A program made the translations under genes and the position numbers. The notes beneath the pieces were generated by a model, which ran no database searches, had not been told where the DNA came from, and saw only the letters and a program-made list of their open reading frames with translations. 64,000 bases of DNA, taken from the IMG/VR virus record IMGVR_UViG_3300028908_000007, positions 11,389 to 75,388 of that record; one strand, given 5' to 3'. Origin of the DNA: a virus. This document shows, one piece after another, positions 1 to 64,000 of this stretch; position 1 is the first letter of the stretch, and each line of letters opens with the position of its first letter.

Positions 1-1
1 C

Positions 2-2029
2 AACCAAGCTGTAGTACTGGAAGAAACAGATGTTCCATACATACTAACTGGTGGTGAAAAACGGGTCGGAGAACTCACAAAAGATATTGTCATACCAGAA
101 GATGCTATCGTCGAAGCATGTATATATCGATATAATGGTGTTGGTACACCAGCATCAAAACGAGTAGAAACTCTGATACTCTACTATGGATTAGAGTCTA
201 CTACACTAGACTATATCGTTATTCCTACTTTTGATAAGAACCATCAATACTTTGGATATTATTTACAACAGACAGATATATTCACACCTGGTATGAAGCT
301 ATACAAAGGACAGGTTTTAGCATCTACCCCATCAAAGACAAATAAGGAAGGATGGTATGGTTTTGGACGAAATTTAAATACAGCCTTTATGGATATGCCT
401 GGTGTCGCAGAGGATGGATTTATTGTTTGTGAAGATGTATTAGAAAAGCTAGCTTTCCACGTATTTGAAAGAAGAACACTAGCTTTGAATATAAAAGGAG
501 ATGATTTAGAAGGAATTCCATCTATAAACATTCCGCTGAATTTATATGGGGATAGTGAGAAATATAAAGTATTTCCAGATATAGGAGAACCAGTAAGACC
601 TGATGGTGTTTTGATGTCTACTCGTAGGATACGATTCAGTAGACTGGCAGCAGAAGCCAGTAGAGAACGACTCATGGTTTCAGAAGCCAAAACCGATTAT
701 GAAATCTTTACCAGAAATAATAATGGAGTAGTTGTAGATGTAGAAGTATTACGACAACCATATCTCAACAACAGTAGTCTTTTACCTTATGTACAATTGG
801 ATCATTATGCAAATCTTTTCAAGAGCTTTTATAAGAAGATACTTGACGCAGAAACCTTGGTACGTCAGAAGTACTACAAATCAAAAGGAGAACTTAGACT
901 TTCCAATAAATGTATAAGTCTATTTGAAAAGGCAAGACTTTATGCGGGTTCTTTATATAATAGCTCATCCAGAGGTATCAAGGAAAGAGCAATACGATTT
1001 GTAGAGAGGAAAGACTATAGCGGAGATTATCGCTTGTCTCTTACAGTAAACCACAGACTAATACCAGGTATTGGTTCGAAGCTATCCGACCGTGCTGGCG
1101 GTAAAGGTGTAATTGTAGAGATACGGAAACCAGAACAAATGCCAGTCGATCAATATGGAGTTAGAGCCGATATCATCGTAGATAAAAATAGTATCATATC
1201 CAGAATGAATCCAGGCCGGTATTATGAGCAAACCTATAATTATACAGCAATACATACTACAAAGAAAGTAAGAGAAATATTGAACTTGGGACAAACAGAG
1301 AATAAGGAAGACGCTAGAGAAAAATTAAGACAGGTAGATGATGCAAAAAAGAAAGAAGCAATACAATATTTGAAAGGTCTTTATAAGATAGTATCTCCAA
1401 AGCAATATAGAAAATTACAAGATAGTAGAAAAAGTATCAAAGATGAAGTATTAGCCACTATAGTAGATAACGGTGTTTTTATATGGAAAGATATCTCCGA
1501 TCCCAGAGAACCTCTAGATATTGTAAGAAAACTGATAGAATCCGATTACTATCCAAAACCAACAACTGTATCATGGATGGGTTTCGATGGAAATATAAAG
1601 GAATCCAGAAAACCAATACTTATTGCACCTACCTATATTATGTTATTGGAAAAGATAGGCGATAGTGGGATGGCATCAGCAAGTCCATTGATAAATCATG
1701 TTGGTGTCTTTACAAAAGCTCCAAAACAATTTAAACACAGATATCCAATACGTTTAAATCCAGTAAGAATTATAGGCGAGTCAGAAACCAGAGTAATTAC
1801 TTCATATACTGGACCATTGGGAATATTAGAGCTTTTGGATCAGGGATCCAGCTTGCAGACACATAGAGAGATTTATAAGGTCTTTCTAAACCATGATAAT
1901 CCTACCAACATAGACAGGATATTGGATAGAGACAAGTTCATTTACGGAAGATCTACACCAATACAGATTGTAGAACATGTTTATTTCTGCCAAGGCATTC
2001 ATGATTTCTTTGTAAAGTGTGAGGAATAA
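2..2029 (+). CDS. Non-virion RNA polymerase beta subunit, C-terminal half (phiKZ gp71-73-like); 5'-truncated by the window
   Basis: Frame is open from nt 2 (NQAVVLEETDVPYILTGGE, resembling beta 'QAVPL..P.VGTG.E'). Contains EDGFI, GSKLSDRAGGKGVI, ADII..SIISRMNPG and RIIGESE, which are RpoB motifs. The track start at 293 is internal. Confidence 0.93.
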   Translation, partial: NQAVVLEETDVPYILTGGEKRVGELTKDIVIPEDAIVEACIYRYNGVGTPASKRVETLILYYGLESTTLDYIVIPTFDKNHQYFGYYLQQTDIFTPGMKLYKGQVLASTPSKTNKEGWYGFGRNLNTAFMDMPGVAEDGFIVCEDVLEKLAFHVFERRTLALNIKGDDLEGIPSINIPLNLYGDSEKYKVFPDIGEPVRPDGVLMSTRRIRFSRLAAEASRERLMVSEAKTDYEIFTRNNNGVVVDVEVLRQPYLNNSSLLPYVQLDHYANLFKSFYKKILDAETLVRQKYYKSKGELRLSNKCISLFEKARLYAGSLYNSSSRGIKERAIRFVERKDYSGDYRLSLTVNHRLIPGIGSKLSDRAGGKGVIVEIRKPEQMPVDQYGVRADIIVDKNSIISRMNPGRYYEQTYNYTAIHTTKKVREILNLGQTENKEDAREKLRQVDDAKKKEAIQYLKGLYKIVSPKQYRKLQDSRKSIKDEVLATIVDNGVFIWKDISDPREPLDIVRKLIESDYYPKPTTVSWMGFDGNIKESRKPILIAPTYIMLLEKIGDSGMASASPLINHVGVFTKAPKQFKHRYPIRLNPVRIIGESETRVITSYTGPLGILELLDQGSSLQTHREIYKVFLNHDNPTNIDRILDRDKFIYGRSTPIQIVEHVYFCQGIHDFFVKCEE

Positions 2030-2032
2030 TTC

Positions 2033-3991
2033 TTGATAAACATCCGAGATTTGGTAACACTCGAATTAGACCAGCTACAAGGTAAAATTCCGTCCTACTT
2101 TACTCTCCTCATGGAAGATGGAGAGAAACTAAATACTACTTTTGCTGAGGCTTTTCTAACTACTCCATGGCTTAGAGTCTTACGAGAGTATCCGAAAGTA
2201 GTAATTACCAAGAAATTATACATACATGAATATCTACAAAACAACTTAATAAGCATTGGAGATATAATCAAGCTAGCCTCTGCTATACGTAAGGCAATAA
2301 TTCTTACATACAATATTACAGACCCTAACGATATCGTAGAGTTAAATGATAAAGTAGCCGCATGTAGAAATGTATTCTATAACTCTATTATCTATCTAGA
2401 ACCTTATATGAGTGGTGGGTGTTTAGAAGATTTTATAGAGATACATAATAATAAAAGAATAAAGAAAAATCTTTCTCAGAGACTACAATACACAGAATGG
2501 GTAGAACAAACCCACAACATCATTATGGACGAGTTAATAAAAGCAGATAGTATTTCTTTAGACAATGAAATAAGGAAAGCAATTCTAGCAAGAAATGTAA
2601 ATACTACACAAGCATTACAATGTGTAGGTCCTAGAGGAGTATTAGCCGATATCGATGGTACGATTTACCCGACTATTATCACACGAGGATATTCAGAAGG
2701 TCTTGAAAATATTGTATTCATGGCACTAGATAGTCGAATGGCTGCCAAAGCATTGTTCTTAGCAGACGATATGATCAGGAAAGCTGAGTATTTTGCCAGA
2801 AGACTACAAGTAGTAGCCATAGGTATAGAAAGAGCAGAAGGAGACGATTGTGGTACGAATAACTATCTAGAGTGGGATGTAGAAGGAATGCTTTATGAAG
2901 ATGGAAGTGTAAAGAGTTGGGGTACATTACCCTATTTGATAGGATCTTACTATCTCGACGACTCTGGAGAACTAAAAAGGATAGAAGGAAATGAAAAACA
3001 TCTTATAGGAAAGACTATACGAAAAAGATGGGTAGTAGGATGCAAGAATAAGAACCCGCATACGAAGTGTAGAAAATGTTTAGGAGATATTGTATACAAC
3101 GTACCACCACAGGCAAATATAGGACATCTGGCTGCTGCTGTAATGACAGAGCAAACCACACAGCGTGTCTTGTCTGCCAAACATAAAATGGGCAGTACAA
3201 TTGAAACAAACCCATTTATTACAGATGTAGCCAAAAGATATTTTCAATTTGAGGATGAAGCGTATTGGATAAAAGATAACACATATACACATATCGGTAT
3301 CAATATACAACAGCTTAGGAATTTAAGTATGAAATCTATTATAGGTTCTGTTGAGATAGGTAATATAGATACTGTATCTTTGTATAAGGATAATGATTTA
3401 GAGAATCCAAAACGTGTACGCATTATCAACACCAAAGGAGGATTGATTCTATCGAAGGATTTTATTAAATACATTAATAATATTACAATAAACAATAATG
3501 GAAAGGAATATATATTTACATTAGAGAAGTGGAAGTTTACCAAACCTATCTTTAGATTGATACCAAAGGAATATGGGTATCAGGAGCACTTGGCCGATAT
3601 AGAATCTGTGCTATTTAGTCTATCGAAAAACAATAGCTATAGAAGCAATAAGATCCTCGATAGAGATCCTAGAGAAGGACTATTGGATTTTTACCATAAG
3701 ATAAACCCAGATCTACAGATGAATATATCCTTTTTGGAAGTTATAATCTGTGCATTGTGTGCTAGAAATCCCACAGTGGGAGACTATAGACTACCAATTG
3801 GAAATCCAGAAGCAAAGATGGTAAAGATATTGGAAATCTCCAGAAATCGCTCTAAGGCCCTACTATACACATATGAGAAAATGACAGATCCGATTTATAG
3901 CCCAGAGGGAATAGGTTGTAAGGTAAAAGATGATCATATATACGATGTGCTTATCAAACCACACGATGTTTACAAATCTCTAACATCTTAA
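2033..3991 (+). CDS. Non-virion RNA polymerase beta' subunit, C-terminal part (phiKZ gp74-like)
   Basis: GPRG.LADIDG, GYSEGL, AEYFARRLQ, DDCGT, Zn-binding C..C.KCLG and IGHLAA..MTEQTTQRVLSAKH (trigger-loop region); syntenic with the preceding gene. Confidence 0.92.
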   Translation: MINIRDLVTLELDQLQGKIPSYFTLLMEDGEKLNTTFAEAFLTTPWLRVLREYPKVVITKKLYIHEYLQNNLISIGDIIKLASAIRKAIILTYNITDPNDIVELNDKVAACRNVFYNSIIYLEPYMSGGCLEDFIEIHNNKRIKKNLSQRLQYTEWVEQTHNIIMDELIKADSISLDNEIRKAILARNVNTTQALQCVGPRGVLADIDGTIYPTIITRGYSEGLENIVFMALDSRMAAKALFLADDMIRKAEYFARRLQVVAIGIERAEGDDCGTNNYLEWDVEGMLYEDGSVKSWGTLPYLIGSYYLDDSGELKRIEGNEKHLIGKTIRKRWVVGCKNKNPHTKCRKCLGDIVYNVPPQANIGHLAAAVMTEQTTQRVLSAKHKMGSTIETNPFITDVAKRYFQFEDEAYWIKDNTYTHIGINIQQLRNLSMKSIIGSVEIGNIDTVSLYKDNDLENPKRVRIINTKGGLILSKDFIKYINNITINNNGKEYIFTLEKWKFTKPIFRLIPKEYGYQEHLADIESVLFSLSKNNSYRSNKILDRDPREGLLDFYHKINPDLQMNISFLEVIICALCARNPTVGDYRLPIGNPEAKMVKILEISRNRSKALLYTYEKMTDPIYSPEGIGCKVKDDHIYDVLIKPHDVYKSLTS

Positions 3992-3998
3992 TTTTCCT

Positions 3999-5783
3999 AT
4001 GTCTGATTTTACCTTAGAAATACATAAATATCCGAGGTTCGTGGTGTTAAAAACCACGAACCCTACCATTCTTACTGATATGTATCAGTTAGTAAATAAG
4101 TTTTCTGTTTATAATTTCTTTCAAAAGAAACAACTTTATAGTAAGAAAGTATCTCCAAGGGAAAAAGCCAATATAAAACCAGCCAGGTATTTTGGCGGTT
4201 TATACGATAACACAGAGTTACGTTTTCATATATCCGATTACAAAGATATCAAACTCTGGCTTGAAGTAAACAATATAAAGAATATTGACGTATACGAACA
4301 TGAGTGTTGTCCTGGTAAGGACATTGACCTTGAATTGAAAGAAGGATGGGTGCCTAGAGATTACCAAGTAGAACCGATAGAATGGATAACGAAACCAGGA
4401 GATAAGATACTTACCTTTCAACCAGGGGATGGTAAGACATTTATGTGTGTTGCTGCATTATCGAAATTAAAGAAGAGAACTGTATTTGTCATAAAGCCGA
4501 GATATATCGACAAATGGATAGGTGATTTACAAGAGTTATCGAATACCACAGAAGATCGAATACTTCCAATACAGGGAGGCTATTCTCTAAATGAGTGGTT
4601 AGAAGCTTATCGTGAAGAAGATCAGGGACACGATTTTGTACTCATCAGTAACCGTACTTTCATGGACTATTTAAAGAAATATGAACAAGGTTTTGGATCT
4701 GATATCGATCCACAGGATTATTGTAATGTGTTAAATGCAGGTATTCTTGTAGTTGACGAGGTCCATCAAGACTTTAACTTCAATTATAGACTTAGTACTT
4801 ATACCACAGCATGTAAGTTTATAGGGATGTCGGGTACGTTTATATCCTCAGATAGGGATATATCTTCCAAGATGTGGAGATTATTTCCTAAAGATACTAG
4901 ATTAAAGCCAAGGACAAAACCAGCGTATATCGACATATATGCGGTTCGTTATAAGTTCGCATTTACACATATCCCAAAAGAATACCACTATACCTTGGCC
5001 GGTGCTTATAATCACATTCGCTATGAGCGCTTTATAATGGCAAATATCTATAGACTTTACGACTATGTAAAACTTATAGAGGAGTACTTCCAAACATATA
5101 TCGATCGTAGAGAAGATGGAGACAAATGTCTTATATACGCAGCTAGTATAATGATGTGTCATTTCCTAGCGAATTATATAAAACTAAATTACCCGGAATT
5201 TAAGACCACTACGAAGGTCGAAGGAGATATCTACGACGTTATTATTGAAAATGATATCATAGTCAGCACAGTACAAAGTAGTGGAACTGCCTTCGACATA
5301 CCAAACTTAATCACCGTAGTACAAACGATGTCTATTGATACATCACAATCCAATTTACAAGCTTTGGGTAGATTGAGAGATCTAAAATCGAAAAAGATGG
5401 AGTTTTATTATCTCTATAGCACAGATGTCCAAAAACATACCACATACCATTTTAATAAGAAGGAACTCTTCCAATCACTAGCAAAGAAGTTTCGGTCTAT
5501 TGCGTATGATAAATCACTAGGTGATAGTTATAATGTAGCCAGGACAAATAAGAAAGTAAGAAGTGAAGTGGCAGAACTTGAAATACTTAGAGATTATATC
5601 TTCCTTAGAGATATAAAGATAAACTATCCTAAACAGATAAAACAGACAAAGGAAGCCATTACAAAATCGGCTGGTAAGAAAAAGGGATGGTTACGAAGAA
5701 AACTCAATAATCTTGAACGAGAGTATAGAGAGTATCTCTCTAAGGAAAAAGAAATCATCCAGTCCTTTGAGGACTTGTTCTGA
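3999..5783 (+). CDS. Superfamily 2 DEAD/DEAH-like helicase (phiKZ gp75/UvsW-like)
   Basis: PRDYQ Q-motif, QPGDGKT Walker A, VVDEVH, MSGT, GTAFDIPNL and QALGRLR. Confidence 0.92.
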   Translation: MSDFTLEIHKYPRFVVLKTTNPTILTDMYQLVNKFSVYNFFQKKQLYSKKVSPREKANIKPARYFGGLYDNTELRFHISDYKDIKLWLEVNNIKNIDVYEHECCPGKDIDLELKEGWVPRDYQVEPIEWITKPGDKILTFQPGDGKTFMCVAALSKLKKRTVFVIKPRYIDKWIGDLQELSNTTEDRILPIQGGYSLNEWLEAYREEDQGHDFVLISNRTFMDYLKKYEQGFGSDIDPQDYCNVLNAGILVVDEVHQDFNFNYRLSTYTTACKFIGMSGTFISSDRDISSKMWRLFPKDTRLKPRTKPAYIDIYAVRYKFAFTHIPKEYHYTLAGAYNHIRYERFIMANIYRLYDYVKLIEEYFQTYIDRREDGDKCLIYAASIMMCHFLANYIKLNYPEFKTTTKVEGDIYDVIIENDIIVSTVQSSGTAFDIPNLITVVQTMSIDTSQSNLQALGRLRDLKSKKMEFYYLYSTDVQKHTTYHFNKKELFQSLAKKFRSIAYDKSLGDSYNVARTNKKVRSEVAELEILRDYIFLRDIKINYPKQIKQTKEAITKSAGKKKGWLRRKLNNLEREYREYLSKEKEIIQSFEDLF

Positions 5784-5793
5784 AAGATCATAT

Positions 5794-5849
5794 CCTCCTC
5801 ACACCAGACTAGGTGTGAGGAGGTAGATCATACTGAGTATTTTTTTTTT
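5794..5849 (+). terminator. Rho-independent terminator-like hairpin
   Basis: 12-bp stem CCTCCTCACACC/GGTGTGAGGAGG; a T-run lies about 16 nt downstream. Confidence 0.7.
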
Positions 5850-5861
5850 GAGGGGTTTTGA

Positions 5862-6458
5862 GTGTCTGAAATAGCTTCATATTCGAACTATCGACCAAAT
5901 TTACGGTCTGGTGATCTGGTAGCTTGGGGAACTGTCCCAGATAACTTATCTTTGTTTTCAAAGATTGTCGTATGGATCGTCACGAAAGCTTTAAGAAGTC
6001 CGTATTATCATGTAGGAATTGTATGGCGTACGAATAACAGAGTCTTAATAGTAGAGGCAAGTCCTCCAAGATGTAGAATAGACGTATTGTCTCGTCGAGG
6101 AGATTTCGTACATATACCAATGCCTACTGTATGGAAGAAGAGTTCAGAAAACTACCTACTACAATATGTAGGTAAACCATATAGTATATGGGAAGCTATG
6201 TTAGTACCATTTAAGATAGGTGGTGTAAAGAACAGAGCATGGTACTGTTCTGAGTTGGTTTCGGATTTCTACAATGGACAAGGTTATTATATGGAGGGTA
6301 TATCCCCAGAAGATGTCTTGGTATCTGCAATCAAGGAGTATGAAACAGAATTGGTTCCTGTAGTAATGGAAGATGAAGATTCTCCAGATTTTGAAAAGAG
6401 AAGCAAGAAAATTGCTGGTTTGGTGCAGAGAACGTTGAGGAAGGCCAATGTTACGTAA
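5862..6458 (+). CDS. Permuted papain-like NlpC/P60 amidase (YaeF/YiiX-like)
   Basis: LRSGDLV, SPYYHVGIV (catalytic His), VEA, VGKPYS and WYCSELV (catalytic Cys), in the permuted His-before-Cys order. Confidence 0.85.
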   Translation: MSEIASYSNYRPNLRSGDLVAWGTVPDNLSLFSKIVVWIVTKALRSPYYHVGIVWRTNNRVLIVEASPPRCRIDVLSRRGDFVHIPMPTVWKKSSENYLLQYVGKPYSIWEAMLVPFKIGGVKNRAWYCSELVSDFYNGQGYYMEGISPEDVLVSAIKEYETELVPVVMEDEDSPDFEKRSKKIAGLVQRTLRKANVT

Positions 6459-6780
6459 GAGAAGTTTTTTCATTTGGGTAGGTTTATTACTGACGACTGT
6501 TTTGTGGCTTTCCACAGATCCAGATCTCGGACTATATCAAGATCTACCATTTGGTAGTTCTTTTGTAAGCCTTATTACGATTATCGTTTCTACCGTACCA
6601 TGGTTGGTATTGTTACATATTGCAAGAAAAGCTTTATTCGATTATAAAGAGGCCGATATACGAAGAACAGCACTTATTGCACTAAAATCTCCTACAGGAG
6701 CAGGATTAGTAGTAGTAGGTATTGCTATTGGTATATTGGCTATTGCTATCATCATAGCTGCTGTGGCTGTAAATGTCTAG
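6448..6780 (+). CDS. Putative holin / three-TM membrane protein
   Basis: 110 aa with about three hydrophobic segments and a basic N-terminus; overlaps the start of the endolysin gene. Confidence 0.6.
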   Translation: MLRKRSFFIWVGLLLTTVLWLSTDPDLGLYQDLPFGSSFVSLITIIVSTVPWLVLLHIARKALFDYKEADIRRTALIALKSPTGAGLVVVGIAIGILAIAIIIAAVAVNV

Positions 6781-7474
6781 ATTATTACTCACCATACTGT
6801 TACTGTATCCTCTTTTTGGGTACAGTAACAGTATGACGACATATATACCAGATAAAGCATATAGATACCTAGATGATGTCTATAATGAACAGAAACGAAT
6901 ATTTCCAGATCATCCACTCCCTCCTTATTTCCCATCCCTAATAGAGCAAGAATCCTGCATACATCTAAAACATAGAAGATGTTGGGATCCTACCTCAGAA
7001 TTGAAATCACACAGAGAGCAAGGCGTAGGGCTAGGTCAACTAACCAGGACCTGGAGGAGAGATGGGTCTATACGATTTGATACTCTAACAGAACTCAGGA
7101 ATAGACACATGAATGAGTTACGAGATCTTACATGGAAAAACATAAAATATAAACCCGATCTGCAAATAAGAGCTATATTACTATTATACAAGGACAACTG
7201 GGATAAACTACCAGGAACTATAAAAGATCCAATAGATAGACTAGCTATGACAGATATGGCTTATAATGCAGGAATTGGTAGAATATTCAAAGATAGGAGA
7301 TTGTGTGGTTTGAAGAAAAACTGTGATCCTACGAAGTATTGGGGAAATATGGAATATGTATGTACTGCTTCCAGGAAAATACTATATGGAAATAAATCAG
7401 CTTGTGACATTATGAAGGATCATGTAGAAAAGACACTACTGAGAAGGATTTGGAAGTATGCGCGTATTTATTAG
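6773..7474 (+). CDS. Lytic transglycosylase (SLT/lysozyme-like fold) endolysin with N-terminal signal peptide
   Basis: IEQES (catalytic Glu), GLGQLT and AYNAG motifs; hydrophobic N-terminus MSRLLLTILLLYPLFGYS. Confidence 0.85.
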   Translation: MSRLLLTILLLYPLFGYSNSMTTYIPDKAYRYLDDVYNEQKRIFPDHPLPPYFPSLIEQESCIHLKHRRCWDPTSELKSHREQGVGLGQLTRTWRRDGSIRFDTLTELRNRHMNELRDLTWKNIKYKPDLQIRAILLLYKDNWDKLPGTIKDPIDRLAMTDMAYNAGIGRIFKDRRLCGLKKNCDPTKYWGNMEYVCTASRKILYGNKSACDIMKDHVEKTLLRRIWKYARIY

Positions 7475-8036
7475 TTTCTTATTACTACTTATCACTAGCA
7501 ACATATATGCATCAGATAGCTACTATCTGGTAAAACCAAAAGGTAATTATTCTAAGAACGAACCAACTACTACAATATTATACAGAATATCGAAATTAGC
7601 CACTAATAAATATAATAGGCCTTATATGGAACGTAAATACATTACAAATACAATATTACAACTCTCATATACAGTATGGTGTATGAATCAAAATAGAGGT
7701 ATAGATATGGATAAGATAGCAACGGATATTATGTATAAAGCACAAAATATAGAAGTATTACCTCTTTTACGAGAATACAGCGAATGTTGGGTTAGTGATA
7801 AACAAACCACTAGTATAATACTAGATAGAAACGATGATAGCTTCTTGAGAGCAATCAAAGCTTCTTTAAAAGCTTATAATAAAAAGGATTTTACAGATTA
7901 TGTATTTAGAGATGATAACGTAGGGAAATGTGAGATACATACTTGTGGTAGTGAGACTGATGAAGGATTAGAAGTACTATTAGAGAGACTTAGAGCAATT
8001 GCCAGAGAAAAAGGCTTTAAAGTTATAGATTTTTAA
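7458..8036 (+). CDS. Hypothetical exported protein
   Basis: Signal-peptide-like N-terminus MRVFISFLLLLITSNIYA; overlaps the end of the endolysin gene. Confidence 0.7.
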   Translation: MRVFISFLLLLITSNIYASDSYYLVKPKGNYSKNEPTTTILYRISKLATNKYNRPYMERKYITNTILQLSYTVWCMNQNRGIDMDKIATDIMYKAQNIEVLPLLREYSECWVSDKQTTSIILDRNDDSFLRAIKASLKAYNKKDFTDYVFRDDNVGKCEIHTCGSETDEGLEVLLERLRAIAREKGFKVIDF

Positions 8037-8103
8037 ATTAATTTATTTTATTCGTATATATAAGGAGTGTCTTTAACATAAGTTAACCTAAAGGGGGTTT
8101 AAA

Positions 8104-8430
8104 ATGCCTAATTCAGATGTTAGGACCTGGATGACCAAGGATCGGTATAAGAAAATATATGGAGAGTACCGTAGAGATGTGAAAGAATGGAGTTGTGATT
8201 GGACTGCGCAGGAGGCGCTTGGTGAAAAATACAGGGATGTGATGTGTGTAGTTAACCCGAACATGGAAGTCTGGCCGTTGGATCAGCGGCGTGGAACCGA
8301 CCCTAGGTTCTACTCACCGAAGAACATGGTATGGTGGTGGAGGACATACTACAATGTCCCCACCTATCGTAGGGAAGCGATCAGTTTGAGGGATTTTTAT
8401 AAGAAGTCAGTGAGTTTGGATCCTTATTGA
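8104..8430 (+). CDS. Hypothetical protein (Trp/Arg-rich)
   Basis: GGGGG RBS upstream, AT-rich promoter-like region before it and a terminator after it. Confidence 0.75.
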   Translation: MPNSDVRTWMTKDRYKKIYGEYRRDVKEWSCDWTAQEALGEKYRDVMCVVNPNMEVWPLDQRRGTDPRFYSPKNMVWWWRTYYNVPTYRREAISLRDFYKKSVSLDPY

Positions 8431-8445
8431 TCCAGACTTGCTAAT

Positions 8446-8491
8446 GGCAGCAGGTAGCGGTGTACCGCTACCTGCTGCCTTATTTTTTTTT
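8446..8491. terminator. Intrinsic terminator between convergent genes
   Basis: Perfect 15-bp stem GGCAGCAGGTAGCGG/CCGCTACCTGCTGCC followed by a T-run. Confidence 0.9.
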
Positions 8492-8492
8492 G

Positions 8493-10022
8493 TTAAAAAT
8501 CGTCGGAATCCGAAACTCCGGTTTTTAATTCCTGCACCGTCCTGGCGCCCTGTTTTATTTCTTCAGTATCTGGAGGTATGGGCATAGATTCTGGGAATTC
8601 GAATACCAAATACTTATCTTTTGTAGGAATGATTCCAGTGCCTCTATGTTTTCCTCGACACATATGTAAATATGTCTTCCCGACTCTTTTATCTTCTTCT
8701 AGTGCGATATATAATTCTAAGTCGATTTCTGTATCTAACTGCCTTGACTTTGCGTAATAACCGCCGCCGTTGATTTCTTCGAGAAGTTTTCTTCCACGTA
8801 TTCCTTCTCTCCACAGTTGTTTTGCCTCTGTTGAGAGTTGATGAGGTGTAATGAAACATATCTTTTTACTACTAAAGAAGTTTCTTACACGTTTGAACAT
8901 ATCCTGCACGTCAGTGCCAGCAGCTCCACTTCGATCACATCCATAGGTAGGTAGCATTGAAAGATAATCTACCATACACATATGGACTTCATATCCTTCT
9001 GCTTCATAGTTTAATATAACATCCAGAAGATTTCTATAAGTCCATTCGGAAGGATTTACACGCAACATCTTTATATGATATCCATTTATCTCTAATTGTT
9101 CTTTGACATAGGATGTCATTTCCTTATAATCGTATTGGTATGGATCTACGTTTTCTCGGGTTTCTGCATATTTGAGGTAGGTAAACAACATCGAGAAGTT
9201 ATGATGAAGTTCGTCTTCGAGAGATATTCTTAATAAGAGGGGCTTGCGATCTTCATTTATCATGGATGGTTTATTGCACATAGCGATTTGTGCAAATAGA
9301 CTTAAACCCATTCCTGTCTTATAGTTATGTTGTAATGCTGCGAGAGTTACAAATTCTCCTCTACGGAATCCACCTTGAAGAGTCTTATTTAGTACTTCCC
9401 ATCCAGTTTTCAGTATGGCAGTACCATCGTGTTCTTCTCGCGCTCTTTTGTAGATCTCTTCCAATGTGTTTGGATCGTCAAGATTTACTTTGTCAATAAT
9501 GGCTGGATCTTCTTCACCAGAGCTTATCTCTCCTTCGATTTCTCCTATCAGAGTACTAATGGTAGTCTTTAGTGGTTTTCCACCTTCTGCTAACTCTCCA
9601 TAAGCTCTAGATACGACATTGATCAGTCTTTGTCTTCTTATTTTTTCATTGAGTTCTCTTTTTATCGTTATTATTCTTTTTGTTACGGCTTCTGGAGTCA
9701 TAACTGAACTATCTTGTATAGCTGATCGCAATGTGCTATACAATGCGTCTTTATGACCCATCGTAATAAATTCTATATCGGCTAATATATCCTCTCTCGA
9801 ATACTCTATATCTGGAGGATCATTACACATATCATATACTGTTTTAATCAATAATCCAGTACCATCCATATTATGCACGCCTGGTCCTACCAGACGCTGG
9901 ATCATTTTGTCATTGTCGAGTAATTCCTTTACCAGTTCCCTGCTATCAGACTGTCTTGGTTTTATAATGGTCTCTAGATATAACAGGATATAGCATTTTG
10001 ATAAAATTCTTCGTTCTTCCAT
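8493..10022 (-). CDS. dnaB: DnaB-like replicative helicase (phiKZ gp118-like)
   Basis: KTGW..LNKTLQGGFRRGE, ALQHNYKT (variant Walker A), ISLED, VDYL, TPHQLS and RGKHRG; divergent from the capsid block, as in phiKZ. Confidence 0.9.
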   Translation of the reverse strand: MEERRILSKCYILLYLETIIKPRQSDSRELVKELLDNDKMIQRLVGPGVHNMDGTGLLIKTVYDMCNDPPDIEYSREDILADIEFITMGHKDALYSTLRSAIQDSSVMTPEAVTKRIITIKRELNEKIRRQRLINVVSRAYGELAEGGKPLKTTISTLIGEIEGEISSGEEDPAIIDKVNLDDPNTLEEIYKRAREEHDGTAILKTGWEVLNKTLQGGFRRGEFVTLAALQHNYKTGMGLSLFAQIAMCNKPSMINEDRKPLLLRISLEDELHHNFSMLFTYLKYAETRENVDPYQYDYKEMTSYVKEQLEINGYHIKMLRVNPSEWTYRNLLDVILNYEAEGYEVHMCMVDYLSMLPTYGCDRSGAAGTDVQDMFKRVRNFFSSKKICFITPHQLSTEAKQLWREGIRGRKLLEEINGGGYYAKSRQLDTEIDLELYIALEEDKRVGKTYLHMCRGKHRGTGIIPTKDKYLVFEFPESMPIPPDTEEIKQGARTVQELKTGVSDSDDF

Positions 10023-10057
10023 TGTGGTAATAGAGTTGTTGGAGGTCAGATTATCAC

Positions 10058-10630
10058 TTGAGTATTTCGGAGAAAATTATGGGCCTTAAGATTTCGTTTG
10101 TTCCTGAGTGGATGGCTCGGAAGCTTACAGATAGCGGATATCCTATACGTGATATATTCAATAAAAAAGTAGTAAATAAATTATTATCCAAGACATCTAT
10201 TAGTGAGTTGTATTACCTTAATAATATGTATAGTTATCTACATAATAAAGTATTTGGTACTGGGAGTAATTATGTAGATTTTAGAGCAGAGGTATTGGTA
10301 TCTGATAATGACTATCCAGAATCTCCTAACCTGATAGACGGTCACCATAACCATTCATCAAAGGTAAGAGACATATTAGAGAGTTATAAAGAGTCTGAGT
10401 ATATCGTAAATATTGCTGAAACATATGAAATTATCCATTCTGAAGAAGATTTATTCATCCTTATGAAGCCTGATTTTTACTATGTTATCTATACTGATCC
10501 CAAGTATCTAAGAGCATTATTTAAAGAAATATTGGATTACTGTATGAAGCATCGCAAACATACCCACCATTATGAATTGTATTATTGTTCGTCATTTAAA
10601 CTTTTTCTTAACACCGCTTCTAAAGTATAA
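10058..10630 (+). CDS. Conserved hypothetical protein (positionally phiKZ gp119-like)
   Basis: 190-aa ORF between DnaB and the MCP; TTG start with GGAGG upstream. Confidence 0.65.
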   Translation: MSISEKIMGLKISFVPEWMARKLTDSGYPIRDIFNKKVVNKLLSKTSISELYYLNNMYSYLHNKVFGTGSNYVDFRAEVLVSDNDYPESPNLIDGHHNHSSKVRDILESYKESEYIVNIAETYEIIHSEEDLFILMKPDFYYVIYTDPKYLRALFKEILDYCMKHRKHTHHYELYYCSSFKLFLNTASKV

Positions 10631-10773
10631 TTATTACTTGAGTATGCGGTTGAGAGTCGAGCTTGCTCAATCCGTCGGGTTTTTGATCTGATATGCTTAA
10701 ACCTGTCAAAAGTTTTTTTACTCGTTGCTCGTCAGCGAGAGTTTTGTTTGAATATTTTTTCTGGAGAAAATAA

Positions 10774-12966
10774 ATGCATTTAAAAGACATCGTTGTCGGA
10801 AGGCGAGGTTACTCCGATAGCACCTCTGCGCTCATTGGCGAGCTTCAGCGAGAAGTTGAAGACAGGCAGGTGCTTCGTGAGGACATCGCACCTATCGTTG
10901 TAAATACAGAGTCTCTTGACGAAGTAGCGAAGACCCGTCTGCAATCTGCTGCCAGCACCATGATCGATTCCTTCGAAGCGGTTACCGCTAGCCTGGGTAT
11001 TGATGTGCAAGCAGAAGAACACAACGTACAAGCTGCTGTCGTTGCTTCTCTGCTGGCTACTGCTGGTCGCAAGGCGCTGGCCAACAAAATCAGCACGCCG
11101 TCTGCAAACGGTGAAAATGTAGTAGTTATGGAATCGGCTACTGCTGAAGATTCCTATATCTCTCGGAATGTAAATTTCGAAGCATACGATGAAACTGAAA
11201 ACAAGCAATCGGCTGTTTACAGCTTCTTCTACAACTTGATTTCCTCTACACAGGATCCGGTTGCCGAGCTGTTCTTCCCGACCATTGTTATCAGTCCTGA
11301 CCAGCATGGTCTTGAGATCAATGTTACGCTGCTGCGGATCTTCGACGAGGTAGAGCACAGCACCAGCGGCGCCGTAGCTGATTTCAAATTCAAGAACGTT
11401 CTTCGCGCTTATCGCGATTACACTGTTTTAAAGTCCGACGTGACCAAGATCGTACCTGTGTTCCGCAGTGGTGTCAACGACACCAACTTCATGAGCACGG
11501 ATCTGACGGTCGGTGTTCCGAATGTAAACACCAATGGTAGCTGGAATACCACTGTTGGTGGTGAAACTGTCGAAACCCTGCCGCTGAAACCTGGCGTACG
11601 TCTTGACCTGATCGGTCTGTCTCAGACCAACGCACTGCTTGCAAAGGGTGTAATGGATGAGACTGACGCAGTCGACACTGCTATCTACCTGGATAGTATT
11701 TATGTCAATCTGGGTGATGATGGTGCAAGTCCTCCGGGCGATGTTGATGTAATCAAGCTGTCGACCAAAGGTCTGCCTGAGTCCAACTTTGTATATGGTC
11801 CGCAGGGCGATTATCGTAACATGATTCTGGTCATGGATAACACTGGTCTGGTTATCAGTGATCCGACCTGCATCGACGGTGCTGCTCCGTCCAATGTTAC
11901 CTGGCCGAACGGCTATAGCGCTCGTATCCATATCGAAGCAAGTGGTCAAGTACAGACTCAAACTGGTCGTGCTGTTGTTTATATCACTCGTTTCGAGCTG
12001 GATTCTGTATATGACAGCAACAACCAGATCGTTGCTACTACTGACACCAACTATGCTGCAATCAAGACCATCATCGATGACGCAGAAGTTGTTGGTTATG
12101 AGCTGGATGCCAACCGCACCAACACGAACCGTCGTCAGCGTGGCCAGATCATCGACGTTAATGTGAAGACTGCGATCTTCCCTGTTCGTCTGCGTAGCCC
12201 GATCAGCTCGATTCGTCCGATTGGATATGGCGATGATGAAGACGCCAAAGCAATGACGGCTCTGAATACGACTACTCGTATTCGTACCAGTAAGGATGCT
12301 ATCACCGCACTTATTGGTGCTTCTGATGTTCTGTCGGCTTGGGAAGCTCTGCCGAATACGAACTCTGAACTGCCTGAGATTCTGGGTGTTGGTCGTTATC
12401 TGGTGAAGCCGTACTACATGCAGGAAAGCATCGATATGACCACGATTGTGGACAGTGTCATGTCCTCCAATCGTCAGGAAGACATCCGTGCAGCCCTGAT
12501 GGGTAAGATCATGGACCACGCTTACCGCATGTGGAGTGAGTCCGAGTACAGTGCAGCGTTTACTGCTTTCGCCGGTACTGGTGCTCGTCCGACCGTTATT
12601 GTTGCAACAGATACCGTTCTGTATCGCTATCTGAAGCCGCAAGAAGGTTCGGATATCTCTACCGATGCTTTCGACGTACGTATCGCTGCCGATCCGGATA
12701 GCCGTCTGTCGGGTAAGATCTTTATTTCGTTCGGTATCTTCGATGATACCCGCAATAAAGAGCCGAATCCGTTGCAGTTTGGTAACATGGCCTGGGCTCC
12801 GGAGGTCACTGCCGTACTTCCTGTTAGCCGTGGTGGTCAGATCTCGAAAGAGCTGACTGTATGTCCTCGCTATCAGCATGTTGTTAACCTGCCGGTTATG
12901 GTACGACTGGATGTTAGCAACCTTGAGAGCGTCCTGAATAAGGTCACTATCAACAACTCTGTATAA
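10774..12966 (+). CDS. Major capsid protein (phiKZ gp120-like)
   Basis: 730 aa; FEAYDE, QDPVAELFFPTIV, NRTNTNRRQRGQ and ELTVCPRYQHVVNLPV motifs; GGAG RBS; strongly biased, GC-richer codon usage. Confidence 0.93.
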   Translation: MHLKDIVVGRRGYSDSTSALIGELQREVEDRQVLREDIAPIVVNTESLDEVAKTRLQSAASTMIDSFEAVTASLGIDVQAEEHNVQAAVVASLLATAGRKALANKISTPSANGENVVVMESATAEDSYISRNVNFEAYDETENKQSAVYSFFYNLISSTQDPVAELFFPTIVISPDQHGLEINVTLLRIFDEVEHSTSGAVADFKFKNVLRAYRDYTVLKSDVTKIVPVFRSGVNDTNFMSTDLTVGVPNVNTNGSWNTTVGGETVETLPLKPGVRLDLIGLSQTNALLAKGVMDETDAVDTAIYLDSIYVNLGDDGASPPGDVDVIKLSTKGLPESNFVYGPQGDYRNMILVMDNTGLVISDPTCIDGAAPSNVTWPNGYSARIHIEASGQVQTQTGRAVVYITRFELDSVYDSNNQIVATTDTNYAAIKTIIDDAEVVGYELDANRTNTNRRQRGQIIDVNVKTAIFPVRLRSPISSIRPIGYGDDEDAKAMTALNTTTRIRTSKDAITALIGASDVLSAWEALPNTNSELPEILGVGRYLVKPYYMQESIDMTTIVDSVMSSNRQEDIRAALMGKIMDHAYRMWSESEYSAAFTAFAGTGARPTVIVATDTVLYRYLKPQEGSDISTDAFDVRIAADPDSRLSGKIFISFGIFDDTRNKEPNPLQFGNMAWAPEVTAVLPVSRGGQISKELTVCPRYQHVVNLPVMVRLDVSNLESVLNKVTINNSV

Positions 12967-12986
12967 CGACTAAGTCGTGTACTAAC

Positions 12987-13040
12987 TGCATCCCCTGTCC
13001 TTCTTGGGCAGGGGATGTATATTACCTCTCCTTTTTTTTT
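12987..13040 (+). terminator. Terminator after the MCP gene
   Basis: Stem TGCATCCCCTGTCC/GGGCAGGGGATGTA followed by a T-run. Confidence 0.8.
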
Positions 13041-13080
13041 GTGTCCTTCCTTTTTTCCTTTTCCAAATTAAATCAAACTC

Positions 13081-13093
13081 TTGATATATTTAA
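13081..13093 (+). promoter_or_regulatory. Candidate phage promoter motif TTGATATATTTAA (copy 1)
   Basis: The exact 13-mer recurs at 15015 and 61867, each time upstream of a + strand gene. Confidence 0.6.
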
Positions 13094-13096
13094 AAC

Positions 13097-13357
13097 ATGA
13101 GAAGAATAAAAGACGGTTATCTTATAGAACATTTAGACGAGTTATTAATCTTATTTCAAAATAACATTATGTATGATAAGGTAAAGGCAGTTATAGATAA
13201 GGCTGCTGAGAACGGACATAAGTGGTGCAAAGTTGTAGTTGATAAGAATATACGTATTAATCCAAAAGTTCTATATGTAGAGACAAAACCTTCAATTTCC
13301 AATAAAGATCAGAATTTCATCCGGCGTGAGAAACTCTATGGATCCGATTATATCTGA
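13097..13357 (+). CDS. Hypothetical protein
   Basis: 86-aa ORF starting immediately after the promoter-like motif; its 3' end overlaps the RNAP gene start. Confidence 0.55.
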   Translation: MRRIKDGYLIEHLDELLILFQNNIMYDKVKAVIDKAAENGHKWCKVVVDKNIRINPKVLYVETKPSISNKDQNFIRREKLYGSDYI

Positions 13358-15005
13358 ACTGACCGAAGAAGAAGTTCCTAGAGGACATAAGGAACTCTTG
13401 CATGGATTGGCGAAGACGCAGCTAATGGATAGTGCTTTAGTGGTAGATAAAATCTTTAGGGAGGCTAGTAGATCATTTCCTTCTTGCTTACAATATGAAG
13501 GTTATAAGGTATTAACTCCAGACGAGTGTTATAAATCTTTATTGGATATATCTGGTAATAAAGAATATGATATAGCCAAATGTAGTCTGTACATGGCTGA
13601 ATTTGTATTTAGCACCGATATAGATGGAGAACGAGTTTATATTCCTAGGAGGATCTTTTTACCATATATAGAGAACGACGGATCGATATACTTAAGTGGA
13701 AATAAGTATTACTTCAAGCCAGTACTTACGGATAGAATTATATCTGCCACAGGTGGAGGATTCTTTATAAGACTCATGCAGGATAAGTTTCCATGCGGTG
13801 AGAAAGGATACAATATTTGTATCAATAATGAAATCAAGATGGTATTTGTATTGGAAGTACCTGTATTTAATAAACTTAGACCCAGACGTGGGCGGAAGAC
13901 ACTAATAGAAATTCCAAATGCAGTACACTATATACTTTCAAAATACGGATTACAAGATACATTTTCTAAGTATTTAAAGAAAAAGAATATTAAGATAATA
14001 CCCAAATCCTCTATCACACCTTCCCATATGGATGATTTTTATGTATATACTTCCGCAAAACACATAGATTTGGATATTGCATTCATCATACCAAAGGATG
14101 ATGTAAAGACGATATCTGATAGGGAAACTATAGATGCGTATATGGCTGGGATATTTCAAGTGTTGGATCGCTATGGAGTATCTAACCGAGATAAGAAACC
14201 AACGATTACTATGGAAAACATCTATGATAAGAGATCATGGAAGAATGCTCTTACGAACTTATTGATTACCAGTACTTATAGTGGTAAAGTCGTCACATAT
14301 CCATCTACAGTATTGCTTAGAGAAATAAGTATACACTATGAAAGATTGGATACCTATCTAGAAAGACAATTACAAGACTATCTCTCACACATCGGCGTGA
14401 GAATAGAAAACTTTTATGATCTTCTCCATTATATCATCTCCCACTCCAAACACCTCCGAGCTGCCAATAACGTCTGGATGAAGTATCTTGACGTATCCTA
14501 CTACATTTTCTATAAGTTTATCGAGACGATTTTTAGTGTCAAGAACACAATCGTAGGTAAGCTTGCGGCAGGTAATAGGGTAACTTCGAAAGACATTTCC
14601 AAACTCTTGCAAAAACTATCCACACGAATGTTTCTAAACATAACGAAAGGCGGTAGTAGAAACATAGTGTTAGACACGGTAGATTACCCAGGAGATAATA
14701 TCTATCTGGGTATGACACAGTTGATCACATTGCAGGAATTAGGGGATGGTGTGGCACAAGGAGGCAGAAATACGACATCGGTACTTCCTCCAAGTGTAAA
14801 GAGACTACACTCCTACGATATAGCTGTAGGTAGTCTATTAGCAGTATTCAAGAGTAGACCTACACCAAGGGTACGTCTGAATCTCTACGTACAATATGAT
14901 ATCAAAACAGGAAAAGTGGTCACAAGTCCAAGATACAGGAAGAAGATGGATACACTACAGAAGTTGATTGATGGTAGTCTGCGGTGGGAGCGATTACCAG
15001 ATTAA
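13338..15005 (+). CDS. Non-virion RNA polymerase beta subunit, N-terminal part (phiKZ gp123-like)
   Basis: FPSCLQYEGYKVLTPDE, YDIAK.SLYM, IFLPY...GSIYLSGNKY..KPVLTDRIIS and DYPGDN; position after the MCP. Start placed at MDPII. Confidence 0.85.
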   Translation: MDPIISELTEEEVPRGHKELLHGLAKTQLMDSALVVDKIFREASRSFPSCLQYEGYKVLTPDECYKSLLDISGNKEYDIAKCSLYMAEFVFSTDIDGERVYIPRRIFLPYIENDGSIYLSGNKYYFKPVLTDRIISATGGGFFIRLMQDKFPCGEKGYNICINNEIKMVFVLEVPVFNKLRPRRGRKTLIEIPNAVHYILSKYGLQDTFSKYLKKKNIKIIPKSSITPSHMDDFYVYTSAKHIDLDIAFIIPKDDVKTISDRETIDAYMAGIFQVLDRYGVSNRDKKPTITMENIYDKRSWKNALTNLLITSTYSGKVVTYPSTVLLREISIHYERLDTYLERQLQDYLSHIGVRIENFYDLLHYIISHSKHLRAANNVWMKYLDVSYYIFYKFIETIFSVKNTIVGKLAAGNRVTSKDISKLLQKLSTRMFLNITKGGSRNIVLDTVDYPGDNIYLGMTQLITLQELGDGVAQGGRNTTSVLPPSVKRLHSYDIAVGSLLAVFKSRPTPRVRLNLYVQYDIKTGKVVTSPRYRKKMDTLQKLIDGSLRWERLPD

Positions 15006-15014
15006 CTCGCTTCT

Positions 15015-15027
15015 TTGATATATTTAA
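15015..15027 (+). promoter_or_regulatory. Candidate phage promoter motif TTGATATATTTAA (copy 2)
   Basis: Exact repeat; flanked by AACTCGCT and TAACTGT, as is the variant copy at 39404-39429. Confidence 0.6.
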
Positions 15028-15093
15028 CTGTTAGTACGATTTGGTGTGCACGCCAATCGTCTTTTTTGTTCAATAATCTCCAGGAGAAACAAC

Positions 15094-18000
15094 ATGACTG
15101 AATCAGTCGAAACAATTCAACTTGTAGAACCTATTCCTTATTGGAATAGGCAATCTTTGCGTCTCTCGAAGTATGAGGCGAGTGAAGCCGCGAGAGCGGC
15201 GATTATTACAGAGAATACTACACTTGAAGAAATAAAAGAGCTTTCCGATAAGATACGAGAGACATATTATAATATAGAGCTTTATCCCTATCAAGATGAA
15301 AAACTAAACTATCGTGAAGATGGTTCTCTGGATCTGGAAAATCCGACTATTACAGTGGATGATGTTCTAAAAACAACTGTTCCTAAGGAAGGCGTTGATC
15401 CTGATTATATATACGTAGCTCTATATAATACCGAGAAGAAAACAATCTGGCTTATGACTCTAGAAGAGTTTTTACGTGTTTCTGGAGAAGCGCCAGAAGT
15501 CATAAAGAAAGCAGTAGAAGTATCAGATGTGGAAGATATCACAAAACAACTTCTTAATAGCATTGGTCTTAAATATGACCGTAGTACATATGAAGGATAT
15601 GTAGAAAATTATGTAGAAGGTGAAACAAATTTCATGTCAAATGGTGTGGAGGTCTTGCGAGAGCTCAAGAAGGAAATGAAAAAGGCTCAGAGCCCTGAGA
15701 AGGATTCTACCGAACTGCTTTCGGATGAGGACTCCACAAAAGAAGACTTTGATATTGTTCCCATAGAATACATATCCAGTGTAGGTGTTGTAGAGTATAA
15801 AGACTATGTAGAAGGTGTAGAGCATTATAATTTTATTACACAAGTCATTAGACGATTCGAGTATGAGTTCGAAGCTAAAGAAGGTGAGAATAATATATAC
15901 ACACTTCCGGAGCCTTGGTGTGGGACGGATGTTTTATATTATCGTAACAATGATGAAAGGGATTTTATCGATAATAAACTTCAAAGTAAACCAAAATACG
16001 GATATGGTTTAAAACATACTGCAAATTTCAAAGCAAAGATAGCTACAATCTACGACCAAGAGTACAGAAGAAAGAAATATGACGAATATGTAGAATCTGG
16101 ACGTGGTATTGATGATACAGACATTGCTACTGTTATTGAAGTCGACGAAGATGATATTATCTCTAGTAGCGATATTTATCAAGAGAAGAACTTTGGTACC
16201 GCAGAGTTTGTAAAGCTCAATACGACAGAAGGATATGAAATCATCCTTTACTTGGATGAATTCCAAGAACTCCTGAACACTACACTTGTATTAATGCCTA
16301 GCGGTTTTTCAGAAGAAGAGTATCTGTCATTTCTGGCAGAGCAGATCAACATCTCTGTAATTGAAGGTCGTTTGGCAGTTGTATACTATACTGGTGTAGA
16401 TAAGGAACTCCTTATCGAAGTGCTGGATGGAATGGAAGTATATTACAATAAGTATCCTATCGATGATACGAAGAAGCGTTTGAGAGTTCTTAGCTCGAAC
16501 CACATTCCGTATGCGGTTGCGCATGTAGACGCTCTTTATACAGAAACACCAAAGGTAACTTGTAAAGATTTCATCAAGAACGGTTATCGTTGGGTAAAAG
16601 TCATTACAAAAGACAATAATTCTTTATTATTGAATATTACAGAATTGAATAGCATCGAGAATAATGAATATTTACAGAAGCTTTTACAGCGTGATGAAAT
16701 CGATTACGAGACTGCTAGAAGAATAGAAAAACGTATTATGTATAATTTCGAACCTATCCGTGGAAGAATTCCCATGGAGATCAAGGAAGAGATGGTTATC
16801 GAACCAAAAGAACCAGAACCTTCTGTAATGAAAAAACCGGTATTGGAAGTAACAAGACCAGAAATTCCAATTACAGAAGAAACGGAGTATAACGAAGATG
16901 ATATCGATATTACGGTTACCAGCACACTGAACGATCCTATACCAGAACCAAAGATTCAGCGACCTGACAGGAAACTGACGGTAGAGCTCATCTACGAGAA
17001 TATGATCGAGAATGTTCGCGATCAGTTAAAGCGTGGTGAGCCTGCGCCTGGTGCTGATAGAATCGTTCGGGATAGTATCGAACCGAATATCGTAATCCGT
17101 AATCTGGATGGAACACTAACTACTGTCGATTATTGCGGCGATTATGAAACAGTTTATGTATTAGACTATAAAGGTATGGTACATAGACTGTCTGTAGAAG
17201 AAGCCATTCTTTGGTTTAATACAATTAAGATTATCAATAATAAGTACGAGTCTATTAAGGTAATACCCAGGAAGATCTATGAGATCGATCCAAAAGAAGT
17301 AGAGGATCTCAGGGAACTCAACTCCAGAATACATGTCGTAGATAGAGCGAAAGCAATGCTTCGCCAGTTCATTGATAGACAAATTAACCCAGCATTCAGA
17401 AACACTGAAGCAAATTTCGAAGCTGGGAAAGATATGTACAGGCCTACAGCGCCATATACCAATATCACTTCCTCTAATCTACATACCGATATGTACCAAG
17501 AATATGTTAGAAGTCAGGAAGCACAAGGTAATAATGTAAGGAACAAGAAGAACTTTTATGAGAAAATGGCAAGAGCAAAAGAGGAGGCAAGTAGAGAAGA
17601 ACCCAAAACTCAGACTGAAGCACCAACAAACCAGCCAAGCAAGAGCTCTGTAAAGAAGAAGATCGATAATCTTCTTAGCAAAGTACCTGAGGAAATCCGA
17701 GACGTTATGTTGGAGATTGCTCAGAGAGCTGCTCAGAATAACGGTATTCTTCCGAAGAGCTCTAGACATGTTACAAGTTCGCCACACTGGCCAATTTGTA
17801 ACACAATCATTCAACTTTTGATGGGAGAAAACGGAACAACACAAACACAACGTCCACAACAGCAATATACCCAACAACAACCTACACAACAATCCACACA
17901 ACAACAGACATTTACTACCCAACAGAGACCGCAGTATACACAGCCTAATACTATGGCAAATCGTTTATATACTACACAACAGGGACATCCATCCACGCTT

Positions 18001-18507
18001 TATGGACAGACACCTACACAACAGCCTATGATGCATACACAGCAACCACAGCAACAATATACCCAACAACAGTATCCACATCAACAATACCAACAACAAC
18101 ATCCCCAACAGCAGTATGGACACCAGCAATATCCACAGCAACAATACGGACATCCGGGGTACGTACAGCAACCGTATCAACCGCCAAGAGTACATAACGG
18201 TATGAGAGGTCAGCAAGTGCCACACCATCAGTACTACCAGCAACCTACTCAGCCGTACCATCAAACACAACAGCCTATGATGTATACACAGCAACCACAG
18301 CAACAATATACCCAACAACAGTATCCACATCAACAATACCAACAACAACATCCTCAAACACAACCTATGATGCATACACAGCAGACACAATATCAAGAAC
18401 ACTACCCGCATACTGCATCGCAGATGCCACAAACACCGCAAGTCGCAGTACAAATGGTTCAGTCAGCTAGACCTGCGACGGGGTATAACGGCGGCCCTTT
18501 AGACTAA
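15094..18507 (+). CDS. Large acidic protein with an internally repeated module and a C-terminal Q/P/Y/H-rich low-complexity (prion-like) region
   Basis: Start reassigned to ATG 15094 (GGAGAAACAACATG RBS); about 1137 aa; the last ~220 aa are dominated by Q, P, T, Y and H. Confidence 0.85.
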   Translation: MTESVETIQLVEPIPYWNRQSLRLSKYEASEAARAAIITENTTLEEIKELSDKIRETYYNIELYPYQDEKLNYREDGSLDLENPTITVDDVLKTTVPKEGVDPDYIYVALYNTEKKTIWLMTLEEFLRVSGEAPEVIKKAVEVSDVEDITKQLLNSIGLKYDRSTYEGYVENYVEGETNFMSNGVEVLRELKKEMKKAQSPEKDSTELLSDEDSTKEDFDIVPIEYISSVGVVEYKDYVEGVEHYNFITQVIRRFEYEFEAKEGENNIYTLPEPWCGTDVLYYRNNDERDFIDNKLQSKPKYGYGLKHTANFKAKIATIYDQEYRRKKYDEYVESGRGIDDTDIATVIEVDEDDIISSSDIYQEKNFGTAEFVKLNTTEGYEIILYLDEFQELLNTTLVLMPSGFSEEEYLSFLAEQINISVIEGRLAVVYYTGVDKELLIEVLDGMEVYYNKYPIDDTKKRLRVLSSNHIPYAVAHVDALYTETPKVTCKDFIKNGYRWVKVITKDNNSLLLNITELNSIENNEYLQKLLQRDEIDYETARRIEKRIMYNFEPIRGRIPMEIKEEMVIEPKEPEPSVMKKPVLEVTRPEIPITEETEYNEDDIDITVTSTLNDPIPEPKIQRPDRKLTVELIYENMIENVRDQLKRGEPAPGADRIVRDSIEPNIVIRNLDGTLTTVDYCGDYETVYVLDYKGMVHRLSVEEAILWFNTIKIINNKYESIKVIPRKIYEIDPKEVEDLRELNSRIHVVDRAKAMLRQFIDRQINPAFRNTEANFEAGKDMYRPTAPYTNITSSNLHTDMYQEYVRSQEAQGNNVRNKKNFYEKMARAKEEASREEPKTQTEAPTNQPSKSSVKKKIDNLLSKVPEEIRDVMLEIAQRAAQNNGILPKSSRHVTSSPHWPICNTIIQLLMGENGTTQTQRPQQQYTQQQPTQQSTQQQTFTTQQRPQYTQPNTMANRLYTTQQGHPSTLYGQTPTQQPMMHTQQPQQQYTQQQYPHQQYQQQHPQQQYGHQQYPQQQYGHPGYVQQPYQPPRVHNGMRGQQVPHHQYYQQPTQPYHQTQQPMMYTQQPQQQYTQQQYPHQQYQQQHPQTQPMMHTQQTQYQEHYPHTASQMPQTPQVAVQMVQSARPATGYNGGPLD
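18016..18353 (+). repeat. 89-nt in-frame direct repeat (18016-18104 and 18265-18353)
   Basis: The two copies differ at one base (C/T), are offset by 249 nt (83 codons) and encode TQQPMM(H/Y)TQQPQQQYTQQQYPHQQYQQQHP. Confidence 0.95.
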
Positions 18508-18575
18508 TCGGGGAGTTATACCCCAATCTCCTGGAGAGTGCACAGACCTATCTGGAGTCTAAAGCAAACGGATAT

Positions 18576-19037
18576 GTGAATCCTTACTTTGTTAGGGATG
18601 TCGTCAAGGAAGACGTTATTCACTCCGGAGAGAAGGTTACGTGGCTTGGTGTTGACATTACACCACACGATTACCATCCAGATTATTCAGCACCTGGTAT
18701 GGTATTGCCTCCTCCATCAGATCAAAATACGAGATACGATTTATTTACAGAGATGGAAACTACCGCGAAGACATATCTAATACTGGATAAACTTAATAGT
18801 AATCGAATTGAAAGATTGTTACATCAACGACCGAGGCTTATAAAGGTATTGCCACATGGGTCTGGTGAGACAGATTATTACATTCTGACATTACCAGAGT
18901 TCCTGTGGTTACTGTATAACTATTTCATGGACATGCATCGACATAAAGTATTAAGTTACGATATGATACTGCGTCTCCTTGAATATGGTTTTTATAAGCT
19001 CCCCCATTCACCAGAACATATAGGTTTCTTCTTATGA
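18576..19037 (+). CDS. Hypothetical protein
   Basis: 153-aa ORF with GTG start; ATGA overlap with the next gene. Confidence 0.7.
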   Translation: MNPYFVRDVVKEDVIHSGEKVTWLGVDITPHDYHPDYSAPGMVLPPPSDQNTRYDLFTEMETTAKTYLILDKLNSNRIERLLHQRPRLIKVLPHGSGETDYYILTLPEFLWLLYNYFMDMHRHKVLSYDMILRLLEYGFYKLPHSPEHIGFFL

Positions 19038-20218
19038 GCGATATCAAAATAGTCGATATACAATACCATTCCATACATCCATGCTACAAGAAAGCAGATA
19101 ACATCTTAGATAAATCCATGAATCTTCTCTTGAGTCAGATGGCTTACTTCTATCTGACTCTTGAGTATCATGGAGTAGTAAAACAGATCGATATGTCGGA
19201 TCCTGTAATTACTACATCATACGCCATGTGGAATATGTCTCTTCGTGAGTGGATTAACCAACATGGTCCTTATTTTAAGATCTATCGTTCACCATCTGTC
19301 GTTGCGAAGGAGGTAATATCGTCAACCTACACACTGGTTAAGTTTGTTGGAATGCCGTATTTACAAGAAGTATATTCCAAGGATATATTTGGCAGGGATA
19401 GACAGTTCCACATACACGATTATACAAAGTCCGATTATCAGGAATACTACGATACCCACTTATTCTTTGTAAATGGATACTACCACAAGGCAAGCACAAA
19501 CCCAGATGGAAAGGGTATAACAATTCATGACGCAACAAGCACTGCTTCTCATTCAAAAGTAAAGGAGGTGGTCCATCTAAATTGTAAGAAACCAGTCAAA
19601 CGGCTTCCTATTGAAGCCTCACATATTGTCCAAACAAACCCAAACATGCTGAATGGTTTTACCATCCAGATTCCAACAACTGAGGAGGTGCAAAACCCAA
19701 TAGTATTTATCTGTGGTATGCTGCTTGATAATGAATTTTATCAGGTGGTTTCAAAAAGCCCATCGCTTCTTACTTTGGAAATAAATCCATTTGTATTGGA
19801 TTTCAAGAAGTTCTTTTATCACGCTAGCAGATTTCTCGATCTGAAGGAGGTGTTTCAATACCGTATCCCAGCCACTTACTTTGAGACTCTCAATTTTTGG
19901 GAGGATTTGTTAACATCTAACTATTCGGAGGTAATTGATATCGGAGAAAACTCAGAACTTGTACATACTCCCATAGAGCATATACTTTGCGATCTTAAAG
20001 ATTCGTTAATCAAAACCGAATACTACCAGATAGTTCCGGTAGAGAACTTTCATAAAACAATGTACGGGATAACAGATGCTGTAGATTTCGATTTTCAAGA
20101 TCCTACAAAGACATACCGTTTTAATCCAATACAAATAATGGTCGGAAGTGATTACATTCGCTACGACTACAACGCAAAACCAAAATTCATTTTTCAAGTC
20201 GCTCACACCGTTTACTAG
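19034..20218 (+). CDS. Probable virion structural protein (possibly phiKZ gp127-like)
   Basis: 394 aa; LFFVNGYYH and IVFICGML segments; adjacent to the portal gene. Confidence 0.55.
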   Translation: MSDIKIVDIQYHSIHPCYKKADNILDKSMNLLLSQMAYFYLTLEYHGVVKQIDMSDPVITTSYAMWNMSLREWINQHGPYFKIYRSPSVVAKEVISSTYTLVKFVGMPYLQEVYSKDIFGRDRQFHIHDYTKSDYQEYYDTHLFFVNGYYHKASTNPDGKGITIHDATSTASHSKVKEVVHLNCKKPVKRLPIEASHIVQTNPNMLNGFTIQIPTTEEVQNPIVFICGMLLDNEFYQVVSKSPSLLTLEINPFVLDFKKFFYHASRFLDLKEVFQYRIPATYFETLNFWEDLLTSNYSEVIDIGENSELVHTPIEHILCDLKDSLIKTEYYQIVPVENFHKTMYGITDAVDFDFQDPTKTYRFNPIQIMVGSDYIRYDYNAKPKFIFQVAHTVY

Positions 20219-20239
20219 CCACATATTACACATTCTTGT

Positions 20240-20270
20240 CCCGCCCTTCGGGGCGGGTGTGGCTTTTTTT
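20240..20270 (+). terminator. cUUCGg-loop terminator
   Basis: CCCGCCC-TTCG-GGGCGGG followed by a T-run. Confidence 0.85.
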
Positions 20271-20419
20271 CTTTATTTAGCGTATTTTTACATCCAGATG
20301 CCTATCCAAATATACCTCTAGGAGGCTCTCAGATGCGTTCTAAGGCGTTTTTAGACATCTACCCATACCTACCTACAGGGTAGGGGTCTTTAACGTCTTA
20401 AATGTCGTAGGGGAAAGAC

Positions 20420-20452
20420 TACCTCTGCGGACCAAAACGGCCCGCAGAGGTA
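20420..20452 (-). terminator. Hairpin downstream of the portal gene
   Basis: 11-bp stem TACCTCTGCGG/CCGCAGAGGTA. Confidence 0.7.
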
Positions 20453-20462
20453 ATAGGAGTAA

Positions 20463-22832
20463 TTAAAACTCAGGTTCTTCCTCAGCGCCGCCAGTATCAC
20501 CACCAGCAGCAGGTTCTTCCTCACCTTCTTCGCCTTCTTCTAAGCGATCCAGCTTTTTCTCCAGCTTCTTTTTGACCGGATTGATATTCTTAAGGTAATC
20601 GTATATTGAATTCATCAACTTAGTACTGTGCTCAGAAGTAATTTCTGACAGAGGTATCACCGGCTTGCCTTCTCCGTCTGTATTGATAATATCGAATAGC
20701 TCTGGCAAGTAGTTGTTGTCTGCCATCCATTTCCTTAAGAAGTACGCCTTATACACTTCTATAATGACAGGTAGCTTATCTCCAATATCTCCAACAACTT
20801 GTGAATCCAACAGCTCTTCTTTCAGTAGAGCTTCCACAGCTTCATCAAGAGCGCTCTTATATTCATTATACTGTTCTGTAAGGTTTTGCAGAGTCGTAGT
20901 TTCTGGACTTGGTAATTTTATAATAATATTGTCTATAAATGCCTCAGTGATTGTATTTATTGCAACAGGATTATCCAGATTTTTCCTATGTTCTGGTGGT
21001 AATTGTTTTTTGATAGAAGGGAGGTTATCCTTTACAATTTCCCGTAAGTTGTCTTTGATAATTTCGTCATAGCGTACCAACTTTCTAACATGGTCTGTAA
21101 TGAATCGATTAAATACCTTCTGATACATACTGATTCGTTTACTGAGCAAGATATTGTTTGCTACTACAGTGGTGGCGAAGTCTCCAGAGAATCCATTGTC
21201 TACTACTTCAGCAGGAAGACCCAATGCCATAAAGGATCTTTTCCTTAGATTCTCATCGAGTTCATCATCTGGTAGTTCGTGATTTATTTTAGTACTTTCA
21301 TAATTTATGTTCGTAGTAGGAATACGAGGATGTCCACTAAATTCGAACTCATATCCTAATTGACTTGCCCAGTTGGCTAGGTCTGAAATATTAGTAGAAC
21401 CAACAGGCAGATAAGTCCTTTGTGATCCTAATATGTAGGATACGATAGTCTCTATTGTTTTATCTGGATCTGGATCTGTTTCATCCAACTCTACTTGTAC
21501 TTTTGTAGTAGGTATAGTATTCTTTACCATTGCCATTAATTTAGCAAAAAGTGTCATTGCTCGTATAGACGAAATTACTAAAAGGTCATCCGTAAGACTT
21601 TTACCTACACCGTTTGGATAGTATTTGTATGCATAATACACCATAACTTCTTGTGGAATATACAATATTTTTGTTTTCATCTTAGACATATGTCTAAAGA
21701 GTAATAGTTTGTATACTTCGTCCTTATTACTGATTTCTATTTCTTCTTTCTTATATACTCCATTCTTTAACTTTTCTACTAACTCTTTTTCCACCAAATC
21801 CTTGTAGAAGCTCAATACTTCTGGCATATTCTTGGTGCCTTTCTTATTTATATTTAATGCCTTCTTGGCTTTCTTTATGATTCGAGAGGTTTCTACTTCA
21901 CCACCTAACTGTGTGTTGAAAACTTCTGAAAACTTCTTATCGCTAAACTCTTCTGTATGTTTTCTTGTAATTGGATTACCAGTATTATCCAGTAATACGA
22001 AGATGCCGAGTTTCTTATCTAATCGACCAGGAGATTGTACTGGAATAACAGCCTCTGATGGTAAGTTTAATACCATAGGACGCCCAATACTTTCTCGTTC
22101 TCCAGTAGTCGGCATAGTTATCATTGTCTTGTCTTTGTTTGCAATATCTGCATTATAGAGCCAAGACATTCCAGCCCTTCTCGTTCTTGTACCAGTAATA
22201 ATAGATTCTACCGTTACTTCTCTTTCTATTTCGTAGAACTTCGGTAACTTTAATTGGTCGAGATTATCCGATATTTCCAAATACTCGTCTACAGTTTCAG
22301 TGTTAGACAATATGCCTTTATTGGAGCTAATATGATATTTTCGTTCCAATACACTTTCTGTAGTAACTTCCTTATTGGCTAGTAAACGATCTAGGACGTT
22401 TTCTGGAATAATACATACGACATGACTTCCCTTTTCAAATAAGACATTTCTGATGATCTCTGGTAGTTGACTTCCAATATCATAAATTGTGTTTATATTC
22501 TCTTTAACATGACTTAAAAGCTTATTTACCAAGTCATATGGTAGGTTAATTTTATCAACTGAGTATTGGAGTTCCTCAGACATCATGTCCTTAGGAGACA
22601 TGATGGAAGATACTAATATCTGTATTGCCAGCTCCATATCTGGGAACAGACTGGTAATATCTTCCAGGACTTCCTGCCGTTTTATAGTTCCTTTAGAGAT
22701 ATTGCTTAACGCGTCTAACGGTGGCGTTGTAATCTTTTTATTTTTTTCCTTTACACCTTTTGCTAGTAATGAGCCAAGATATGGTGTTTTGCTGGCAGTA
22801 TCTTCTATCTGAATGTTAGTGGTTTTTGTCAT
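20463..22832 (-). CDS. Portal protein (phiKZ gp129-like)
   Basis: LFPDMELAIQILVSSIMSPKDM, LPSEAVIPV..PG, FVLLDNTGNP, GVGKSL, LDETDPDP and FATTVVANNILLSKR. Start placed at MTKTT (22832); track start is 22883. Confidence 0.88.
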   Translation of the reverse strand: MTKTTNIQIEDTASKTPYLGSLLAKGVKEKNKKITTPPLDALSNISKGTIKRQEVLEDITSLFPDMELAIQILVSSIMSPKDMMSEELQYSVDKINLPYDLVNKLLSHVKENINTIYDIGSQLPEIIRNVLFEKGSHVVCIIPENVLDRLLANKEVTTESVLERKYHISSNKGILSNTETVDEYLEISDNLDQLKLPKFYEIEREVTVESIITGTRTRRAGMSWLYNADIANKDKTMITMPTTGERESIGRPMVLNLPSEAVIPVQSPGRLDKKLGIFVLLDNTGNPITRKHTEEFSDKKFSEVFNTQLGGEVETSRIIKKAKKALNINKKGTKNMPEVLSFYKDLVEKELVEKLKNGVYKKEEIEISNKDEVYKLLLFRHMSKMKTKILYIPQEVMVYYAYKYYPNGVGKSLTDDLLVISSIRAMTLFAKLMAMVKNTIPTTKVQVELDETDPDPDKTIETIVSYILGSQRTYLPVGSTNISDLANWASQLGYEFEFSGHPRIPTTNINYESTKINHELPDDELDENLRKRSFMALGLPAEVVDNGFSGDFATTVVANNILLSKRISMYQKVFNRFITDHVRKLVRYDEIIKDNLREIVKDNLPSIKKQLPPEHRKNLDNPVAINTITEAFIDNIIIKLPSPETTTLQNLTEQYNEYKSALDEAVEALLKEELLDSQVVGDIGDKLPVIIEVYKAYFLRKWMADNNYLPELFDIINTDGEGKPVIPLSEITSEHSTKLMNSIYDYLKNINPVKKKLEKKLDRLEEGEEGEEEPAAGGDTGGAEEEPEF

Positions 22833-22838
22833 ATAAAA

Positions 22839-24833
22839 ATGGGGCGGTTGTTGATCGTGAAAAAACTCGAATTGATTCTGCAAGATTACATACTATCTAC
22901 CTTTAAATTGGCAGGAAGTATGCAGATAAAAAATATAGATGCTGTAGAGAGCATCAATGACTTTTTACGCATCACACACGGTGATAGTAGTGTCGGCAGT
23001 GACCCGCTTACATGGAAATACTATTTAAATGTTTCCGGGGAATACCACAGCACAGATAAACCAATGTCTGTAAATTCTGTGGAATTACAAGGATTGGTCA
23101 TTCCATTTACTAAAGCTTCTTTAGATACCTATAAATTAACGAAAGATGTATACTCTTATGGAACCGATAAGTATTATCAGTTGGTAGAAAAATATCCAGA
23201 ACAAGAACTATTAATAAAAGGAATTCTATACCCAACAGATATCAATAGAGCCATTTCTGCTCAAGATGGTGAAATACTCGCCTATGATGAGCGATATGTG
23301 CAGAGTAATGAATGGGGTCTTATTGAGGAAATAAACCAGTGGATTTATAACTGGCTGAGTCGTTGGAATGAGCGAGGATTCACTTTAACAGACGAGCTTT
23401 ATTCTGCGGCCAGACATGGTATTATGTCGATGTATCTTCCCCTGAAAATAATGGATATACGTCAAAGAAAAATAGGGACGATACATGCTCATGATTTTCA
23501 TAAGAAGTTATATATCAGTAGCAGGATGTCTGAGGATATTGTAACTTCTGTACTGAACGAATATAGCATACAATGGATCTATAGAAATCTTCGATATATC
23601 AATGCTCAAAGAGGGAAGGCTTTGACTAGCGATATCATAATAGATAATTTATTGGAACTGAACAAGATACCAATCTCATGGACTACCAGGACACAGGTAA
23701 AACAACCGTATCCTAGTCTTCTTCCAGATATACTTTATAAAGATAAAGCATTGACGACTCGTTGGAATACAGCAAAAGAGCTATACAGGACAGAAGCAGA
23801 AGTTATCGATTTAGAAAAAGACGAAGCATACTATAATGCAAGCTACCTGGATTATCATACGAAATCTTTATCGAAATATACGAGATTTTCCTCTATGCCT
23901 ACTAAGGTTCTGTTATCATACATAATAGATAAAGGAGACTATGTATCACATACCTATAAACATATCTTAATAGAGCATTGGGGATATATGGTAGCTTCCA
24001 ATGATTATAAAGGCAATGTGGTATGGAAGAATACCTACAATGATTTAGAACACACTCTTACTATGTCAGAAGCTTTTGCTCTATACATGTATTTCACTTT
24101 GAAGAAACTCAATAGTTCTTTGGAGCCTGTCGGGTTCCCGAGATGGTACTACACCCATATAGCCAATAATACAGATACTGCTACAGTATTAACCAACATG
24201 CCAAAGGATGTAAAGGTAGACACAGATATACAAGACTATGGCGACCAACACACTGTAATTGATACAGTAATTGGTGGTGAATTGTTTAAGACACAGATAA
24301 AAAAGATATATGAATCAAATATCTATGGTTGGAAAAAGGTATTATCAAAAGGAAATCTATATTCAAATGGCATTATGCGTAACATGTGGTTCAAGTACTA
24401 TAAGTATGGAAGCATACCTTTAACAGATTATCCGGATTACAACACAATGTTCACAGCACTAAACATTACAATGCCTGATAACATGTCCATGAGTTATATA
24501 GATACATCGTTAAACGAGTTACAAAAGTTATGTATTGGAGACGTAGATGAAGACACTTTGAGGATATTGCAAGAATCTGTATTAAGGATATTTGATCTGT
24601 CTACTTCCTATAGGACACAAACAATAAGTAAGATAACCAATACGTTCTCATATTACGGAAGACATTGTGGTGTGAAATACACACCAGGAAAGATTAGCCA
24701 GTACTATTCTAAGGTTCATCCAGTGATAAGTGAACCACCACATGAAGACATCCACGTAACAGGAGATTGGTTTCTAGTGTCTTTTGATCAATTAACACCA
24801 GCCCAACAAGCACAAATCGGAGATATTTACTAG
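22839..24833 (+). CDS. Virion structural/baseplate protein (phiKZ gp128-like)
   Basis: DPLTWKYYLNVSGEYH..D, YPEQELLIKGILYP, WIYRNLRYI...RGK and PTKVL motifs; divergent from the portal gene. Start may be TTG at 22872. Confidence 0.8.
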   Translation: MGRLLIVKKLELILQDYILSTFKLAGSMQIKNIDAVESINDFLRITHGDSSVGSDPLTWKYYLNVSGEYHSTDKPMSVNSVELQGLVIPFTKASLDTYKLTKDVYSYGTDKYYQLVEKYPEQELLIKGILYPTDINRAISAQDGEILAYDERYVQSNEWGLIEEINQWIYNWLSRWNERGFTLTDELYSAARHGIMSMYLPLKIMDIRQRKIGTIHAHDFHKKLYISSRMSEDIVTSVLNEYSIQWIYRNLRYINAQRGKALTSDIIIDNLLELNKIPISWTTRTQVKQPYPSLLPDILYKDKALTTRWNTAKELYRTEAEVIDLEKDEAYYNASYLDYHTKSLSKYTRFSSMPTKVLLSYIIDKGDYVSHTYKHILIEHWGYMVASNDYKGNVVWKNTYNDLEHTLTMSEAFALYMYFTLKKLNSSLEPVGFPRWYYTHIANNTDTATVLTNMPKDVKVDTDIQDYGDQHTVIDTVIGGELFKTQIKKIYESNIYGWKKVLSKGNLYSNGIMRNMWFKYYKYGSIPLTDYPDYNTMFTALNITMPDNMSMSYIDTSLNELQKLCIGDVDEDTLRILQESVLRIFDLSTSYRTQTISKITNTFSYYGRHCGVKYTPGKISQYYSKVHPVISEPPHEDIHVTGDWFLVSFDQLTPAQQAQIGDIY

Positions 24834-24834
24834 G

Positions 24835-25659
24835 ATGGATTACGTAGTCCCAACTATCTATCAAGCGCAATGTACTACAGCACAATTACTCGGGAAGCCA
24901 TATGTTCCTTTACAGAATACTACTCTAAATGAAAAGTGGGGTATCTATGATACGCTTATTCCATCATCGTCTACATACCCGACATTAAAATATCTTGCCA
25001 TTGGAAATGGAGGCCACAAAGTATTGGATACTTCTGGAGGTCCGCCATATAGCATAAACCCAGTACAACATAAACCAATCAATGTAAGTTTGTATAATCA
25101 TCTTCCATGGATAATACGTCCTGCCAATAATGATTTAACACCCACTGAAAGATTACAATATCGTATGCGAGTACCTGTCACCATACAAGGTGATGATTAT
25201 ATTGCTTATTATTTAAAGTTAGTTGATACTTCAAGCACAAACCCAACAATAAATGTAGTTACCTGGAATACCACAAGGGTATCTTCCCCACTATCAGGAG
25301 GTGGTAGCGTATTGAACCCAATTCCTACTACTAACAATAGTACTGCTGGGGACGATTATGTTACCGTAGATGCTGAACTACCAATAAGAATAGACAATGC
25401 ACAACAAAATGAAATCAGGAATGCTGGGAATCTTATATATGGAGATATGGCAAAGGTAGTGATTAGCGAACTCGGTCTTTACATGGGCATAGATACTGTA
25501 GTAAATGCAGTAGATAGTAGTTCAAATCCTTTTACATATACAGAAACCATTTATACACAACCCACAGTATTGATGAATACTTTTATCTCTTTACAACATA
25601 GTGTAAACAATATTGAATTAGATCTCGGCATAGGCTGCGCAGAACCCATGCAACTATGA
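24835..25659 (+). CDS. Virion structural/tail protein (phiKZ gp139-like)
   Basis: NTTLNEK, YLAIGNGGH, LYNHLPW..R..NNDL..ER..YRMR, YIAYYLK, ISELGL..G.D and GCAEP; precedes RuvC as in phiKZ. Confidence 0.8.
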   Translation: MDYVVPTIYQAQCTTAQLLGKPYVPLQNTTLNEKWGIYDTLIPSSSTYPTLKYLAIGNGGHKVLDTSGGPPYSINPVQHKPINVSLYNHLPWIIRPANNDLTPTERLQYRMRVPVTIQGDDYIAYYLKLVDTSSTNPTINVVTWNTTRVSSPLSGGGSVLNPIPTTNNSTAGDDYVTVDAELPIRIDNAQQNEIRNAGNLIYGDMAKVVISELGLYMGIDTVVNAVDSSSNPFTYTETIYTQPTVLMNTFISLQHSVNNIELDLGIGCAEPMQL

Positions 25660-26177
25660 TATCTCATATTTTAGCACTAGATCCAGGCTTAGTATCCACA
25701 GGTGTTGCCATTGGAAACATTGATTCAAACACACTTGAACTGAAGGAGGTTGATACACGAACAGTAGAGTTGGAGTTTTTGGAGAATATGATACTTCCGG
25801 AACACGGAAATGTCAGGGATCAAAGACTGTTGGGATTTAGAAATTGGCTAGTAAGTTTGATTGAAGAGTATGATATTATTACGGTAGGGTATGAAACACC
25901 CTTTTATGATAGAAGAAAACCAAATGCCCATGAGAGTCTGGTAGAGGTTTGTATGTCAATACGTATGGCGGTGTGTGAATACAATCCAGCCATACCAATA
26001 CACGGGTTTTCTCCGGCAGCAGTAAAGAGGGGAATTGGTTTAAAAGGTAATGCAAAGAAAGAGGAGGTGGAAAGACGAGTAAGAGAACTATACCCGGATC
26101 TTGTTAGGAATATCTCACAACATGAAGCAGATGCCGTAGGGGTGTTGCACACGTTACTTCAAAAATTAGGAGGGTAG
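25656..26177 (+). CDS. ruvC: RuvC-like Holliday junction resolvase
   Basis: ILALDPG..TGVA, GYETPF, PAAVKRGIG..GNAKKEEV and HEADAVG acidic catalytic motifs. Confidence 0.92.
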   Translation: MISHILALDPGLVSTGVAIGNIDSNTLELKEVDTRTVELEFLENMILPEHGNVRDQRLLGFRNWLVSLIEEYDIITVGYETPFYDRRKPNAHESLVEVCMSIRMAVCEYNPAIPIHGFSPAAVKRGIGLKGNAKKEEVERRVRELYPDLVRNISQHEADAVGVLHTLLQKLGG

Positions 26178-26244
26178 TCTATCAAATAGTTTATCTTTTC
26201 TGTTTGTGTTCTTTTTGTTTGATTGTTTTTAAAGGGGGTTTAAA

Positions 26245-26979
26245 ATGCCTATTTTTACCGATACTCCAAGAGAAGTCGTTTATACGGAAGATATTACTCT
26301 GGACGACTTGGAAAAAATGACAGAACTCGAATTTAGTAAGTTGTTATTCTTTAGATCAGATATTTCACACGCATTGTGGTTTGCAATCGCTACTGTTATT
26401 CTTACATTTGTTATAGGTTATAAGATGTACCATAAAATTACTACAAATTCAGTACAAGTTACTGTTAATGAAGCAATAGAAAAAATAGAGACACAACACC
26501 AACAGGAATTTAGGAAACAGGAGAAGGTACATAAAGTATCCAGGAGAGTTGTATCCAAAACAATGGTACAAGAAGCAAAGGCTGCACAGTCCTTCGATGA
26601 AATTAAAAGACTCATGCTGAAGACATCTACAGAAGACGAACGATATGTGTTAATAAAGAGAGCATTTGATTTGTTCGACAGCTTGCATCCTTCAGAGTCG
26701 TCTGAATTCAAGAAACGAATCTATAATGCTAAGACAGTAAATGAGATGTATGAGATTACATACGAATATATGATACTCATGCATCCTGATTATGGAAGAG
26801 AAGCTTTAGAACGTTATCGTCAGGGCAAGCCTTTAAAGAATAAAATCACTGTAACGAAAGTAAAACCAAAAGGAGGACTTGTTCATACGGTCTACAAAGG
26901 TGTTGGAAAACCAATTTCCATTGCTGCACCTACTATTGATCCGAACAACCCAGACACATGGTTAAAACCGTTTGTATAA
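26245..26979 (+). CDS. Single-TM membrane protein; candidate i-spanin
   Basis: TM segment at about aa 43-62 followed by a helical charged region; its 3' end overlaps the o-spanin gene by 22 nt. Confidence 0.5.
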   Translation: MPIFTDTPREVVYTEDITLDDLEKMTELEFSKLLFFRSDISHALWFAIATVILTFVIGYKMYHKITTNSVQVTVNEAIEKIETQHQQEFRKQEKVHKVSRRVVSKTMVQEAKAAQSFDEIKRLMLKTSTEDERYVLIKRAFDLFDSLHPSESSEFKKRIYNAKTVNEMYEITYEYMILMHPDYGREALERYRQGKPLKNKITVTKVKPKGGLVHTVYKGVGKPISIAAPTIDPNNPDTWLKPFV

Positions 26980-27296
26980 CATTTCTTATTCTTCTAGTAG
27001 CTAACGGCTGTTCTATATTCAGTAAACGAAAACCTATTATAGTACAACAACAAAAATTATCGACAGTACAGATACCTGAAGAATTACTGAAACCATGTAA
27101 GTCTTTTAATCTTCCGAATAATGAGGAGTGGAAAAATCTATCACCAACTCTTAGAGGTATGGTGTTGTCATTGACAGTGGTGGAGTTATTGAACAGAGTT
27201 GCAGAATGTAATAGTAGGATAAGTGGAATAAGAGAATGGAACGAAGAAATTATAAAGGTCTTAGGTGATGAGAATACATCTGCCGTCGCACAGTGA
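26958..27296 (+). CDS. Outer-membrane lipoprotein o-spanin (Rz1-like)
   Basis: Lipobox VANG|C, then IPEELLKPC..P and ECNSRISGIREW, typical o-spanin motifs. Confidence 0.85.
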   Translation: MVKTVCITFLILLVANGCSIFSKRKPIIVQQQKLSTVQIPEELLKPCKSFNLPNNEEWKNLSPTLRGMVLSLTVVELLNRVAECNSRISGIREWNEEIIKVLGDENTSAVAQ

Positions 27297-27705
27297 CGAT
27301 ATACGGATATTTTATAAGACATATAAAGAAGAATTCTCTAAATGGCTAGAAGATGAGGATATATCAAAGTCTTCACTAGGTAGAATACACGCTGCCTTTA
27401 AAGAACTCGATAGTAAGGATCAAGAAACAATTATATACATACTTCTATTAGATGTAATACGCTGTTATAGAATACCTGATAAAGCTGCCAGAGAAGCTGA
27501 AATCGAATTCAGCTATCTCCGGAAGCTTAGTCAGGTAAAGATTAACTTTATAAGAGTATTTGGCTACCTGATGATTGGTATCCTAGTATTTGGATTGGTA
27601 ATTGCTATAGCATCGATACTGAGTTTGTATAACTGGAACATAGTAGATCTTATAAAAGATCTGGCCACACATATTGGTATTTTTGGCATGAGTTCTAAAT
27701 ACTAG
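27265..27705 (+). CDS. Hypothetical membrane protein
   Basis: C-terminal hydrophobic segment; overlaps both neighbouring genes. Confidence 0.65.
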   Translation: MMRIHLPSHSDDIRIFYKTYKEEFSKWLEDEDISKSSLGRIHAAFKELDSKDQETIIYILLLDVIRCYRIPDKAAREAEIEFSYLRKLSQVKINFIRVFGYLMIGILVFGLVIAIASILSLYNWNIVDLIKDLATHIGIFGMSSKY

Positions 27706-30125
27706 CCAAGCAACATAACGTCGTCGTTGTTGACTATATTGAATAGATTCGTATCTCTACTAAGAGAAACCACGTCTCTATTTTTAAAGTAACCAAAATC
27801 CTCTATATAATGGCTTATAAGAAATACTTGACTAAACTCTTCACTCGTTGTCAGTTCTTTATATACCATCTCATAGGCTTTATCCCGATGTGGACCGTCA
27901 AAACTTCTTCCGAACTCGTCTAGGTATAATGGGTAATCCGTTATACCTAGACGAGATAATATCACAATTTTAAATACTAGGTTTATAATTTCCTGCATAG
28001 AAGAACTTACTTTCGATACATCACTACTAACATGATTCTCAAGACGTACTGGGAAACGGTATGATAAATCGATATCATCTCCTTTACTACAAGGCAAGAC
28101 TTCTATATCATATCGCCATATTTTACTAAGAAGATTATTCATATCTTCCAGTATATAAATAATACCATTCATAATACTTTCTCCTATTATTCCTTCTGTA
28201 GGAGAAATAGTCTTTAATAGTGTCTTAAGTCTGACCTCTTCTAAGCTTAACTTCTCTATTTCCTTTATTGTGTCAGTCAGCGTTCTTTTGATTCTTTCAT
28301 TTTCTTGTAATTTATACCTAACCTTTTGCTCTTTCTCTTTGAATTCAGTAATTAGTTTATCGATGGCGATTTGTCTGGATTTTTCAGACATCTGTTTATG
28401 AAGACTATTATATTTTTTAATTACCTTCTCTCCTTCCTCCATTAATCCTTTTACTGTATTCTTCTTTTCTAAAACTTCCTTATCTGCTTTGATTCTTGTT
28501 AAAAGCTCTATTCTCTCATGAGTCAGTTTGGTTTCTTTCTGTATTAACTCTTCCAGTTCTTTTTCTAACAATTCTACAGTTTCATTAGTTTCTTCAGAAA
28601 CAGAATTGTTTTCGATTTCTTCTAACTGTTGTCGTAGCTTCTTATACGAAATAATATCTCCAATACTATTATTTAAGGTAATCCATTTATTTAGAGCACT
28701 ATTAGTGTCTGTTAACAATTCCTCTATTGTTATATATTTCCAAACCATAGAGTTATTTATAATAGATTTTATTTGCTGGGCTAGATGATATCTATTGTAA
28801 ATATCTTCATATTTCTTCTTCTCTATTTCTAATTCTTTACGCAAATCTTCTACTGAAGTTTTTTTGGAAGTATTTTCAATATTGAGTTGTCCTATATCTG
28901 ATATCCATCGATGTTTACAATTTGGACACTCCATATGAACTTTCAAAGCGTCTTTCATTTCCTGTAAGTTAATCAAACCAGCTTCCCTTAACTCAGTAGT
29001 ACGTATTATATCTTCTAAATGTTGTATTCGTTCTTTTTGGTTTTGTAAATCACTATTTGTGATAGTGCCATAATTATTAGTTTCCAAATAGCTTTCTAAT
29101 AGATCTCTAAGCTTATAAGAAATAGATTCCCAATATTCTTGCAATGCGTCGTCTATTTCCCTGGAATGAAACCAAGGATCAATAAGAGATTTTACTTTCT
29201 CTATTTTCTTTTTAATAGATTCTTTATGGTCTTCTAATTCTTGAAGAGTATTTAGCTTTAATTCTTTCTTGAGCTTTAGCTGTTTTGTTTTTCTATCAAT
29301 ACTCTCTCTAATTATTTTTAGCTCTCCATTGATTTTTGCTACCAGTTCTTGTAGCTTTTCTATGTCTTCTTCCGAGACAGACTTTCTAAGACTAGGGTCT
29401 TTCATTACTCGTCTGATTTTTGAACTGATCTGTTCAGCTTGTTTTCCATACTCTTCTTGAAGTTTTATATTATCGATAGTATTTCTATTTGGACGTATCT
29501 TTCGTAAGTCTTCAATGGCTGCATTGAAGTAGCAGTCATATTTTTCTAATGTTTTTAATTCGTCATCAGAGAGGATTTTATCCTCTTCTAATACCTTCTT
29601 ATGTCTTAGGTGCTTTAAAACGCTCTGTGTGGCTCTCAGACGCTCTGAAATAGCCTTATAGACAGCCAAACCGTATGTGTGATCCTTACCAGATGCCTTT
29701 GTAAACCACATTTTTCTATCAGCCAGTGACATCGTAGTAAATTTATCTATACCAATCATTAATGTCATGGTTTTCGTATCAAAACCAAAATGATCTTCAG
29801 CCAAAATAGCTTGTGTGGATTTATTACCAGACTGATTGAGTTCTTCACCGTCTACGATAAAATGGTACTTTGGTGTCTTTGTAAAGATGCTTTTTAACTC
29901 GTATAGTTTTCTATTATGTTCGATCTTTAGGATTTTATATCCGTTTTCTTCATAATCGTTCCTATTTGTTGGAAATGGTGTAAGTTCTTCCAATAGAGAA
30001 CTCTTCCCAGAACCATTAGGACCGATGATAATTTGAAGTTTTTCATAAGGCCTATATAGAATTTTATGGGTATTATGTAAATTCGTTCGTTTAAAACCAA
30101 CGATTTCAATTTCGGAGAACTTCAT
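27702..30125 (-). CDS. sbcC: SbcC/Rad50-like SMC ATPase (phiKZ gp165-like)
   Basis: MKFSEIEIVGFKR start (30125), GPNGSGKSS Walker A, coiled coils, CPNC zinc hook, VSSSMQE signature, LYLDEFG Walker B and LISH. Confidence 0.93.
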   Translation of the reverse strand: MKFSEIEIVGFKRTNLHNTHKILYRPYEKLQIIIGPNGSGKSSLLEELTPFPTNRNDYEENGYKILKIEHNRKLYELKSIFTKTPKYHFIVDGEELNQSGNKSTQAILAEDHFGFDTKTMTLMIGIDKFTTMSLADRKMWFTKASGKDHTYGLAVYKAISERLRATQSVLKHLRHKKVLEEDKILSDDELKTLEKYDCYFNAAIEDLRKIRPNRNTIDNIKLQEEYGKQAEQISSKIRRVMKDPSLRKSVSEEDIEKLQELVAKINGELKIIRESIDRKTKQLKLKKELKLNTLQELEDHKESIKKKIEKVKSLIDPWFHSREIDDALQEYWESISYKLRDLLESYLETNNYGTITNSDLQNQKERIQHLEDIIRTTELREAGLINLQEMKDALKVHMECPNCKHRWISDIGQLNIENTSKKTSVEDLRKELEIEKKKYEDIYNRYHLAQQIKSIINNSMVWKYITIEELLTDTNSALNKWITLNNSIGDIISYKKLRQQLEEIENNSVSEETNETVELLEKELEELIQKETKLTHERIELLTRIKADKEVLEKKNTVKGLMEEGEKVIKKYNSLHKQMSEKSRQIAIDKLITEFKEKEQKVRYKLQENERIKRTLTDTIKEIEKLSLEEVRLKTLLKTISPTEGIIGESIMNGIIYILEDMNNLLSKIWRYDIEVLPCSKGDDIDLSYRFPVRLENHVSSDVSKVSSSMQEIINLVFKIVILSRLGITDYPLYLDEFGRSFDGPHRDKAYEMVYKELTTSEEFSQVFLISHYIEDFGYFKNRDVVSLSRDTNLFNIVNNDDVMLLG

Positions 30126-31164
30126 GGATTTAACAAAATTCCAGGTTTTTTCATTAGCTATTGTCGCTGAGAACAAAGAAAGAGATTCGGTAGATATCTC
30201 TGCATTACCTATAGAATATCTACCTTTTGTGGATGGAAAGCTTACAGAGGTCGTAGAAGAACAAGCAGAATATTTCTTGGAAAATGAAAGACTTTCGACT
30301 ACTATCAAAAAGGAAAATGTAGTAATAGCCAAATGGCTTCCATTCGGTCATAGTAATAGAGTTACACCACCAGATTTAATAAAAGGAGAGACCGTATTAC
30401 TATTTACCTATGGAGATACGGGAGAATACTACTGGACAACTATTTTCAACGAACCTATCATACGTAGACGAGAGCGAGTAGTATATCTATATGGAAACAT
30501 GGATGAAGATACAAAATACAAAGAAGTCCTTGGTGAAAATAACTCCCATTGGATAGATATAAACGCATATGATAAATATATAAGACTGCATACGTCAGAT
30601 AACGCAGGAGAAGCCACTGCGTATGATATCATTCTCGATTTAAAAGAAGGAGTACTTACAATACGTGATGCACAAGAGAACAGCATCGTATTGGATAGTG
30701 TAAATGGTGTTCTAACTGCACAAATCAATGAAAAGATACATGCTATTACAAAAGAAGTCGTAGTGGATTGTGATAACGCTACTGTAAATGCATCTGAAGA
30801 TATTAAGGCACTTGCAAAGGGAAATGTTGTGGTAGATGCTGGAAAGAATATATCTGCTACTGCTGGGTCTAACATTAGTGCCAATGCAAGTGGAAACATA
30901 TCTGCCTCAGCAGGTGGAAATGTATCAGTACAAGCTTCTGCTGTGAGTATTCAGGCTCCAAACATAGCGTTACAGGGAAATGTAACAATCAGTGGTAGTT
31001 TAGCAGTAGCAGGAGGAATGGCAGTAGGTGGCGGTAGTCCAAGTAGCGGGCAGTTGAGTATCAATGGGAATTTGGTTGGAACTGGTAGCATTAATATCAA
31101 TGGTGATCTCACAGCAAATACACTAACTGCCTTGGTTTCCTGTTCTTGTCCTAACTATCCATAA
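30124..31164 (+). CDS. Baseplate central spike (gpV/VgrG-like; phiKZ gp164-like)
   Basis: AKWLP..SNRVTPPDLIKGETV OB-fold region followed by beta-helix repeats (NISATAGS/NISANASG/NISASAGG). Confidence 0.85.
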   Translation: MDLTKFQVFSLAIVAENKERDSVDISALPIEYLPFVDGKLTEVVEEQAEYFLENERLSTTIKKENVVIAKWLPFGHSNRVTPPDLIKGETVLLFTYGDTGEYYWTTIFNEPIIRRRERVVYLYGNMDEDTKYKEVLGENNSHWIDINAYDKYIRLHTSDNAGEATAYDIILDLKEGVLTIRDAQENSIVLDSVNGVLTAQINEKIHAITKEVVVDCDNATVNASEDIKALAKGNVVVDAGKNISATAGSNISANASGNISASAGGNVSVQASAVSIQAPNIALQGNVTISGSLAVAGGMAVGGGSPSSGQLSINGNLVGTGSININGDLTANTLTALVSCSCPNYP

Positions 31165-31208
31165 TTTTTTGACTAGTCATATTTCGTTTTTTAATTCCGG
31201 AGTTTTTC

Positions 31209-31889
31209 ATGGCAACACCTGTAACAGCCACAGAATTTAGCAGCGCTAATACCTTTAAGCTTATGTATGAGTGTCCTTCTACGAGCACTTATGCGATCGT
31301 AGCTGTAAAGGTACTTAATACAGATCCAACGAATAATGCTATTATACGCATTGCTGTATCAACACAAGCAACGACTGCGAACCCATCTCCAGCAAACGAT
31401 GAGTATATTGAATATGCTACCACTCTTGCACCAAAGACCGGTATGGAGAGGGGTAGTATCATTATGGCTCCTGGAGAGAAACTGGTAATCTGGTCTAATA
31501 CTTCAACAGTAGCGTTTAGAGTACATGGTTTGGAGAGAATTACCAGCAATCAGGCAGTGAGTGTGGCAAAATCCAGTCCATCTCAAGGAAGCTGGAATAC
31601 AATCTATACTACTCCTACAACAGCAGGAACAAAAACAGTAAACTATGGAACATACCATATCAATATTTTGAACAATGGCGGTAGTGCAGGCGATCTGGAT
31701 CTTGCCATTTCTCCAGCCTCTCCTCCACTGAATAAAACACTGATCGAACGCGAACAAACCCTCCAAGCCAACGGAGATGGTCTTATTCACACATGCAATA
31801 TCATGGTGCCTGGTGAGAAAGTATTGATCAAACCAACCATCGGTACTATGATTATTCGTGTGGCTGGTATCATGGATCTGAATCCATAG
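31209..31889 (+). CDS. Probable virion protein made of two tandem homologous beta-rich domains
   Basis: Internal duplication: IEYATTL..IMAPGEKLVI..FRVHG versus IEREQTL..IMVPGEKVLI..IRVAG. Confidence 0.7.
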   Translation: MATPVTATEFSSANTFKLMYECPSTSTYAIVAVKVLNTDPTNNAIIRIAVSTQATTANPSPANDEYIEYATTLAPKTGMERGSIIMAPGEKLVIWSNTSTVAFRVHGLERITSNQAVSVAKSSPSQGSWNTIYTTPTTAGTKTVNYGTYHINILNNGGSAGDLDLAISPASPPLNKTLIEREQTLQANGDGLIHTCNIMVPGEKVLIKPTIGTMIIRVAGIMDLNP

Positions 31890-31900
31890 GACGACATATT

Positions 31901-31931
31901 CCCACCGCTCCCACAGATTGGGAGCGGTGGG
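31901..31931. terminator. Hairpin between convergent genes
   Basis: 13-bp stem CCCACCGCTCCCA/TGGGAGCGGTGGG. Confidence 0.8.
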
Positions 31932-31941
31932 TAGTATAAAA

Positions 31942-32808
31942 TCAGGTAAGATTTTTGTAGAAGATAGATGCGGCATCTCCCTCACCACACGGTCCTACCT
32001 CAGACAAGAACAGCTCTGGGTCTTCTGGGAATATGTCTTCTGGTATTGTAGGATTCCATATTGGTCCTGGATCCATTGTCTCCCCTCTGACATGCTTGTC
32101 ATAGAAAAGATCATCCCCATCAATTGCACAATCTGTATAACAGAGCTCGACAGTCTCATCCTGAACGATTGACGGTCCTCCAGGACTATCACAATCATGA
32201 CCACAACAACCATTCAGCAATAGACATTCCATACTATCCATAACTGTCTGATCAAGCGCCATAACATTTTGTAATTCTATATAGCGCTGTTTCCAACTCT
32301 TTCGCACAGTAATGGCGTTTTGTCTCATAGTTAGAATCTGTTCATGATCGTCATATGGGACTTTCATTACTGCTGAATTCAATACGACTTCAATGCCAGG
32401 TGTAATACCTATTCTGTCATGAATAACTTGTGCTACTTCATTCACCAACGCAGATAAATCATAATCCACTGGAAGTGGACCAATATCTATCGCCAATGCT
32501 TTCGACTGATAGCGTACACCACTTACTACAGGATACGACAAGACATATGGTTCTGGTATATGTAATACTTCGTTGCCATCCCCTATAAAGGTAATAATCG
32601 ACTTACCTTCGTCCAAATGTTGTTTAAAAACACTCTCTGGTACACCTACAGGTTGATAGATTTCTTCATATGGGTTTTCCCCACTAATCTTCATGTCCGG
32701 TAGAAGCCGGATGGAATATACCTGATAAATTCTAGATGGATTAATTAAAGTGTCAAAAGGTGCTGCTACAGTAATACAGCCTTTTGCACCAATTGTTGGA
32801 AGCGTCAT
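31942..32808 (-). CDS. Virion structural protein (phiKZ gp157-like) with an acidic Cys-rich C-terminal extension
   Basis: PTIGAKG..APF, Y.PVG, IPEPYVLSYP and DIGPLP motifs. Start placed at MTLPT (32808). Confidence 0.7.
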   Translation of the reverse strand: MTLPTIGAKGCITVAAPFDTLINPSRIYQVYSIRLLPDMKISGENPYEEIYQPVGVPESVFKQHLDEGKSIITFIGDGNEVLHIPEPYVLSYPVVSGVRYQSKALAIDIGPLPVDYDLSALVNEVAQVIHDRIGITPGIEVVLNSAVMKVPYDDHEQILTMRQNAITVRKSWKQRYIELQNVMALDQTVMDSMECLLLNGCCGHDCDSPGGPSIVQDETVELCYTDCAIDGDDLFYDKHVRGETMDPGPIWNPTIPEDIFPEDPELFLSEVGPCGEGDAASIFYKNLT

Positions 32809-32832
32809 TTCGCAATCTCGGGTTTTTAAATC

Positions 32833-33096
32833 ATGAAATTTGGCATAACGATTATAATCGGCTTGATTATGCGATTTCTCCGGGAGTCCTATATTGAGGA
32901 AGACGGATATTCTTTTCACTCCCCAAGATTTGATTTATTCAACTGGACTCTCATTATTGCTTTGGTTATCTCTATTTGTTTAAATTTATATGCGTTTGTA
33001 GGATTCATAAAACTATCAAAAACATTGTCAGACATCGAGGAGATGATACATGTCGATTGTGCTATACCTAAATCTTCTGTCAGAAGAAAGAACTAA
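32833..33096 (+). CDS. Small membrane protein
   Basis: 87 aa with one or two hydrophobic segments; coupled to the next ORF. Confidence 0.6.
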   Translation: MKFGITIIIGLIMRFLRESYIEEDGYSFHSPRFDLFNWTLIIALVISICLNLYAFVGFIKLSKTLSDIEEMIHVDCAIPKSSVRRKN

Positions 33097-34267
33097 AATC
33101 TATATTGGTGGTTTTGGTTATCAATACTCTGTAGGTGATAAAAAAGATAAGGGAGTGTCTTCTTATAAAACAAGAAAAGCCACAAAAGAAGGATTAGTAA
33201 AGAAGGCAGAAGATGAAGCAGAACTCGTAACCATTGAGAAGTATATCGACCTATATTGTGTAACCGATAGAATACCTCTCACATATAAGAATATCAAAGA
33301 GTTAAACCATATATACGAAGCTATAGAAAACCTTATAGGAGACGAACACTCTATAACAAAGATAATTACCAATAGTAATGTCATTGCAAGACTCTATAGA
33401 AATCATAAAGTACCTATCGAATACATACGAAGTAATTCAGACGAAGAACTATTACGTATTGCTGAGCTTAACGCAAAGTACGCATATAAAGTAAAAAAAT
33501 CAGGAATCGATTATAGCGATAGGGTAAGTAGATGGAAACCTAAATATGAGAAATCTGACCTATTTATTAACCAGAATCTGCTCTACTTTACTACAGATAA
33601 CATCGATACGAGTAAAACAATTTATATTACATATAAGACAGTAAAGGATACTGATTTTGGTCAGAAACACAATAGCACTATCTATAGCCTATTTATTCCA
33701 AATAAACGAGACGAGTTAATCGATAGAATTACTGCAAAACGACTTGAAATATCGGATTATAATACTTTAAGTGCTTTATCACTACAACGACTTTACGATG
33801 TCGAAGTACAACGACTTCTTTATAAAGATTTTGACTCTGTCATAGAAGTTAAATCATCAAGAAGTAATAATCCTCCAAGATACATTACTTGTTTGGATTA
33901 TATAACTCTGTCTTGGGATATACTACCTCCAGGCTTGGGGATGCGTATCCTTAACATAGAGAATCAATTAGAACGTTTGATGAAGGAGTGGCTTTCCTGG
34001 CTGAATACTCCAAATAACTTAACATGCTACGAGATAACAGATTCTATAAATGAGTCATTAAGTCCTAAAGATAAGGATGTGTATATAAAGAAATTAAACA
34101 AGAAACTCATTTATGGTTTGGATCTGCCACCAAGAAATAATTTGAAGAGATTACAAAAACTAAACTATCGCGTCTATATCATAGAACAGGATGAGAGGTT
34201 TTACACAGGCATCGTTACAGATGAGGGATCTATATTTTGGACAGCGTACTACTCAAATTTCAGTTAA
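33050..34267 (+). CDS. RNase H-like protein (phiKZ gp155-like), catalytic residues apparently degenerate
   Basis: Layout IVLY.., GGFGY.Y, VTIEKYID, KEL, IITNS and the C-terminal LIYGLDLPPRNNLKRL; syntenic between the gp157-like gene and RecA. Confidence 0.65.
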   Translation: MSIVLYLNLLSEERTKIYIGGFGYQYSVGDKKDKGVSSYKTRKATKEGLVKKAEDEAELVTIEKYIDLYCVTDRIPLTYKNIKELNHIYEAIENLIGDEHSITKIITNSNVIARLYRNHKVPIEYIRSNSDEELLRIAELNAKYAYKVKKSGIDYSDRVSRWKPKYEKSDLFINQNLLYFTTDNIDTSKTIYITYKTVKDTDFGQKHNSTIYSLFIPNKRDELIDRITAKRLEISDYNTLSALSLQRLYDVEVQRLLYKDFDSVIEVKSSRSNNPPRYITCLDYITLSWDILPPGLGMRILNIENQLERLMKEWLSWLNTPNNLTCYEITDSINESLSPKDKDVYIKKLNKKLIYGLDLPPRNNLKRLQKLNYRVYIIEQDERFYTGIVTDEGSIFWTAYYSNFS

Positions 34268-34323
34268 CATTTCTAAACACTTTCATCCCGTTTTGGGTTC
34301 ATCAACTTTGCAGATAGTTTTTT

Positions 34324-34791
34324 ATGTGGATATTGTTAAAAGTATTTTCCAAGATACTCGGAGATACAGCAATCCATCGATTGATTGTTGGAGGAGTATT
34401 AGGATTACTGGTAGATAGAAATTCGTCCTATGAAGAAATAAAACATATTGTCGATAATATCAATAGGAAACGTGAATTAGCCCACGATCCAGAATCATTG
34501 ATACTTCCGATCTGGTTGGCTACGGAAATGTGGAAAGCACCTACAATATGTGAGTTTACGAAGTCGTTTGAATTAAACAACGACTCAGATTGCTCTACAC
34601 TGAGAGATGCAGTGCTCCATTCGAATGTAAGTCATAGACAGATCGCTGCTTGGCTGATAGATCGGTTAAACCCGGTATTGCGAAAGCGCATTAGCGGAAA
34701 GGAAGAAACATATATACACGATATTGTACATCTTTTAGATGACTTTGCTAGTCTTACTACATCCACTACAACCCACGCTCACGCAGCGTGA
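34324..34791 (+). CDS. Hypothetical protein
   Basis: 155-aa ORF followed by a hairpin. Confidence 0.7.
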   Translation: MWILLKVFSKILGDTAIHRLIVGGVLGLLVDRNSSYEEIKHIVDNINRKRELAHDPESLILPIWLATEMWKAPTICEFTKSFELNNDSDCSTLRDAVLHSNVSHRQIAAWLIDRLNPVLRKRISGKEETYIHDIVHLLDDFASLTTSTTTHAHAA

Positions 34792-34810
34792 TTGTGATGG
34801 AGATAAAACA

Positions 34811-34843
34811 CCCACCCTCTCCCAATCCATGGGAGAGGGTGGG
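34811..34843. terminator. Hairpin between convergent genes
   Basis: 14-bp stem CCCACCCTCTCCCA/TGGGAGAGGGTGGG. Confidence 0.8.
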
Positions 34844-34858
34844 ATAAATAATACTAGA

Positions 34859-35665
34859 TCAGATCTGATCAGAAATCATCTTCATTCCAACATAAAATGC
34901 AGAAACGGTATCTATAACTATTGTGTTATAATATGCCGTGTTTTCTACTGCATTTATTGTAGCTTCCAACAATCCCTTTATGACGATCAACTCCCTGTCG
35001 TCGAGTTTCTTGGCATTTTTATAAAGCTTGTCAACTTTTGAATCAACCGCTTTTATGATCCCATTTACTCTGGATAAGTCTGGAGTAGGGTCTTGCTTTT
35101 CAAGTAAGAAGTGATTCTTTATTGTGCTTACCAAGAGTTTTTCATTTCCATATGCATTCGATACGGTAGATATTTCTACTTTTGAATCCATTTGAAAGTG
35201 CGATCGTATATCATCATCTACGACTCTATTTATCTTTTCACATTCATCCCTTATTGACTTAATTCTACCATGCTCGTCTACCATTTCTTTCCCATAGACT
35301 TTTACTGCGATATATTTGTCTAATTGATCTAATATGTCTGCCATAGTGGCTGTTAAATAACTATTCTTTGCTAAGTCCGGATATAGTTTATACATTGGAT
35401 CTGATAGACCAATTGGTATAGGTACGGTATTTGATCTAAGTTTATAGAAGTTTTCCCGAGTTATACGTTTACTCACATACCTTAATGTATTTCGTACAGT
35501 AGGAACACTATCAGGCAGTTGAGTATAGATAGAATTTGTACGGCGAAATATATCAAAAACACCCAACAGATTTGAGAAGCTTCGACTTAGAAAGCCAATG
35601 GCTTCCAAACTATCTGTTATATTGGTGTAGTCTTCGGAGGAAAAATCCGTAATCTGAATGGACAT
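34859..35665 (-). CDS. Probable virion head protein (positionally phiKZ gp153-like)
   Basis: 268 aa, helical; an N-terminal SLE|A could be a prohead-protease site; divergent from RecA. Confidence 0.55.
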   Translation of the reverse strand: MSIQITDFSSEDYTNITDSLEAIGFLSRSFSNLLGVFDIFRRTNSIYTQLPDSVPTVRNTLRYVSKRITRENFYKLRSNTVPIPIGLSDPMYKLYPDLAKNSYLTATMADILDQLDKYIAVKVYGKEMVDEHGRIKSIRDECEKINRVVDDDIRSHFQMDSKVEISTVSNAYGNEKLLVSTIKNHFLLEKQDPTPDLSRVNGIIKAVDSKVDKLYKNAKKLDDRELIVIKGLLEATINAVENTAYYNTIVIDTVSAFYVGMKMISDQI

Positions 35666-35723
35666 ATTAAAAACCTAAAAAATGACATAGTCAGAGAATT
35701 TCATCAATTTTGGGAGAAACAAC

Positions 35724-37109
35724 ATGGCAAAACATTCAATAAGTGAACTTCGACAAGTACCAGGGATTCGTCCAATTATCAACATTGGTGCTTGTCTTGA
35801 TATACCTACATCCTTGATTACCACAGGTGCTAAAGGAGAAACCATCATCAATGGCGGATTATCCATGCTGACAGGCATTGTTGGTGATGGTAATCTATTT
35901 AAATCTACTATTATGCATTATATGGTATTAACCGCAGCCGATAGAATTGCTACAGCAAAACCAAATATCTTTACTTATGATACAGAAATGAATATGCATG
36001 TAGAGAGACTATTTAGTCTTGCTTCTGGTCTAGAACATCTTAGTATAGAAGAGCTGGAAGACCTATGGATTATTACAGATAAAACACAACATCTAGGGGA
36101 AGAGTGGTTTGCTATTATGAAGGACTATATGACATCAAAGAAAAAAGAAGTTACTACACCTTTTGTAAACAGGAAAGGTGAACAAGTAAAGATTATAAAA
36201 CCAGACTTTATTGAAATAGACTCTTTGACAGACTTTGAAACATCGAACCAGATGGACTTGTATGACAAATCTGACTTAGGTGAAAGTGGAGGGAATACAC
36301 TATTCTTACGGGCGGGTCTGATTAAGACAAGACTTATTCTTGAGTTGGTAAATCTTGTTTACAGATATTCCACATATACTTTGTTTTCAGCACACATGGG
36401 TGAAAAGGCAGAACTCAATGCCAGACCTGGTATGCGACCAAAGAAGAAGATGCAGTATATGGAAGCAGAAACAAAGATCAAAGGTGTTTCTGATAGAGTA
36501 TACTATAGTCCTTCCATCGTATGGAGGCCTAAGAAAGCTGTCAATATGAAAAAAGCAGATAGCCTTAGTCCTGAGTATCCAATAAGAGCAGCGGAGGATG
36601 GCAAAGGCGATTACACAGAACTCAACTTGGTAACGCTTGTAGCAATGCGATCGAAGAGTGGTAGAAGTGGCTATAGCATAGATTTGGTAGTAAGTCAAGA
36701 TGAAGGTGTCTTACCTACATTGACAGAGTTTCATTTCCTAAAAAGCAATAAGAAGTATGGTATGGAAGGAAACAATGTTCGTTATCATATGGTGTTGTAT
36801 CCAGAAGTGACAATTACAAGACCGTCTGTAAGAGAATTGATTTCTGGTGATCCATTGCTTAGACGAGCTATCAATATCACATCAGAACTACTACAATTAC
36901 ATATCTTTAAACCAGAGTTAAAAGCCCAGGGATTACTGTGTAGCCCAGAAGAACTCTATAATGATTTAAAGAAGAAATATGATTGGAAGGAATTATTGAA
37001 GACAAGAGGCTATTGGACACTGGATCAATATGAGAACAAAGTACCGTATTTAAGTATTATTGACCTGTTAAAGATGCGTACAGGTGAATATACTCCTTAC
37101 TGGCTCTAA
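35724..37109 (+). CDS. uvsX: RecA/UvsX-like recombinase (phiKZ gp152-like)
   Basis: PIINIGACLDIPT, GDGNLFKST Walker A, YDTE, EIDSL, IKGV and RSKSGRSG; strong RBS. Confidence 0.9.
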   Translation: MAKHSISELRQVPGIRPIINIGACLDIPTSLITTGAKGETIINGGLSMLTGIVGDGNLFKSTIMHYMVLTAADRIATAKPNIFTYDTEMNMHVERLFSLASGLEHLSIEELEDLWIITDKTQHLGEEWFAIMKDYMTSKKKEVTTPFVNRKGEQVKIIKPDFIEIDSLTDFETSNQMDLYDKSDLGESGGNTLFLRAGLIKTRLILELVNLVYRYSTYTLFSAHMGEKAELNARPGMRPKKKMQYMEAETKIKGVSDRVYYSPSIVWRPKKAVNMKKADSLSPEYPIRAAEDGKGDYTELNLVTLVAMRSKSGRSGYSIDLVVSQDEGVLPTLTEFHFLKSNKKYGMEGNNVRYHMVLYPEVTITRPSVRELISGDPLLRRAINITSELLQLHIFKPELKAQGLLCSPEELYNDLKKKYDWKELLKTRGYWTLDQYENKVPYLSIIDLLKMRTGEYTPYWL

Positions 37110-37134
37110 ACTTTTTTTTGAGAGATTTTTTCAC

Positions 37135-37794
37135 ATGAGAAAGACTGTTCAGACAAACGACAACGGACTTATCAGCTATAAACTGGACAAATACCTGATT
37201 TCCATACCAGAATTACCGCCCAGCTTGATTAGGAATACAGAAACACTTGCGACAGCTCCTGATCTTACCTCCCTATTTTTTATACCAACTGGTTATACAG
37301 TAGTTACCTCTTTTGAAAGTATCTATACTGGAAAGACTATTATCGTTTATCAGGACGATAACAATAATTTATTACTTATGGCAGGGTTTTATAAATATGC
37401 TAATATGAATCCAGCATCCCTACATATGGAGGCGTATGGTGTAAGTAGTAATAAAGGAAAAATAGGGGACCAAGTAGATGTTACTTTCGTACAAGAAGAT
37501 CTTGAAGAGGGAAGCAGTGGATTCCCTGCACCGATTCCGGCTGGTGGGATTACTGCTGCGTTGCTGAATACTGTAGAGATGGGTAATCCAGATCTTTCAA
37601 GAGCCAGTATTATTAACACAATGACTGGTAATCGAATTGTAGTACAGTCTACGATTCCGGTTCTCACACTGAGCTTGAATGCTCCTGTAAAGTATCATCC
37701 TTGGTTCATTGTACCTACAGTAGGTACTGGACATAAGTTTATGAAAGGACAGCTTGGGGAGTATAATGAGATCAGTATACCCGTTCTTCTCTGA
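37135..37794 (+). CDS. Hypothetical protein
   Basis: Beta-rich ORF; start placed at MRKTV; TGATG coupling to the next gene. Confidence 0.7.
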   Translation: MRKTVQTNDNGLISYKLDKYLISIPELPPSLIRNTETLATAPDLTSLFFIPTGYTVVTSFESIYTGKTIIVYQDDNNNLLLMAGFYKYANMNPASLHMEAYGVSSNKGKIGDQVDVTFVQEDLEEGSSGFPAPIPAGGITAALLNTVEMGNPDLSRASIINTMTGNRIVVQSTIPVLTLSLNAPVKYHPWFIVPTVGTGHKFMKGQLGEYNEISIPVLL

Positions 37795-38456
37795 TGTCTC
37801 GCAAGAAAGCTGAAGATATTATAATAAAATACATTAATAAAATCTATCCAAATGGGAAGGCAGTAGAAGCATACAAAGAAAAGTTCAAAAAGATGAGTGA
37901 CAAGGAATTCAAAAAGTTCATGGAAGAACTTCGAGATGGGAAAAGAGAACTAGTAGTTATTGCACCACCGTATGGGAAATCCAAATTATCAACAGAGAAG
38001 AATATATCCATTGCAAAAGAACTTGGATATACATTTCACCAGCATTTATGGATTGGTCCTACAAAAACACTACCAAAATATAAAACACCAGTTAAATATT
38101 TGGTATTAGAATTGCCTTACAAGAGAGCAGCACAGACACTTACAAAAAAGATATCGGTACCATCTACTAGCAGGATAGTTGACACATTGACAGGACAACC
38201 AGCTGGTTCATCAAAAGGAGCAGCAGTAACCTATCCAGAACTGATGGTTCTTAGTGGAATGGGTTTGGATAAGTCAATCGAAGAATTGATTAAATATCGA
38301 GGAGGAGATAAGGGAGGATACCAGGCTTTCTTAGGAATGGCTGATGCAAATGGAATTATTCGCCAGGAATCTATAAAGTTATTTGCTACAGATGTATCCA
38401 GTAAGACTAGTTTAAAGCATTACCTTCAAGCGGCTCTACTTAGGAATAACTTGTGA
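37794..38456 (+). CDS. Virion RNA polymerase beta subunit, C-terminal fragment (phiKZ gp149-like)
   Basis: QTLTKKISVP, VDTLTGQPAGSSKGA.VTYPE and E.IKYRGGD, equivalent to the RpoB C-terminus 'T.QP..G...GG...GE.E' region. Confidence 0.88.
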   Translation: MSRKKAEDIIIKYINKIYPNGKAVEAYKEKFKKMSDKEFKKFMEELRDGKRELVVIAPPYGKSKLSTEKNISIAKELGYTFHQHLWIGPTKTLPKYKTPVKYLVLELPYKRAAQTLTKKISVPSTSRIVDTLTGQPAGSSKGAAVTYPELMVLSGMGLDKSIEELIKYRGGDKGGYQAFLGMADANGIIRQESIKLFATDVSSKTSLKHYLQAALLRNNL

Positions 38457-38466
38457 TACTATTTAT

Positions 38467-38506
38467 ATACCCAGCCCGACAGCTATTTGTTTGCCGGGCT
38501 GGGTAT
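38467..38506. terminator. Hairpin between convergent genes
   Basis: Stem ATACCCAGCCCG/CGGGCTGGGTAT. Confidence 0.75.
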
Positions 38507-38510
38507 GAAA

Positions 38511-38888
38511 TTATTTTATAATTTGATCCAAACTTATATCGGTTTCTCCGATACTCAACTCTCCAGGAACATCCATTGGATCCACCTTCTTTGTTTTTGT
38601 TGGAGCCTGTTTTCTTTCAGTTAACGTAGTTTCTACGGTTTTCATTTCCCGAAGTATATGTGCAGCAAGTTCTGCTGTTCTCTTGTTTTGTTCATCTTGA
38701 GTTTTTATAGATGCTTTCGATAGAATCTGTCTATCCAAACCATCTATAAGATCGATGAAGAATCTGTTGTATTTCCTATCCGGGAGAGGATTGTCTTCAT
38801 CCACCAAGGTCTCTAATGCTTTTCTTCTTAGACTTCTTGTATAATTAAGATCGTCTATATCGGAAGGACCGAAAAGGGTATCTGACAT
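38511..38888 (-). CDS. Hypothetical protein (positionally phiKZ gp148-like)
   Basis: LNYTRSLR, LIDGLDRQIL and VPGELSIG; start placed at MSDTL. Confidence 0.65.
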   Translation of the reverse strand: MSDTLFGPSDIDDLNYTRSLRRKALETLVDEDNPLPDRKYNRFFIDLIDGLDRQILSKASIKTQDEQNKRTAELAAHILREMKTVETTLTERKQAPTKTKKVDPMDVPGELSIGETDISLDQIIK

Positions 38889-38903
38889 AATCAAAAACCA
38901 GTC

Positions 38904-39413
38904 ATGTTGTTAAAAAAACTATTCAGTAAATTTAAAGATGAGGCTGTCTCTAAGAAAGACGATAAAAAGCCTTCTAGGAGCTCCTCAGAGGCTCTCAGAG
39001 ACGTTTTTAGCGACATAGATAGGGTTAGGTATTACTTAGCCAATATAGAGTCTAAGATTGCTTTAGATATCCATAAGAACAAATATAGCCTGATCAAATT
39101 ACCTACTAATATTAAAAACATAGTAGAATATCGAAACATTCTAGGAACCATTATAAACAACAACAATAATGATCTATATAAACACTATGGTATGTTAAAT
39201 AATAATAGAGATGTTTATCTACAGGAATGGTTTACACTAAATGGATATTACATAGAAGATCCTGTAGAGGAACTTAGGCTATTTTTAGACTATGTAAAGT
39301 TATTTATAGAACACCTAAATGACAATAAAAATCTTACAGTTTCTAACCAACTAGCCATAACTAATATAAAAGATATACTAGAAGTTTTCTATCAAATCAG
39401 CTCAACTCGCTAG
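38904..39413 (+). CDS. Hypothetical protein
   Basis: 169-aa ORF. Confidence 0.7.
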   Translation: MLLKKLFSKFKDEAVSKKDDKKPSRSSSEALRDVFSDIDRVRYYLANIESKIALDIHKNKYSLIKLPTNIKNIVEYRNILGTIINNNNNDLYKHYGMLNNNRDVYLQEWFTLNGYYIEDPVEELRLFLDYVKLFIEHLNDNKNLTVSNQLAITNIKDILEVFYQISSTR

Positions 39414-39453
39414 TATATATAATAACTGTCCAATAACTTGTCGGAGAAACAAC

Positions 39454-39939
39454 ATGACTAATATTTCCATTGCCGCCATCGGAGTCGATGTAGTAAAAGA
39501 CGTTAGCAAATATCTGGATGAAAATAAGGAAACATATCCAAAGGCTATGGAAGGGTTGGAGGAACTATCCAAAATAACAGTATCTATGTTTCTACATCCT
39601 AGATCGATGAAAAAGATACAGAAACTTATGGAAGAGAATCAGGAATTCAGAGACATGGTTTTTACTACTTATACTCGTTTCCATATGAGACTTAAATATG
39701 ACTATGAGCGCTTGGGTGTAACAACTGATAAGTTAATTTCTTCCATAGTCGAATCTGTACAGTACTATGGAGGAAGCTCATACATGGGATATGTAGAGAA
39801 ACATGAAATGCCTGAGACCAGCACAAGTCAGATACTCTGGGAACGATATAATTCATCTGAAGCAAATGTATGGATCAAGTACAATCCATACGCTATTGTT
39901 TTGTTTCTTATTCTGGTTTATTATAACGATAATTCGTGA
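39454..39939 (+). CDS. Hypothetical protein with C-terminal hydrophobic segment
   Basis: GGAGAAACAACATG RBS; promoter-like TATATAATAACTGT upstream. Confidence 0.75.
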   Translation: MTNISIAAIGVDVVKDVSKYLDENKETYPKAMEGLEELSKITVSMFLHPRSMKKIQKLMEENQEFRDMVFTTYTRFHMRLKYDYERLGVTTDKLISSIVESVQYYGGSSYMGYVEKHEMPETSTSQILWERYNSSEANVWIKYNPYAIVLFLILVYYNDNS

Positions 39940-40043
39940 TAAAAAAAATGTCAAATCGATTTAACACATTCACATATTTTTTAAGTGAGAAGGTTAGAGA
40001 TCTTCTCAAATTCACCCACAACTCAACTAGAGGTAATATCCTT

Positions 40044-40772
40044 ATGGCAAGTATCAAAGACCAAATGAAAACCATCCAAGAAAACCCGAATTTCGAGCCG
40101 AGAATCATTGGCTCTGTATTGGATAAATGCAAACAGGTTCCAGAGCTCTATGAGGAGCCGCATATCAATCTTAACCCAGACATGTACTCACACGGTCCAA
40201 ATGCTGAGGATGTGGAACTGGGCAGGAAGCTGAGTCCGTTCTGGTTCAGGAAGTTCGAGTATCTCGGGAATATTTACCCGAATATGGACTTTTTTATGAA
40301 CACCATCAACATTGCCAGAGGGGATCTTCGTGAAAAGATCCGTCCCTCAGCTTCTCGATCCATTGCCGGTTTTGTTCGGAGGAACAAATATAAAAAGATA
40401 CACCTTCCGAACTACTGGGCGCTCGTCACAGACGCAATGATTGCATCTATAAAGAAAGACGAGAAACTCATGGCGATGCTGTATGAGAGCAAGGCGCCCT
40501 TCACCATGTACTCGATGAAGGACGCAGAGGTACACGGCTGTACATATAGCGTTGTCGAATATAACCCTGTACTGGCGAAGTATGTCGGTATGATGGAGGA
40601 GATCAGAACTGTTCTGAAGAAAGGAGGTGGTGTTTTCGACAACGATCTCGTTCTGGAGCTGTTGGAGAATATCAAGGCAGACAAAGAAGCCGACATGCTC
40701 GAAGGCATCATGTCCGTGCTCTTCATCAAAGAGAAGGATGGTTCGAACAAACAACAGGACGAATCCGCTTAA
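40044..40772 (+). CDS. Conserved jumbo-phage protein with NADAR/YbiA-like resemblance (phiKZ gp147-like)
   Basis: HINL...ELGRKLSPFW..F..LG..YPNMDFF; start at MASIK after a GAGGT RBS; GC-richer codon usage. Confidence 0.5.
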   Translation: MASIKDQMKTIQENPNFEPRIIGSVLDKCKQVPELYEEPHINLNPDMYSHGPNAEDVELGRKLSPFWFRKFEYLGNIYPNMDFFMNTINIARGDLREKIRPSASRSIAGFVRRNKYKKIHLPNYWALVTDAMIASIKKDEKLMAMLYESKAPFTMYSMKDAEVHGCTYSVVEYNPVLAKYVGMMEEIRTVLKKGGGVFDNDLVLELLENIKADKEADMLEGIMSVLFIKEKDGSNKQQDESA

Positions 40773-40811
40773 CTGTTAGTCGGGCTTTGTTTTGCAAGCA
40801 AAGCCCTAAAC

Positions 40812-40888
40812 GGGCCTTTAGCTCAGTTGGTTAGAGCAGTCGACTCATAATCGATTGGTCGCAGGTTCGAGCCCTGCAAGGCCCACCA
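40812..40888 (+). tRNA. tRNA-Ile2 (CAT anticodon, lysidine type); tRNA-Met less likely
   Basis: 77 nt; acceptor stem GGGCCTT/AAGGCCC, discriminator A, encoded CCA; loop CT-CAT-AA; GTTCGAG T-arm. C4:G69 and C5:G68 are present and the sequence resembles E. coli ileX; no initiator features. Confidence 0.88.
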
Positions 40889-40889
40889 T

Positions 40890-40974
40890 CGGGGTGTGGC
40901 GAAATTGGCAGACGCAAGGAACTTAAGATTCCTCGGTTTTTACCGTGTCGGTTCGAGTCCGACCACCCCGACCA
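40890..40974 (+). tRNA. tRNA-Leu (TAA)
   Basis: 85 nt; acceptor stem CGGGGTG/CACCCCG, discriminator A, encoded CCA; AGGAA-CTTAAGA-TTCCT anticodon arm; long variable arm; GTTCGAG. Confidence 0.95.
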
Positions 40975-40982
40975 TTGCCTAT

Positions 40983-41027
40983 TACTGTCTCCCTCGCCTA
41001 ACGGTGGGGGAGACAGTATTTTTTTTT
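40983..41027 (+). terminator. Terminator after the tRNA pair
   Basis: Stem TACTGTCTCCC/GGGAGACAGTA followed by a T9 run. Confidence 0.9.
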
Positions 41028-41068
41028 CTTCCTTCGGAATTTTATGAATTTTGGCTTGGAGATTTTAA

Positions 41069-43051
41069 ATGCCTCTTCGCTACGAAGAATTTCAATTACC
41101 TACAGAAGGTCAAATCCTTTCAGACGTTCTGACAAAACAAGGAAGGTTGAGTAATTATACTCCAGACCTTTTAAACGGACAACCTATAAGTAATTACCTT
41201 ACAAAAGGAGTATTAGAAGAAAAAATAAAGAATACACCTAGAAAGGACTTTTTAGAATACTTTACTATTGATATTAGAGAACATACCGGGTATACAGATC
41301 CAGATGTGACTAGGACAGGGATATTAGCAACTGGTTATATAAGTGCCGATGGATTAAACGGACACTATGACGATGTATCTGGTGTAGAATGGAGATACAG
41401 ATATGTAGGACAAGATTGGATATATGAGAAATACCCATGGATACAGACATATATTACTGTTCCTCTCAATAAACCAGGAGCTACTGTAGAAGTACAATGT
41501 AGAGTACAATTTGGTACACATCAAAGTGCCTGGTCTGATACATTTACTTATACCTTAAGTATGACAAATGAAGTATTACCCATTCCTAGACTATGGAATT
41601 CAGAGATTACGGTAGATGGTAACTTTATTATTGATGTAGAAAATAAAGACTACTACAAAACTATAATTACTAGGTCTTATGTTTCTTTATATACGTTAGA
41701 TGGACGTTTTATGTATACTAGAAGTACTGCTATTGGTTTCGATCAATGTTACCTTCCTCCAAATGTACCTGCTGGAGAATACTACGCATTAACACGTTAT
41801 AGAACCGACGGTGCTAGAAACTATAGTCCTTTTGGGCTGGATAAAGTCTATATAAAAGAACGTGGTCGTAAATGCGTTATTGTCGATATGAAGAATACAA
41901 ACAAATGGGCACAACCTCCATACGATATGTTAGATGTTCGCTCTCCCTCCATATGCGCCTATGGTGAAGACGGTGACTTGGCAGTCGGTTTCAATGGTGG
42001 TTTAAACGCTGTAAACAATACGACTTTCCCGAATGACTATGGTTTTACTCATGTAACTATCTTAAACAAAGACAATGAAGTCGCAGAGATAATACCATTT
42101 GATGTAAAATGGCCTTCTGATATCGATCCCGCGTCAGGTCCTCCAAATTATACTATAAACAGAACTCCTATTTTATTAGGTCTTACCTATGAGGGAGGTG
42201 CGTTATATGCATTATGTATGGATTTGACAAATGCACCAGTAAGTGGGTCTATATATACTACAGTAATTTATAGATACAAGGCGGTGAAGGATACAACCTA
42301 TGAAACACATTGGGAGTTATTTAAAGTAGTCAATAGTCCTGCTGTAGGTGATTCATTTAAAGGATATACTATATGTCATTCATTTGTTGGATTAGGAAAT
42401 GGGTATATAGCTTGTAATCTTGGCAGTTTTACAGGAAGAACAAACTGGCTATATGTAATAAACACTAATACTGGTAATATACGAGCTACAGTAAACAGGA
42501 ATACGAATGGAGACTTACTGGCTACAGATTATAGGGGAACCCTTTATATATTGGATATCATTGGTAACAAAATGTACAAATCCACAGATGGTGGAGTAAC
42601 GATTACTCAAGTAACCTACACTAGCGGTACTCCTATTCCAGTAATTGGAAATACATATAATACATACGGATGGACTCCAATTGAAGTGTCGTCTTGTATT
42701 AGTGTTGCTAGCTCACAAGACGGACGTATAATTATTACACATCCAAGAGAAGTATTGGATAGAATACCTCAGATTCGTGGTTTTAATATACATAGGGGAT
42801 TTTGGCAGTATTATTACGATGCTGCGCACTATTATACAAACCAAACCAATATCAACCTAACGACACCTAGCCAGAATCATAACAACCTCAGAGGAGGTGA
42901 TAGCAAGTATCAATACAAAATAAATACAGCAGTTACCAATGGTAGTAGACTGTATTTGATAGGTGGAACTGGGTTTGTAAAAACAGTGACTTGGACTGAT
43001 GGTGGAAATCAAAACAAGCATTTTCCTGTTCTGAGGCAGTATAACGTTTAG
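41069..43051 (+). CDS. Tail-fibre-like protein, array member 1 (anchor motif, Fn3-like domains, beta-propeller)
   Basis: YTPDLLNG anchor; 'H...EWRY..VQCRVQ..SAWSDTFT' Fn3-like unit; beta-rich C-terminus with RLYLIGG. Confidence 0.7.
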   Translation: MPLRYEEFQLPTEGQILSDVLTKQGRLSNYTPDLLNGQPISNYLTKGVLEEKIKNTPRKDFLEYFTIDIREHTGYTDPDVTRTGILATGYISADGLNGHYDDVSGVEWRYRYVGQDWIYEKYPWIQTYITVPLNKPGATVEVQCRVQFGTHQSAWSDTFTYTLSMTNEVLPIPRLWNSEITVDGNFIIDVENKDYYKTIITRSYVSLYTLDGRFMYTRSTAIGFDQCYLPPNVPAGEYYALTRYRTDGARNYSPFGLDKVYIKERGRKCVIVDMKNTNKWAQPPYDMLDVRSPSICAYGEDGDLAVGFNGGLNAVNNTTFPNDYGFTHVTILNKDNEVAEIIPFDVKWPSDIDPASGPPNYTINRTPILLGLTYEGGALYALCMDLTNAPVSGSIYTTVIYRYKAVKDTTYETHWELFKVVNSPAVGDSFKGYTICHSFVGLGNGYIACNLGSFTGRTNWLYVINTNTGNIRATVNRNTNGDLLATDYRGTLYILDIIGNKMYKSTDGGVTITQVTYTSGTPIPVIGNTYNTYGWTPIEVSSCISVASSQDGRIIITHPREVLDRIPQIRGFNIHRGFWQYYYDAAHYYTNQTNINLTTPSQNHNNLRGGDSKYQYKINTAVTNGSRLYLIGGTGFVKTVTWTDGGNQNKHFPVLRQYNV

Positions 43052-43060
43052 GAATATCCG

Positions 43061-45058
43061 ATGGGGCGAATCAGAAGACAGAATACAGTATTTTCCAAAG
43101 ACGACTTACTTGGCTTGATTTCCAGTAAGAAAGTCTTGGATGCAAAAACCATAGACGGCTTTAGTGCTGGGGAATTCATGACCAAGGAAGAATGGTATAT
43201 GTGGATAAAGAATCTTTCCATGGAAGGAAGGGAATATGTTTCTGGAGCAAAAGTAGTTTACCCAGTACATGGAGATATTGACGTAGATGATTTATTTCAG
43301 ATAGAAGTACTTCCTAGTGGAGAATATAGTAATAATAAACACAGAGCTACTTCTTGGTATGTGTTTAAAGATCCAGGACTTACCAAACTACTAGATTGCA
43401 GTATAGAGGATGTAGTTAATCTTACTTCCTGGAGGCCTCATATGCGTGGTCTTCAAACAGGCTATTTGGTAGTAAAGATACATCACGACCTTATGAATAG
43501 TTGGTATAGCGTTCCCGTGCGATTTAAAACCAAGAGCGATTATACTAACATCTCAGCGCCTGAACCCTATATAGTAAAAGGAAGTACTAGTCTCAATAGA
43601 ACGATTGTGCGAATAGACGGGCGGTCATATGGAGAAAATCCTACTATAGATCCAGATAATGTAGATTGGGTATTATCCAAGAAAAGATTAAACGGCTATT
43701 ATGAGGTAGTGCGTAGTGAGTTAGATTCCACACAGTTTAAGAAATATATCGATATATGGTCTGGTGAATTAAAACCAAATACAGAAATACGTATAAAGAC
43801 AAGGTACCAGATTAACGGTAAAAAAGGACCATGGGGATATGTAGATTTTAAAATACCTTATAATGCAGTTTCGTATAAATATAAGAAGTTGATGAATACA
43901 CCATTAATTATACAACACATAGTACCACTTGGTGGTGATGAGTTTGTATTCTTTACTGGAGAAACTTCCTTAAAAAGAGGACCTATAGACATAGAGAGAG
44001 CTGGTAACGTATGTAGCGTATTTATATATAATGCCAAAACAGGAGATATTCGCTCACTTCCAAACCTACCCACAGCGATGCAGAAAGATTACGGGGTAGG
44101 ATATCATCCACGAGAGAATAGATTATATATCGTAGGTGGGTTTTCATTACAAGATTCTTTTTATCCGAACAGTATTAAACCTACCAAAGCATCTAGAGCT
44201 GTTTGGTATCTTGAATTAGATAGGGTATTAGGGAGAAACCATCCATATGTCAATGGCAAATATGGAAGAACAGAAGATACAGCCGTTTATAAACATCCGT
44301 CGAGTATGGAAAATGAAGCACAGTGGAAAGTATTTGGACAGCTTTACGATACAACGAGTGGAAAGAGTCCTATTGTAATAGAATTTACAAGAAGAGGAGT
44401 ATACAATCCTGCTACCAATAAATTGTACTTTATTGCTAGTCATAGTTGGAACTATGAGAACAACTCTACTTTTGATGATGGAAATAAAACTTACCTTATT
44501 GGTATAAACGCTAGTGGAAAATCTTATACAATAGATCCTTTTCCAACGACATATAATTCAAGACGCACAGCATTTACAAGACTTGCGGATGGTAGAGCTT
44601 TGGCTACTACTTTTCATCCAAGATTACCGAATAGTCCTAATGAAGCCCCATCAAATACAACAACATTTGTTACTAGTGATCCTACAGACTGGGAAGGTAG
44701 TTGGGTGCCTGCGCCTGCCAGACCTGGAGGTCCTGGCTTTCCAGCCACACATGGTGGATATATGGATACGACAACGGAAGGACTTACTCTCTTTATAGGA
44801 GACTATAACTATGGCGGGAGAGCAGACTTTGGAGTATTAACCAATTATGCCTGCCAATATGATTTTGTTCAAGATAAGTGGTATCTTGTTTCAAATATTC
44901 CGTTGGCTGGAGCAAATTCGATCTTGGCAGCTGGAGATGATTATTTTCTAATCGCTCAGCGGACAACTTCTGTATTTGGATTTAGTAATGGTAATCCAGG
45001 GGAATTTCCACATTCTGAAGCAAACACAAACATCATCAAGGTTTCTCTATGTACGTAG
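43061..45058 (+). CDS. Tail-fibre-like Fn3-Kelch protein, array member 2
   Basis: LDAKTIDG anchor; HRATSW..SWYS..RFKT; Kelch-like blades such as YNAKTGDIRSLPNLP, RLYIVGG and YDFVQDKWY. Confidence 0.75.
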   Translation: MGRIRRQNTVFSKDDLLGLISSKKVLDAKTIDGFSAGEFMTKEEWYMWIKNLSMEGREYVSGAKVVYPVHGDIDVDDLFQIEVLPSGEYSNNKHRATSWYVFKDPGLTKLLDCSIEDVVNLTSWRPHMRGLQTGYLVVKIHHDLMNSWYSVPVRFKTKSDYTNISAPEPYIVKGSTSLNRTIVRIDGRSYGENPTIDPDNVDWVLSKKRLNGYYEVVRSELDSTQFKKYIDIWSGELKPNTEIRIKTRYQINGKKGPWGYVDFKIPYNAVSYKYKKLMNTPLIIQHIVPLGGDEFVFFTGETSLKRGPIDIERAGNVCSVFIYNAKTGDIRSLPNLPTAMQKDYGVGYHPRENRLYIVGGFSLQDSFYPNSIKPTKASRAVWYLELDRVLGRNHPYVNGKYGRTEDTAVYKHPSSMENEAQWKVFGQLYDTTSGKSPIVIEFTRRGVYNPATNKLYFIASHSWNYENNSTFDDGNKTYLIGINASGKSYTIDPFPTTYNSRRTAFTRLADGRALATTFHPRLPNSPNEAPSNTTTFVTSDPTDWEGSWVPAPARPGGPGFPATHGGYMDTTTEGLTLFIGDYNYGGRADFGVLTNYACQYDFVQDKWYLVSNIPLAGANSILAAGDDYFLIAQRTTSVFGFSNGNPGEFPHSEANTNIIKVSLCT

Positions 45059-47010
45059 AACCATATAAAAGACCGGATATCACAGTTAGTGATATAACTC
45101 AACTCCTAGGAAATAACCAAGGACATGGAAAAGGATTGGATGCCGGTTCTTTGGAAGGACTTAGATTATCAGACTTTGTTTTGAAGGATGATGCTTTTAC
45201 AGGATCTGATATAAACTATACCACACACGATGATATTACAGAACCACCCATGGGTATTATAGAGCAAGATAATAATACATGTGTGTGGTTATTGACACAA
45301 ATACCAGAACATAATAAGAAGTATAATATAGAATTTGATACTCTTCGAGTTATCTATTACGATAGTTCACAAACTTACATACGATTTGTCGATTATAGTG
45401 CGTTATTCAATAAAGTACGTTTTATGGATAGTATAGATGGTCATAAGACCATGCTTACTGAATTGAATACAAACACTACGTATTATATACGTTTCTTCTA
45501 CTCTGATAGTCGTACTGGTTGGAGATCACACTACAGCGATTATATAGAAGTTAATACTACTGCTGATTATAATTATACAAAAGATCCTGAAATTACGTTC
45601 TATAATAATAAGAAAAAACAATCTACATATCCTTCCATAGGTGTCTCTGTAAATATCACAGATGACTTCAAAGGTGTTGGAGGGATACGAAAGATACAAT
45701 GTATCGTAATAGATAAAGAAACTACAGAAGTAGCATATTCAGACATACAAGGTCAACGAAGTGGAAATATACATATTCCTCCAGGTAAATTGGAACCTAA
45801 CACCGATTACATCATAGCTGTAAGATGGTTTAATGGATTTGTTTGGTCTAATTGGATAAGTGACACATTTACTACACATTATAAAGGAGTAATAAAAAGA
45901 TTATACGCATATACATACTATTCAAGTGGACTTAGCTATGTGGCAAATACCGATACAGCTACCTTTGATGATAGAGAGGGAATTGTAGCTACTTTTCCAG
46001 GACGACATGTTGCAGATAATAGAACAATAACTTCTATCTCTGCTAACATATCTCCGAAAATGTCATACTGGTTACGTAGAAGATCTTATCCAATTAATAG
46101 TAATACTGGTGTATACAATGTTACAGACCCTACTGGACCAGGTGTCATAGGAGCTGCTGCTGCGTTATATTACAAAAATGGTACTATAAAAAGAGCTATG
46201 ACTTATGGAGGTATTAACATAGGTAGTGGTTTTTTGGTTAGGAGACCACACATAGTTGAATATAACGGACTTAATATGTATACCGCTACCACCAGTACAG
46301 GAAGTTGGTTATCTACATGGGGTGTAGCATTTCATACACTTACTGGCGTATTAGACTACCAAGCAGCATACTTAATTGGTGGGGTAGCTGTAGGTGGAGA
46401 TGCAGCACCTCCTGCTACGAATCCCTATCTGTTTGGTACTGATGAAATGTCTGGGTTTTCAATAGTAACAAATATATACGAGGTTACAGAAACCGGTATA
46501 GTAAAACATATGAAAAAAGCAATAGATAGACCAACTTCTCATGCTGCGGCTACACTTGTAGATACTTTTAAAATTCTATATTTTGGAGGTGTAGATAAAT
46601 ATGGAACACCTTCTAAACGAGCATACCTGGTAGATGTGAAAGCACGTACAGTAACAAGGTTACCAGATCTTCCATTCCCTATCTACAATCATAGAGCAGT
46701 AACAGTACGAGGAGATAGAGTTATCGTATACGGAGGTGTTGTTTCTACTTTATACAATACAGCCACGGGTACTGATTACATCGTAAATGATCTGGTAGAT
46801 AATAGTGGTTGTGTTTATGATTATGACTGGAGGAGGGGAAAAATGGAAATTATTGATATCTTACCAGGCTTCAGAGAGCGTGGTATTATGGGAGTTCCCT
46901 ATGAAAACAATGTTGTTGTTCGAGGCGGTGGTAAATTCTCTACTGGAAGATCTGGAGATACTACCTATTCAAACTCAGCAGCCGAAATAACGTATGTTTA
47001 CGAGGTTTGA
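45049..47010 (+). CDS. Tail-fibre-like Fn3-Kelch protein, array member 3
   Basis: GKGLDAGSLEG anchor; LNTNTTYYIR and LEPNTDY..VRW..WSNW; Kelch blades FHTLT..YLIGG, HAAAT..ILYFGG and LPDLPFPIYNHRA..VIVYGG. Confidence 0.8.
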   Translation: MYVEPYKRPDITVSDITQLLGNNQGHGKGLDAGSLEGLRLSDFVLKDDAFTGSDINYTTHDDITEPPMGIIEQDNNTCVWLLTQIPEHNKKYNIEFDTLRVIYYDSSQTYIRFVDYSALFNKVRFMDSIDGHKTMLTELNTNTTYYIRFFYSDSRTGWRSHYSDYIEVNTTADYNYTKDPEITFYNNKKKQSTYPSIGVSVNITDDFKGVGGIRKIQCIVIDKETTEVAYSDIQGQRSGNIHIPPGKLEPNTDYIIAVRWFNGFVWSNWISDTFTTHYKGVIKRLYAYTYYSSGLSYVANTDTATFDDREGIVATFPGRHVADNRTITSISANISPKMSYWLRRRSYPINSNTGVYNVTDPTGPGVIGAAAALYYKNGTIKRAMTYGGINIGSGFLVRRPHIVEYNGLNMYTATTSTGSWLSTWGVAFHTLTGVLDYQAAYLIGGVAVGGDAAPPATNPYLFGTDEMSGFSIVTNIYEVTETGIVKHMKKAIDRPTSHAAATLVDTFKILYFGGVDKYGTPSKRAYLVDVKARTVTRLPDLPFPIYNHRAVTVRGDRVIVYGGVVSTLYNTATGTDYIVNDLVDNSGCVYDYDWRRGKMEIIDILPGFRERGIMGVPYENNVVVRGGGKFSTGRSGDTTYSNSAAEITYVYEV

Positions 47011-47013
47011 TCC

Positions 47014-48855
47014 GTGTCCATAAAATACGATTACGAAACAGTAGGTCCTGATGAACTTACTGTTCTTGGTATTGTAGCTGATTTAGACGATACTGGAAAT
47101 TATGACGCTGACTCCTTAGATGGGAAACACGGGGAAGATATACTACGAAAGGATCAATTACAAGAACTCATGGATGAGAAAGTAAATCGCTTTACTACGA
47201 CTACTGCATTAGTTACTCCAATAATTCTATCTCCAGCTAACGGTGCTTCTAACATTAAAGAAGTTATAATAGAGATTTCTGTTAAGGATTCTTGGAACGT
47301 AGATATTGATTTAATACAAAAAGATTTATACTGGGATGTAGAAATTGCTACCGATAGTGCTTTTACCAATATCTTTAGATCTATATATAACGATGCTGCA
47401 AATCTTCCAGTATGGCGTCCTGATCTATTGGATAATACGACATATTATGCAAGGGCACGGATAATACAAAATGGTATAAAAAGCAACTGGTCTCCTATAG
47501 TTACATTTACTACAGGGACTACGCAGTATGCAAAAATCACAAATGATTCTGCTAAAGCTATCCATAGGGAAGATAACTCCAGGACATCATCAGTGCCTGT
47601 TGTTAGAATACCTAGCGCAAATACTATTATAAAAAAGAATGTTGGTAACTATATTCGTACGGAAATTTCAGTATTTAAAAATAATAAAAGAGCAATGAAA
47701 TATGGTAGTGGTACTCCTAGTACTGCTACCACACCTCCAGACGCTGTATGGAACGATGTAGTAACCAATTCAACTTCTGGTATTTCATATATACTTATAG
47801 ATCCTACGGTTCTTGAAGCAGATACAGAATATTACTGTAAGATTCGGTATGTATATCAAGGTACGTCAGGAATTAGTGAAATAAAAACCAATGCTACTGG
47901 ATTTGTATTCAAAACTAAAAAGTACATTAGAGATGTATCGCATATTCAATTACCCACTTATTTTACAAAAGGGCTTTATACTGGTCCTGGTGTTACTATC
48001 CAAACAACACAACCTCCAGTAGGAAAAATCGATAGCACTACTATTGTAATGCAAGCACATATTAGTGCTGCTGAAACTATATTATATCGAATGGAGGTAA
48101 AACCAGAAGGATTTGTACCCTATAGAGTCATACCGAATACTAATGGTGTTTTACAACAAAAACAAGCGCTCTGTTATCTTGCATCTGGACAGTGTCTGAT
48201 GATTGATACTAGCACACTTGAGACGCATATATTGCATCTGTGGGGTGCTGTTCAACAAGTAGGATCATTGGAGGCTGTCTCTACACCATCCAATAGAAAA
48301 CATCCTGGATTGGTACGTTTGTATAATGGAGACATATATGCTATATACTCAGCACAAGGTGGTGTAAACGACAAGAAGTTAATGAAGTTTGATACTACTA
48401 CCAATACATGGAGTTCTGCTGGTTTGAATCAGGGATTTACAAAACGAGATGCCTTTACAATTGCCGCTATAGATGAACGATATTTTATGGTGTTTGGCGG
48501 TTATAATCCAGACGATAACACCAGACCTACATTCGCAGAGATATATGATTCTGTAGACAACCAATGGTCTATGACTCCTACCATACCTCAAATGGCATAT
48601 AATTATGCCTATAATGTAGGTAATGGTATTCCTGTAGAATTATACACAGGTATCGTAGCGTTCGTTGGAGTAGAAACAATACAAAACAACGCTGCAACAT
48701 ACGTATGGGATAACCACAAACAAACATGGACTTTTTACATAACAGACGATGGAGCTCTTGGTAGCGGAGGCGGTGGAGCTACATTGCATCCTGGCGAAGC
48801 ATATGGATTCTCAGGATACAAACTAATAACAAGCCTTGTCAAGGTGGAGTTGTAG
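47014..48855 (+). CDS. Tail-fibre-like Fn3-Kelch protein, array member 4
   Basis: YDADSLDG anchor; EIATDSAFTN..NTTYYARAR..SNWSP.VTFTT; Kelch blades FDTTTNTWS and MVFGG..AEIYDSVDNQWS. Confidence 0.8.
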   Translation: MSIKYDYETVGPDELTVLGIVADLDDTGNYDADSLDGKHGEDILRKDQLQELMDEKVNRFTTTTALVTPIILSPANGASNIKEVIIEISVKDSWNVDIDLIQKDLYWDVEIATDSAFTNIFRSIYNDAANLPVWRPDLLDNTTYYARARIIQNGIKSNWSPIVTFTTGTTQYAKITNDSAKAIHREDNSRTSSVPVVRIPSANTIIKKNVGNYIRTEISVFKNNKRAMKYGSGTPSTATTPPDAVWNDVVTNSTSGISYILIDPTVLEADTEYYCKIRYVYQGTSGISEIKTNATGFVFKTKKYIRDVSHIQLPTYFTKGLYTGPGVTIQTTQPPVGKIDSTTIVMQAHISAAETILYRMEVKPEGFVPYRVIPNTNGVLQQKQALCYLASGQCLMIDTSTLETHILHLWGAVQQVGSLEAVSTPSNRKHPGLVRLYNGDIYAIYSAQGGVNDKKLMKFDTTTNTWSSAGLNQGFTKRDAFTIAAIDERYFMVFGGYNPDDNTRPTFAEIYDSVDNQWSMTPTIPQMAYNYAYNVGNGIPVELYTGIVAFVGVETIQNNAATYVWDNHKQTWTFYITDDGALGSGGGGATLHPGEAYGFSGYKLITSLVKVEL

Positions 48856-50889
48856 ATGGGAATTTTCAAAAGAGATGATTTAGTAAACACTATAGTAAAC
48901 TACGCATTACAAGCTGTAAAGAATACCCCACTGGATGTAGATTATGCCTCAGATACCGATTCTACGTATTTACAAACTACTGAGGCTGCTTTTAGACTCT
49001 ATCAGAGTGTTGAGTTCCATGGTTATTTTCCAGAGCTTATTCTTAAGGTAAAAAGAGTAGACGGAATTTATAAAGCAGCTCTTGCTCCCGTTTGGACAAC
49101 TGCTGTAAATTTGGAAGTTAAACACAATATTACAGAATGGCAGTTATCGACTACGAATACATTTAGTAATGGTCCAAATACATATTCCTTTATTACCAGA
49201 CATCCCGATGATTTACTGGAAATCGATATACCACAATCCTTCTTACTTACTAATCCTACGTCTACTATTTATCTTAGAGCTAGAATTGCATCTGGTAATA
49301 TTTCGTCTGATTGGAGTAATACGGCTACACTTCCACCGATACAGGCAATAACAGATCCATCAAATGCTATTGTTAGGAATAACTTAATACCTTACGATGT
49401 ATACCTCAGATTTCGATATGTAATTGGTGGAATAGAAGGCGAGTATTATATTACAGATATTAGTGGCGCTGAATTGACAGATTCCTCGTTTAGTAGTGAT
49501 AGAATTTCTCATGTAGAAATTGCTGTAGAAAAACCAGGAGAAGGGATACTATTTAGTAGAAAAACTACTGGCGGAAATGTCCTTATTAGGACACCAAAAG
49601 AGATTGACAAAGAAGGACAGTATAGAATATGGTATCGTGTATGGAGTGGTAAACATAAGACCATTTGGAGATACAATAATATATATGTGGATAGGGTACA
49701 ACCGACTGTTGTTACAAAGATGTATAATCGCTGGGGTAAGGCTTATGGAGTAATAACAGAAGTATTTGATAGTATTGTATTTGGAGCAGGACGAGCAATA
49801 CGAGATTTAGATGGATCTGTGTACAGCGAAGAAAATAAAATGTTTATACATCCCGTATATGAGACAGAAAATGATTACTTTATGGCAAACAACGGACTTC
49901 CTGCTGGCGCTACCTGGGGTGGTAGTTTTGTGGCGTCGCATCATCCAACAGCACCGCATACGGATATAAAGAAAGGGGTAATATATGATACTCCAAATCT
50001 GGATGTAAGTGGTGCCAACTTCACTACGCCGACGCGTAGAAGATTTCGTAAATTTAATTTACAGGATAATGCTGCTGGAAATGTAATATACCAGAGTAGA
50101 AATTATACCAACTTTTCTGTTAGAAGAACGTATGTACAAAGTTGTTATATCGGTACTAGGAATATGGAATCTAACCCAACATACCAAAACGCCGCTGCAT
50201 TTCCAAACTCTGATGGCTCGATATATGCCAGTAATTTTATATTTGTCTGTGGTGGACTTTACAGACCAAATAACTCCAACGATGTTTATCCAGCTAGAAT
50301 GGCAAAACTCATTAGAAGAAATCTAGCAAATAATGGTTGGGACACTATCCCTCTCCCAGGAATGCCTAGATACCTATGGCATCATTCAGTAACCGATGTA
50401 GGTATAGGTGCGTTAGTTACAGGCGGCTATTACTGGCCATATGATCCGGCTGTTACACCTCCAGTTTATGGAGAGGATGACGAAGACACTGTGCGTATGT
50501 CCAATCGTACCTACTTATGGCGCCCGAATAAATCTGGCGCTGATTATTGGACAGGACATTGGTATAGAATGGCAGATCTTCCATTTCCTATATCCAGCCA
50601 TTGTATGGAGCATTTACGGGATGATACTGTATTGATTATAGGCGGTCAAATAACAGAACATAATAAATATTTGGAAGGTAAATACTCATCTCCTATTATC
50701 TTTGAATTCAATTATGTAACAGGAGAGTATAACATAATAGGATATCTTCCAGAACCGCTGTACGCGGCTGCTTCTGTGAAAGATCAGTTAGGGAGGATTT
50801 GGATATTCGGAGGAGAAGGTCTGAGAGCTCGACCTGGATCATATACGAATGTCCAACCAATTCGCAATGGTCTTCGGTTGATTTATTAG
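48856..50889 (+). CDS. Tail-fibre-like Fn3-Kelch protein, array member 5
   Basis: HNITEWQLSTTNTF..YLRARI..SDWS; Kelch blades IFVCGG, HHSVT..LVTGG, MADLPFPISSH..LIIGG and IWIFGG. Confidence 0.8.
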   Translation: MGIFKRDDLVNTIVNYALQAVKNTPLDVDYASDTDSTYLQTTEAAFRLYQSVEFHGYFPELILKVKRVDGIYKAALAPVWTTAVNLEVKHNITEWQLSTTNTFSNGPNTYSFITRHPDDLLEIDIPQSFLLTNPTSTIYLRARIASGNISSDWSNTATLPPIQAITDPSNAIVRNNLIPYDVYLRFRYVIGGIEGEYYITDISGAELTDSSFSSDRISHVEIAVEKPGEGILFSRKTTGGNVLIRTPKEIDKEGQYRIWYRVWSGKHKTIWRYNNIYVDRVQPTVVTKMYNRWGKAYGVITEVFDSIVFGAGRAIRDLDGSVYSEENKMFIHPVYETENDYFMANNGLPAGATWGGSFVASHHPTAPHTDIKKGVIYDTPNLDVSGANFTTPTRRRFRKFNLQDNAAGNVIYQSRNYTNFSVRRTYVQSCYIGTRNMESNPTYQNAAAFPNSDGSIYASNFIFVCGGLYRPNNSNDVYPARMAKLIRRNLANNGWDTIPLPGMPRYLWHHSVTDVGIGALVTGGYYWPYDPAVTPPVYGEDDEDTVRMSNRTYLWRPNKSGADYWTGHWYRMADLPFPISSHCMEHLRDDTVLIIGGQITEHNKYLEGKYSSPIIFEFNYVTGEYNIIGYLPEPLYAAASVKDQLGRIWIFGGEGLRARPGSYTNVQPIRNGLRLIY

Positions 50890-50898
50890 GATTTCTTA

Positions 50899-52959
50899 AT
50901 GGGTAGAGAAAGAAAAGGTAAATTTATTAATTGGCTTCCTCAAACATCGCGTGGTGGTGTTTTACACAATTCAGGTGCAGGAGCCATAGTCAATGCCGAT
51001 AAGATACGTTCGACTTTAGTAACACAATTAGCCAGAGAAAGTATAGTTGATTCAGATATCAATAATCTCGTTAATAGCACCAATACTTACTTTATAAAGA
51101 AGCCAGAAATACTTACACCTACAGATGGACAGGTATTAACTGGAAATGATAAGATATTGCTTGTACCTCCAATACTAGGAAACTATGTAACCGGACAACA
51201 TATTGCTACACATTGGAGAATATTAAATAGTTCTTCTAACTCTCTTGCCAATTCTATCTATAACGAAGTGGTGTATGGAGAGGGTTTGGTAAGTCTTCCT
51301 CTTCCTGAAGGATTATCTCCAAATACAGATTATTGGGTAGTAGCAAAAATACACATAGCTTCTAAAGAAAATGAATTCGATAACTGGCTACCTAGTGAAT
51401 GGTCAAATATTGTTAGATTTAGAATTGATAATAATGCGACATTACAACCCATTCCAGACATAGAAGAACTCATACCTTACGAAAATGCCGACCATATAAA
51501 TAGATTTCGTTTTAAAGAAAATAATAAGGAAACATATGCAGCGGGTTCTACTTATAAAGTATTAAAGGTACGTGCTGAGATTACTTCAAACGAAATGTCA
51601 CGACCTAATAATAGTAATGTAATTCTGATTAACAAAACCATAACCAATTATGGAGTGGATCTTACTTTCCCGGAATATGGAAATACTGATCCAGTAGAAA
51701 CAGAATTAGCCAGAAGAATATTAGAAAAAGAAAATACAGCCCGATGGAAAGGTATTTTTACATTCTGGTATGAAGACTTAAGTGGGAATAAAGGACTACC
51801 AATAACTAAGAAAGCACAACTAGTATATAAAGAACCAAAATTACTTAACCCATTTCCATACGCTCTTAAGGTAGCCAAAAATACTACGAGTATGGCCACA
51901 CTTATCGGTAGTGGCGCTGATAAAATAGGTCATGGATCAAATGCTGATAGATCAAGAAACATAATGCTGATACGATATGATTATACTACTGCAAATGGAG
52001 GCATTACTCGTTTCTGGATGTATGATAAGGTACGGAATACTTGGCTATGGAGAGGATCTCATCCAGAAACAAATTACTATACAAATATGCATAATATTGC
52101 TTTTATAAACTCAGAAGAAGTATTGATTGCAGGAGGTTGTAAAGATAACACCTCATTAGCCAATCCTACAGTTAGTAATGTATTAAATACTACCTATGTT
52201 TTCAATGTACGTATAAATACATGGACACAGAAAGCTAACTTACCTACGCGGTTATTCTCCTCCAATAGTGTAATTACGAAGAACGGCGACATATACATCG
52301 TAGGTCTGGATAGAAACAATTCCTATAGATTAATGATAATACATTATGATCTAGCAACAGATACACATACTGTTGTTTATACAGAAACCAACACAACACC
52401 AAACGTACAAGTATACAACGTTCTTCCATTTAAAAATGGTTTTATCTATAGTCTTACCAAAAAATATGCGGGTAATTCGGATCTTAGAACACACTTCTAC
52501 TATGTTGATATCACTGGTACTTCGTATAATGCAACTTATACACTACTGAATTCGTTAAATGATCCTACGCAGAGAAGACATAGATATCCTCTAGCACCTG
52601 CACCAGGCGGTGGTTTCTTGATGTATGGATACCTCCGTAGTGCTTTACCAAACCAGGCTTCTGGTGCGGCTAATGTCGACCAAATGTCTTCCCAAGGTAA
52701 ACTATTTATGCTTACAGAAGATCGATCTGCGTCATCACAGCTTTCTATTAAACCAATACTTATGGTTCCTGGTGCTACAAAGAAACCTACAAACTTATTG
52801 AATAATTACCCAATGGCACCTATCAATGGTTTTCTTGAACCATATGACAACTATGGAGGTTATATATTAGCTGGAGGATTGTCTTATAGTAATTTGGAAA
52901 CAGGTGGTGTTGGTAAGAATCTATCAAAGTCTCCTGAATTGTGGTTAGTGTACCTATGA
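50899..52959 (+). CDS. Tail-fibre-like Fn3-Kelch protein, array member 6
   Basis: VNADKI anchor remnant; KPEILTP..HIATHW..LSPNTDYWV..SEWS..RF; Kelch blades YDKVRNTW, VLIAGG and NTWTQKANLP. Confidence 0.8.
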   Translation: MGRERKGKFINWLPQTSRGGVLHNSGAGAIVNADKIRSTLVTQLARESIVDSDINNLVNSTNTYFIKKPEILTPTDGQVLTGNDKILLVPPILGNYVTGQHIATHWRILNSSSNSLANSIYNEVVYGEGLVSLPLPEGLSPNTDYWVVAKIHIASKENEFDNWLPSEWSNIVRFRIDNNATLQPIPDIEELIPYENADHINRFRFKENNKETYAAGSTYKVLKVRAEITSNEMSRPNNSNVILINKTITNYGVDLTFPEYGNTDPVETELARRILEKENTARWKGIFTFWYEDLSGNKGLPITKKAQLVYKEPKLLNPFPYALKVAKNTTSMATLIGSGADKIGHGSNADRSRNIMLIRYDYTTANGGITRFWMYDKVRNTWLWRGSHPETNYYTNMHNIAFINSEEVLIAGGCKDNTSLANPTVSNVLNTTYVFNVRINTWTQKANLPTRLFSSNSVITKNGDIYIVGLDRNNSYRLMIIHYDLATDTHTVVYTETNTTPNVQVYNVLPFKNGFIYSLTKKYAGNSDLRTHFYYVDITGTSYNATYTLLNSLNDPTQRRHRYPLAPAPGGGFLMYGYLRSALPNQASGAANVDQMSSQGKLFMLTEDRSASSQLSIKPILMVPGATKKPTNLLNNYPMAPINGFLEPYDNYGGYILAGGLSYSNLETGGVGKNLSKSPELWLVYL

Positions 52960-55076
52960 GCAAATATAATTCCCCAGATCCGAGAGCGTTAGAAAGGGAT
53001 GGTAAGTTACTAACTGCCGGACAAAATAAATTAGATACAGAATTAATCGATAGAATATTGGACAGGGATTGGTTCGATAGTGTTATGATGTCAAAAGGTC
53101 TGACAATGGAGGATGAGTTAGACAAAGTAAACAGGTTTTGGAATACTGCTAGAGTAAAATTTACAGACAGTGGTCCGGGTGGTAATATAGGGATAAACCC
53201 AAGACCACAATTTACACCATATGCAGATATACGAGAACCTGGAACGAAGGCAGGAAGAAGTGAAGTATCGCCAGGGAATGTAACAGGCGATACCGGAATG
53301 GGTATATACTATTCCGAAGCAATTGATGACAATGCAAATATTGTATACCTGCGCTTCGGAGTACCATCTTTTAACAGTATGTTTTCCTTCCTTACAAAGG
53401 CTATTGATCCAAATATAGCTAGAATAGCAAATACTGGAAGAAGTAGTGTAGCCCATAATATAGGTAAAATCATAGGTAGTGTATTGGGTTTAGTAAAGTT
53501 TACAAAGGTGGCTGTATATTTTTTAACCGGTCGATTTGTTTTAGGCAGTATAGGAACTGTATTACCCATTCAAAGTAGTAAATACTATACACTAAAACCA
53601 ACAATGTATTTATATTGGTCGGCTGTAAATAGTTTGTTAGCACAGATGTCTATAAACCTTGGCTTTATTAGTCCTACAGCTGTAAGAGATGAGGATCCGA
53701 TCAAAGGAGCTTCTCTGGCAGCTAGTCCTGAAATGATGGAGTTATTAAAGGAGATGTTTCCTAACTTGGTTACATCTAATAACTTTATCGATATGTATGC
53801 CGTTGCAACCAGAGCACAACGTCTAGCTAACCAAAGAATATTGAAAGAGTTAGATGTGTTGGATCAGGGAAACGCAAGCACGGATCAATATGTAGGACTG
53901 ATTGACGAGCTATTGAATAAGAAGGTGGTGGATGAGGAAAATCCTACCTTTCTTTCTTTCTTAAATAGAGAACTAAATTCAAGAGCAGCCAAGGCTGAAA
54001 TTATTCCTGCTTTAAATAAGGAAAGATCAGAAAACATTACTTTAGAAAAAGATCCACTTTCTCCTCCTGAAGTTGAGGATGAGCAAGGAATACTGGATTG
54101 GATCAATAGCGGTGTAAAAGAATACGTAAGTGAAATGGCTGAGGTATATAAAGCAGGATGGAGAGAAGGTGGACAACATGCTATATTTCGTGTTGACCAT
54201 GTAGATTCTGTTTCTGAAAGCTTTAGCACTTCAGTATCCGATAGTCCGATAGTAAGCATAGTAAATTCTGGTGCTAGTAGTTCTCGAAATATGAAATTTA
54301 CATTGGCAGGAGGAAACGTAGGAGACGGTCCAATTGTAGACCTTATAGAGGGTCTTGTAGGATCCGCAGTAGACCTCGCCAAAGGTGTTATTGAGGGATT
54401 TACATTTGGCGTTAGTAATATTGTAACAGCACTGCTCGGTGGTGGATATATAGACGCACCACAACAATGGGAAAATAGTAGTGTTACATTACCGAATCTA
54501 AGCTATAGCACAAAGCTAATATCTCCCTATGGAAATCAAGTATCACAACTTATGAATATATACATGCCTTTAGCAATGTTTATGGCGGCAGCATTACCAT
54601 TAGCTACTGGTAAGAATAGTTATACTTCACCATTTCTATGTAATCTAGAACACCCAGGGAGACAGTCAATTCCACTTGGGATTATTACTAGTCTGTCAAT
54701 TACCAGAGGAACTAGTAATCTTTCCTTTACACAAGATAACAGAGCATTGGCATACGATGTCTCTTTTACAGTTACTGATCTTTCATCTATAATGTTTATG
54801 CCTATAGATACTGGTGGTTTGTTTGGTGTCGATATGGCTCTAGATGAAGATCACATCTTATCGAGATATATGGCCACTATTACAGGTAGAGATGTTTCCA
54901 GTATGTTCTATACTACTACTAGGGCAAAGATACGTTTAGCTAGAGAATTATACAAAATAGACAAACTTCGATCTCCTGCTGGCTTAGCAATGGCTATTAA
55001 TGATAGCATTCCTGGCAGATTTCTTAGAATCTTTGCACCGAAATCCAGCATACTTAGAGGCGTCCAAGATCAATAG
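52956..55076 (+). CDS. Conserved phiKZ-like virion baseplate/tail protein (gp101-like)
   Basis: KFTDSGPGGNIGINPRPQFTPYADIR, GMGIYYSEAIDD, RFGVPSFN, YYTLKPTM, LISPYGN, SYTSPFL and ITRGTSN. Start placed at MSKYN (ATGA overlap). Confidence 0.8.
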   Translation: MSKYNSPDPRALERDGKLLTAGQNKLDTELIDRILDRDWFDSVMMSKGLTMEDELDKVNRFWNTARVKFTDSGPGGNIGINPRPQFTPYADIREPGTKAGRSEVSPGNVTGDTGMGIYYSEAIDDNANIVYLRFGVPSFNSMFSFLTKAIDPNIARIANTGRSSVAHNIGKIIGSVLGLVKFTKVAVYFLTGRFVLGSIGTVLPIQSSKYYTLKPTMYLYWSAVNSLLAQMSINLGFISPTAVRDEDPIKGASLAASPEMMELLKEMFPNLVTSNNFIDMYAVATRAQRLANQRILKELDVLDQGNASTDQYVGLIDELLNKKVVDEENPTFLSFLNRELNSRAAKAEIIPALNKERSENITLEKDPLSPPEVEDEQGILDWINSGVKEYVSEMAEVYKAGWREGGQHAIFRVDHVDSVSESFSTSVSDSPIVSIVNSGASSSRNMKFTLAGGNVGDGPIVDLIEGLVGSAVDLAKGVIEGFTFGVSNIVTALLGGGYIDAPQQWENSSVTLPNLSYSTKLISPYGNQVSQLMNIYMPLAMFMAAALPLATGKNSYTSPFLCNLEHPGRQSIPLGIITSLSITRGTSNLSFTQDNRALAYDVSFTVTDLSSIMFMPIDTGGLFGVDMALDEDHILSRYMATITGRDVSSMFYTTTRAKIRLARELYKIDKLRSPAGLAMAINDSIPGRFLRIFAPKSSILRGVQDQ

Positions 55077-55085
55077 CGCAAAAAA

Positions 55086-55120
55086 TACACCCCACTCCCG
55101 AGATCTGGGAGTGGGGTGTA
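55086..55120. terminator. Hairpin between convergent genes
   Basis: Stem TACACCCCACTCCC/GGGAGTGGGGTGTA; the preceding A-run gives a U-tail on the - strand. Confidence 0.85.
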
Positions 55121-55122
55121 TA

Positions 55123-55935
55123 TTATGTGTGGTATAGATTTTCATAGCCAACGACTGATAATGAAAATTTCTTTAGAGCTTTATCAGTCTTCTTATTATA
55201 TGGTTTTCCATCGAGGAATTCAGACATCAGACCAACGCCTGAATATAGTCTATAGTATATTTCAGTTATCAGTTCAAGTGGTGTTATTCCACTCTTTAAA
55301 TACTCACATATCCAGTTATCGATGTAGCTAGCGTGTTTCACTAAGAATACAGAAATCATAAAACCAATACGCTCGCGCAAGGATAGACGCATACCGATGG
55401 TGATAAGTATTTTCTGCATTAAAAACAAATCACTTGTTAGCCTTGTAAGGAATTCGTTCTTATTAGTGGTTTTTGAGTTATAGATATTTATCAACCTAGC
55501 ACCAAACAAAGGATTTCTTATAATGTTTATATCCTCCATGGCTTTATAAGGTAGTTTGGTAGGTACTCTTTCTATATGAATTTCCTTAGCCATAATATCT
55601 TCTAGTACGATATAGATATAGCTAATGTTTATAAAAAGCTGATATGTTATATATGTACTATATTTTGTAAGGTCTTTGTCTAATTTCCTAATGATATTTA
55701 TAATAAGATCTAGTACTGTTTCCGTTAGATCTCTGACAGATAGATCCACAGATACCAAATTGGTACTAGCATCATAGTTTTGATAAATGCTTTTATCTAT
55801 TCTTTTCAAACGTATGATATCTTTTAGTAGAACATGTCGACTTATTTGTCTTGTCGGTCCTTTATTTCTATAAATGATTATGAGCTTATCTATCTCATTA
55901 ATTAAATCATAAATGATAGTGTGGCTTAGAAACAT
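55123..55935 (-). CDS. Hypothetical protein
   Basis: 270-aa ORF, very AT-rich and I/L/Y/K-rich. Confidence 0.65.
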   Translation of the reverse strand: MFLSHTIIYDLINEIDKLIIIYRNKGPTRQISRHVLLKDIIRLKRIDKSIYQNYDASTNLVSVDLSVRDLTETVLDLIINIIRKLDKDLTKYSTYITYQLFINISYIYIVLEDIMAKEIHIERVPTKLPYKAMEDINIIRNPLFGARLINIYNSKTTNKNEFLTRLTSDLFLMQKILITIGMRLSLRERIGFMISVFLVKHASYIDNWICEYLKSGITPLELITEIYYRLYSGVGLMSEFLDGKPYNKKTDKALKKFSLSVVGYENLYHT

Positions 55936-56012
55936 TGAAAAATCTCGGTTGTCAGTCGAGTTTGATCACGTTCGACTGACAGAAAAGTAATTGTAATCTA
56001 GGAAAATCCCCT

Positions 56013-56513
56013 ATGAGGCTCATCAAATCTTTAATTTTCTTTCTCTTCATCAGTCCGCTATATGCCTATACTATACCTGTTAGCCAGAAATATGTCCATG
56101 GATGGCGTATTATTGATAGTAATACATCTATCAACATACAAACTCCTGTTATCACAAACTACGGTCCCGGTTTACTATCTGTATACTGTCCTTACAACAC
56201 ATTAGAACGTCCTTCCTGGAGAGTATATCTTACTATCAGAGTTCGATCATTGAAAGACTATAGAAACCATTTTCGCTCTTATGATCTAACAAATATTGAC
56301 TTCCTTGACAAGCTACTTGAGTTAGAAACCAAAAATGCTGGTTTATATGAACACGAATTCTCATATAACCAGATGAAATTTGAATTGCTGGATATTCCTA
56401 TTGGATTATCTAGCGCAGTAAAACTAAACACAGATTTTTGTATTTCCAAACATAAACAATATCGTGCTTTTCTGGAGAATCCACATGACCCCCGTAGAAC
56501 AAACCTTGAGTAG
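56013..56513 (+). CDS. Hypothetical exported protein
   Basis: Signal-peptide-like N-terminus MRLIKSLIFFLFISPLYA. Confidence 0.7.
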   Translation: MRLIKSLIFFLFISPLYAYTIPVSQKYVHGWRIIDSNTSINIQTPVITNYGPGLLSVYCPYNTLERPSWRVYLTIRVRSLKDYRNHFRSYDLTNIDFLDKLLELETKNAGLYEHEFSYNQMKFELLDIPIGLSSAVKLNTDFCISKHKQYRAFLENPHDPRRTNLE

Positions 56514-56886
56514 CTTTGAAACCAGTTATAATAGCATTCTGTTTGTCTTTAATTCGTCTAGTAACCTAACTGCTTCTGATAAGATTGCTTTAGAAGAAAT
56601 TGATGAAGCGATTAACAAATTATTAGAACTTATTATCATGTTTGATCCAGATCACGATAGGATTGCCAATGAATTAGAATATATTTCTTCCTTTCCAGTA
56701 CAATATATTCCTACACTCGCAAGTTATTATAACAATAAATTAATCTTGCTTGCAAAAATTCTTATTAACAAATGGGGTTGTGTTTTGGATTTGGCTGGAC
56801 TTGAAGCGTTCTTGAAGGAAGTTGAAATTCTCTCGAACGTAGAATTTGCGGAGGCGGTCTATAAGGTATTTAGATTTCAAAGCTGA
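56485..56886 (+). CDS. Hypothetical helical protein
   Basis: GGAG RBS before MTPVEQ; the track start at 56464 is probably too early. Confidence 0.65.
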   Translation: MTPVEQTLSSFETSYNSILFVFNSSSNLTASDKIALEEIDEAINKLLELIIMFDPDHDRIANELEYISSFPVQYIPTLASYYNNKLILLAKILINKWGCVLDLAGLEAFLKEVEILSNVEFAEAVYKVFRFQS

Positions 56887-56901
56887 GGGCAAATTAAAAG
56901 G

Positions 56902-56987
56902 CACCCATCCGTGATAAAACCAGATCCATATATAAGTCCGCTACCAATGAAGGTAGGATAGATCTTTTGGTTAATCACGGATGGGTG
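56902..56987. ncRNA. Candidate structured RNA / long hairpin (86 nt)
   Basis: Perfect 14-bp outer stem CACCCATCCGTGAT/ATCACGGATGGGTG with inner pairings AACCA/TGGTT, AGATC/GATCT and CTACC/GGTAG. Confidence 0.45.
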
Positions 56988-57016
56988 AGTTACATCCAGC
57001 CACAAGGAGAAACAAC

Positions 57017-57076
57017 ATGGCCTACGAACACACACGACCCACAACAACAACGCAAACCATCGGTGATCGACAATGA
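57017..57076 (+). CDS. Unannotated 19-aa Thr-rich small ORF (MAYEHTRPTTTTQTIGDRQ)
   Basis: Preceded by the exact GGAGAAACAACATG initiation signal used by three bona fide genes in the window. Confidence 0.55.
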   Translation: MAYEHTRPTTTTQTIGDRQ

Positions 57077-57104
57077 TTAATTGACGACGAACGAGGACAA
57101 ATGC

Positions 57105-57755
57105 ATGTTCAACTTATATAGAAAATTCAAATCCCCAAATATCGCTATACCTTCTAGTATTGTAGATAACTATTATAAACTTTCTGGATATTTCATAAAC
57201 CTATTCTTCAGTACTAAACTGTCTGTATTACAGTACAACCTTTATAAAGAATACTTAATCTCCTATATGGTAGACTTATATATTTTATCTAAAGAACTGA
57301 AGAAAAGGGAAATAGATTCTAATATCTCAAGAAACGCCAGAGATATAGAACACTCTATCATAACCTTGCTTAGTATTAGAAGTCTATATAATAAACCAGA
57401 ACCCTATGAGAAGTTATTTAAGGTAATTCCAAATCCACTATATTATTCACATATACACTTTATAGAATATCTAGTATTAAAACACGATGATTCTTATATT
57501 AGAGAGCTTATTTATCGTATAATGACCACACACTATTACTATGGTGGCAGAGGTAAGGATAGGTGGATTACAAACAAGTTAAAGAGGAGTATGAATATTC
57601 TTATCAAGACTAGAAAAGAGTCCATAAAAGAAGACTATATCCAGCTCTGTTTGTATTTTGGATTTGTAAACCGACTGTACCTTGGGTCTGGTCGAAGAGT
57701 TCCACAAATAGACCATATTTATCATGAACTTTCTAAAATCGTCAATCGCAAATAA
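57105..57755 (+). CDS. Hypothetical protein
   Basis: GAGG RBS before MFNLY; Y/I/L/K-rich. Confidence 0.65.
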   Translation: MFNLYRKFKSPNIAIPSSIVDNYYKLSGYFINLFFSTKLSVLQYNLYKEYLISYMVDLYILSKELKKREIDSNISRNARDIEHSIITLLSIRSLYNKPEPYEKLFKVIPNPLYYSHIHFIEYLVLKHDDSYIRELIYRIMTTHYYYGGRGKDRWITNKLKRSMNILIKTRKESIKEDYIQLCLYFGFVNRLYLGSGRRVPQIDHIYHELSKIVNRK

Positions 57756-57765
57756 CTATATAATT

Positions 57766-57851
57766 TGATCCGTCACGGGCTAAGCTTTTATTGCTACGTG
57801 GTCTGGTGTGTCTCCTGATCAACCATTCCAGATCCGCCCGTGTTCGGGTCA
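57766..57851. ncRNA. Candidate structured RNA (86 nt, branched)
   Basis: Stems TGATCCG/CGGGTCA, CACGGGC/GCCCGTG and GGTCTGG/CCAGATC; preceded by TATATAAT and followed by a pyrimidine tract. Confidence 0.4.
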
Positions 57852-57945
57852 TTTTTCTTTGCCCTTCTTCTTTCCTTTCCTATTCTTTTCTCCCTTCTCT
57901 CGTTTCAAATTCCTTGATAATTTCTAGCCTTTCTGGGGTGTCCTG

Positions 57946-60900
57946 ATGGATATTGTTGGTTTATTAGATCCTAGCGATGGGGGTAATTTCCTTACCAAAC
58001 GCCGCTTTGTAGAAGAACTTAGAAAAATCGTCCTTAAAGAATTTGGATATGACAGCATTGATGATCTGCTTTCTTATTCAGGTACTATTTTTGGGGTAAT
58101 ATCTCCCACTGTAAATGGTGTATCAAATAAAGAAATAGAAGATCTTATATCAAATATTGGTTTAGTAACACTAATTCAAAATACAGATAACAATACCTAT
58201 GTAGTACGCATCGATGATCCAGGATCATTATCGGAGGTATATGATAATGTATCTAATGGGAAGTTTGACGTATCATTCTTTAAAATAGACAGCAGTAGTG
58301 GGAGCGGTAGTTCTTTTACTATCAATAAGCCGAGTATAGTAGGTCTGAATGGATTAACGTTAGAAGGGTCGTCATTTGGAACTTCTTCAGTAGCCACACC
58401 TTCTCACGACTCCAGTGACTGGGAGATTGCTTCTGATGCTAGCTTTACAAACTTAATAGTTAATAACTATGGAGATACTACAAATCTCACAACACTATCT
58501 TTAGATACTTCTATAATCGATTTAGGAGTTACATATTATGCCAGAGTACGGTATCATTCTGGTGCTACTGTTTCTGACTGGTCTGATGGTTTTACATTTA
58601 CTATTACAGATAGTATTATAAAACCGTCTATCATATCCGTAGACAATGGTAGAGAAGTAACCGCATCTGCTTTTTCAACTAACTCTGGGTATGGTTTTCC
58701 TCACGATTCCAGCGATTGGGAAGTTGCTCTGGATGCTGGTTTTACAAATATAGCTTATAGTAGCTATTCTGATAATATTCATCTTACTGAAATTGTTCTT
58801 ATAGGACTTACACAGAATACTGACTATTATCTCAGAGTTCGGTATAGGTCCGGTAACATAGTATCAGCCTGGTCTGATGCTTATAGTTTCAATAGTCTGG
58901 TATATTATCCCACACCTATATTACTGTATCCTAGTAGTAATGATACTTTTCCATATAATAACAGAGTGATATCGCATTATCCAGACGGATATAATGTTAT
59001 AGTCGATAAATACTTTGGAGATCCCTCAGTAAGTCGTCTCCATTTCAATATAAAAACCAGCACAGATAATGGTGCTACCTGGAATGTATTGGGAGGTGGT
59101 TATAGGAACTATAATCCTACAGGGTTGTATAACTTTCCTTTGAATTTACAACATGGTGAAGTTAAACTTTATAATATACAACTTAGGTGGTATGGCGCGA
59201 CAGGATACACTCCCTGGACGGATAACATCGTACTTGTAAATACTACCAATGATCTTATATCGGGAGCTTCTGTAAACTACCTGAATTATGATAATTCGTT
59301 ATATCCAAACTTTCCTGATAGTGTAAAGGATGTTTACCGATACTTTATGGAACCTACACTGGTATCTGGGAGTGTAGAAGCAATACAACATCAGTTTACA
59401 AGGGACAGGAGTTTTACTTCTGTTGATATTGATTATACATATAATGGAACAGATTATAGCGATCCTCTCTTTAATCTATACACATCTCCACACCATCAGG
59501 TAAGGATTTATAATACTTTACTTAAGAATGTCTTTGTAGATGAAGATGGAAATGGTCATAATGACCCGATCTACTATAGATCCAGAGTAAAGGTAGATGG
59601 AGTATGGCAGAGATGGAGTGTCTTATTATACACACAGAGAACTGGTACAACTTTTATTAATCAACCTACATTCCAGATACCAACGGAAGGTGCTATATTT
59701 AATAAAAATATCTTACGTTTATTTTGGAACCAAGATCGCTATATAGCAACTTCGAATCGACCGTACCATATGAAAATAGCAGGATATGAATACGTTATAG
59801 GTACTTCTGTAGATGTTAATGGAGATATTACGAACATTATAGAGCACGAGTATTTAAAACCAGGAGAACCCGATAGTGTAAGCAACAACGGTAGTTTATC
59901 TGATATTACTTTCAACATAGCACCAAGTCAGTTTTCTCCAAATACGACCTACTATATAAAAGCACGTGTAATATATGATTATTGTTTAGACACACCGTCG
60001 CAGTATAATGCCATACAACCTTATGATAATAGTAAGATCTATCACAGAGGTCCATGGTCCCCGGTAAGATCATTTTCTACGGATAGTTCCTTTACGAGTT
60101 TTTCTCCAATAGATGACTTTATGATCTTTGGAGAAGATAACGAGCTGGGTATTCCTCAGAACGTTTCTTTCTTTTCTAAGAAAGTTTCTATTGGATTACC
60201 TACTGGAACATACTCCAATGATGCTAGAAAACGAATATTAGAAACACTGATATACGATAGTAATGATAATCTAATACTTGGTAAGTTAAAATCAACTAGG
60301 GTACAAGGTATGTTTAGCAGTACTTCTGCATCAGACTCTGCTTATAATACCACACAAATACCATACGATCATACTTTTCTACATTTACAGAAAGGAGAGA
60401 CATATAAGGTAAGATATAGATATCTAGGCAATGGAGACGATAGTTCTCCAAACACATACCCATATGACCATGTCAGTCCTTGGGGTGAGAAGACATTTAC
60501 TGTAAATAGAGACTCAGATAGCAGAACACTGTATCCAATTGCTCCGTTCTCGTCTGATGTAGTAAAGGATATCTTTTATGTAGGAAACAATACAGTATAT
60601 GTTATAGCGACTTCCGGTAGCTATAATCTTAAAGTATATGCTTTAGACATGGCTACAGGTACTTGGACTCAAAAAGCATCACTACTGAATACAGTATGGA
60701 CTGTATGGTATCGGGATACACCACTTGCCTATAATCCAACACATAACAGAATAGAAAGTATATCTACTATAAATGGAGAACTTGGGAAAATTCGTGCATA
60801 TGACATAGCCACGGATACTTGGTCTGTTATCCATGACTTTAGTAGCACTTGGCCTGAACTGGCATGTAATAAATTCATGCACAGTCAGTGGTTGGGAGGA

Positions 60901-61818
60901 ATGGTAATACTGGGTGGTACCTTTTTAGGGACAGAACCCTATTTCTATGGATATAGGATGTCTAATAAAGCATACTTGATAAAAGATAGTGATGGTAGTG
61001 TTGAGGCCTTACCAGATTGTCCTGTATATGTGAATAGATATTATACTAACCTATTTGAACTCAATAATGAAATATTTCTTACTGGCACGCCTTCTAACGC
61101 TACCAATAGAATAAGCTATGTCTATAAATTAACCACAGATAGTTCTGGTAACAAGGTCTGGATAAAACTCAATGATAGTAATCTGGTAGATCACTCCAGC
61201 GCTCCAATGGGATTACACTTTACAGGTGCTTGGTGTGGTGATATGAAGATGACTCAGTCTCTGGAAGGTCGATATGATGCTATAACGGATAGTTTTGAAC
61301 CTGCACCATATCTAGCTCCAAATAGTGCTGGCGATTTTGGATATAGCAGGAAGTTTGCTAAGGTCTCTGACAACGAGATTGTTGTCGTCGGCAGTTATAG
61401 TGAAAACTATGGAGAAGTTATATCAACAGACTACTCAAATCGAGCGGGTGCTTGTAAATATACTTTTTCAACAAGGAAGGATTGGAATAACAATACATAC
61501 CTATGCAAGAACATTGGTATAAATAAAAACTTAACAGCTCCTGTTATTGTGAACTATAATACAGCAAATAAGCAAATTGAATTATTAGGTACTACAGATA
61601 CATTAATAACTAGAGTTATTGAAGTATGGGATATTGGAATGACAACACTTATGGATTTGATAGAAGAGACTGTTGCACAACAAACAACGAACAATGTATT
61701 CGTTACAATAAACAACAGTACTGCACTACAGACAGGAACTCCGTATAAGGCACGAGTATTTTATAAGACAGATCTTGGAAATACTCCATGGAGTGACATC
61801 TTAGATTTTACTTATTAA
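57946..61818 (+). CDS. Large multi-Fn3 plus Kelch/beta-propeller protein; long relative of the array proteins
   Basis: Two close repeats KPSI..HDSSDWE.A.DA.FTN..YY.RVRY.SG..VS.WSD, further degenerate Fn3 units, propeller blades (DMATGTWTQKAS, YDIATDTWS, MVILGG, LPDCP) and a terminal Fn3 unit. Confidence 0.8.
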   Translation: MDIVGLLDPSDGGNFLTKRRFVEELRKIVLKEFGYDSIDDLLSYSGTIFGVISPTVNGVSNKEIEDLISNIGLVTLIQNTDNNTYVVRIDDPGSLSEVYDNVSNGKFDVSFFKIDSSSGSGSSFTINKPSIVGLNGLTLEGSSFGTSSVATPSHDSSDWEIASDASFTNLIVNNYGDTTNLTTLSLDTSIIDLGVTYYARVRYHSGATVSDWSDGFTFTITDSIIKPSIISVDNGREVTASAFSTNSGYGFPHDSSDWEVALDAGFTNIAYSSYSDNIHLTEIVLIGLTQNTDYYLRVRYRSGNIVSAWSDAYSFNSLVYYPTPILLYPSSNDTFPYNNRVISHYPDGYNVIVDKYFGDPSVSRLHFNIKTSTDNGATWNVLGGGYRNYNPTGLYNFPLNLQHGEVKLYNIQLRWYGATGYTPWTDNIVLVNTTNDLISGASVNYLNYDNSLYPNFPDSVKDVYRYFMEPTLVSGSVEAIQHQFTRDRSFTSVDIDYTYNGTDYSDPLFNLYTSPHHQVRIYNTLLKNVFVDEDGNGHNDPIYYRSRVKVDGVWQRWSVLLYTQRTGTTFINQPTFQIPTEGAIFNKNILRLFWNQDRYIATSNRPYHMKIAGYEYVIGTSVDVNGDITNIIEHEYLKPGEPDSVSNNGSLSDITFNIAPSQFSPNTTYYIKARVIYDYCLDTPSQYNAIQPYDNSKIYHRGPWSPVRSFSTDSSFTSFSPIDDFMIFGEDNELGIPQNVSFFSKKVSIGLPTGTYSNDARKRILETLIYDSNDNLILGKLKSTRVQGMFSSTSASDSAYNTTQIPYDHTFLHLQKGETYKVRYRYLGNGDDSSPNTYPYDHVSPWGEKTFTVNRDSDSRTLYPIAPFSSDVVKDIFYVGNNTVYVIATSGSYNLKVYALDMATGTWTQKASLLNTVWTVWYRDTPLAYNPTHNRIESISTINGELGKIRAYDIATDTWSVIHDFSSTWPELACNKFMHSQWLGGMVILGGTFLGTEPYFYGYRMSNKAYLIKDSDGSVEALPDCPVYVNRYYTNLFELNNEIFLTGTPSNATNRISYVYKLTTDSSGNKVWIKLNDSNLVDHSSAPMGLHFTGAWCGDMKMTQSLEGRYDAITDSFEPAPYLAPNSAGDFGYSRKFAKVSDNEIVVVGSYSENYGEVISTDYSNRAGACKYTFSTRKDWNNNTYLCKNIGINKNLTAPVIVNYNTANKQIELLGTTDTLITRVIEVWDIGMTTLMDLIEETVAQQTTNNVFVTINNSTALQTGTPYKARVFYKTDLGNTPWSDILDFTY

Positions 61819-61830
61819 TTCTTTCTGTAG

Positions 61831-61860
61831 GTCTGCTGGCTTTTGCCAGCAGACTGTTTT
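61831..61860 (+). terminator. Terminator hairpin
   Basis: GTCTGCTGGC-TTTT-GCCAGCAGAC followed by TGTTTT. Confidence 0.8.
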
Positions 61861-61866
61861 AAGATA

Positions 61867-61879
61867 TTGATATATTTAA
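61867..61879 (+). promoter_or_regulatory. Candidate phage promoter motif TTGATATATTTAA (copy 3)
   Basis: Exact repeat directly after a terminator and upstream of the nrdB-containing unit. Confidence 0.6.
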
Positions 61880-61911
61880 TTCTAGACCACCAACCAACTT
61901 TCTTTTTCTTT

Positions 61912-62598
61912 ATGACGATATCTTCCTTTCTCCTCTCGTTTGAAACACCTTACATCTCGTCAAAATACGTAGACGACATTAGCCTCTTATTGGTTACTGA
62001 TCTTGATAATCTTTTAGAGTTTGTTCAAAACGACTTAAAGATCTTTAATAAGACGCCAAAACAGATTTTAGATGCTCGGGAAGGCATTACACAGGCTTTG
62101 ACCGATATGGAAGTAAAGGACTGCACGGAAGAGATCTGTTATCATACCGAATTTGCTAATGCTGTATTCAACTATTTAAATACACTTGTTTTAGAAATAT
62201 ACAATAATGTAGGAGAAAACATCTTCCCATATAAGGTAGCAGATATCATTCCACTAGTAGATGATGTTATGTCTAAACATTTAAAAGATCTCTCTACAGC
62301 AGATCCTGACCGCTATCTTATGTTGCTGAGTAACTATTCAGCCTACTTAAAAGAAGTTGATAGATCGTATAGAATTATGACCCATAATTATATCTTAAAA
62401 CAGGTTCGTGATGAAGAAAATGATGATATCTGTCTTCTGGTAGAGGCTACTGGGAAAATGGATTTATTTGATCCTGCCAGCATAGACGCAATGATATTAC
62501 TTCTTAGAGTACTGGCTAAGAGATTGGCCATTGCTGTCGAATTCTTTTCGACTGAAGACAATGAATACACCCCACCAACAACAACCGCGTTAAACTGA
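61912..62598 (+). CDS. Hypothetical acidic helical protein
   Basis: Start placed at MTISS; TGATG coupling to nrdB. Confidence 0.65.
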   Translation: MTISSFLLSFETPYISSKYVDDISLLLVTDLDNLLEFVQNDLKIFNKTPKQILDAREGITQALTDMEVKDCTEEICYHTEFANAVFNYLNTLVLEIYNNVGENIFPYKVADIIPLVDDVMSKHLKDLSTADPDRYLMLLSNYSAYLKEVDRSYRIMTHNYILKQVRDEENDDICLLVEATGKMDLFDPASIDAMILLLRVLAKRLAIAVEFFSTEDNEYTPPTTTALN

Positions 62599-63740
62599 TG
62601 AAGCAACTTGACCTTTCTGAATTATGGGATAATCCCATTGGCACCAATAAGTCTCCTGTTAAGAATACATCTACCAATACAGAATATGCTACTTCCGATA
62701 TCTTAAATAAACAAACAACACAGGAAGATAACACTACCAACGAAGTATCAGTAGAAGATAAACGAGTAGTCAATGGTAAGTCAGATATCAATCAGCTTGC
62801 TCCATTTAAGTATGCGTGGGCTTGGGAGTTCTTTCTAAATGCCAATAAGAACCACTGGACTCCAACAGAAATTCATATTGCTCCAGATATAAAGGATTAT
62901 CAACAAAAACTAACTACCGAAGAAAAACACGTATTTGAAACAGTATTTGCCTATCTCACTACAGCAGATATATTAGCCATGAGAAATATAGGTTTGGCTG
63001 TAATGGAGAAGATGACTGCTCCTGAACTCCAAATCTATCAAGCCAGGCAGGTATATGAGGAGTCCTTACATAGCTGGAGCTATCAATATTGTGTAGAAAA
63101 CTTAGGTATCGACCAGTATGAGTTCTATAATAGATATAGAAGAATAGAGCCCATTTGGAATAAGATACAGATATCCAATAGACGTTTAGAGAAGATACTT
63201 ACTTCAGAGATAGATCTTTCCGATAAAGAAAATCTAAAGGAATTTATATTATCCTATATCTTCTTTGCTGCCATATTTGAGGGAGCGTGGTTCTATAATG
63301 GATTTAGTCCTATATATGGACTACAACGAAGAGGTCTTATGAGAAGTACCTCAGAAATGCTACAGTACATACAGAGAGACGAATCTCTGCATACATCTTT
63401 TGGTATTAGAGTAATAAAACAAATTATGATAGAGGAAGATATCCAGCTAGAAGAACAAGATCTACAAGAACTATTAGAAGAATGTCATCAAGCAGAAGAG
63501 ACCTACATAGGCTATGTGTTAAGAGATCCTATATTGGGATACAATAAAGAAGATCACATGGCACAATACAGGTTTCTTATCAATAGAAGATGGAGTATGT
63601 TGGGTTTTCAAGAACCTTACCCAGGACAGAAACAAGGACTACCGTGGTTAGATGAACAGATTAATATCAAGAAGGAAAAGAACTTCTTTGAGACAAGGGT
63701 TACAGAATATCAGGTAGGGGGAGGATTAAAGTGGGACTAA
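62598..63740 (+). CDS. nrdB: Class Ia ribonucleotide reductase beta subunit
   Basis: PFKYAWAWE..HWTPTE, TTAD, EESLH..SY (metal ligands and radical Tyr), FEGAWFY, DESLH and KNFFETRVTEYQ. Confidence 0.95.
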   Translation: MKQLDLSELWDNPIGTNKSPVKNTSTNTEYATSDILNKQTTQEDNTTNEVSVEDKRVVNGKSDINQLAPFKYAWAWEFFLNANKNHWTPTEIHIAPDIKDYQQKLTTEEKHVFETVFAYLTTADILAMRNIGLAVMEKMTAPELQIYQARQVYEESLHSWSYQYCVENLGIDQYEFYNRYRRIEPIWNKIQISNRRLEKILTSEIDLSDKENLKEFILSYIFFAAIFEGAWFYNGFSPIYGLQRRGLMRSTSEMLQYIQRDESLHTSFGIRVIKQIMIEEDIQLEEQDLQELLEECHQAEETYIGYVLRDPILGYNKEDHMAQYRFLINRRWSMLGFQEPYPGQKQGLPWLDEQINIKKEKNFFETRVTEYQVGGGLKWD

Positions 63741-64000
63741 CCATCTTTCTAGATATCGACGGGGTTCTAAATAGTCGTACCTATTTTAACTCCGTCTTAG
63801 ATATAGATCCACATAACCCTGCCGATTTTTTAGATCCATTAGCGTGTAAAAATCTCCATCATTTTTTAAACCGCTTTCGGTGTGACATCGTGTTATCGTC
63901 CACATGGAGATTATTGCACCCCATTGCTGAGATAGAAAACGCTTTAGCGCAAAACGGCTTACCACTTATCTTTACTGACAAAACAATTATTTTTGATGAT
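63731..64000 (+). CDS. HAD-superfamily phosphatase (Swiss-Army-knife RNA-repair HAD type); 3'-truncated and absent from the ORF track
   Basis: GAGG RBS plus GTG at 63731; translates as MGLTIFLDIDGVLN...IVLSSTWR and stays open to the window end. Confidence 0.85.
   Translation, partial: MGLTIFLDIDGVLNSRTYFNSVLDIDPHNPADFLDPLACKNLHHFLNRFRCDIVLSSTWRLLHPIAEIENALAQNGLPLIFTDKTIIFDD

Follow-up and report, generated by a model that had tools for sequence, protein, structure and literature searches.

A tandem array of six Fn3–Kelch-type proteins, probably a fibre or adhesin set, beside a baseplate gene of an uncultured phiKZ-like giant phage

The window analysed here, 64,000 nt from an uncultured giant phage of the phiKZ-like type whose contig represents only about 29 % of the genome, carries an array of six plus-strand ORFs at positions 41069–52959. 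The encoded proteins, members 1 to 6, are of similar size (660, 665, 653, 613, 677 and 686 aa). Successive genes are separated by +9, −10, +3, 0 and +9 nt, which bears out the original observation of consecutive, tightly coupled genes. Directly upstream lie tRNA-Met(cat) and tRNA-Leu(taa) (40812–40974, plus strand; ARAGORN), followed by a strong intrinsic-terminator-like hairpin (40983–41018, plus strand; 16 pairs, then a T9 run) that would close the tRNA unit and form the 5′ boundary of the array transcription block. Downstream, the gene for a homologue of phiKZ gp182 (52956–55076, plus strand) starts with an ATG at 52956 that overlaps the stop codon of member 6 (ATGA), and a bidirectional terminator-like hairpin of 15–16 pairs (55085–55121) closes the seven-gene block. 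No terminator-like hairpin was found between these two, in agreement with the earlier observation that the array runs straight into a baseplate gene. The six array genes and the gp182 homologue are thus predicted to be one transcription block flanked by two strong terminators.

The six proteins follow one plan, a short N-terminal tag, an Fn3-type spacer and a Kelch-type propeller head, and have diverged almost beyond recognition; the common modular plan proposed at the outset is supported. The tag is clear in member 2 (43061–45058; LDAKTIDG, residues 26–33), member 3 (45049–47010; LDAGSLEG, residues 30–37) and member 4 (47014–48855, GTG start; YDADSLDG, residues 30–37), where a scan for the pattern DAxxL(D/E)G places it at residues 27–38 and, in that form, nowhere else in the window. 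The motif was originally described as common to all six, but it is degenerate in member 1 (41069–43051; YTPDLLNG, residues 30–37), member 5 (48856–50889; LDVDYAS, residues 26–32) and member 6 (50899–52959; VNADKI, residues 31–36). Two remote orthologues of member 1 read IDADNIGS and FDVDRVGT, a more canonical tag than that of member 1 itself, and a profile of the N-terminus of this family ranks members 4, 6 and 3 next, collinearly, with E values of 0.005, 0.15 and 1.9. A helix is predicted after the tag at residues 41–54 of member 1 and 46–60 of member 4 (AF2, pLDDT <50).

The spacer was traced with a profile seeded from the Fn3 unit of member 4 (residues 59–170) and searched against the 122 ORFs of the window, with noise starting at an E value of about 1. 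It matched members 2 (1e-25; residues 57–160), 3 (7e-15; residues 56–173), 5 (5e-15; residues 58–161) and 6 (3e-6; residues 60–179) at equivalent positions, and member 1 only at 0.037. The hhalign probabilities for this first unit, which spans residues ~57–180 in members 2–6, were 98, 96, 99.7, 96 and 88 % in those members and 3 % in member 1, in which a marginal unit lies at about residues 76–166 (profile/hhalign E 0.013–0.037). The AF2 model of member 4 (pLDDT 42) is confident only in residues 65–170, and residues 64–170 fold as Fn3, with a VIA Z of 9–10.5 to Fn3 domains. Signals for a second unit are weak, with E values of 0.008–0.03 in members 2–4 vs 0.6–0.9 in controls; the expectation of about two units per protein therefore holds for the first unit in members 2–6, but not for member 1 beyond a marginal match, nor firmly for the second unit. 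Outside the array, the unit occurs in the window only in a nearby 1290-aa ORF (57946–61818, plus strand), which has three units of the array's subfamily and lacks the tag.

Judged against Pfam gathering thresholds, at least one Kelch model is passed by member 4 (about residues 421–613; Kelch_4, Kelch_6 and Kelch_1), member 5 (about residues 455–600; Kelch_4, 22.2 bits, cutoff 21.6) and member 6 (about residues 369–501; Kelch_4 and Kelch_1). Members 3 (about residues 494–627; PF24681, 2e-6) and 2 (Kelch_6, E 0.0015) stay below threshold, so that the clear Kelch blades initially seen in members 2–6 were recovered in three of these five, and the propellers of members 2 and 3 are probably of Kelch type. 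Searches of the PDB with member 4 reached Keap1 at 1e-5 and designed Kelch chains at up to 6e-16, and the ESM Atlas model of member 2 gave a TM-by-row of 0.74–0.76 to Kelch/NanM clusters over ~322 aa. Member 1 stands apart: it matched nothing in Pfam, Kelch models included, or in PHROG, its C-terminal part is unrelated to the other members by every sequence test applied, and it alone of the six has metagenomic homologues, just two remote ones among 1.8e9 representatives. Its C-terminal ~400 aa are all-beta, with a propeller fold unproven; the AF2 model has a pLDDT of 33, and an Fn3-plus-propeller architecture is weakly suggested by the ESM Atlas.

As first noted, there is no long DNA identity between members: no DNA repeat of >29 nt was found inside the array, and pairwise BLASTP among the six proteins is close to nil, with only members 3 and 5 (3e-5) and members 5 and 6 (0.011) scoring, both in the Kelch region. 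Base composition is uniform across the six genes (GC 0.36–0.38). We take the six genes of this deep-branching phiKZ-like jumbo phage to be probable duplicates of great age and extreme divergence, or at least the outcome of one modular plan; we infer common descent, which pairwise similarity cannot demonstrate.

Apart from one marginal Kelch match for member 4, no homologues of the six members were found in 50,697 phage records, and tblastn of each member against cultured phage genomes gave no significant match. None of the six matched a profile of seven gp131 orthologues, and the lack of a gp131-type N-domain counts against a fibre role. A connection to gp131-type fibres comes from the 808-aa metagenomic protein P0008, which joins a gp131-N domain to three Fn3-like units and an uncharacterised C-terminus. 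Its N-domain matches phiKZ gp131 residues 8–159 at 1.8e-29, and also phrog_2163 and phrog_13857, while an Fn3-like unit is 40 % identical to that of member 4 (E about 1e-12). As judged from this fusion, the Fn3-like subfamily of the array is used in gp131-type fibres. P0008 differs from the array proteins in having the canonical gp131 N-domain, which all six lack, and in a C-terminal domain with no Kelch match. Other relatives of the Fn3-like unit bear other propellers (FG-GAP, DUF5122).

The product of the gene that adjoins the array matches phrog_3181 (5e-150), 9xqs_K (PHIKZ182; 4e-86) and gp182 (30 % identity, 4e-93), which in phiKZ forms the baseplate ‘spacer’, a hexameric ring that lies between the tube initiator and the hub (PMC13250141). 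The window also encodes homologues of the phiKZ docking platform proteins: a distant gp130 homologue (19034–20218, plus strand; phrog_3337, E 4e-10, a family that phiKZ gp130 itself matches at 1e-150), whose gene and the portal gene converge as they do in phiKZ, and a gp139 homologue (24835–25659, plus strand; 31 % identity, 5e-37; phrog_3315, 2e-63). In phiKZ, gp130 is the outer-baseplate protein beneath which the fibres attach, and gp139 is an outer peripheral baseplate band linking the fibre platform to the wedges. As gp128 and gp164 homologues are present too, a phiKZ-type fibre platform exists here. There is no gp131-like gene at the syntenic site by the gp130 homologue, where the gp128 and gp139 homologues are immediate neighbours; the array lies ~21 kb from the gp130 homologue. 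In distant relatives that encode a gp182 homologue, this gene is preceded by gp180 and gp181 and not by an array, which counts against a fibre role. Structural and non-structural genes are interleaved in phiKZ-like genomes, and operon context is therefore weak evidence.

The fibres of phiKZ are hetero-hexameric and are made from the gp131–135 paralogs, which share an N-terminal part (PMC13250141). The phiKZ set had initially been regarded as different in architecture, which is inaccurate, as gp131 ends in a seven-bladed beta-propeller (PDB 4gbf; PMC13250141), and paralog sets with a shared anchor and variable heads, propellers included, are a described fibre design of phiKZ and the Chimalliviridae (PMC13250141). 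The idea of one protein per position of a six-fold baseplate does not fit either, since phiKZ uses six chains per fibre, at 12 sites (PMC13250141). A common anchor for differing propeller heads, in proteins that may form hetero-oligomers, is therefore essentially the published phiKZ model, and is less novel than first assumed. Like the array genes, those of gp131–gp135 (PHROG 2163/13857) form a tandem plus-strand cluster. Both sets would consist of paralogous virion proteins whose N-terminal part is common while the C-terminal heads differ, the head of gp131 being a beta-propeller, and for both the role proposed is adsorption, exerted from the outer baseplate. In contrast to gp131, the array proteins lack the ~160-aa N-domain, carry Fn3 spacers in place of the NPH-motif stalk, and have heads of the Kelch type, a type that typically has six blades rather than seven. 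The array also comprises six near-equal members of ~650 aa, whereas phiKZ has one protein of 771 aa, three of ~460 aa and one of 110 aa.

The modular plan, the shared block with the gp182 homologue and the P0008 fusion make a fibre or adhesin role the best reading, and the array is probably such a set. Taken as a whole, the explanation that we somewhat favour is that of diverged duplicates, or one modular plan, supplying the subunits that would bind ligands at the distal end of baseplate fibres. An attachment segment of ~60 residues, the DAxxL(D/E)G tag and then a short helix, would dock the six proteins on the virion; one Fn3-type beta-sandwich spacer, probably two, would follow, with a beta-propeller of ~300–400 residues as the head. 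Built into the tail periphery, the proteins would be a functional counterpart of the phiKZ gp131–135 set, and the differing propeller faces may bind different host surface ligands, probably carbohydrates.

A more specific arrangement, in which one copy of each protein co-assembles through the N-terminal helices into a hetero-hexameric fibre with six Kelch heads per site, seems rather improbable. It would echo phiKZ fibres, in which several paralogs together contribute six N-terminal segments of the gp131-like kind, besides a six-helix bundle (PMC13250141), and it draws on the exact number of genes, a translational coupling that favours equal dosage, and the low-confidence helix-prone segment after each tag. 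Against it, the N-terminal segments show no sequence relationship to the gp131 N-domain and are very short, pLDDT stays <50 in the predicted helices, and six may be a coincidence, as gp131-N paralogs number 2 to 6 per genome. Independent assembly of mosaics, with Fn3 and propeller modules shuffled from different sources and a convergent plan, would account for noise-level pairwise identity, for the unrelated C-terminal part of member 1, and for the variety of partners of Fn3-unit relatives, which elsewhere are joined to several N-termini and to propellers of at least three other types, a sign of free module shuffling. We consider it similarly doubtful, given the near-equal sizes, the identical module order and register (the Fn3 unit begins at residue 56–76 in all six), the weak collinear N-terminal similarity, the Kelch similarity between members 3 and 5 and members 5 and 6, and the uniform GC content.

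Kelch domains are classical protein-interaction modules, of which poxviruses encode many, and the six could be non-structural proteins that, like the poxvirus Kelch proteins, mediate protein–protein interactions in the infected cell. This is very unlikely: Pfam showed neither BTB nor any other adaptor domain of intracellular type in them, a baseplate gene belongs to the same block, and the Fn3 spacers, the tag and the kinship to metagenomic proteins of fibre type are in keeping with extracellular adhesins. Somewhat less unlikely are virion-associated accessory adhesins or decoration proteins that bind glycans or debris weakly and reversibly rather than acting as primary receptor binders. Accessory decoration proteins often contain Fn3/Ig-like modules, and parallels exist in the DUF7941 fibre cloud of Goslar, a phage that has extra fibre systems besides its tail fibres, and in multicopy jumbo-phage propeller proteins of unknown role, such as the eleven RCC1-like proteins of Rak2-like phAPEC6 and the Kelch proteins of CBB. 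The remaining 71 % of the genome may carry a conventional gp131 set, which would make the array an accessory and not the main fibre. Against this stand the close linkage of the array with a gene for a core baseplate protein, the array-type Fn3 unit in the gp131-type fibre protein P0008, and the lack of a gp131-like gene at the conserved site by the gp130 homologue.

These propeller sets resemble the array in part. Jumbo phage vB_PcaM_CBB encodes Kelch-type propellers in small clusters (CBB_550, CBB_552 and CBB_554, of which CBB_552 was detected in virions), and members 4 and 6 give weak profile matches to jumbo-phage Kelch PHROGs of unknown function (8229, 12615 and 16216, with phrog_12615 and phrog_16216 matched by member 6). 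CBB belongs to the Rak2-like lineage, unlike the phage studied here, and neither a common tag nor an Fn3 spacer has been described for its Kelch proteins. The Rak2-like/Asteriusvirus phages phAPEC6 and 121Q also have tandem, diverged propeller proteins, for which the published interpretation in phAPEC6 is DNA condensation; these adopt the RCC1 rather than the Kelch fold, lack an Fn3 spacer, carry another tag and come from a different phage family. None of the six array members had an RCC1 match in Pfam. Phages CBA120 (TSP1–4) and phiK64-1, and the hyperbranched fibres of phiKp24, use several receptor-binding proteins of differing specificities with conserved N-terminal anchor modules. The concept of different-specificity heads docked by conserved anchors would be shared with the array; the heads of those systems are trimeric beta-helix depolymerase tailspikes with defined anchor domains, whereas those of the array are propellers.

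Overall, the six proteins would most likely be the outer, host-binding parts of tail fibres, and the array a new sequence version of the phiKZ design.

The six consecutive plus-strand genes at 41069-52959 (members m1 to m6) most likely encode tail fibres, as judged from sequence, and three results point to this reading. The transcription block that contains them includes a core baseplate gene, their Fn3-like unit belongs to a subfamily that also occurs in metagenomic fibre-type proteins, including P0008, and the phiKZ fibre platform is present in the window in the form of gp139 and gp130 homologues.

The six ORFs (660, 665, 653, 613, 677 and 686 aa) lie exactly where the original prediction placed them, with junctions from m1 to m6 of +9, -10, +3, 0 and +9 nt and a Shine-Dalgarno-like purine run ahead of each. 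A terminator-like hairpin of 16 bp with a T9 tail is located upstream of the array, at 40983-41018. At the other end, the ATG of the seventh gene (52956-55076) overlaps the m6 stop, and nine bases past the end of this gene there is a bidirectional terminator-like hairpin (55085-55121). Because the seven genes are flanked by these two hairpins and none comparable was found between them, they form one block, in agreement with the claim that no hairpin separates the array from the baseplate gene. Directly before the upstream terminator, genes for tRNA-Met and tRNA-Leu(taa) lie 1 nt apart within 40812-41018, a stretch with a local GC of 0.42, higher than the window mean.

The seventh gene had been called a conserved baseplate gene, and correctly so: its product is unambiguously homologous to phiKZ gp182, matching phrog_3181 (5e-150) and PDB 9xqs_K ‘PHIKZ182’ (4e-86), and sharing 30% identity with gp182 across 677 residues. 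In phiKZ, gp182 forms a hexameric ring, the ‘spacer’, which lies between gp88, the tube initiator, and gp101, the hub (2026 atlas, PMC13250141). Solved homologues of this protein carry discordant names, namely ‘PHIKZ182’, ‘Tail tube initiator complex protein gp203’ (11lx_H) and ‘Capsid decorator gp77’ (36za), the last of which looks at odds with the two other depositor names. No array precedes gp182 in the distant relatives L007, L009, L010, RVTF4 and phiKZ, where the upstream neighbour is gp180, a subunit of RNA polymerase (RNAP), gp181, the giant tail lysin, or both. A 543-aa ORF ahead of the gp182 homologues in L009 and L010 was considered as a lone array member and ruled out, being an RNAP beta subunit.

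By its gene content, the source phage is a deep-branching phiKZ-like jumbo phage. The IMG/VR record holding the window (75,388 bp, CheckV completeness about 29%) has genes for split RNA polymerase beta subunits and for a major head protein and a polymerase, both of phiKZ type. It also encodes homologues of the phiKZ portal (gp129), baseplate wedge (gp128), outer baseplate (gp139) and spike (gp164) proteins and of gp165, gp152 and gp149, with roles as given for phiKZ (PMC13250141). The best protein identity to cultured phages is only about 30%. The platform proteins are encoded at 24835-25659 (gp139 homologue) and, on the plus strand, at 19034-20218 (a distant gp130 homologue); the latter matches phrog_3337 at 4e-10, compared with 1e-150 for phiKZ gp130 itself, and forms a convergent pair with the portal gene, an arrangement shared with phiKZ. 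The gp128-gp130 block (19034-25659) is inverted relative to phiKZ, with the gp130-like gene on the plus strand, the portal gp129-like gene on the minus strand and the wedge gp128-like gene on the plus strand. A 1153-aa ORF without a PHROG match (15046-18507), flanked by the polymerase gene and that of the gp130 homologue, occupies the phiKZ gp124 position, and a 226-aa ORF just past the spike homologue (31209-31889) has weak matches to tail fibre PHROGs (phrog_11338, 1e-7; phrog_693, 3e-7). The ORFs of about 650 aa at the window start were ruled out as relatives of the array; they encode RNA polymerase beta subunits and a helicase.

The common plan proposed for the members (an N-terminal tag, Fn3-like units and a propeller) proved largely right; it claimed too much for m1, for the tags of m5 and m6 and for a second Fn3 unit. 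A jackhmmer search seeded with m4 residues 59-170, covering all 122 stop-to-stop ORFs in the window and seven distant matches from databases, recovered an Fn3-like unit of about 105 residues at equivalent positions in m2 (1e-25), m3 (7e-15), m5 (5e-15) and m6 (3e-6); m1 ranked next (E 0.037), and unrelated ORFs followed from E of about 1.2. With the Fn3 family profile, hhalign gave probabilities of 98, 96, 99.7, 96 and 88% for m2 to m6 and 3% for m1, whose similarity to the unit is weak throughout (E 0.013-0.037). In the AlphaFold2 model of m4, built from an alignment of 10 distant relatives and paralogs (overall pLDDT 42), the sole confident part is residues 65-170, the Fn3-like unit (pLDDT 70-89). 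This part resembles Fn3, Rha78A-N (rhamnosidase-N) and PhoD-N domains (VIA Z 9-10.5, rmsd 2.3-3.6 Å over 91-112 residues), in agreement with the Pfam families found on relatives of the unit, which pass the thresholds for PhoD_N, Ig_Rha78A_N and fn3 and also include Pur_ac_phosph_N. An Fn3-type seven-strand sandwich is thus predicted in m2 to m6, in m4 by model fold and in m2, m3, m5 and m6 by family profile. A second unit is only hinted at in m2 to m4 (E 0.008-0.03, versus 0.6-0.9 in controls).

The tag DAxxL(D/E)G and the acidic-aromatic pair behind it occupy residues 27-45 of m2, m3 and m4 and occur in that form nowhere else in the window. In m1 the tag is degenerate, and at the equivalent position the two m1 homologues P0015 and P0016 read IDADNIGS and FDVDRVGT. 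In a search with a profile of the m1-family N-terminus, the next-ranking members were m4 (0.005), m6 (0.15) and m3 (1.9), each in collinear alignment. According to the original prediction, LDADxLDG is a recurrent tag in phage tail-fibre proteins; the 72-residue N-terminus of m4 returned only noise in a tblastn search against phages. Outside the array, a 1290-aa ORF (57946-61818) contains three Fn3 units of the same subfamily (residues ~140-220, ~225-317 and ~1203-1290), closest to that of m4, without the tag, a Pfam Kelch match or a PHROG match; it may encode another, longer fibre belonging to this system.

The heads were assessed with Pfam Kelch_1-6 and PF24681, taking gathering scores as the cut-off. 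Kelch repeats were detected on this basis in m4, m5 and m6 only: m4 exceeded the gathering score for Kelch_4 (28.6 versus 21.6), Kelch_6 (27.4 versus 25.3) and Kelch_1 (22.8 versus 20.1), m5 for Kelch_4 (22.2 versus 21.6), and m6 for Kelch_4 (24.1 versus 21.6) and Kelch_1 (22.1 versus 20.1). In the PDB, m4 also matches Keap1 (1e-5) and designed Kelch propellers. Two members had sub-threshold matches: m3, which resembles m5 (3e-5), to PF24681 (2e-6, yet 27.6 bits against a cut-off of 50), and m2 to Kelch_6 (E 0.0015, 18.9 bits against 25.3). The ESM Atlas model of m2 aligned with Kelch/NanM-type clusters over about 322 residues (TM-by-row 0.74-0.76), which is a lead to a Kelch-type propeller, not proof of one; the best whole-length neighbour of m2 was an unnamed viral cluster of 771 aa, the length of gp131 (TM 0.50). 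Member m1 had no Pfam or PHROG match, and the m1-family profile found nothing in the PDB and reached a probability of 1.3% by hhalign against the C-terminal domains of the other members. A poor AlphaFold2 model of m1 (pLDDT 33.5, from an alignment of two remote homologues) shows the C-terminal ~400 residues as all-beta, and the ESM Atlas places m1 near Fn3-plus-propeller proteins, at weak similarity (TM 0.33-0.38). The AlphaFold2 C-terminal parts of m1 and m4 have pLDDT < 50, and the predictions for these two members are poor because homologues are too few.

Homologues of the array are indeed rare. Among 1.8 billion representatives, m1 had only P0015 and P0016, metagenomic proteins of 638 aa each (25 and 17% identical to m1), of which P0016, an m1 orthologue, is encoded on a 166-kb contig. 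The protein search returned no homologue of m2 or of the C-terminal part of m4. Megablast and tblastn with all six members against 50,697 phage records yielded nothing but one marginal Kelch match, and scans of IMG/VR and JGI metagenomes with m1, m4, the m1-family alignment, P0015 and P0016 found no relatives.

The closest parallel, by proposed function, is the peripheral fibre of phiKZ. Twelve such fibres dock beneath gp130, each consisting of a six-helix bundle and six gp131-like N-terminal segments, which are contributed by the paralogs gp131, gp133, gp134 and gp135 (PMC13250141). The gp131 C-terminus is a seven-bladed propeller proposed to contact the host (PDB 4gbf), so that the earlier description of gp131-135 as being of different architecture was inaccurate. 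Phages of this type carry 2-6 gp131-N paralogs per genome, with differing C-terminal parts. Because phiKZ fibres are built in this way, the arrangement proposed for the array, in which differing propeller heads share one anchor and may form hetero-oligomers, is a known design principle of the phage group.

The array nevertheless fails as a member of the gp131 family on sequence comparison, since it has no gp131 N-domain, no match to an orthologue profile and a different genomic position. BLASTP and tblastn with gp131 and gp133-135 gave no match to the six members or the whole 75-kb contig, and an HMM search and an hhalign comparison, both with seven gp131 orthologues, gave E >= 2.5 and probabilities < 1% for the members, against 7e-35 for P0008 as positive control in the gp131 N-domain test. 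Neither phrog_2163 nor phrog_13857 appeared in a PHROG scan of the six members. Whereas the gp131 family docks under gp130 through an N-domain of about 160 residues, the array members lack that domain; their heads are Kelch-type, at least in m4 to m6, and their stalks Fn3, at least in m2 to m6, unlike the gp131 family, and they have no sequence similarity to the gp131 propeller (PDB 4gbf). The phiKZ fibre cluster is divergent from gp130 and lies between gp130 and gp139, whereas the array lies about 21 kb downstream, adjoining the gp182 homologue. Here, the gp128 homologue (22839-24833) is separated from the gp139 homologue by 1 nt, where phiKZ has gp130-gp138. As the gp139 homologue directly follows the gp128 homologue, the gp131-gp138 segment, including the fibre paralogs, is absent from its usual place, and no gp131-like gene was found at the corresponding site or elsewhere in the 75 kb of this ~29% complete record. 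Propeller proteins are also known from other jumbo phages: Kelch proteins have been noted, one of them in CBB virions, and phAPEC6 carries multicopy RCC1-like propeller proteins. Unlike the RCC1-like arrays of Rak2-like jumbo phages, which are made of RCC1 repeats, the members have no RCC1 family among their Pfam matches at E <= 1. The array would seem to work like the gp131 set and multi-RBP systems, yet belongs to neither family by the tests run.

One link to phiKZ-type fibres comes from the Fn3 unit. Its subfamily is found in metagenomic proteins of 680-1020 aa with varied N-termini and propellers, including FG-GAP (P0011) and DUF5122 (P0010). In P0008, encoded on a 23-kb contig from ENA, a bona fide gp131-type fibre N-domain (37% identity to phiKZ gp131 residues 8-159, E 1.8e-29; matches to phrog_2163 and phrog_13857) is followed by three Fn3-like units and an uncharacterized C-terminal domain (phrog_19111). 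Since P0008 joins the unit to a gp131-type N-domain, phiKZ-type fibres do employ this unit as a module of their stalk. This natural chimera also shows that modules are exchanged between fibre families. Our data are consistent with a model in which an N-terminal segment of about 60 residues, comprising the tag and a helix-prone stretch, would dock the proteins onto the outer baseplate, the Fn3 unit or units would serve as a spacer, and the top face of each propeller would bind a host surface ligand, probably a carbohydrate.

Other accounts of the six genes are less attractive. That the products decorate the virion as accessory proteins or adhesins is unlikely, and that they act inside the cell as Kelch interactors is highly improbable. 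A further account, in which the members are convergent mosaics and not true paralogs, also seems doubtful, rather more so than accessory decoration. Comparison of whole members by BLASTP or single-sequence hhalign gave approximately noise except for m3-m5 (3e-5) and m5-m6 (0.011), both C-terminal; self-repeat hhalign and jackhmmer from Kelch blades found nothing past these pairs, and the longest DNA repeat is <=29 nt, bearing out the claim that the members share no long DNA identity.

If the array encodes tail fibres, the six members might assemble as a hetero-hexamer with one of each, an arrangement in which six coupled genes would correspond to the six chains of a phiKZ fibre; we rate it about as doubtful as the convergent origin. 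A bolder scenario, and as a whole slightly less probable again, is that the lineage swapped the canonical gp131-type fibre subunits (Chimalliviridae-like) for six unrelated Fn3-Kelch proteins, whose minimal ~60-residue tags would co-assemble, one each, as a stalk, a hetero-hexamer mounted on the conserved platform of gp130 and gp139. About 12 fibre sites would then each display a fixed set of six propeller lectins that differ from one another, amounting to a hard-wired receptor panel of multiple specificities on a new, transplantable anchor.

Host recognition by jumbo phages is poorly understood, and the 2026 structures of phiKZ and Goslar left the distal fibres unmodelled. The function of the array is at present an annotation-level inference on orphan metagenomic sequences. 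If a deep-branching phiKZ-like phage has its fibre set in this array, the ‘paralog bundle’ design of fibres would exceed the gp131 family in age and plasticity, and Kelch propellers on Fn3 stalks could serve as fibre heads docked via a very short tag. Such a tag would also represent a compact handle with which to swap binding modules in laboratory studies of phage-host interactions.
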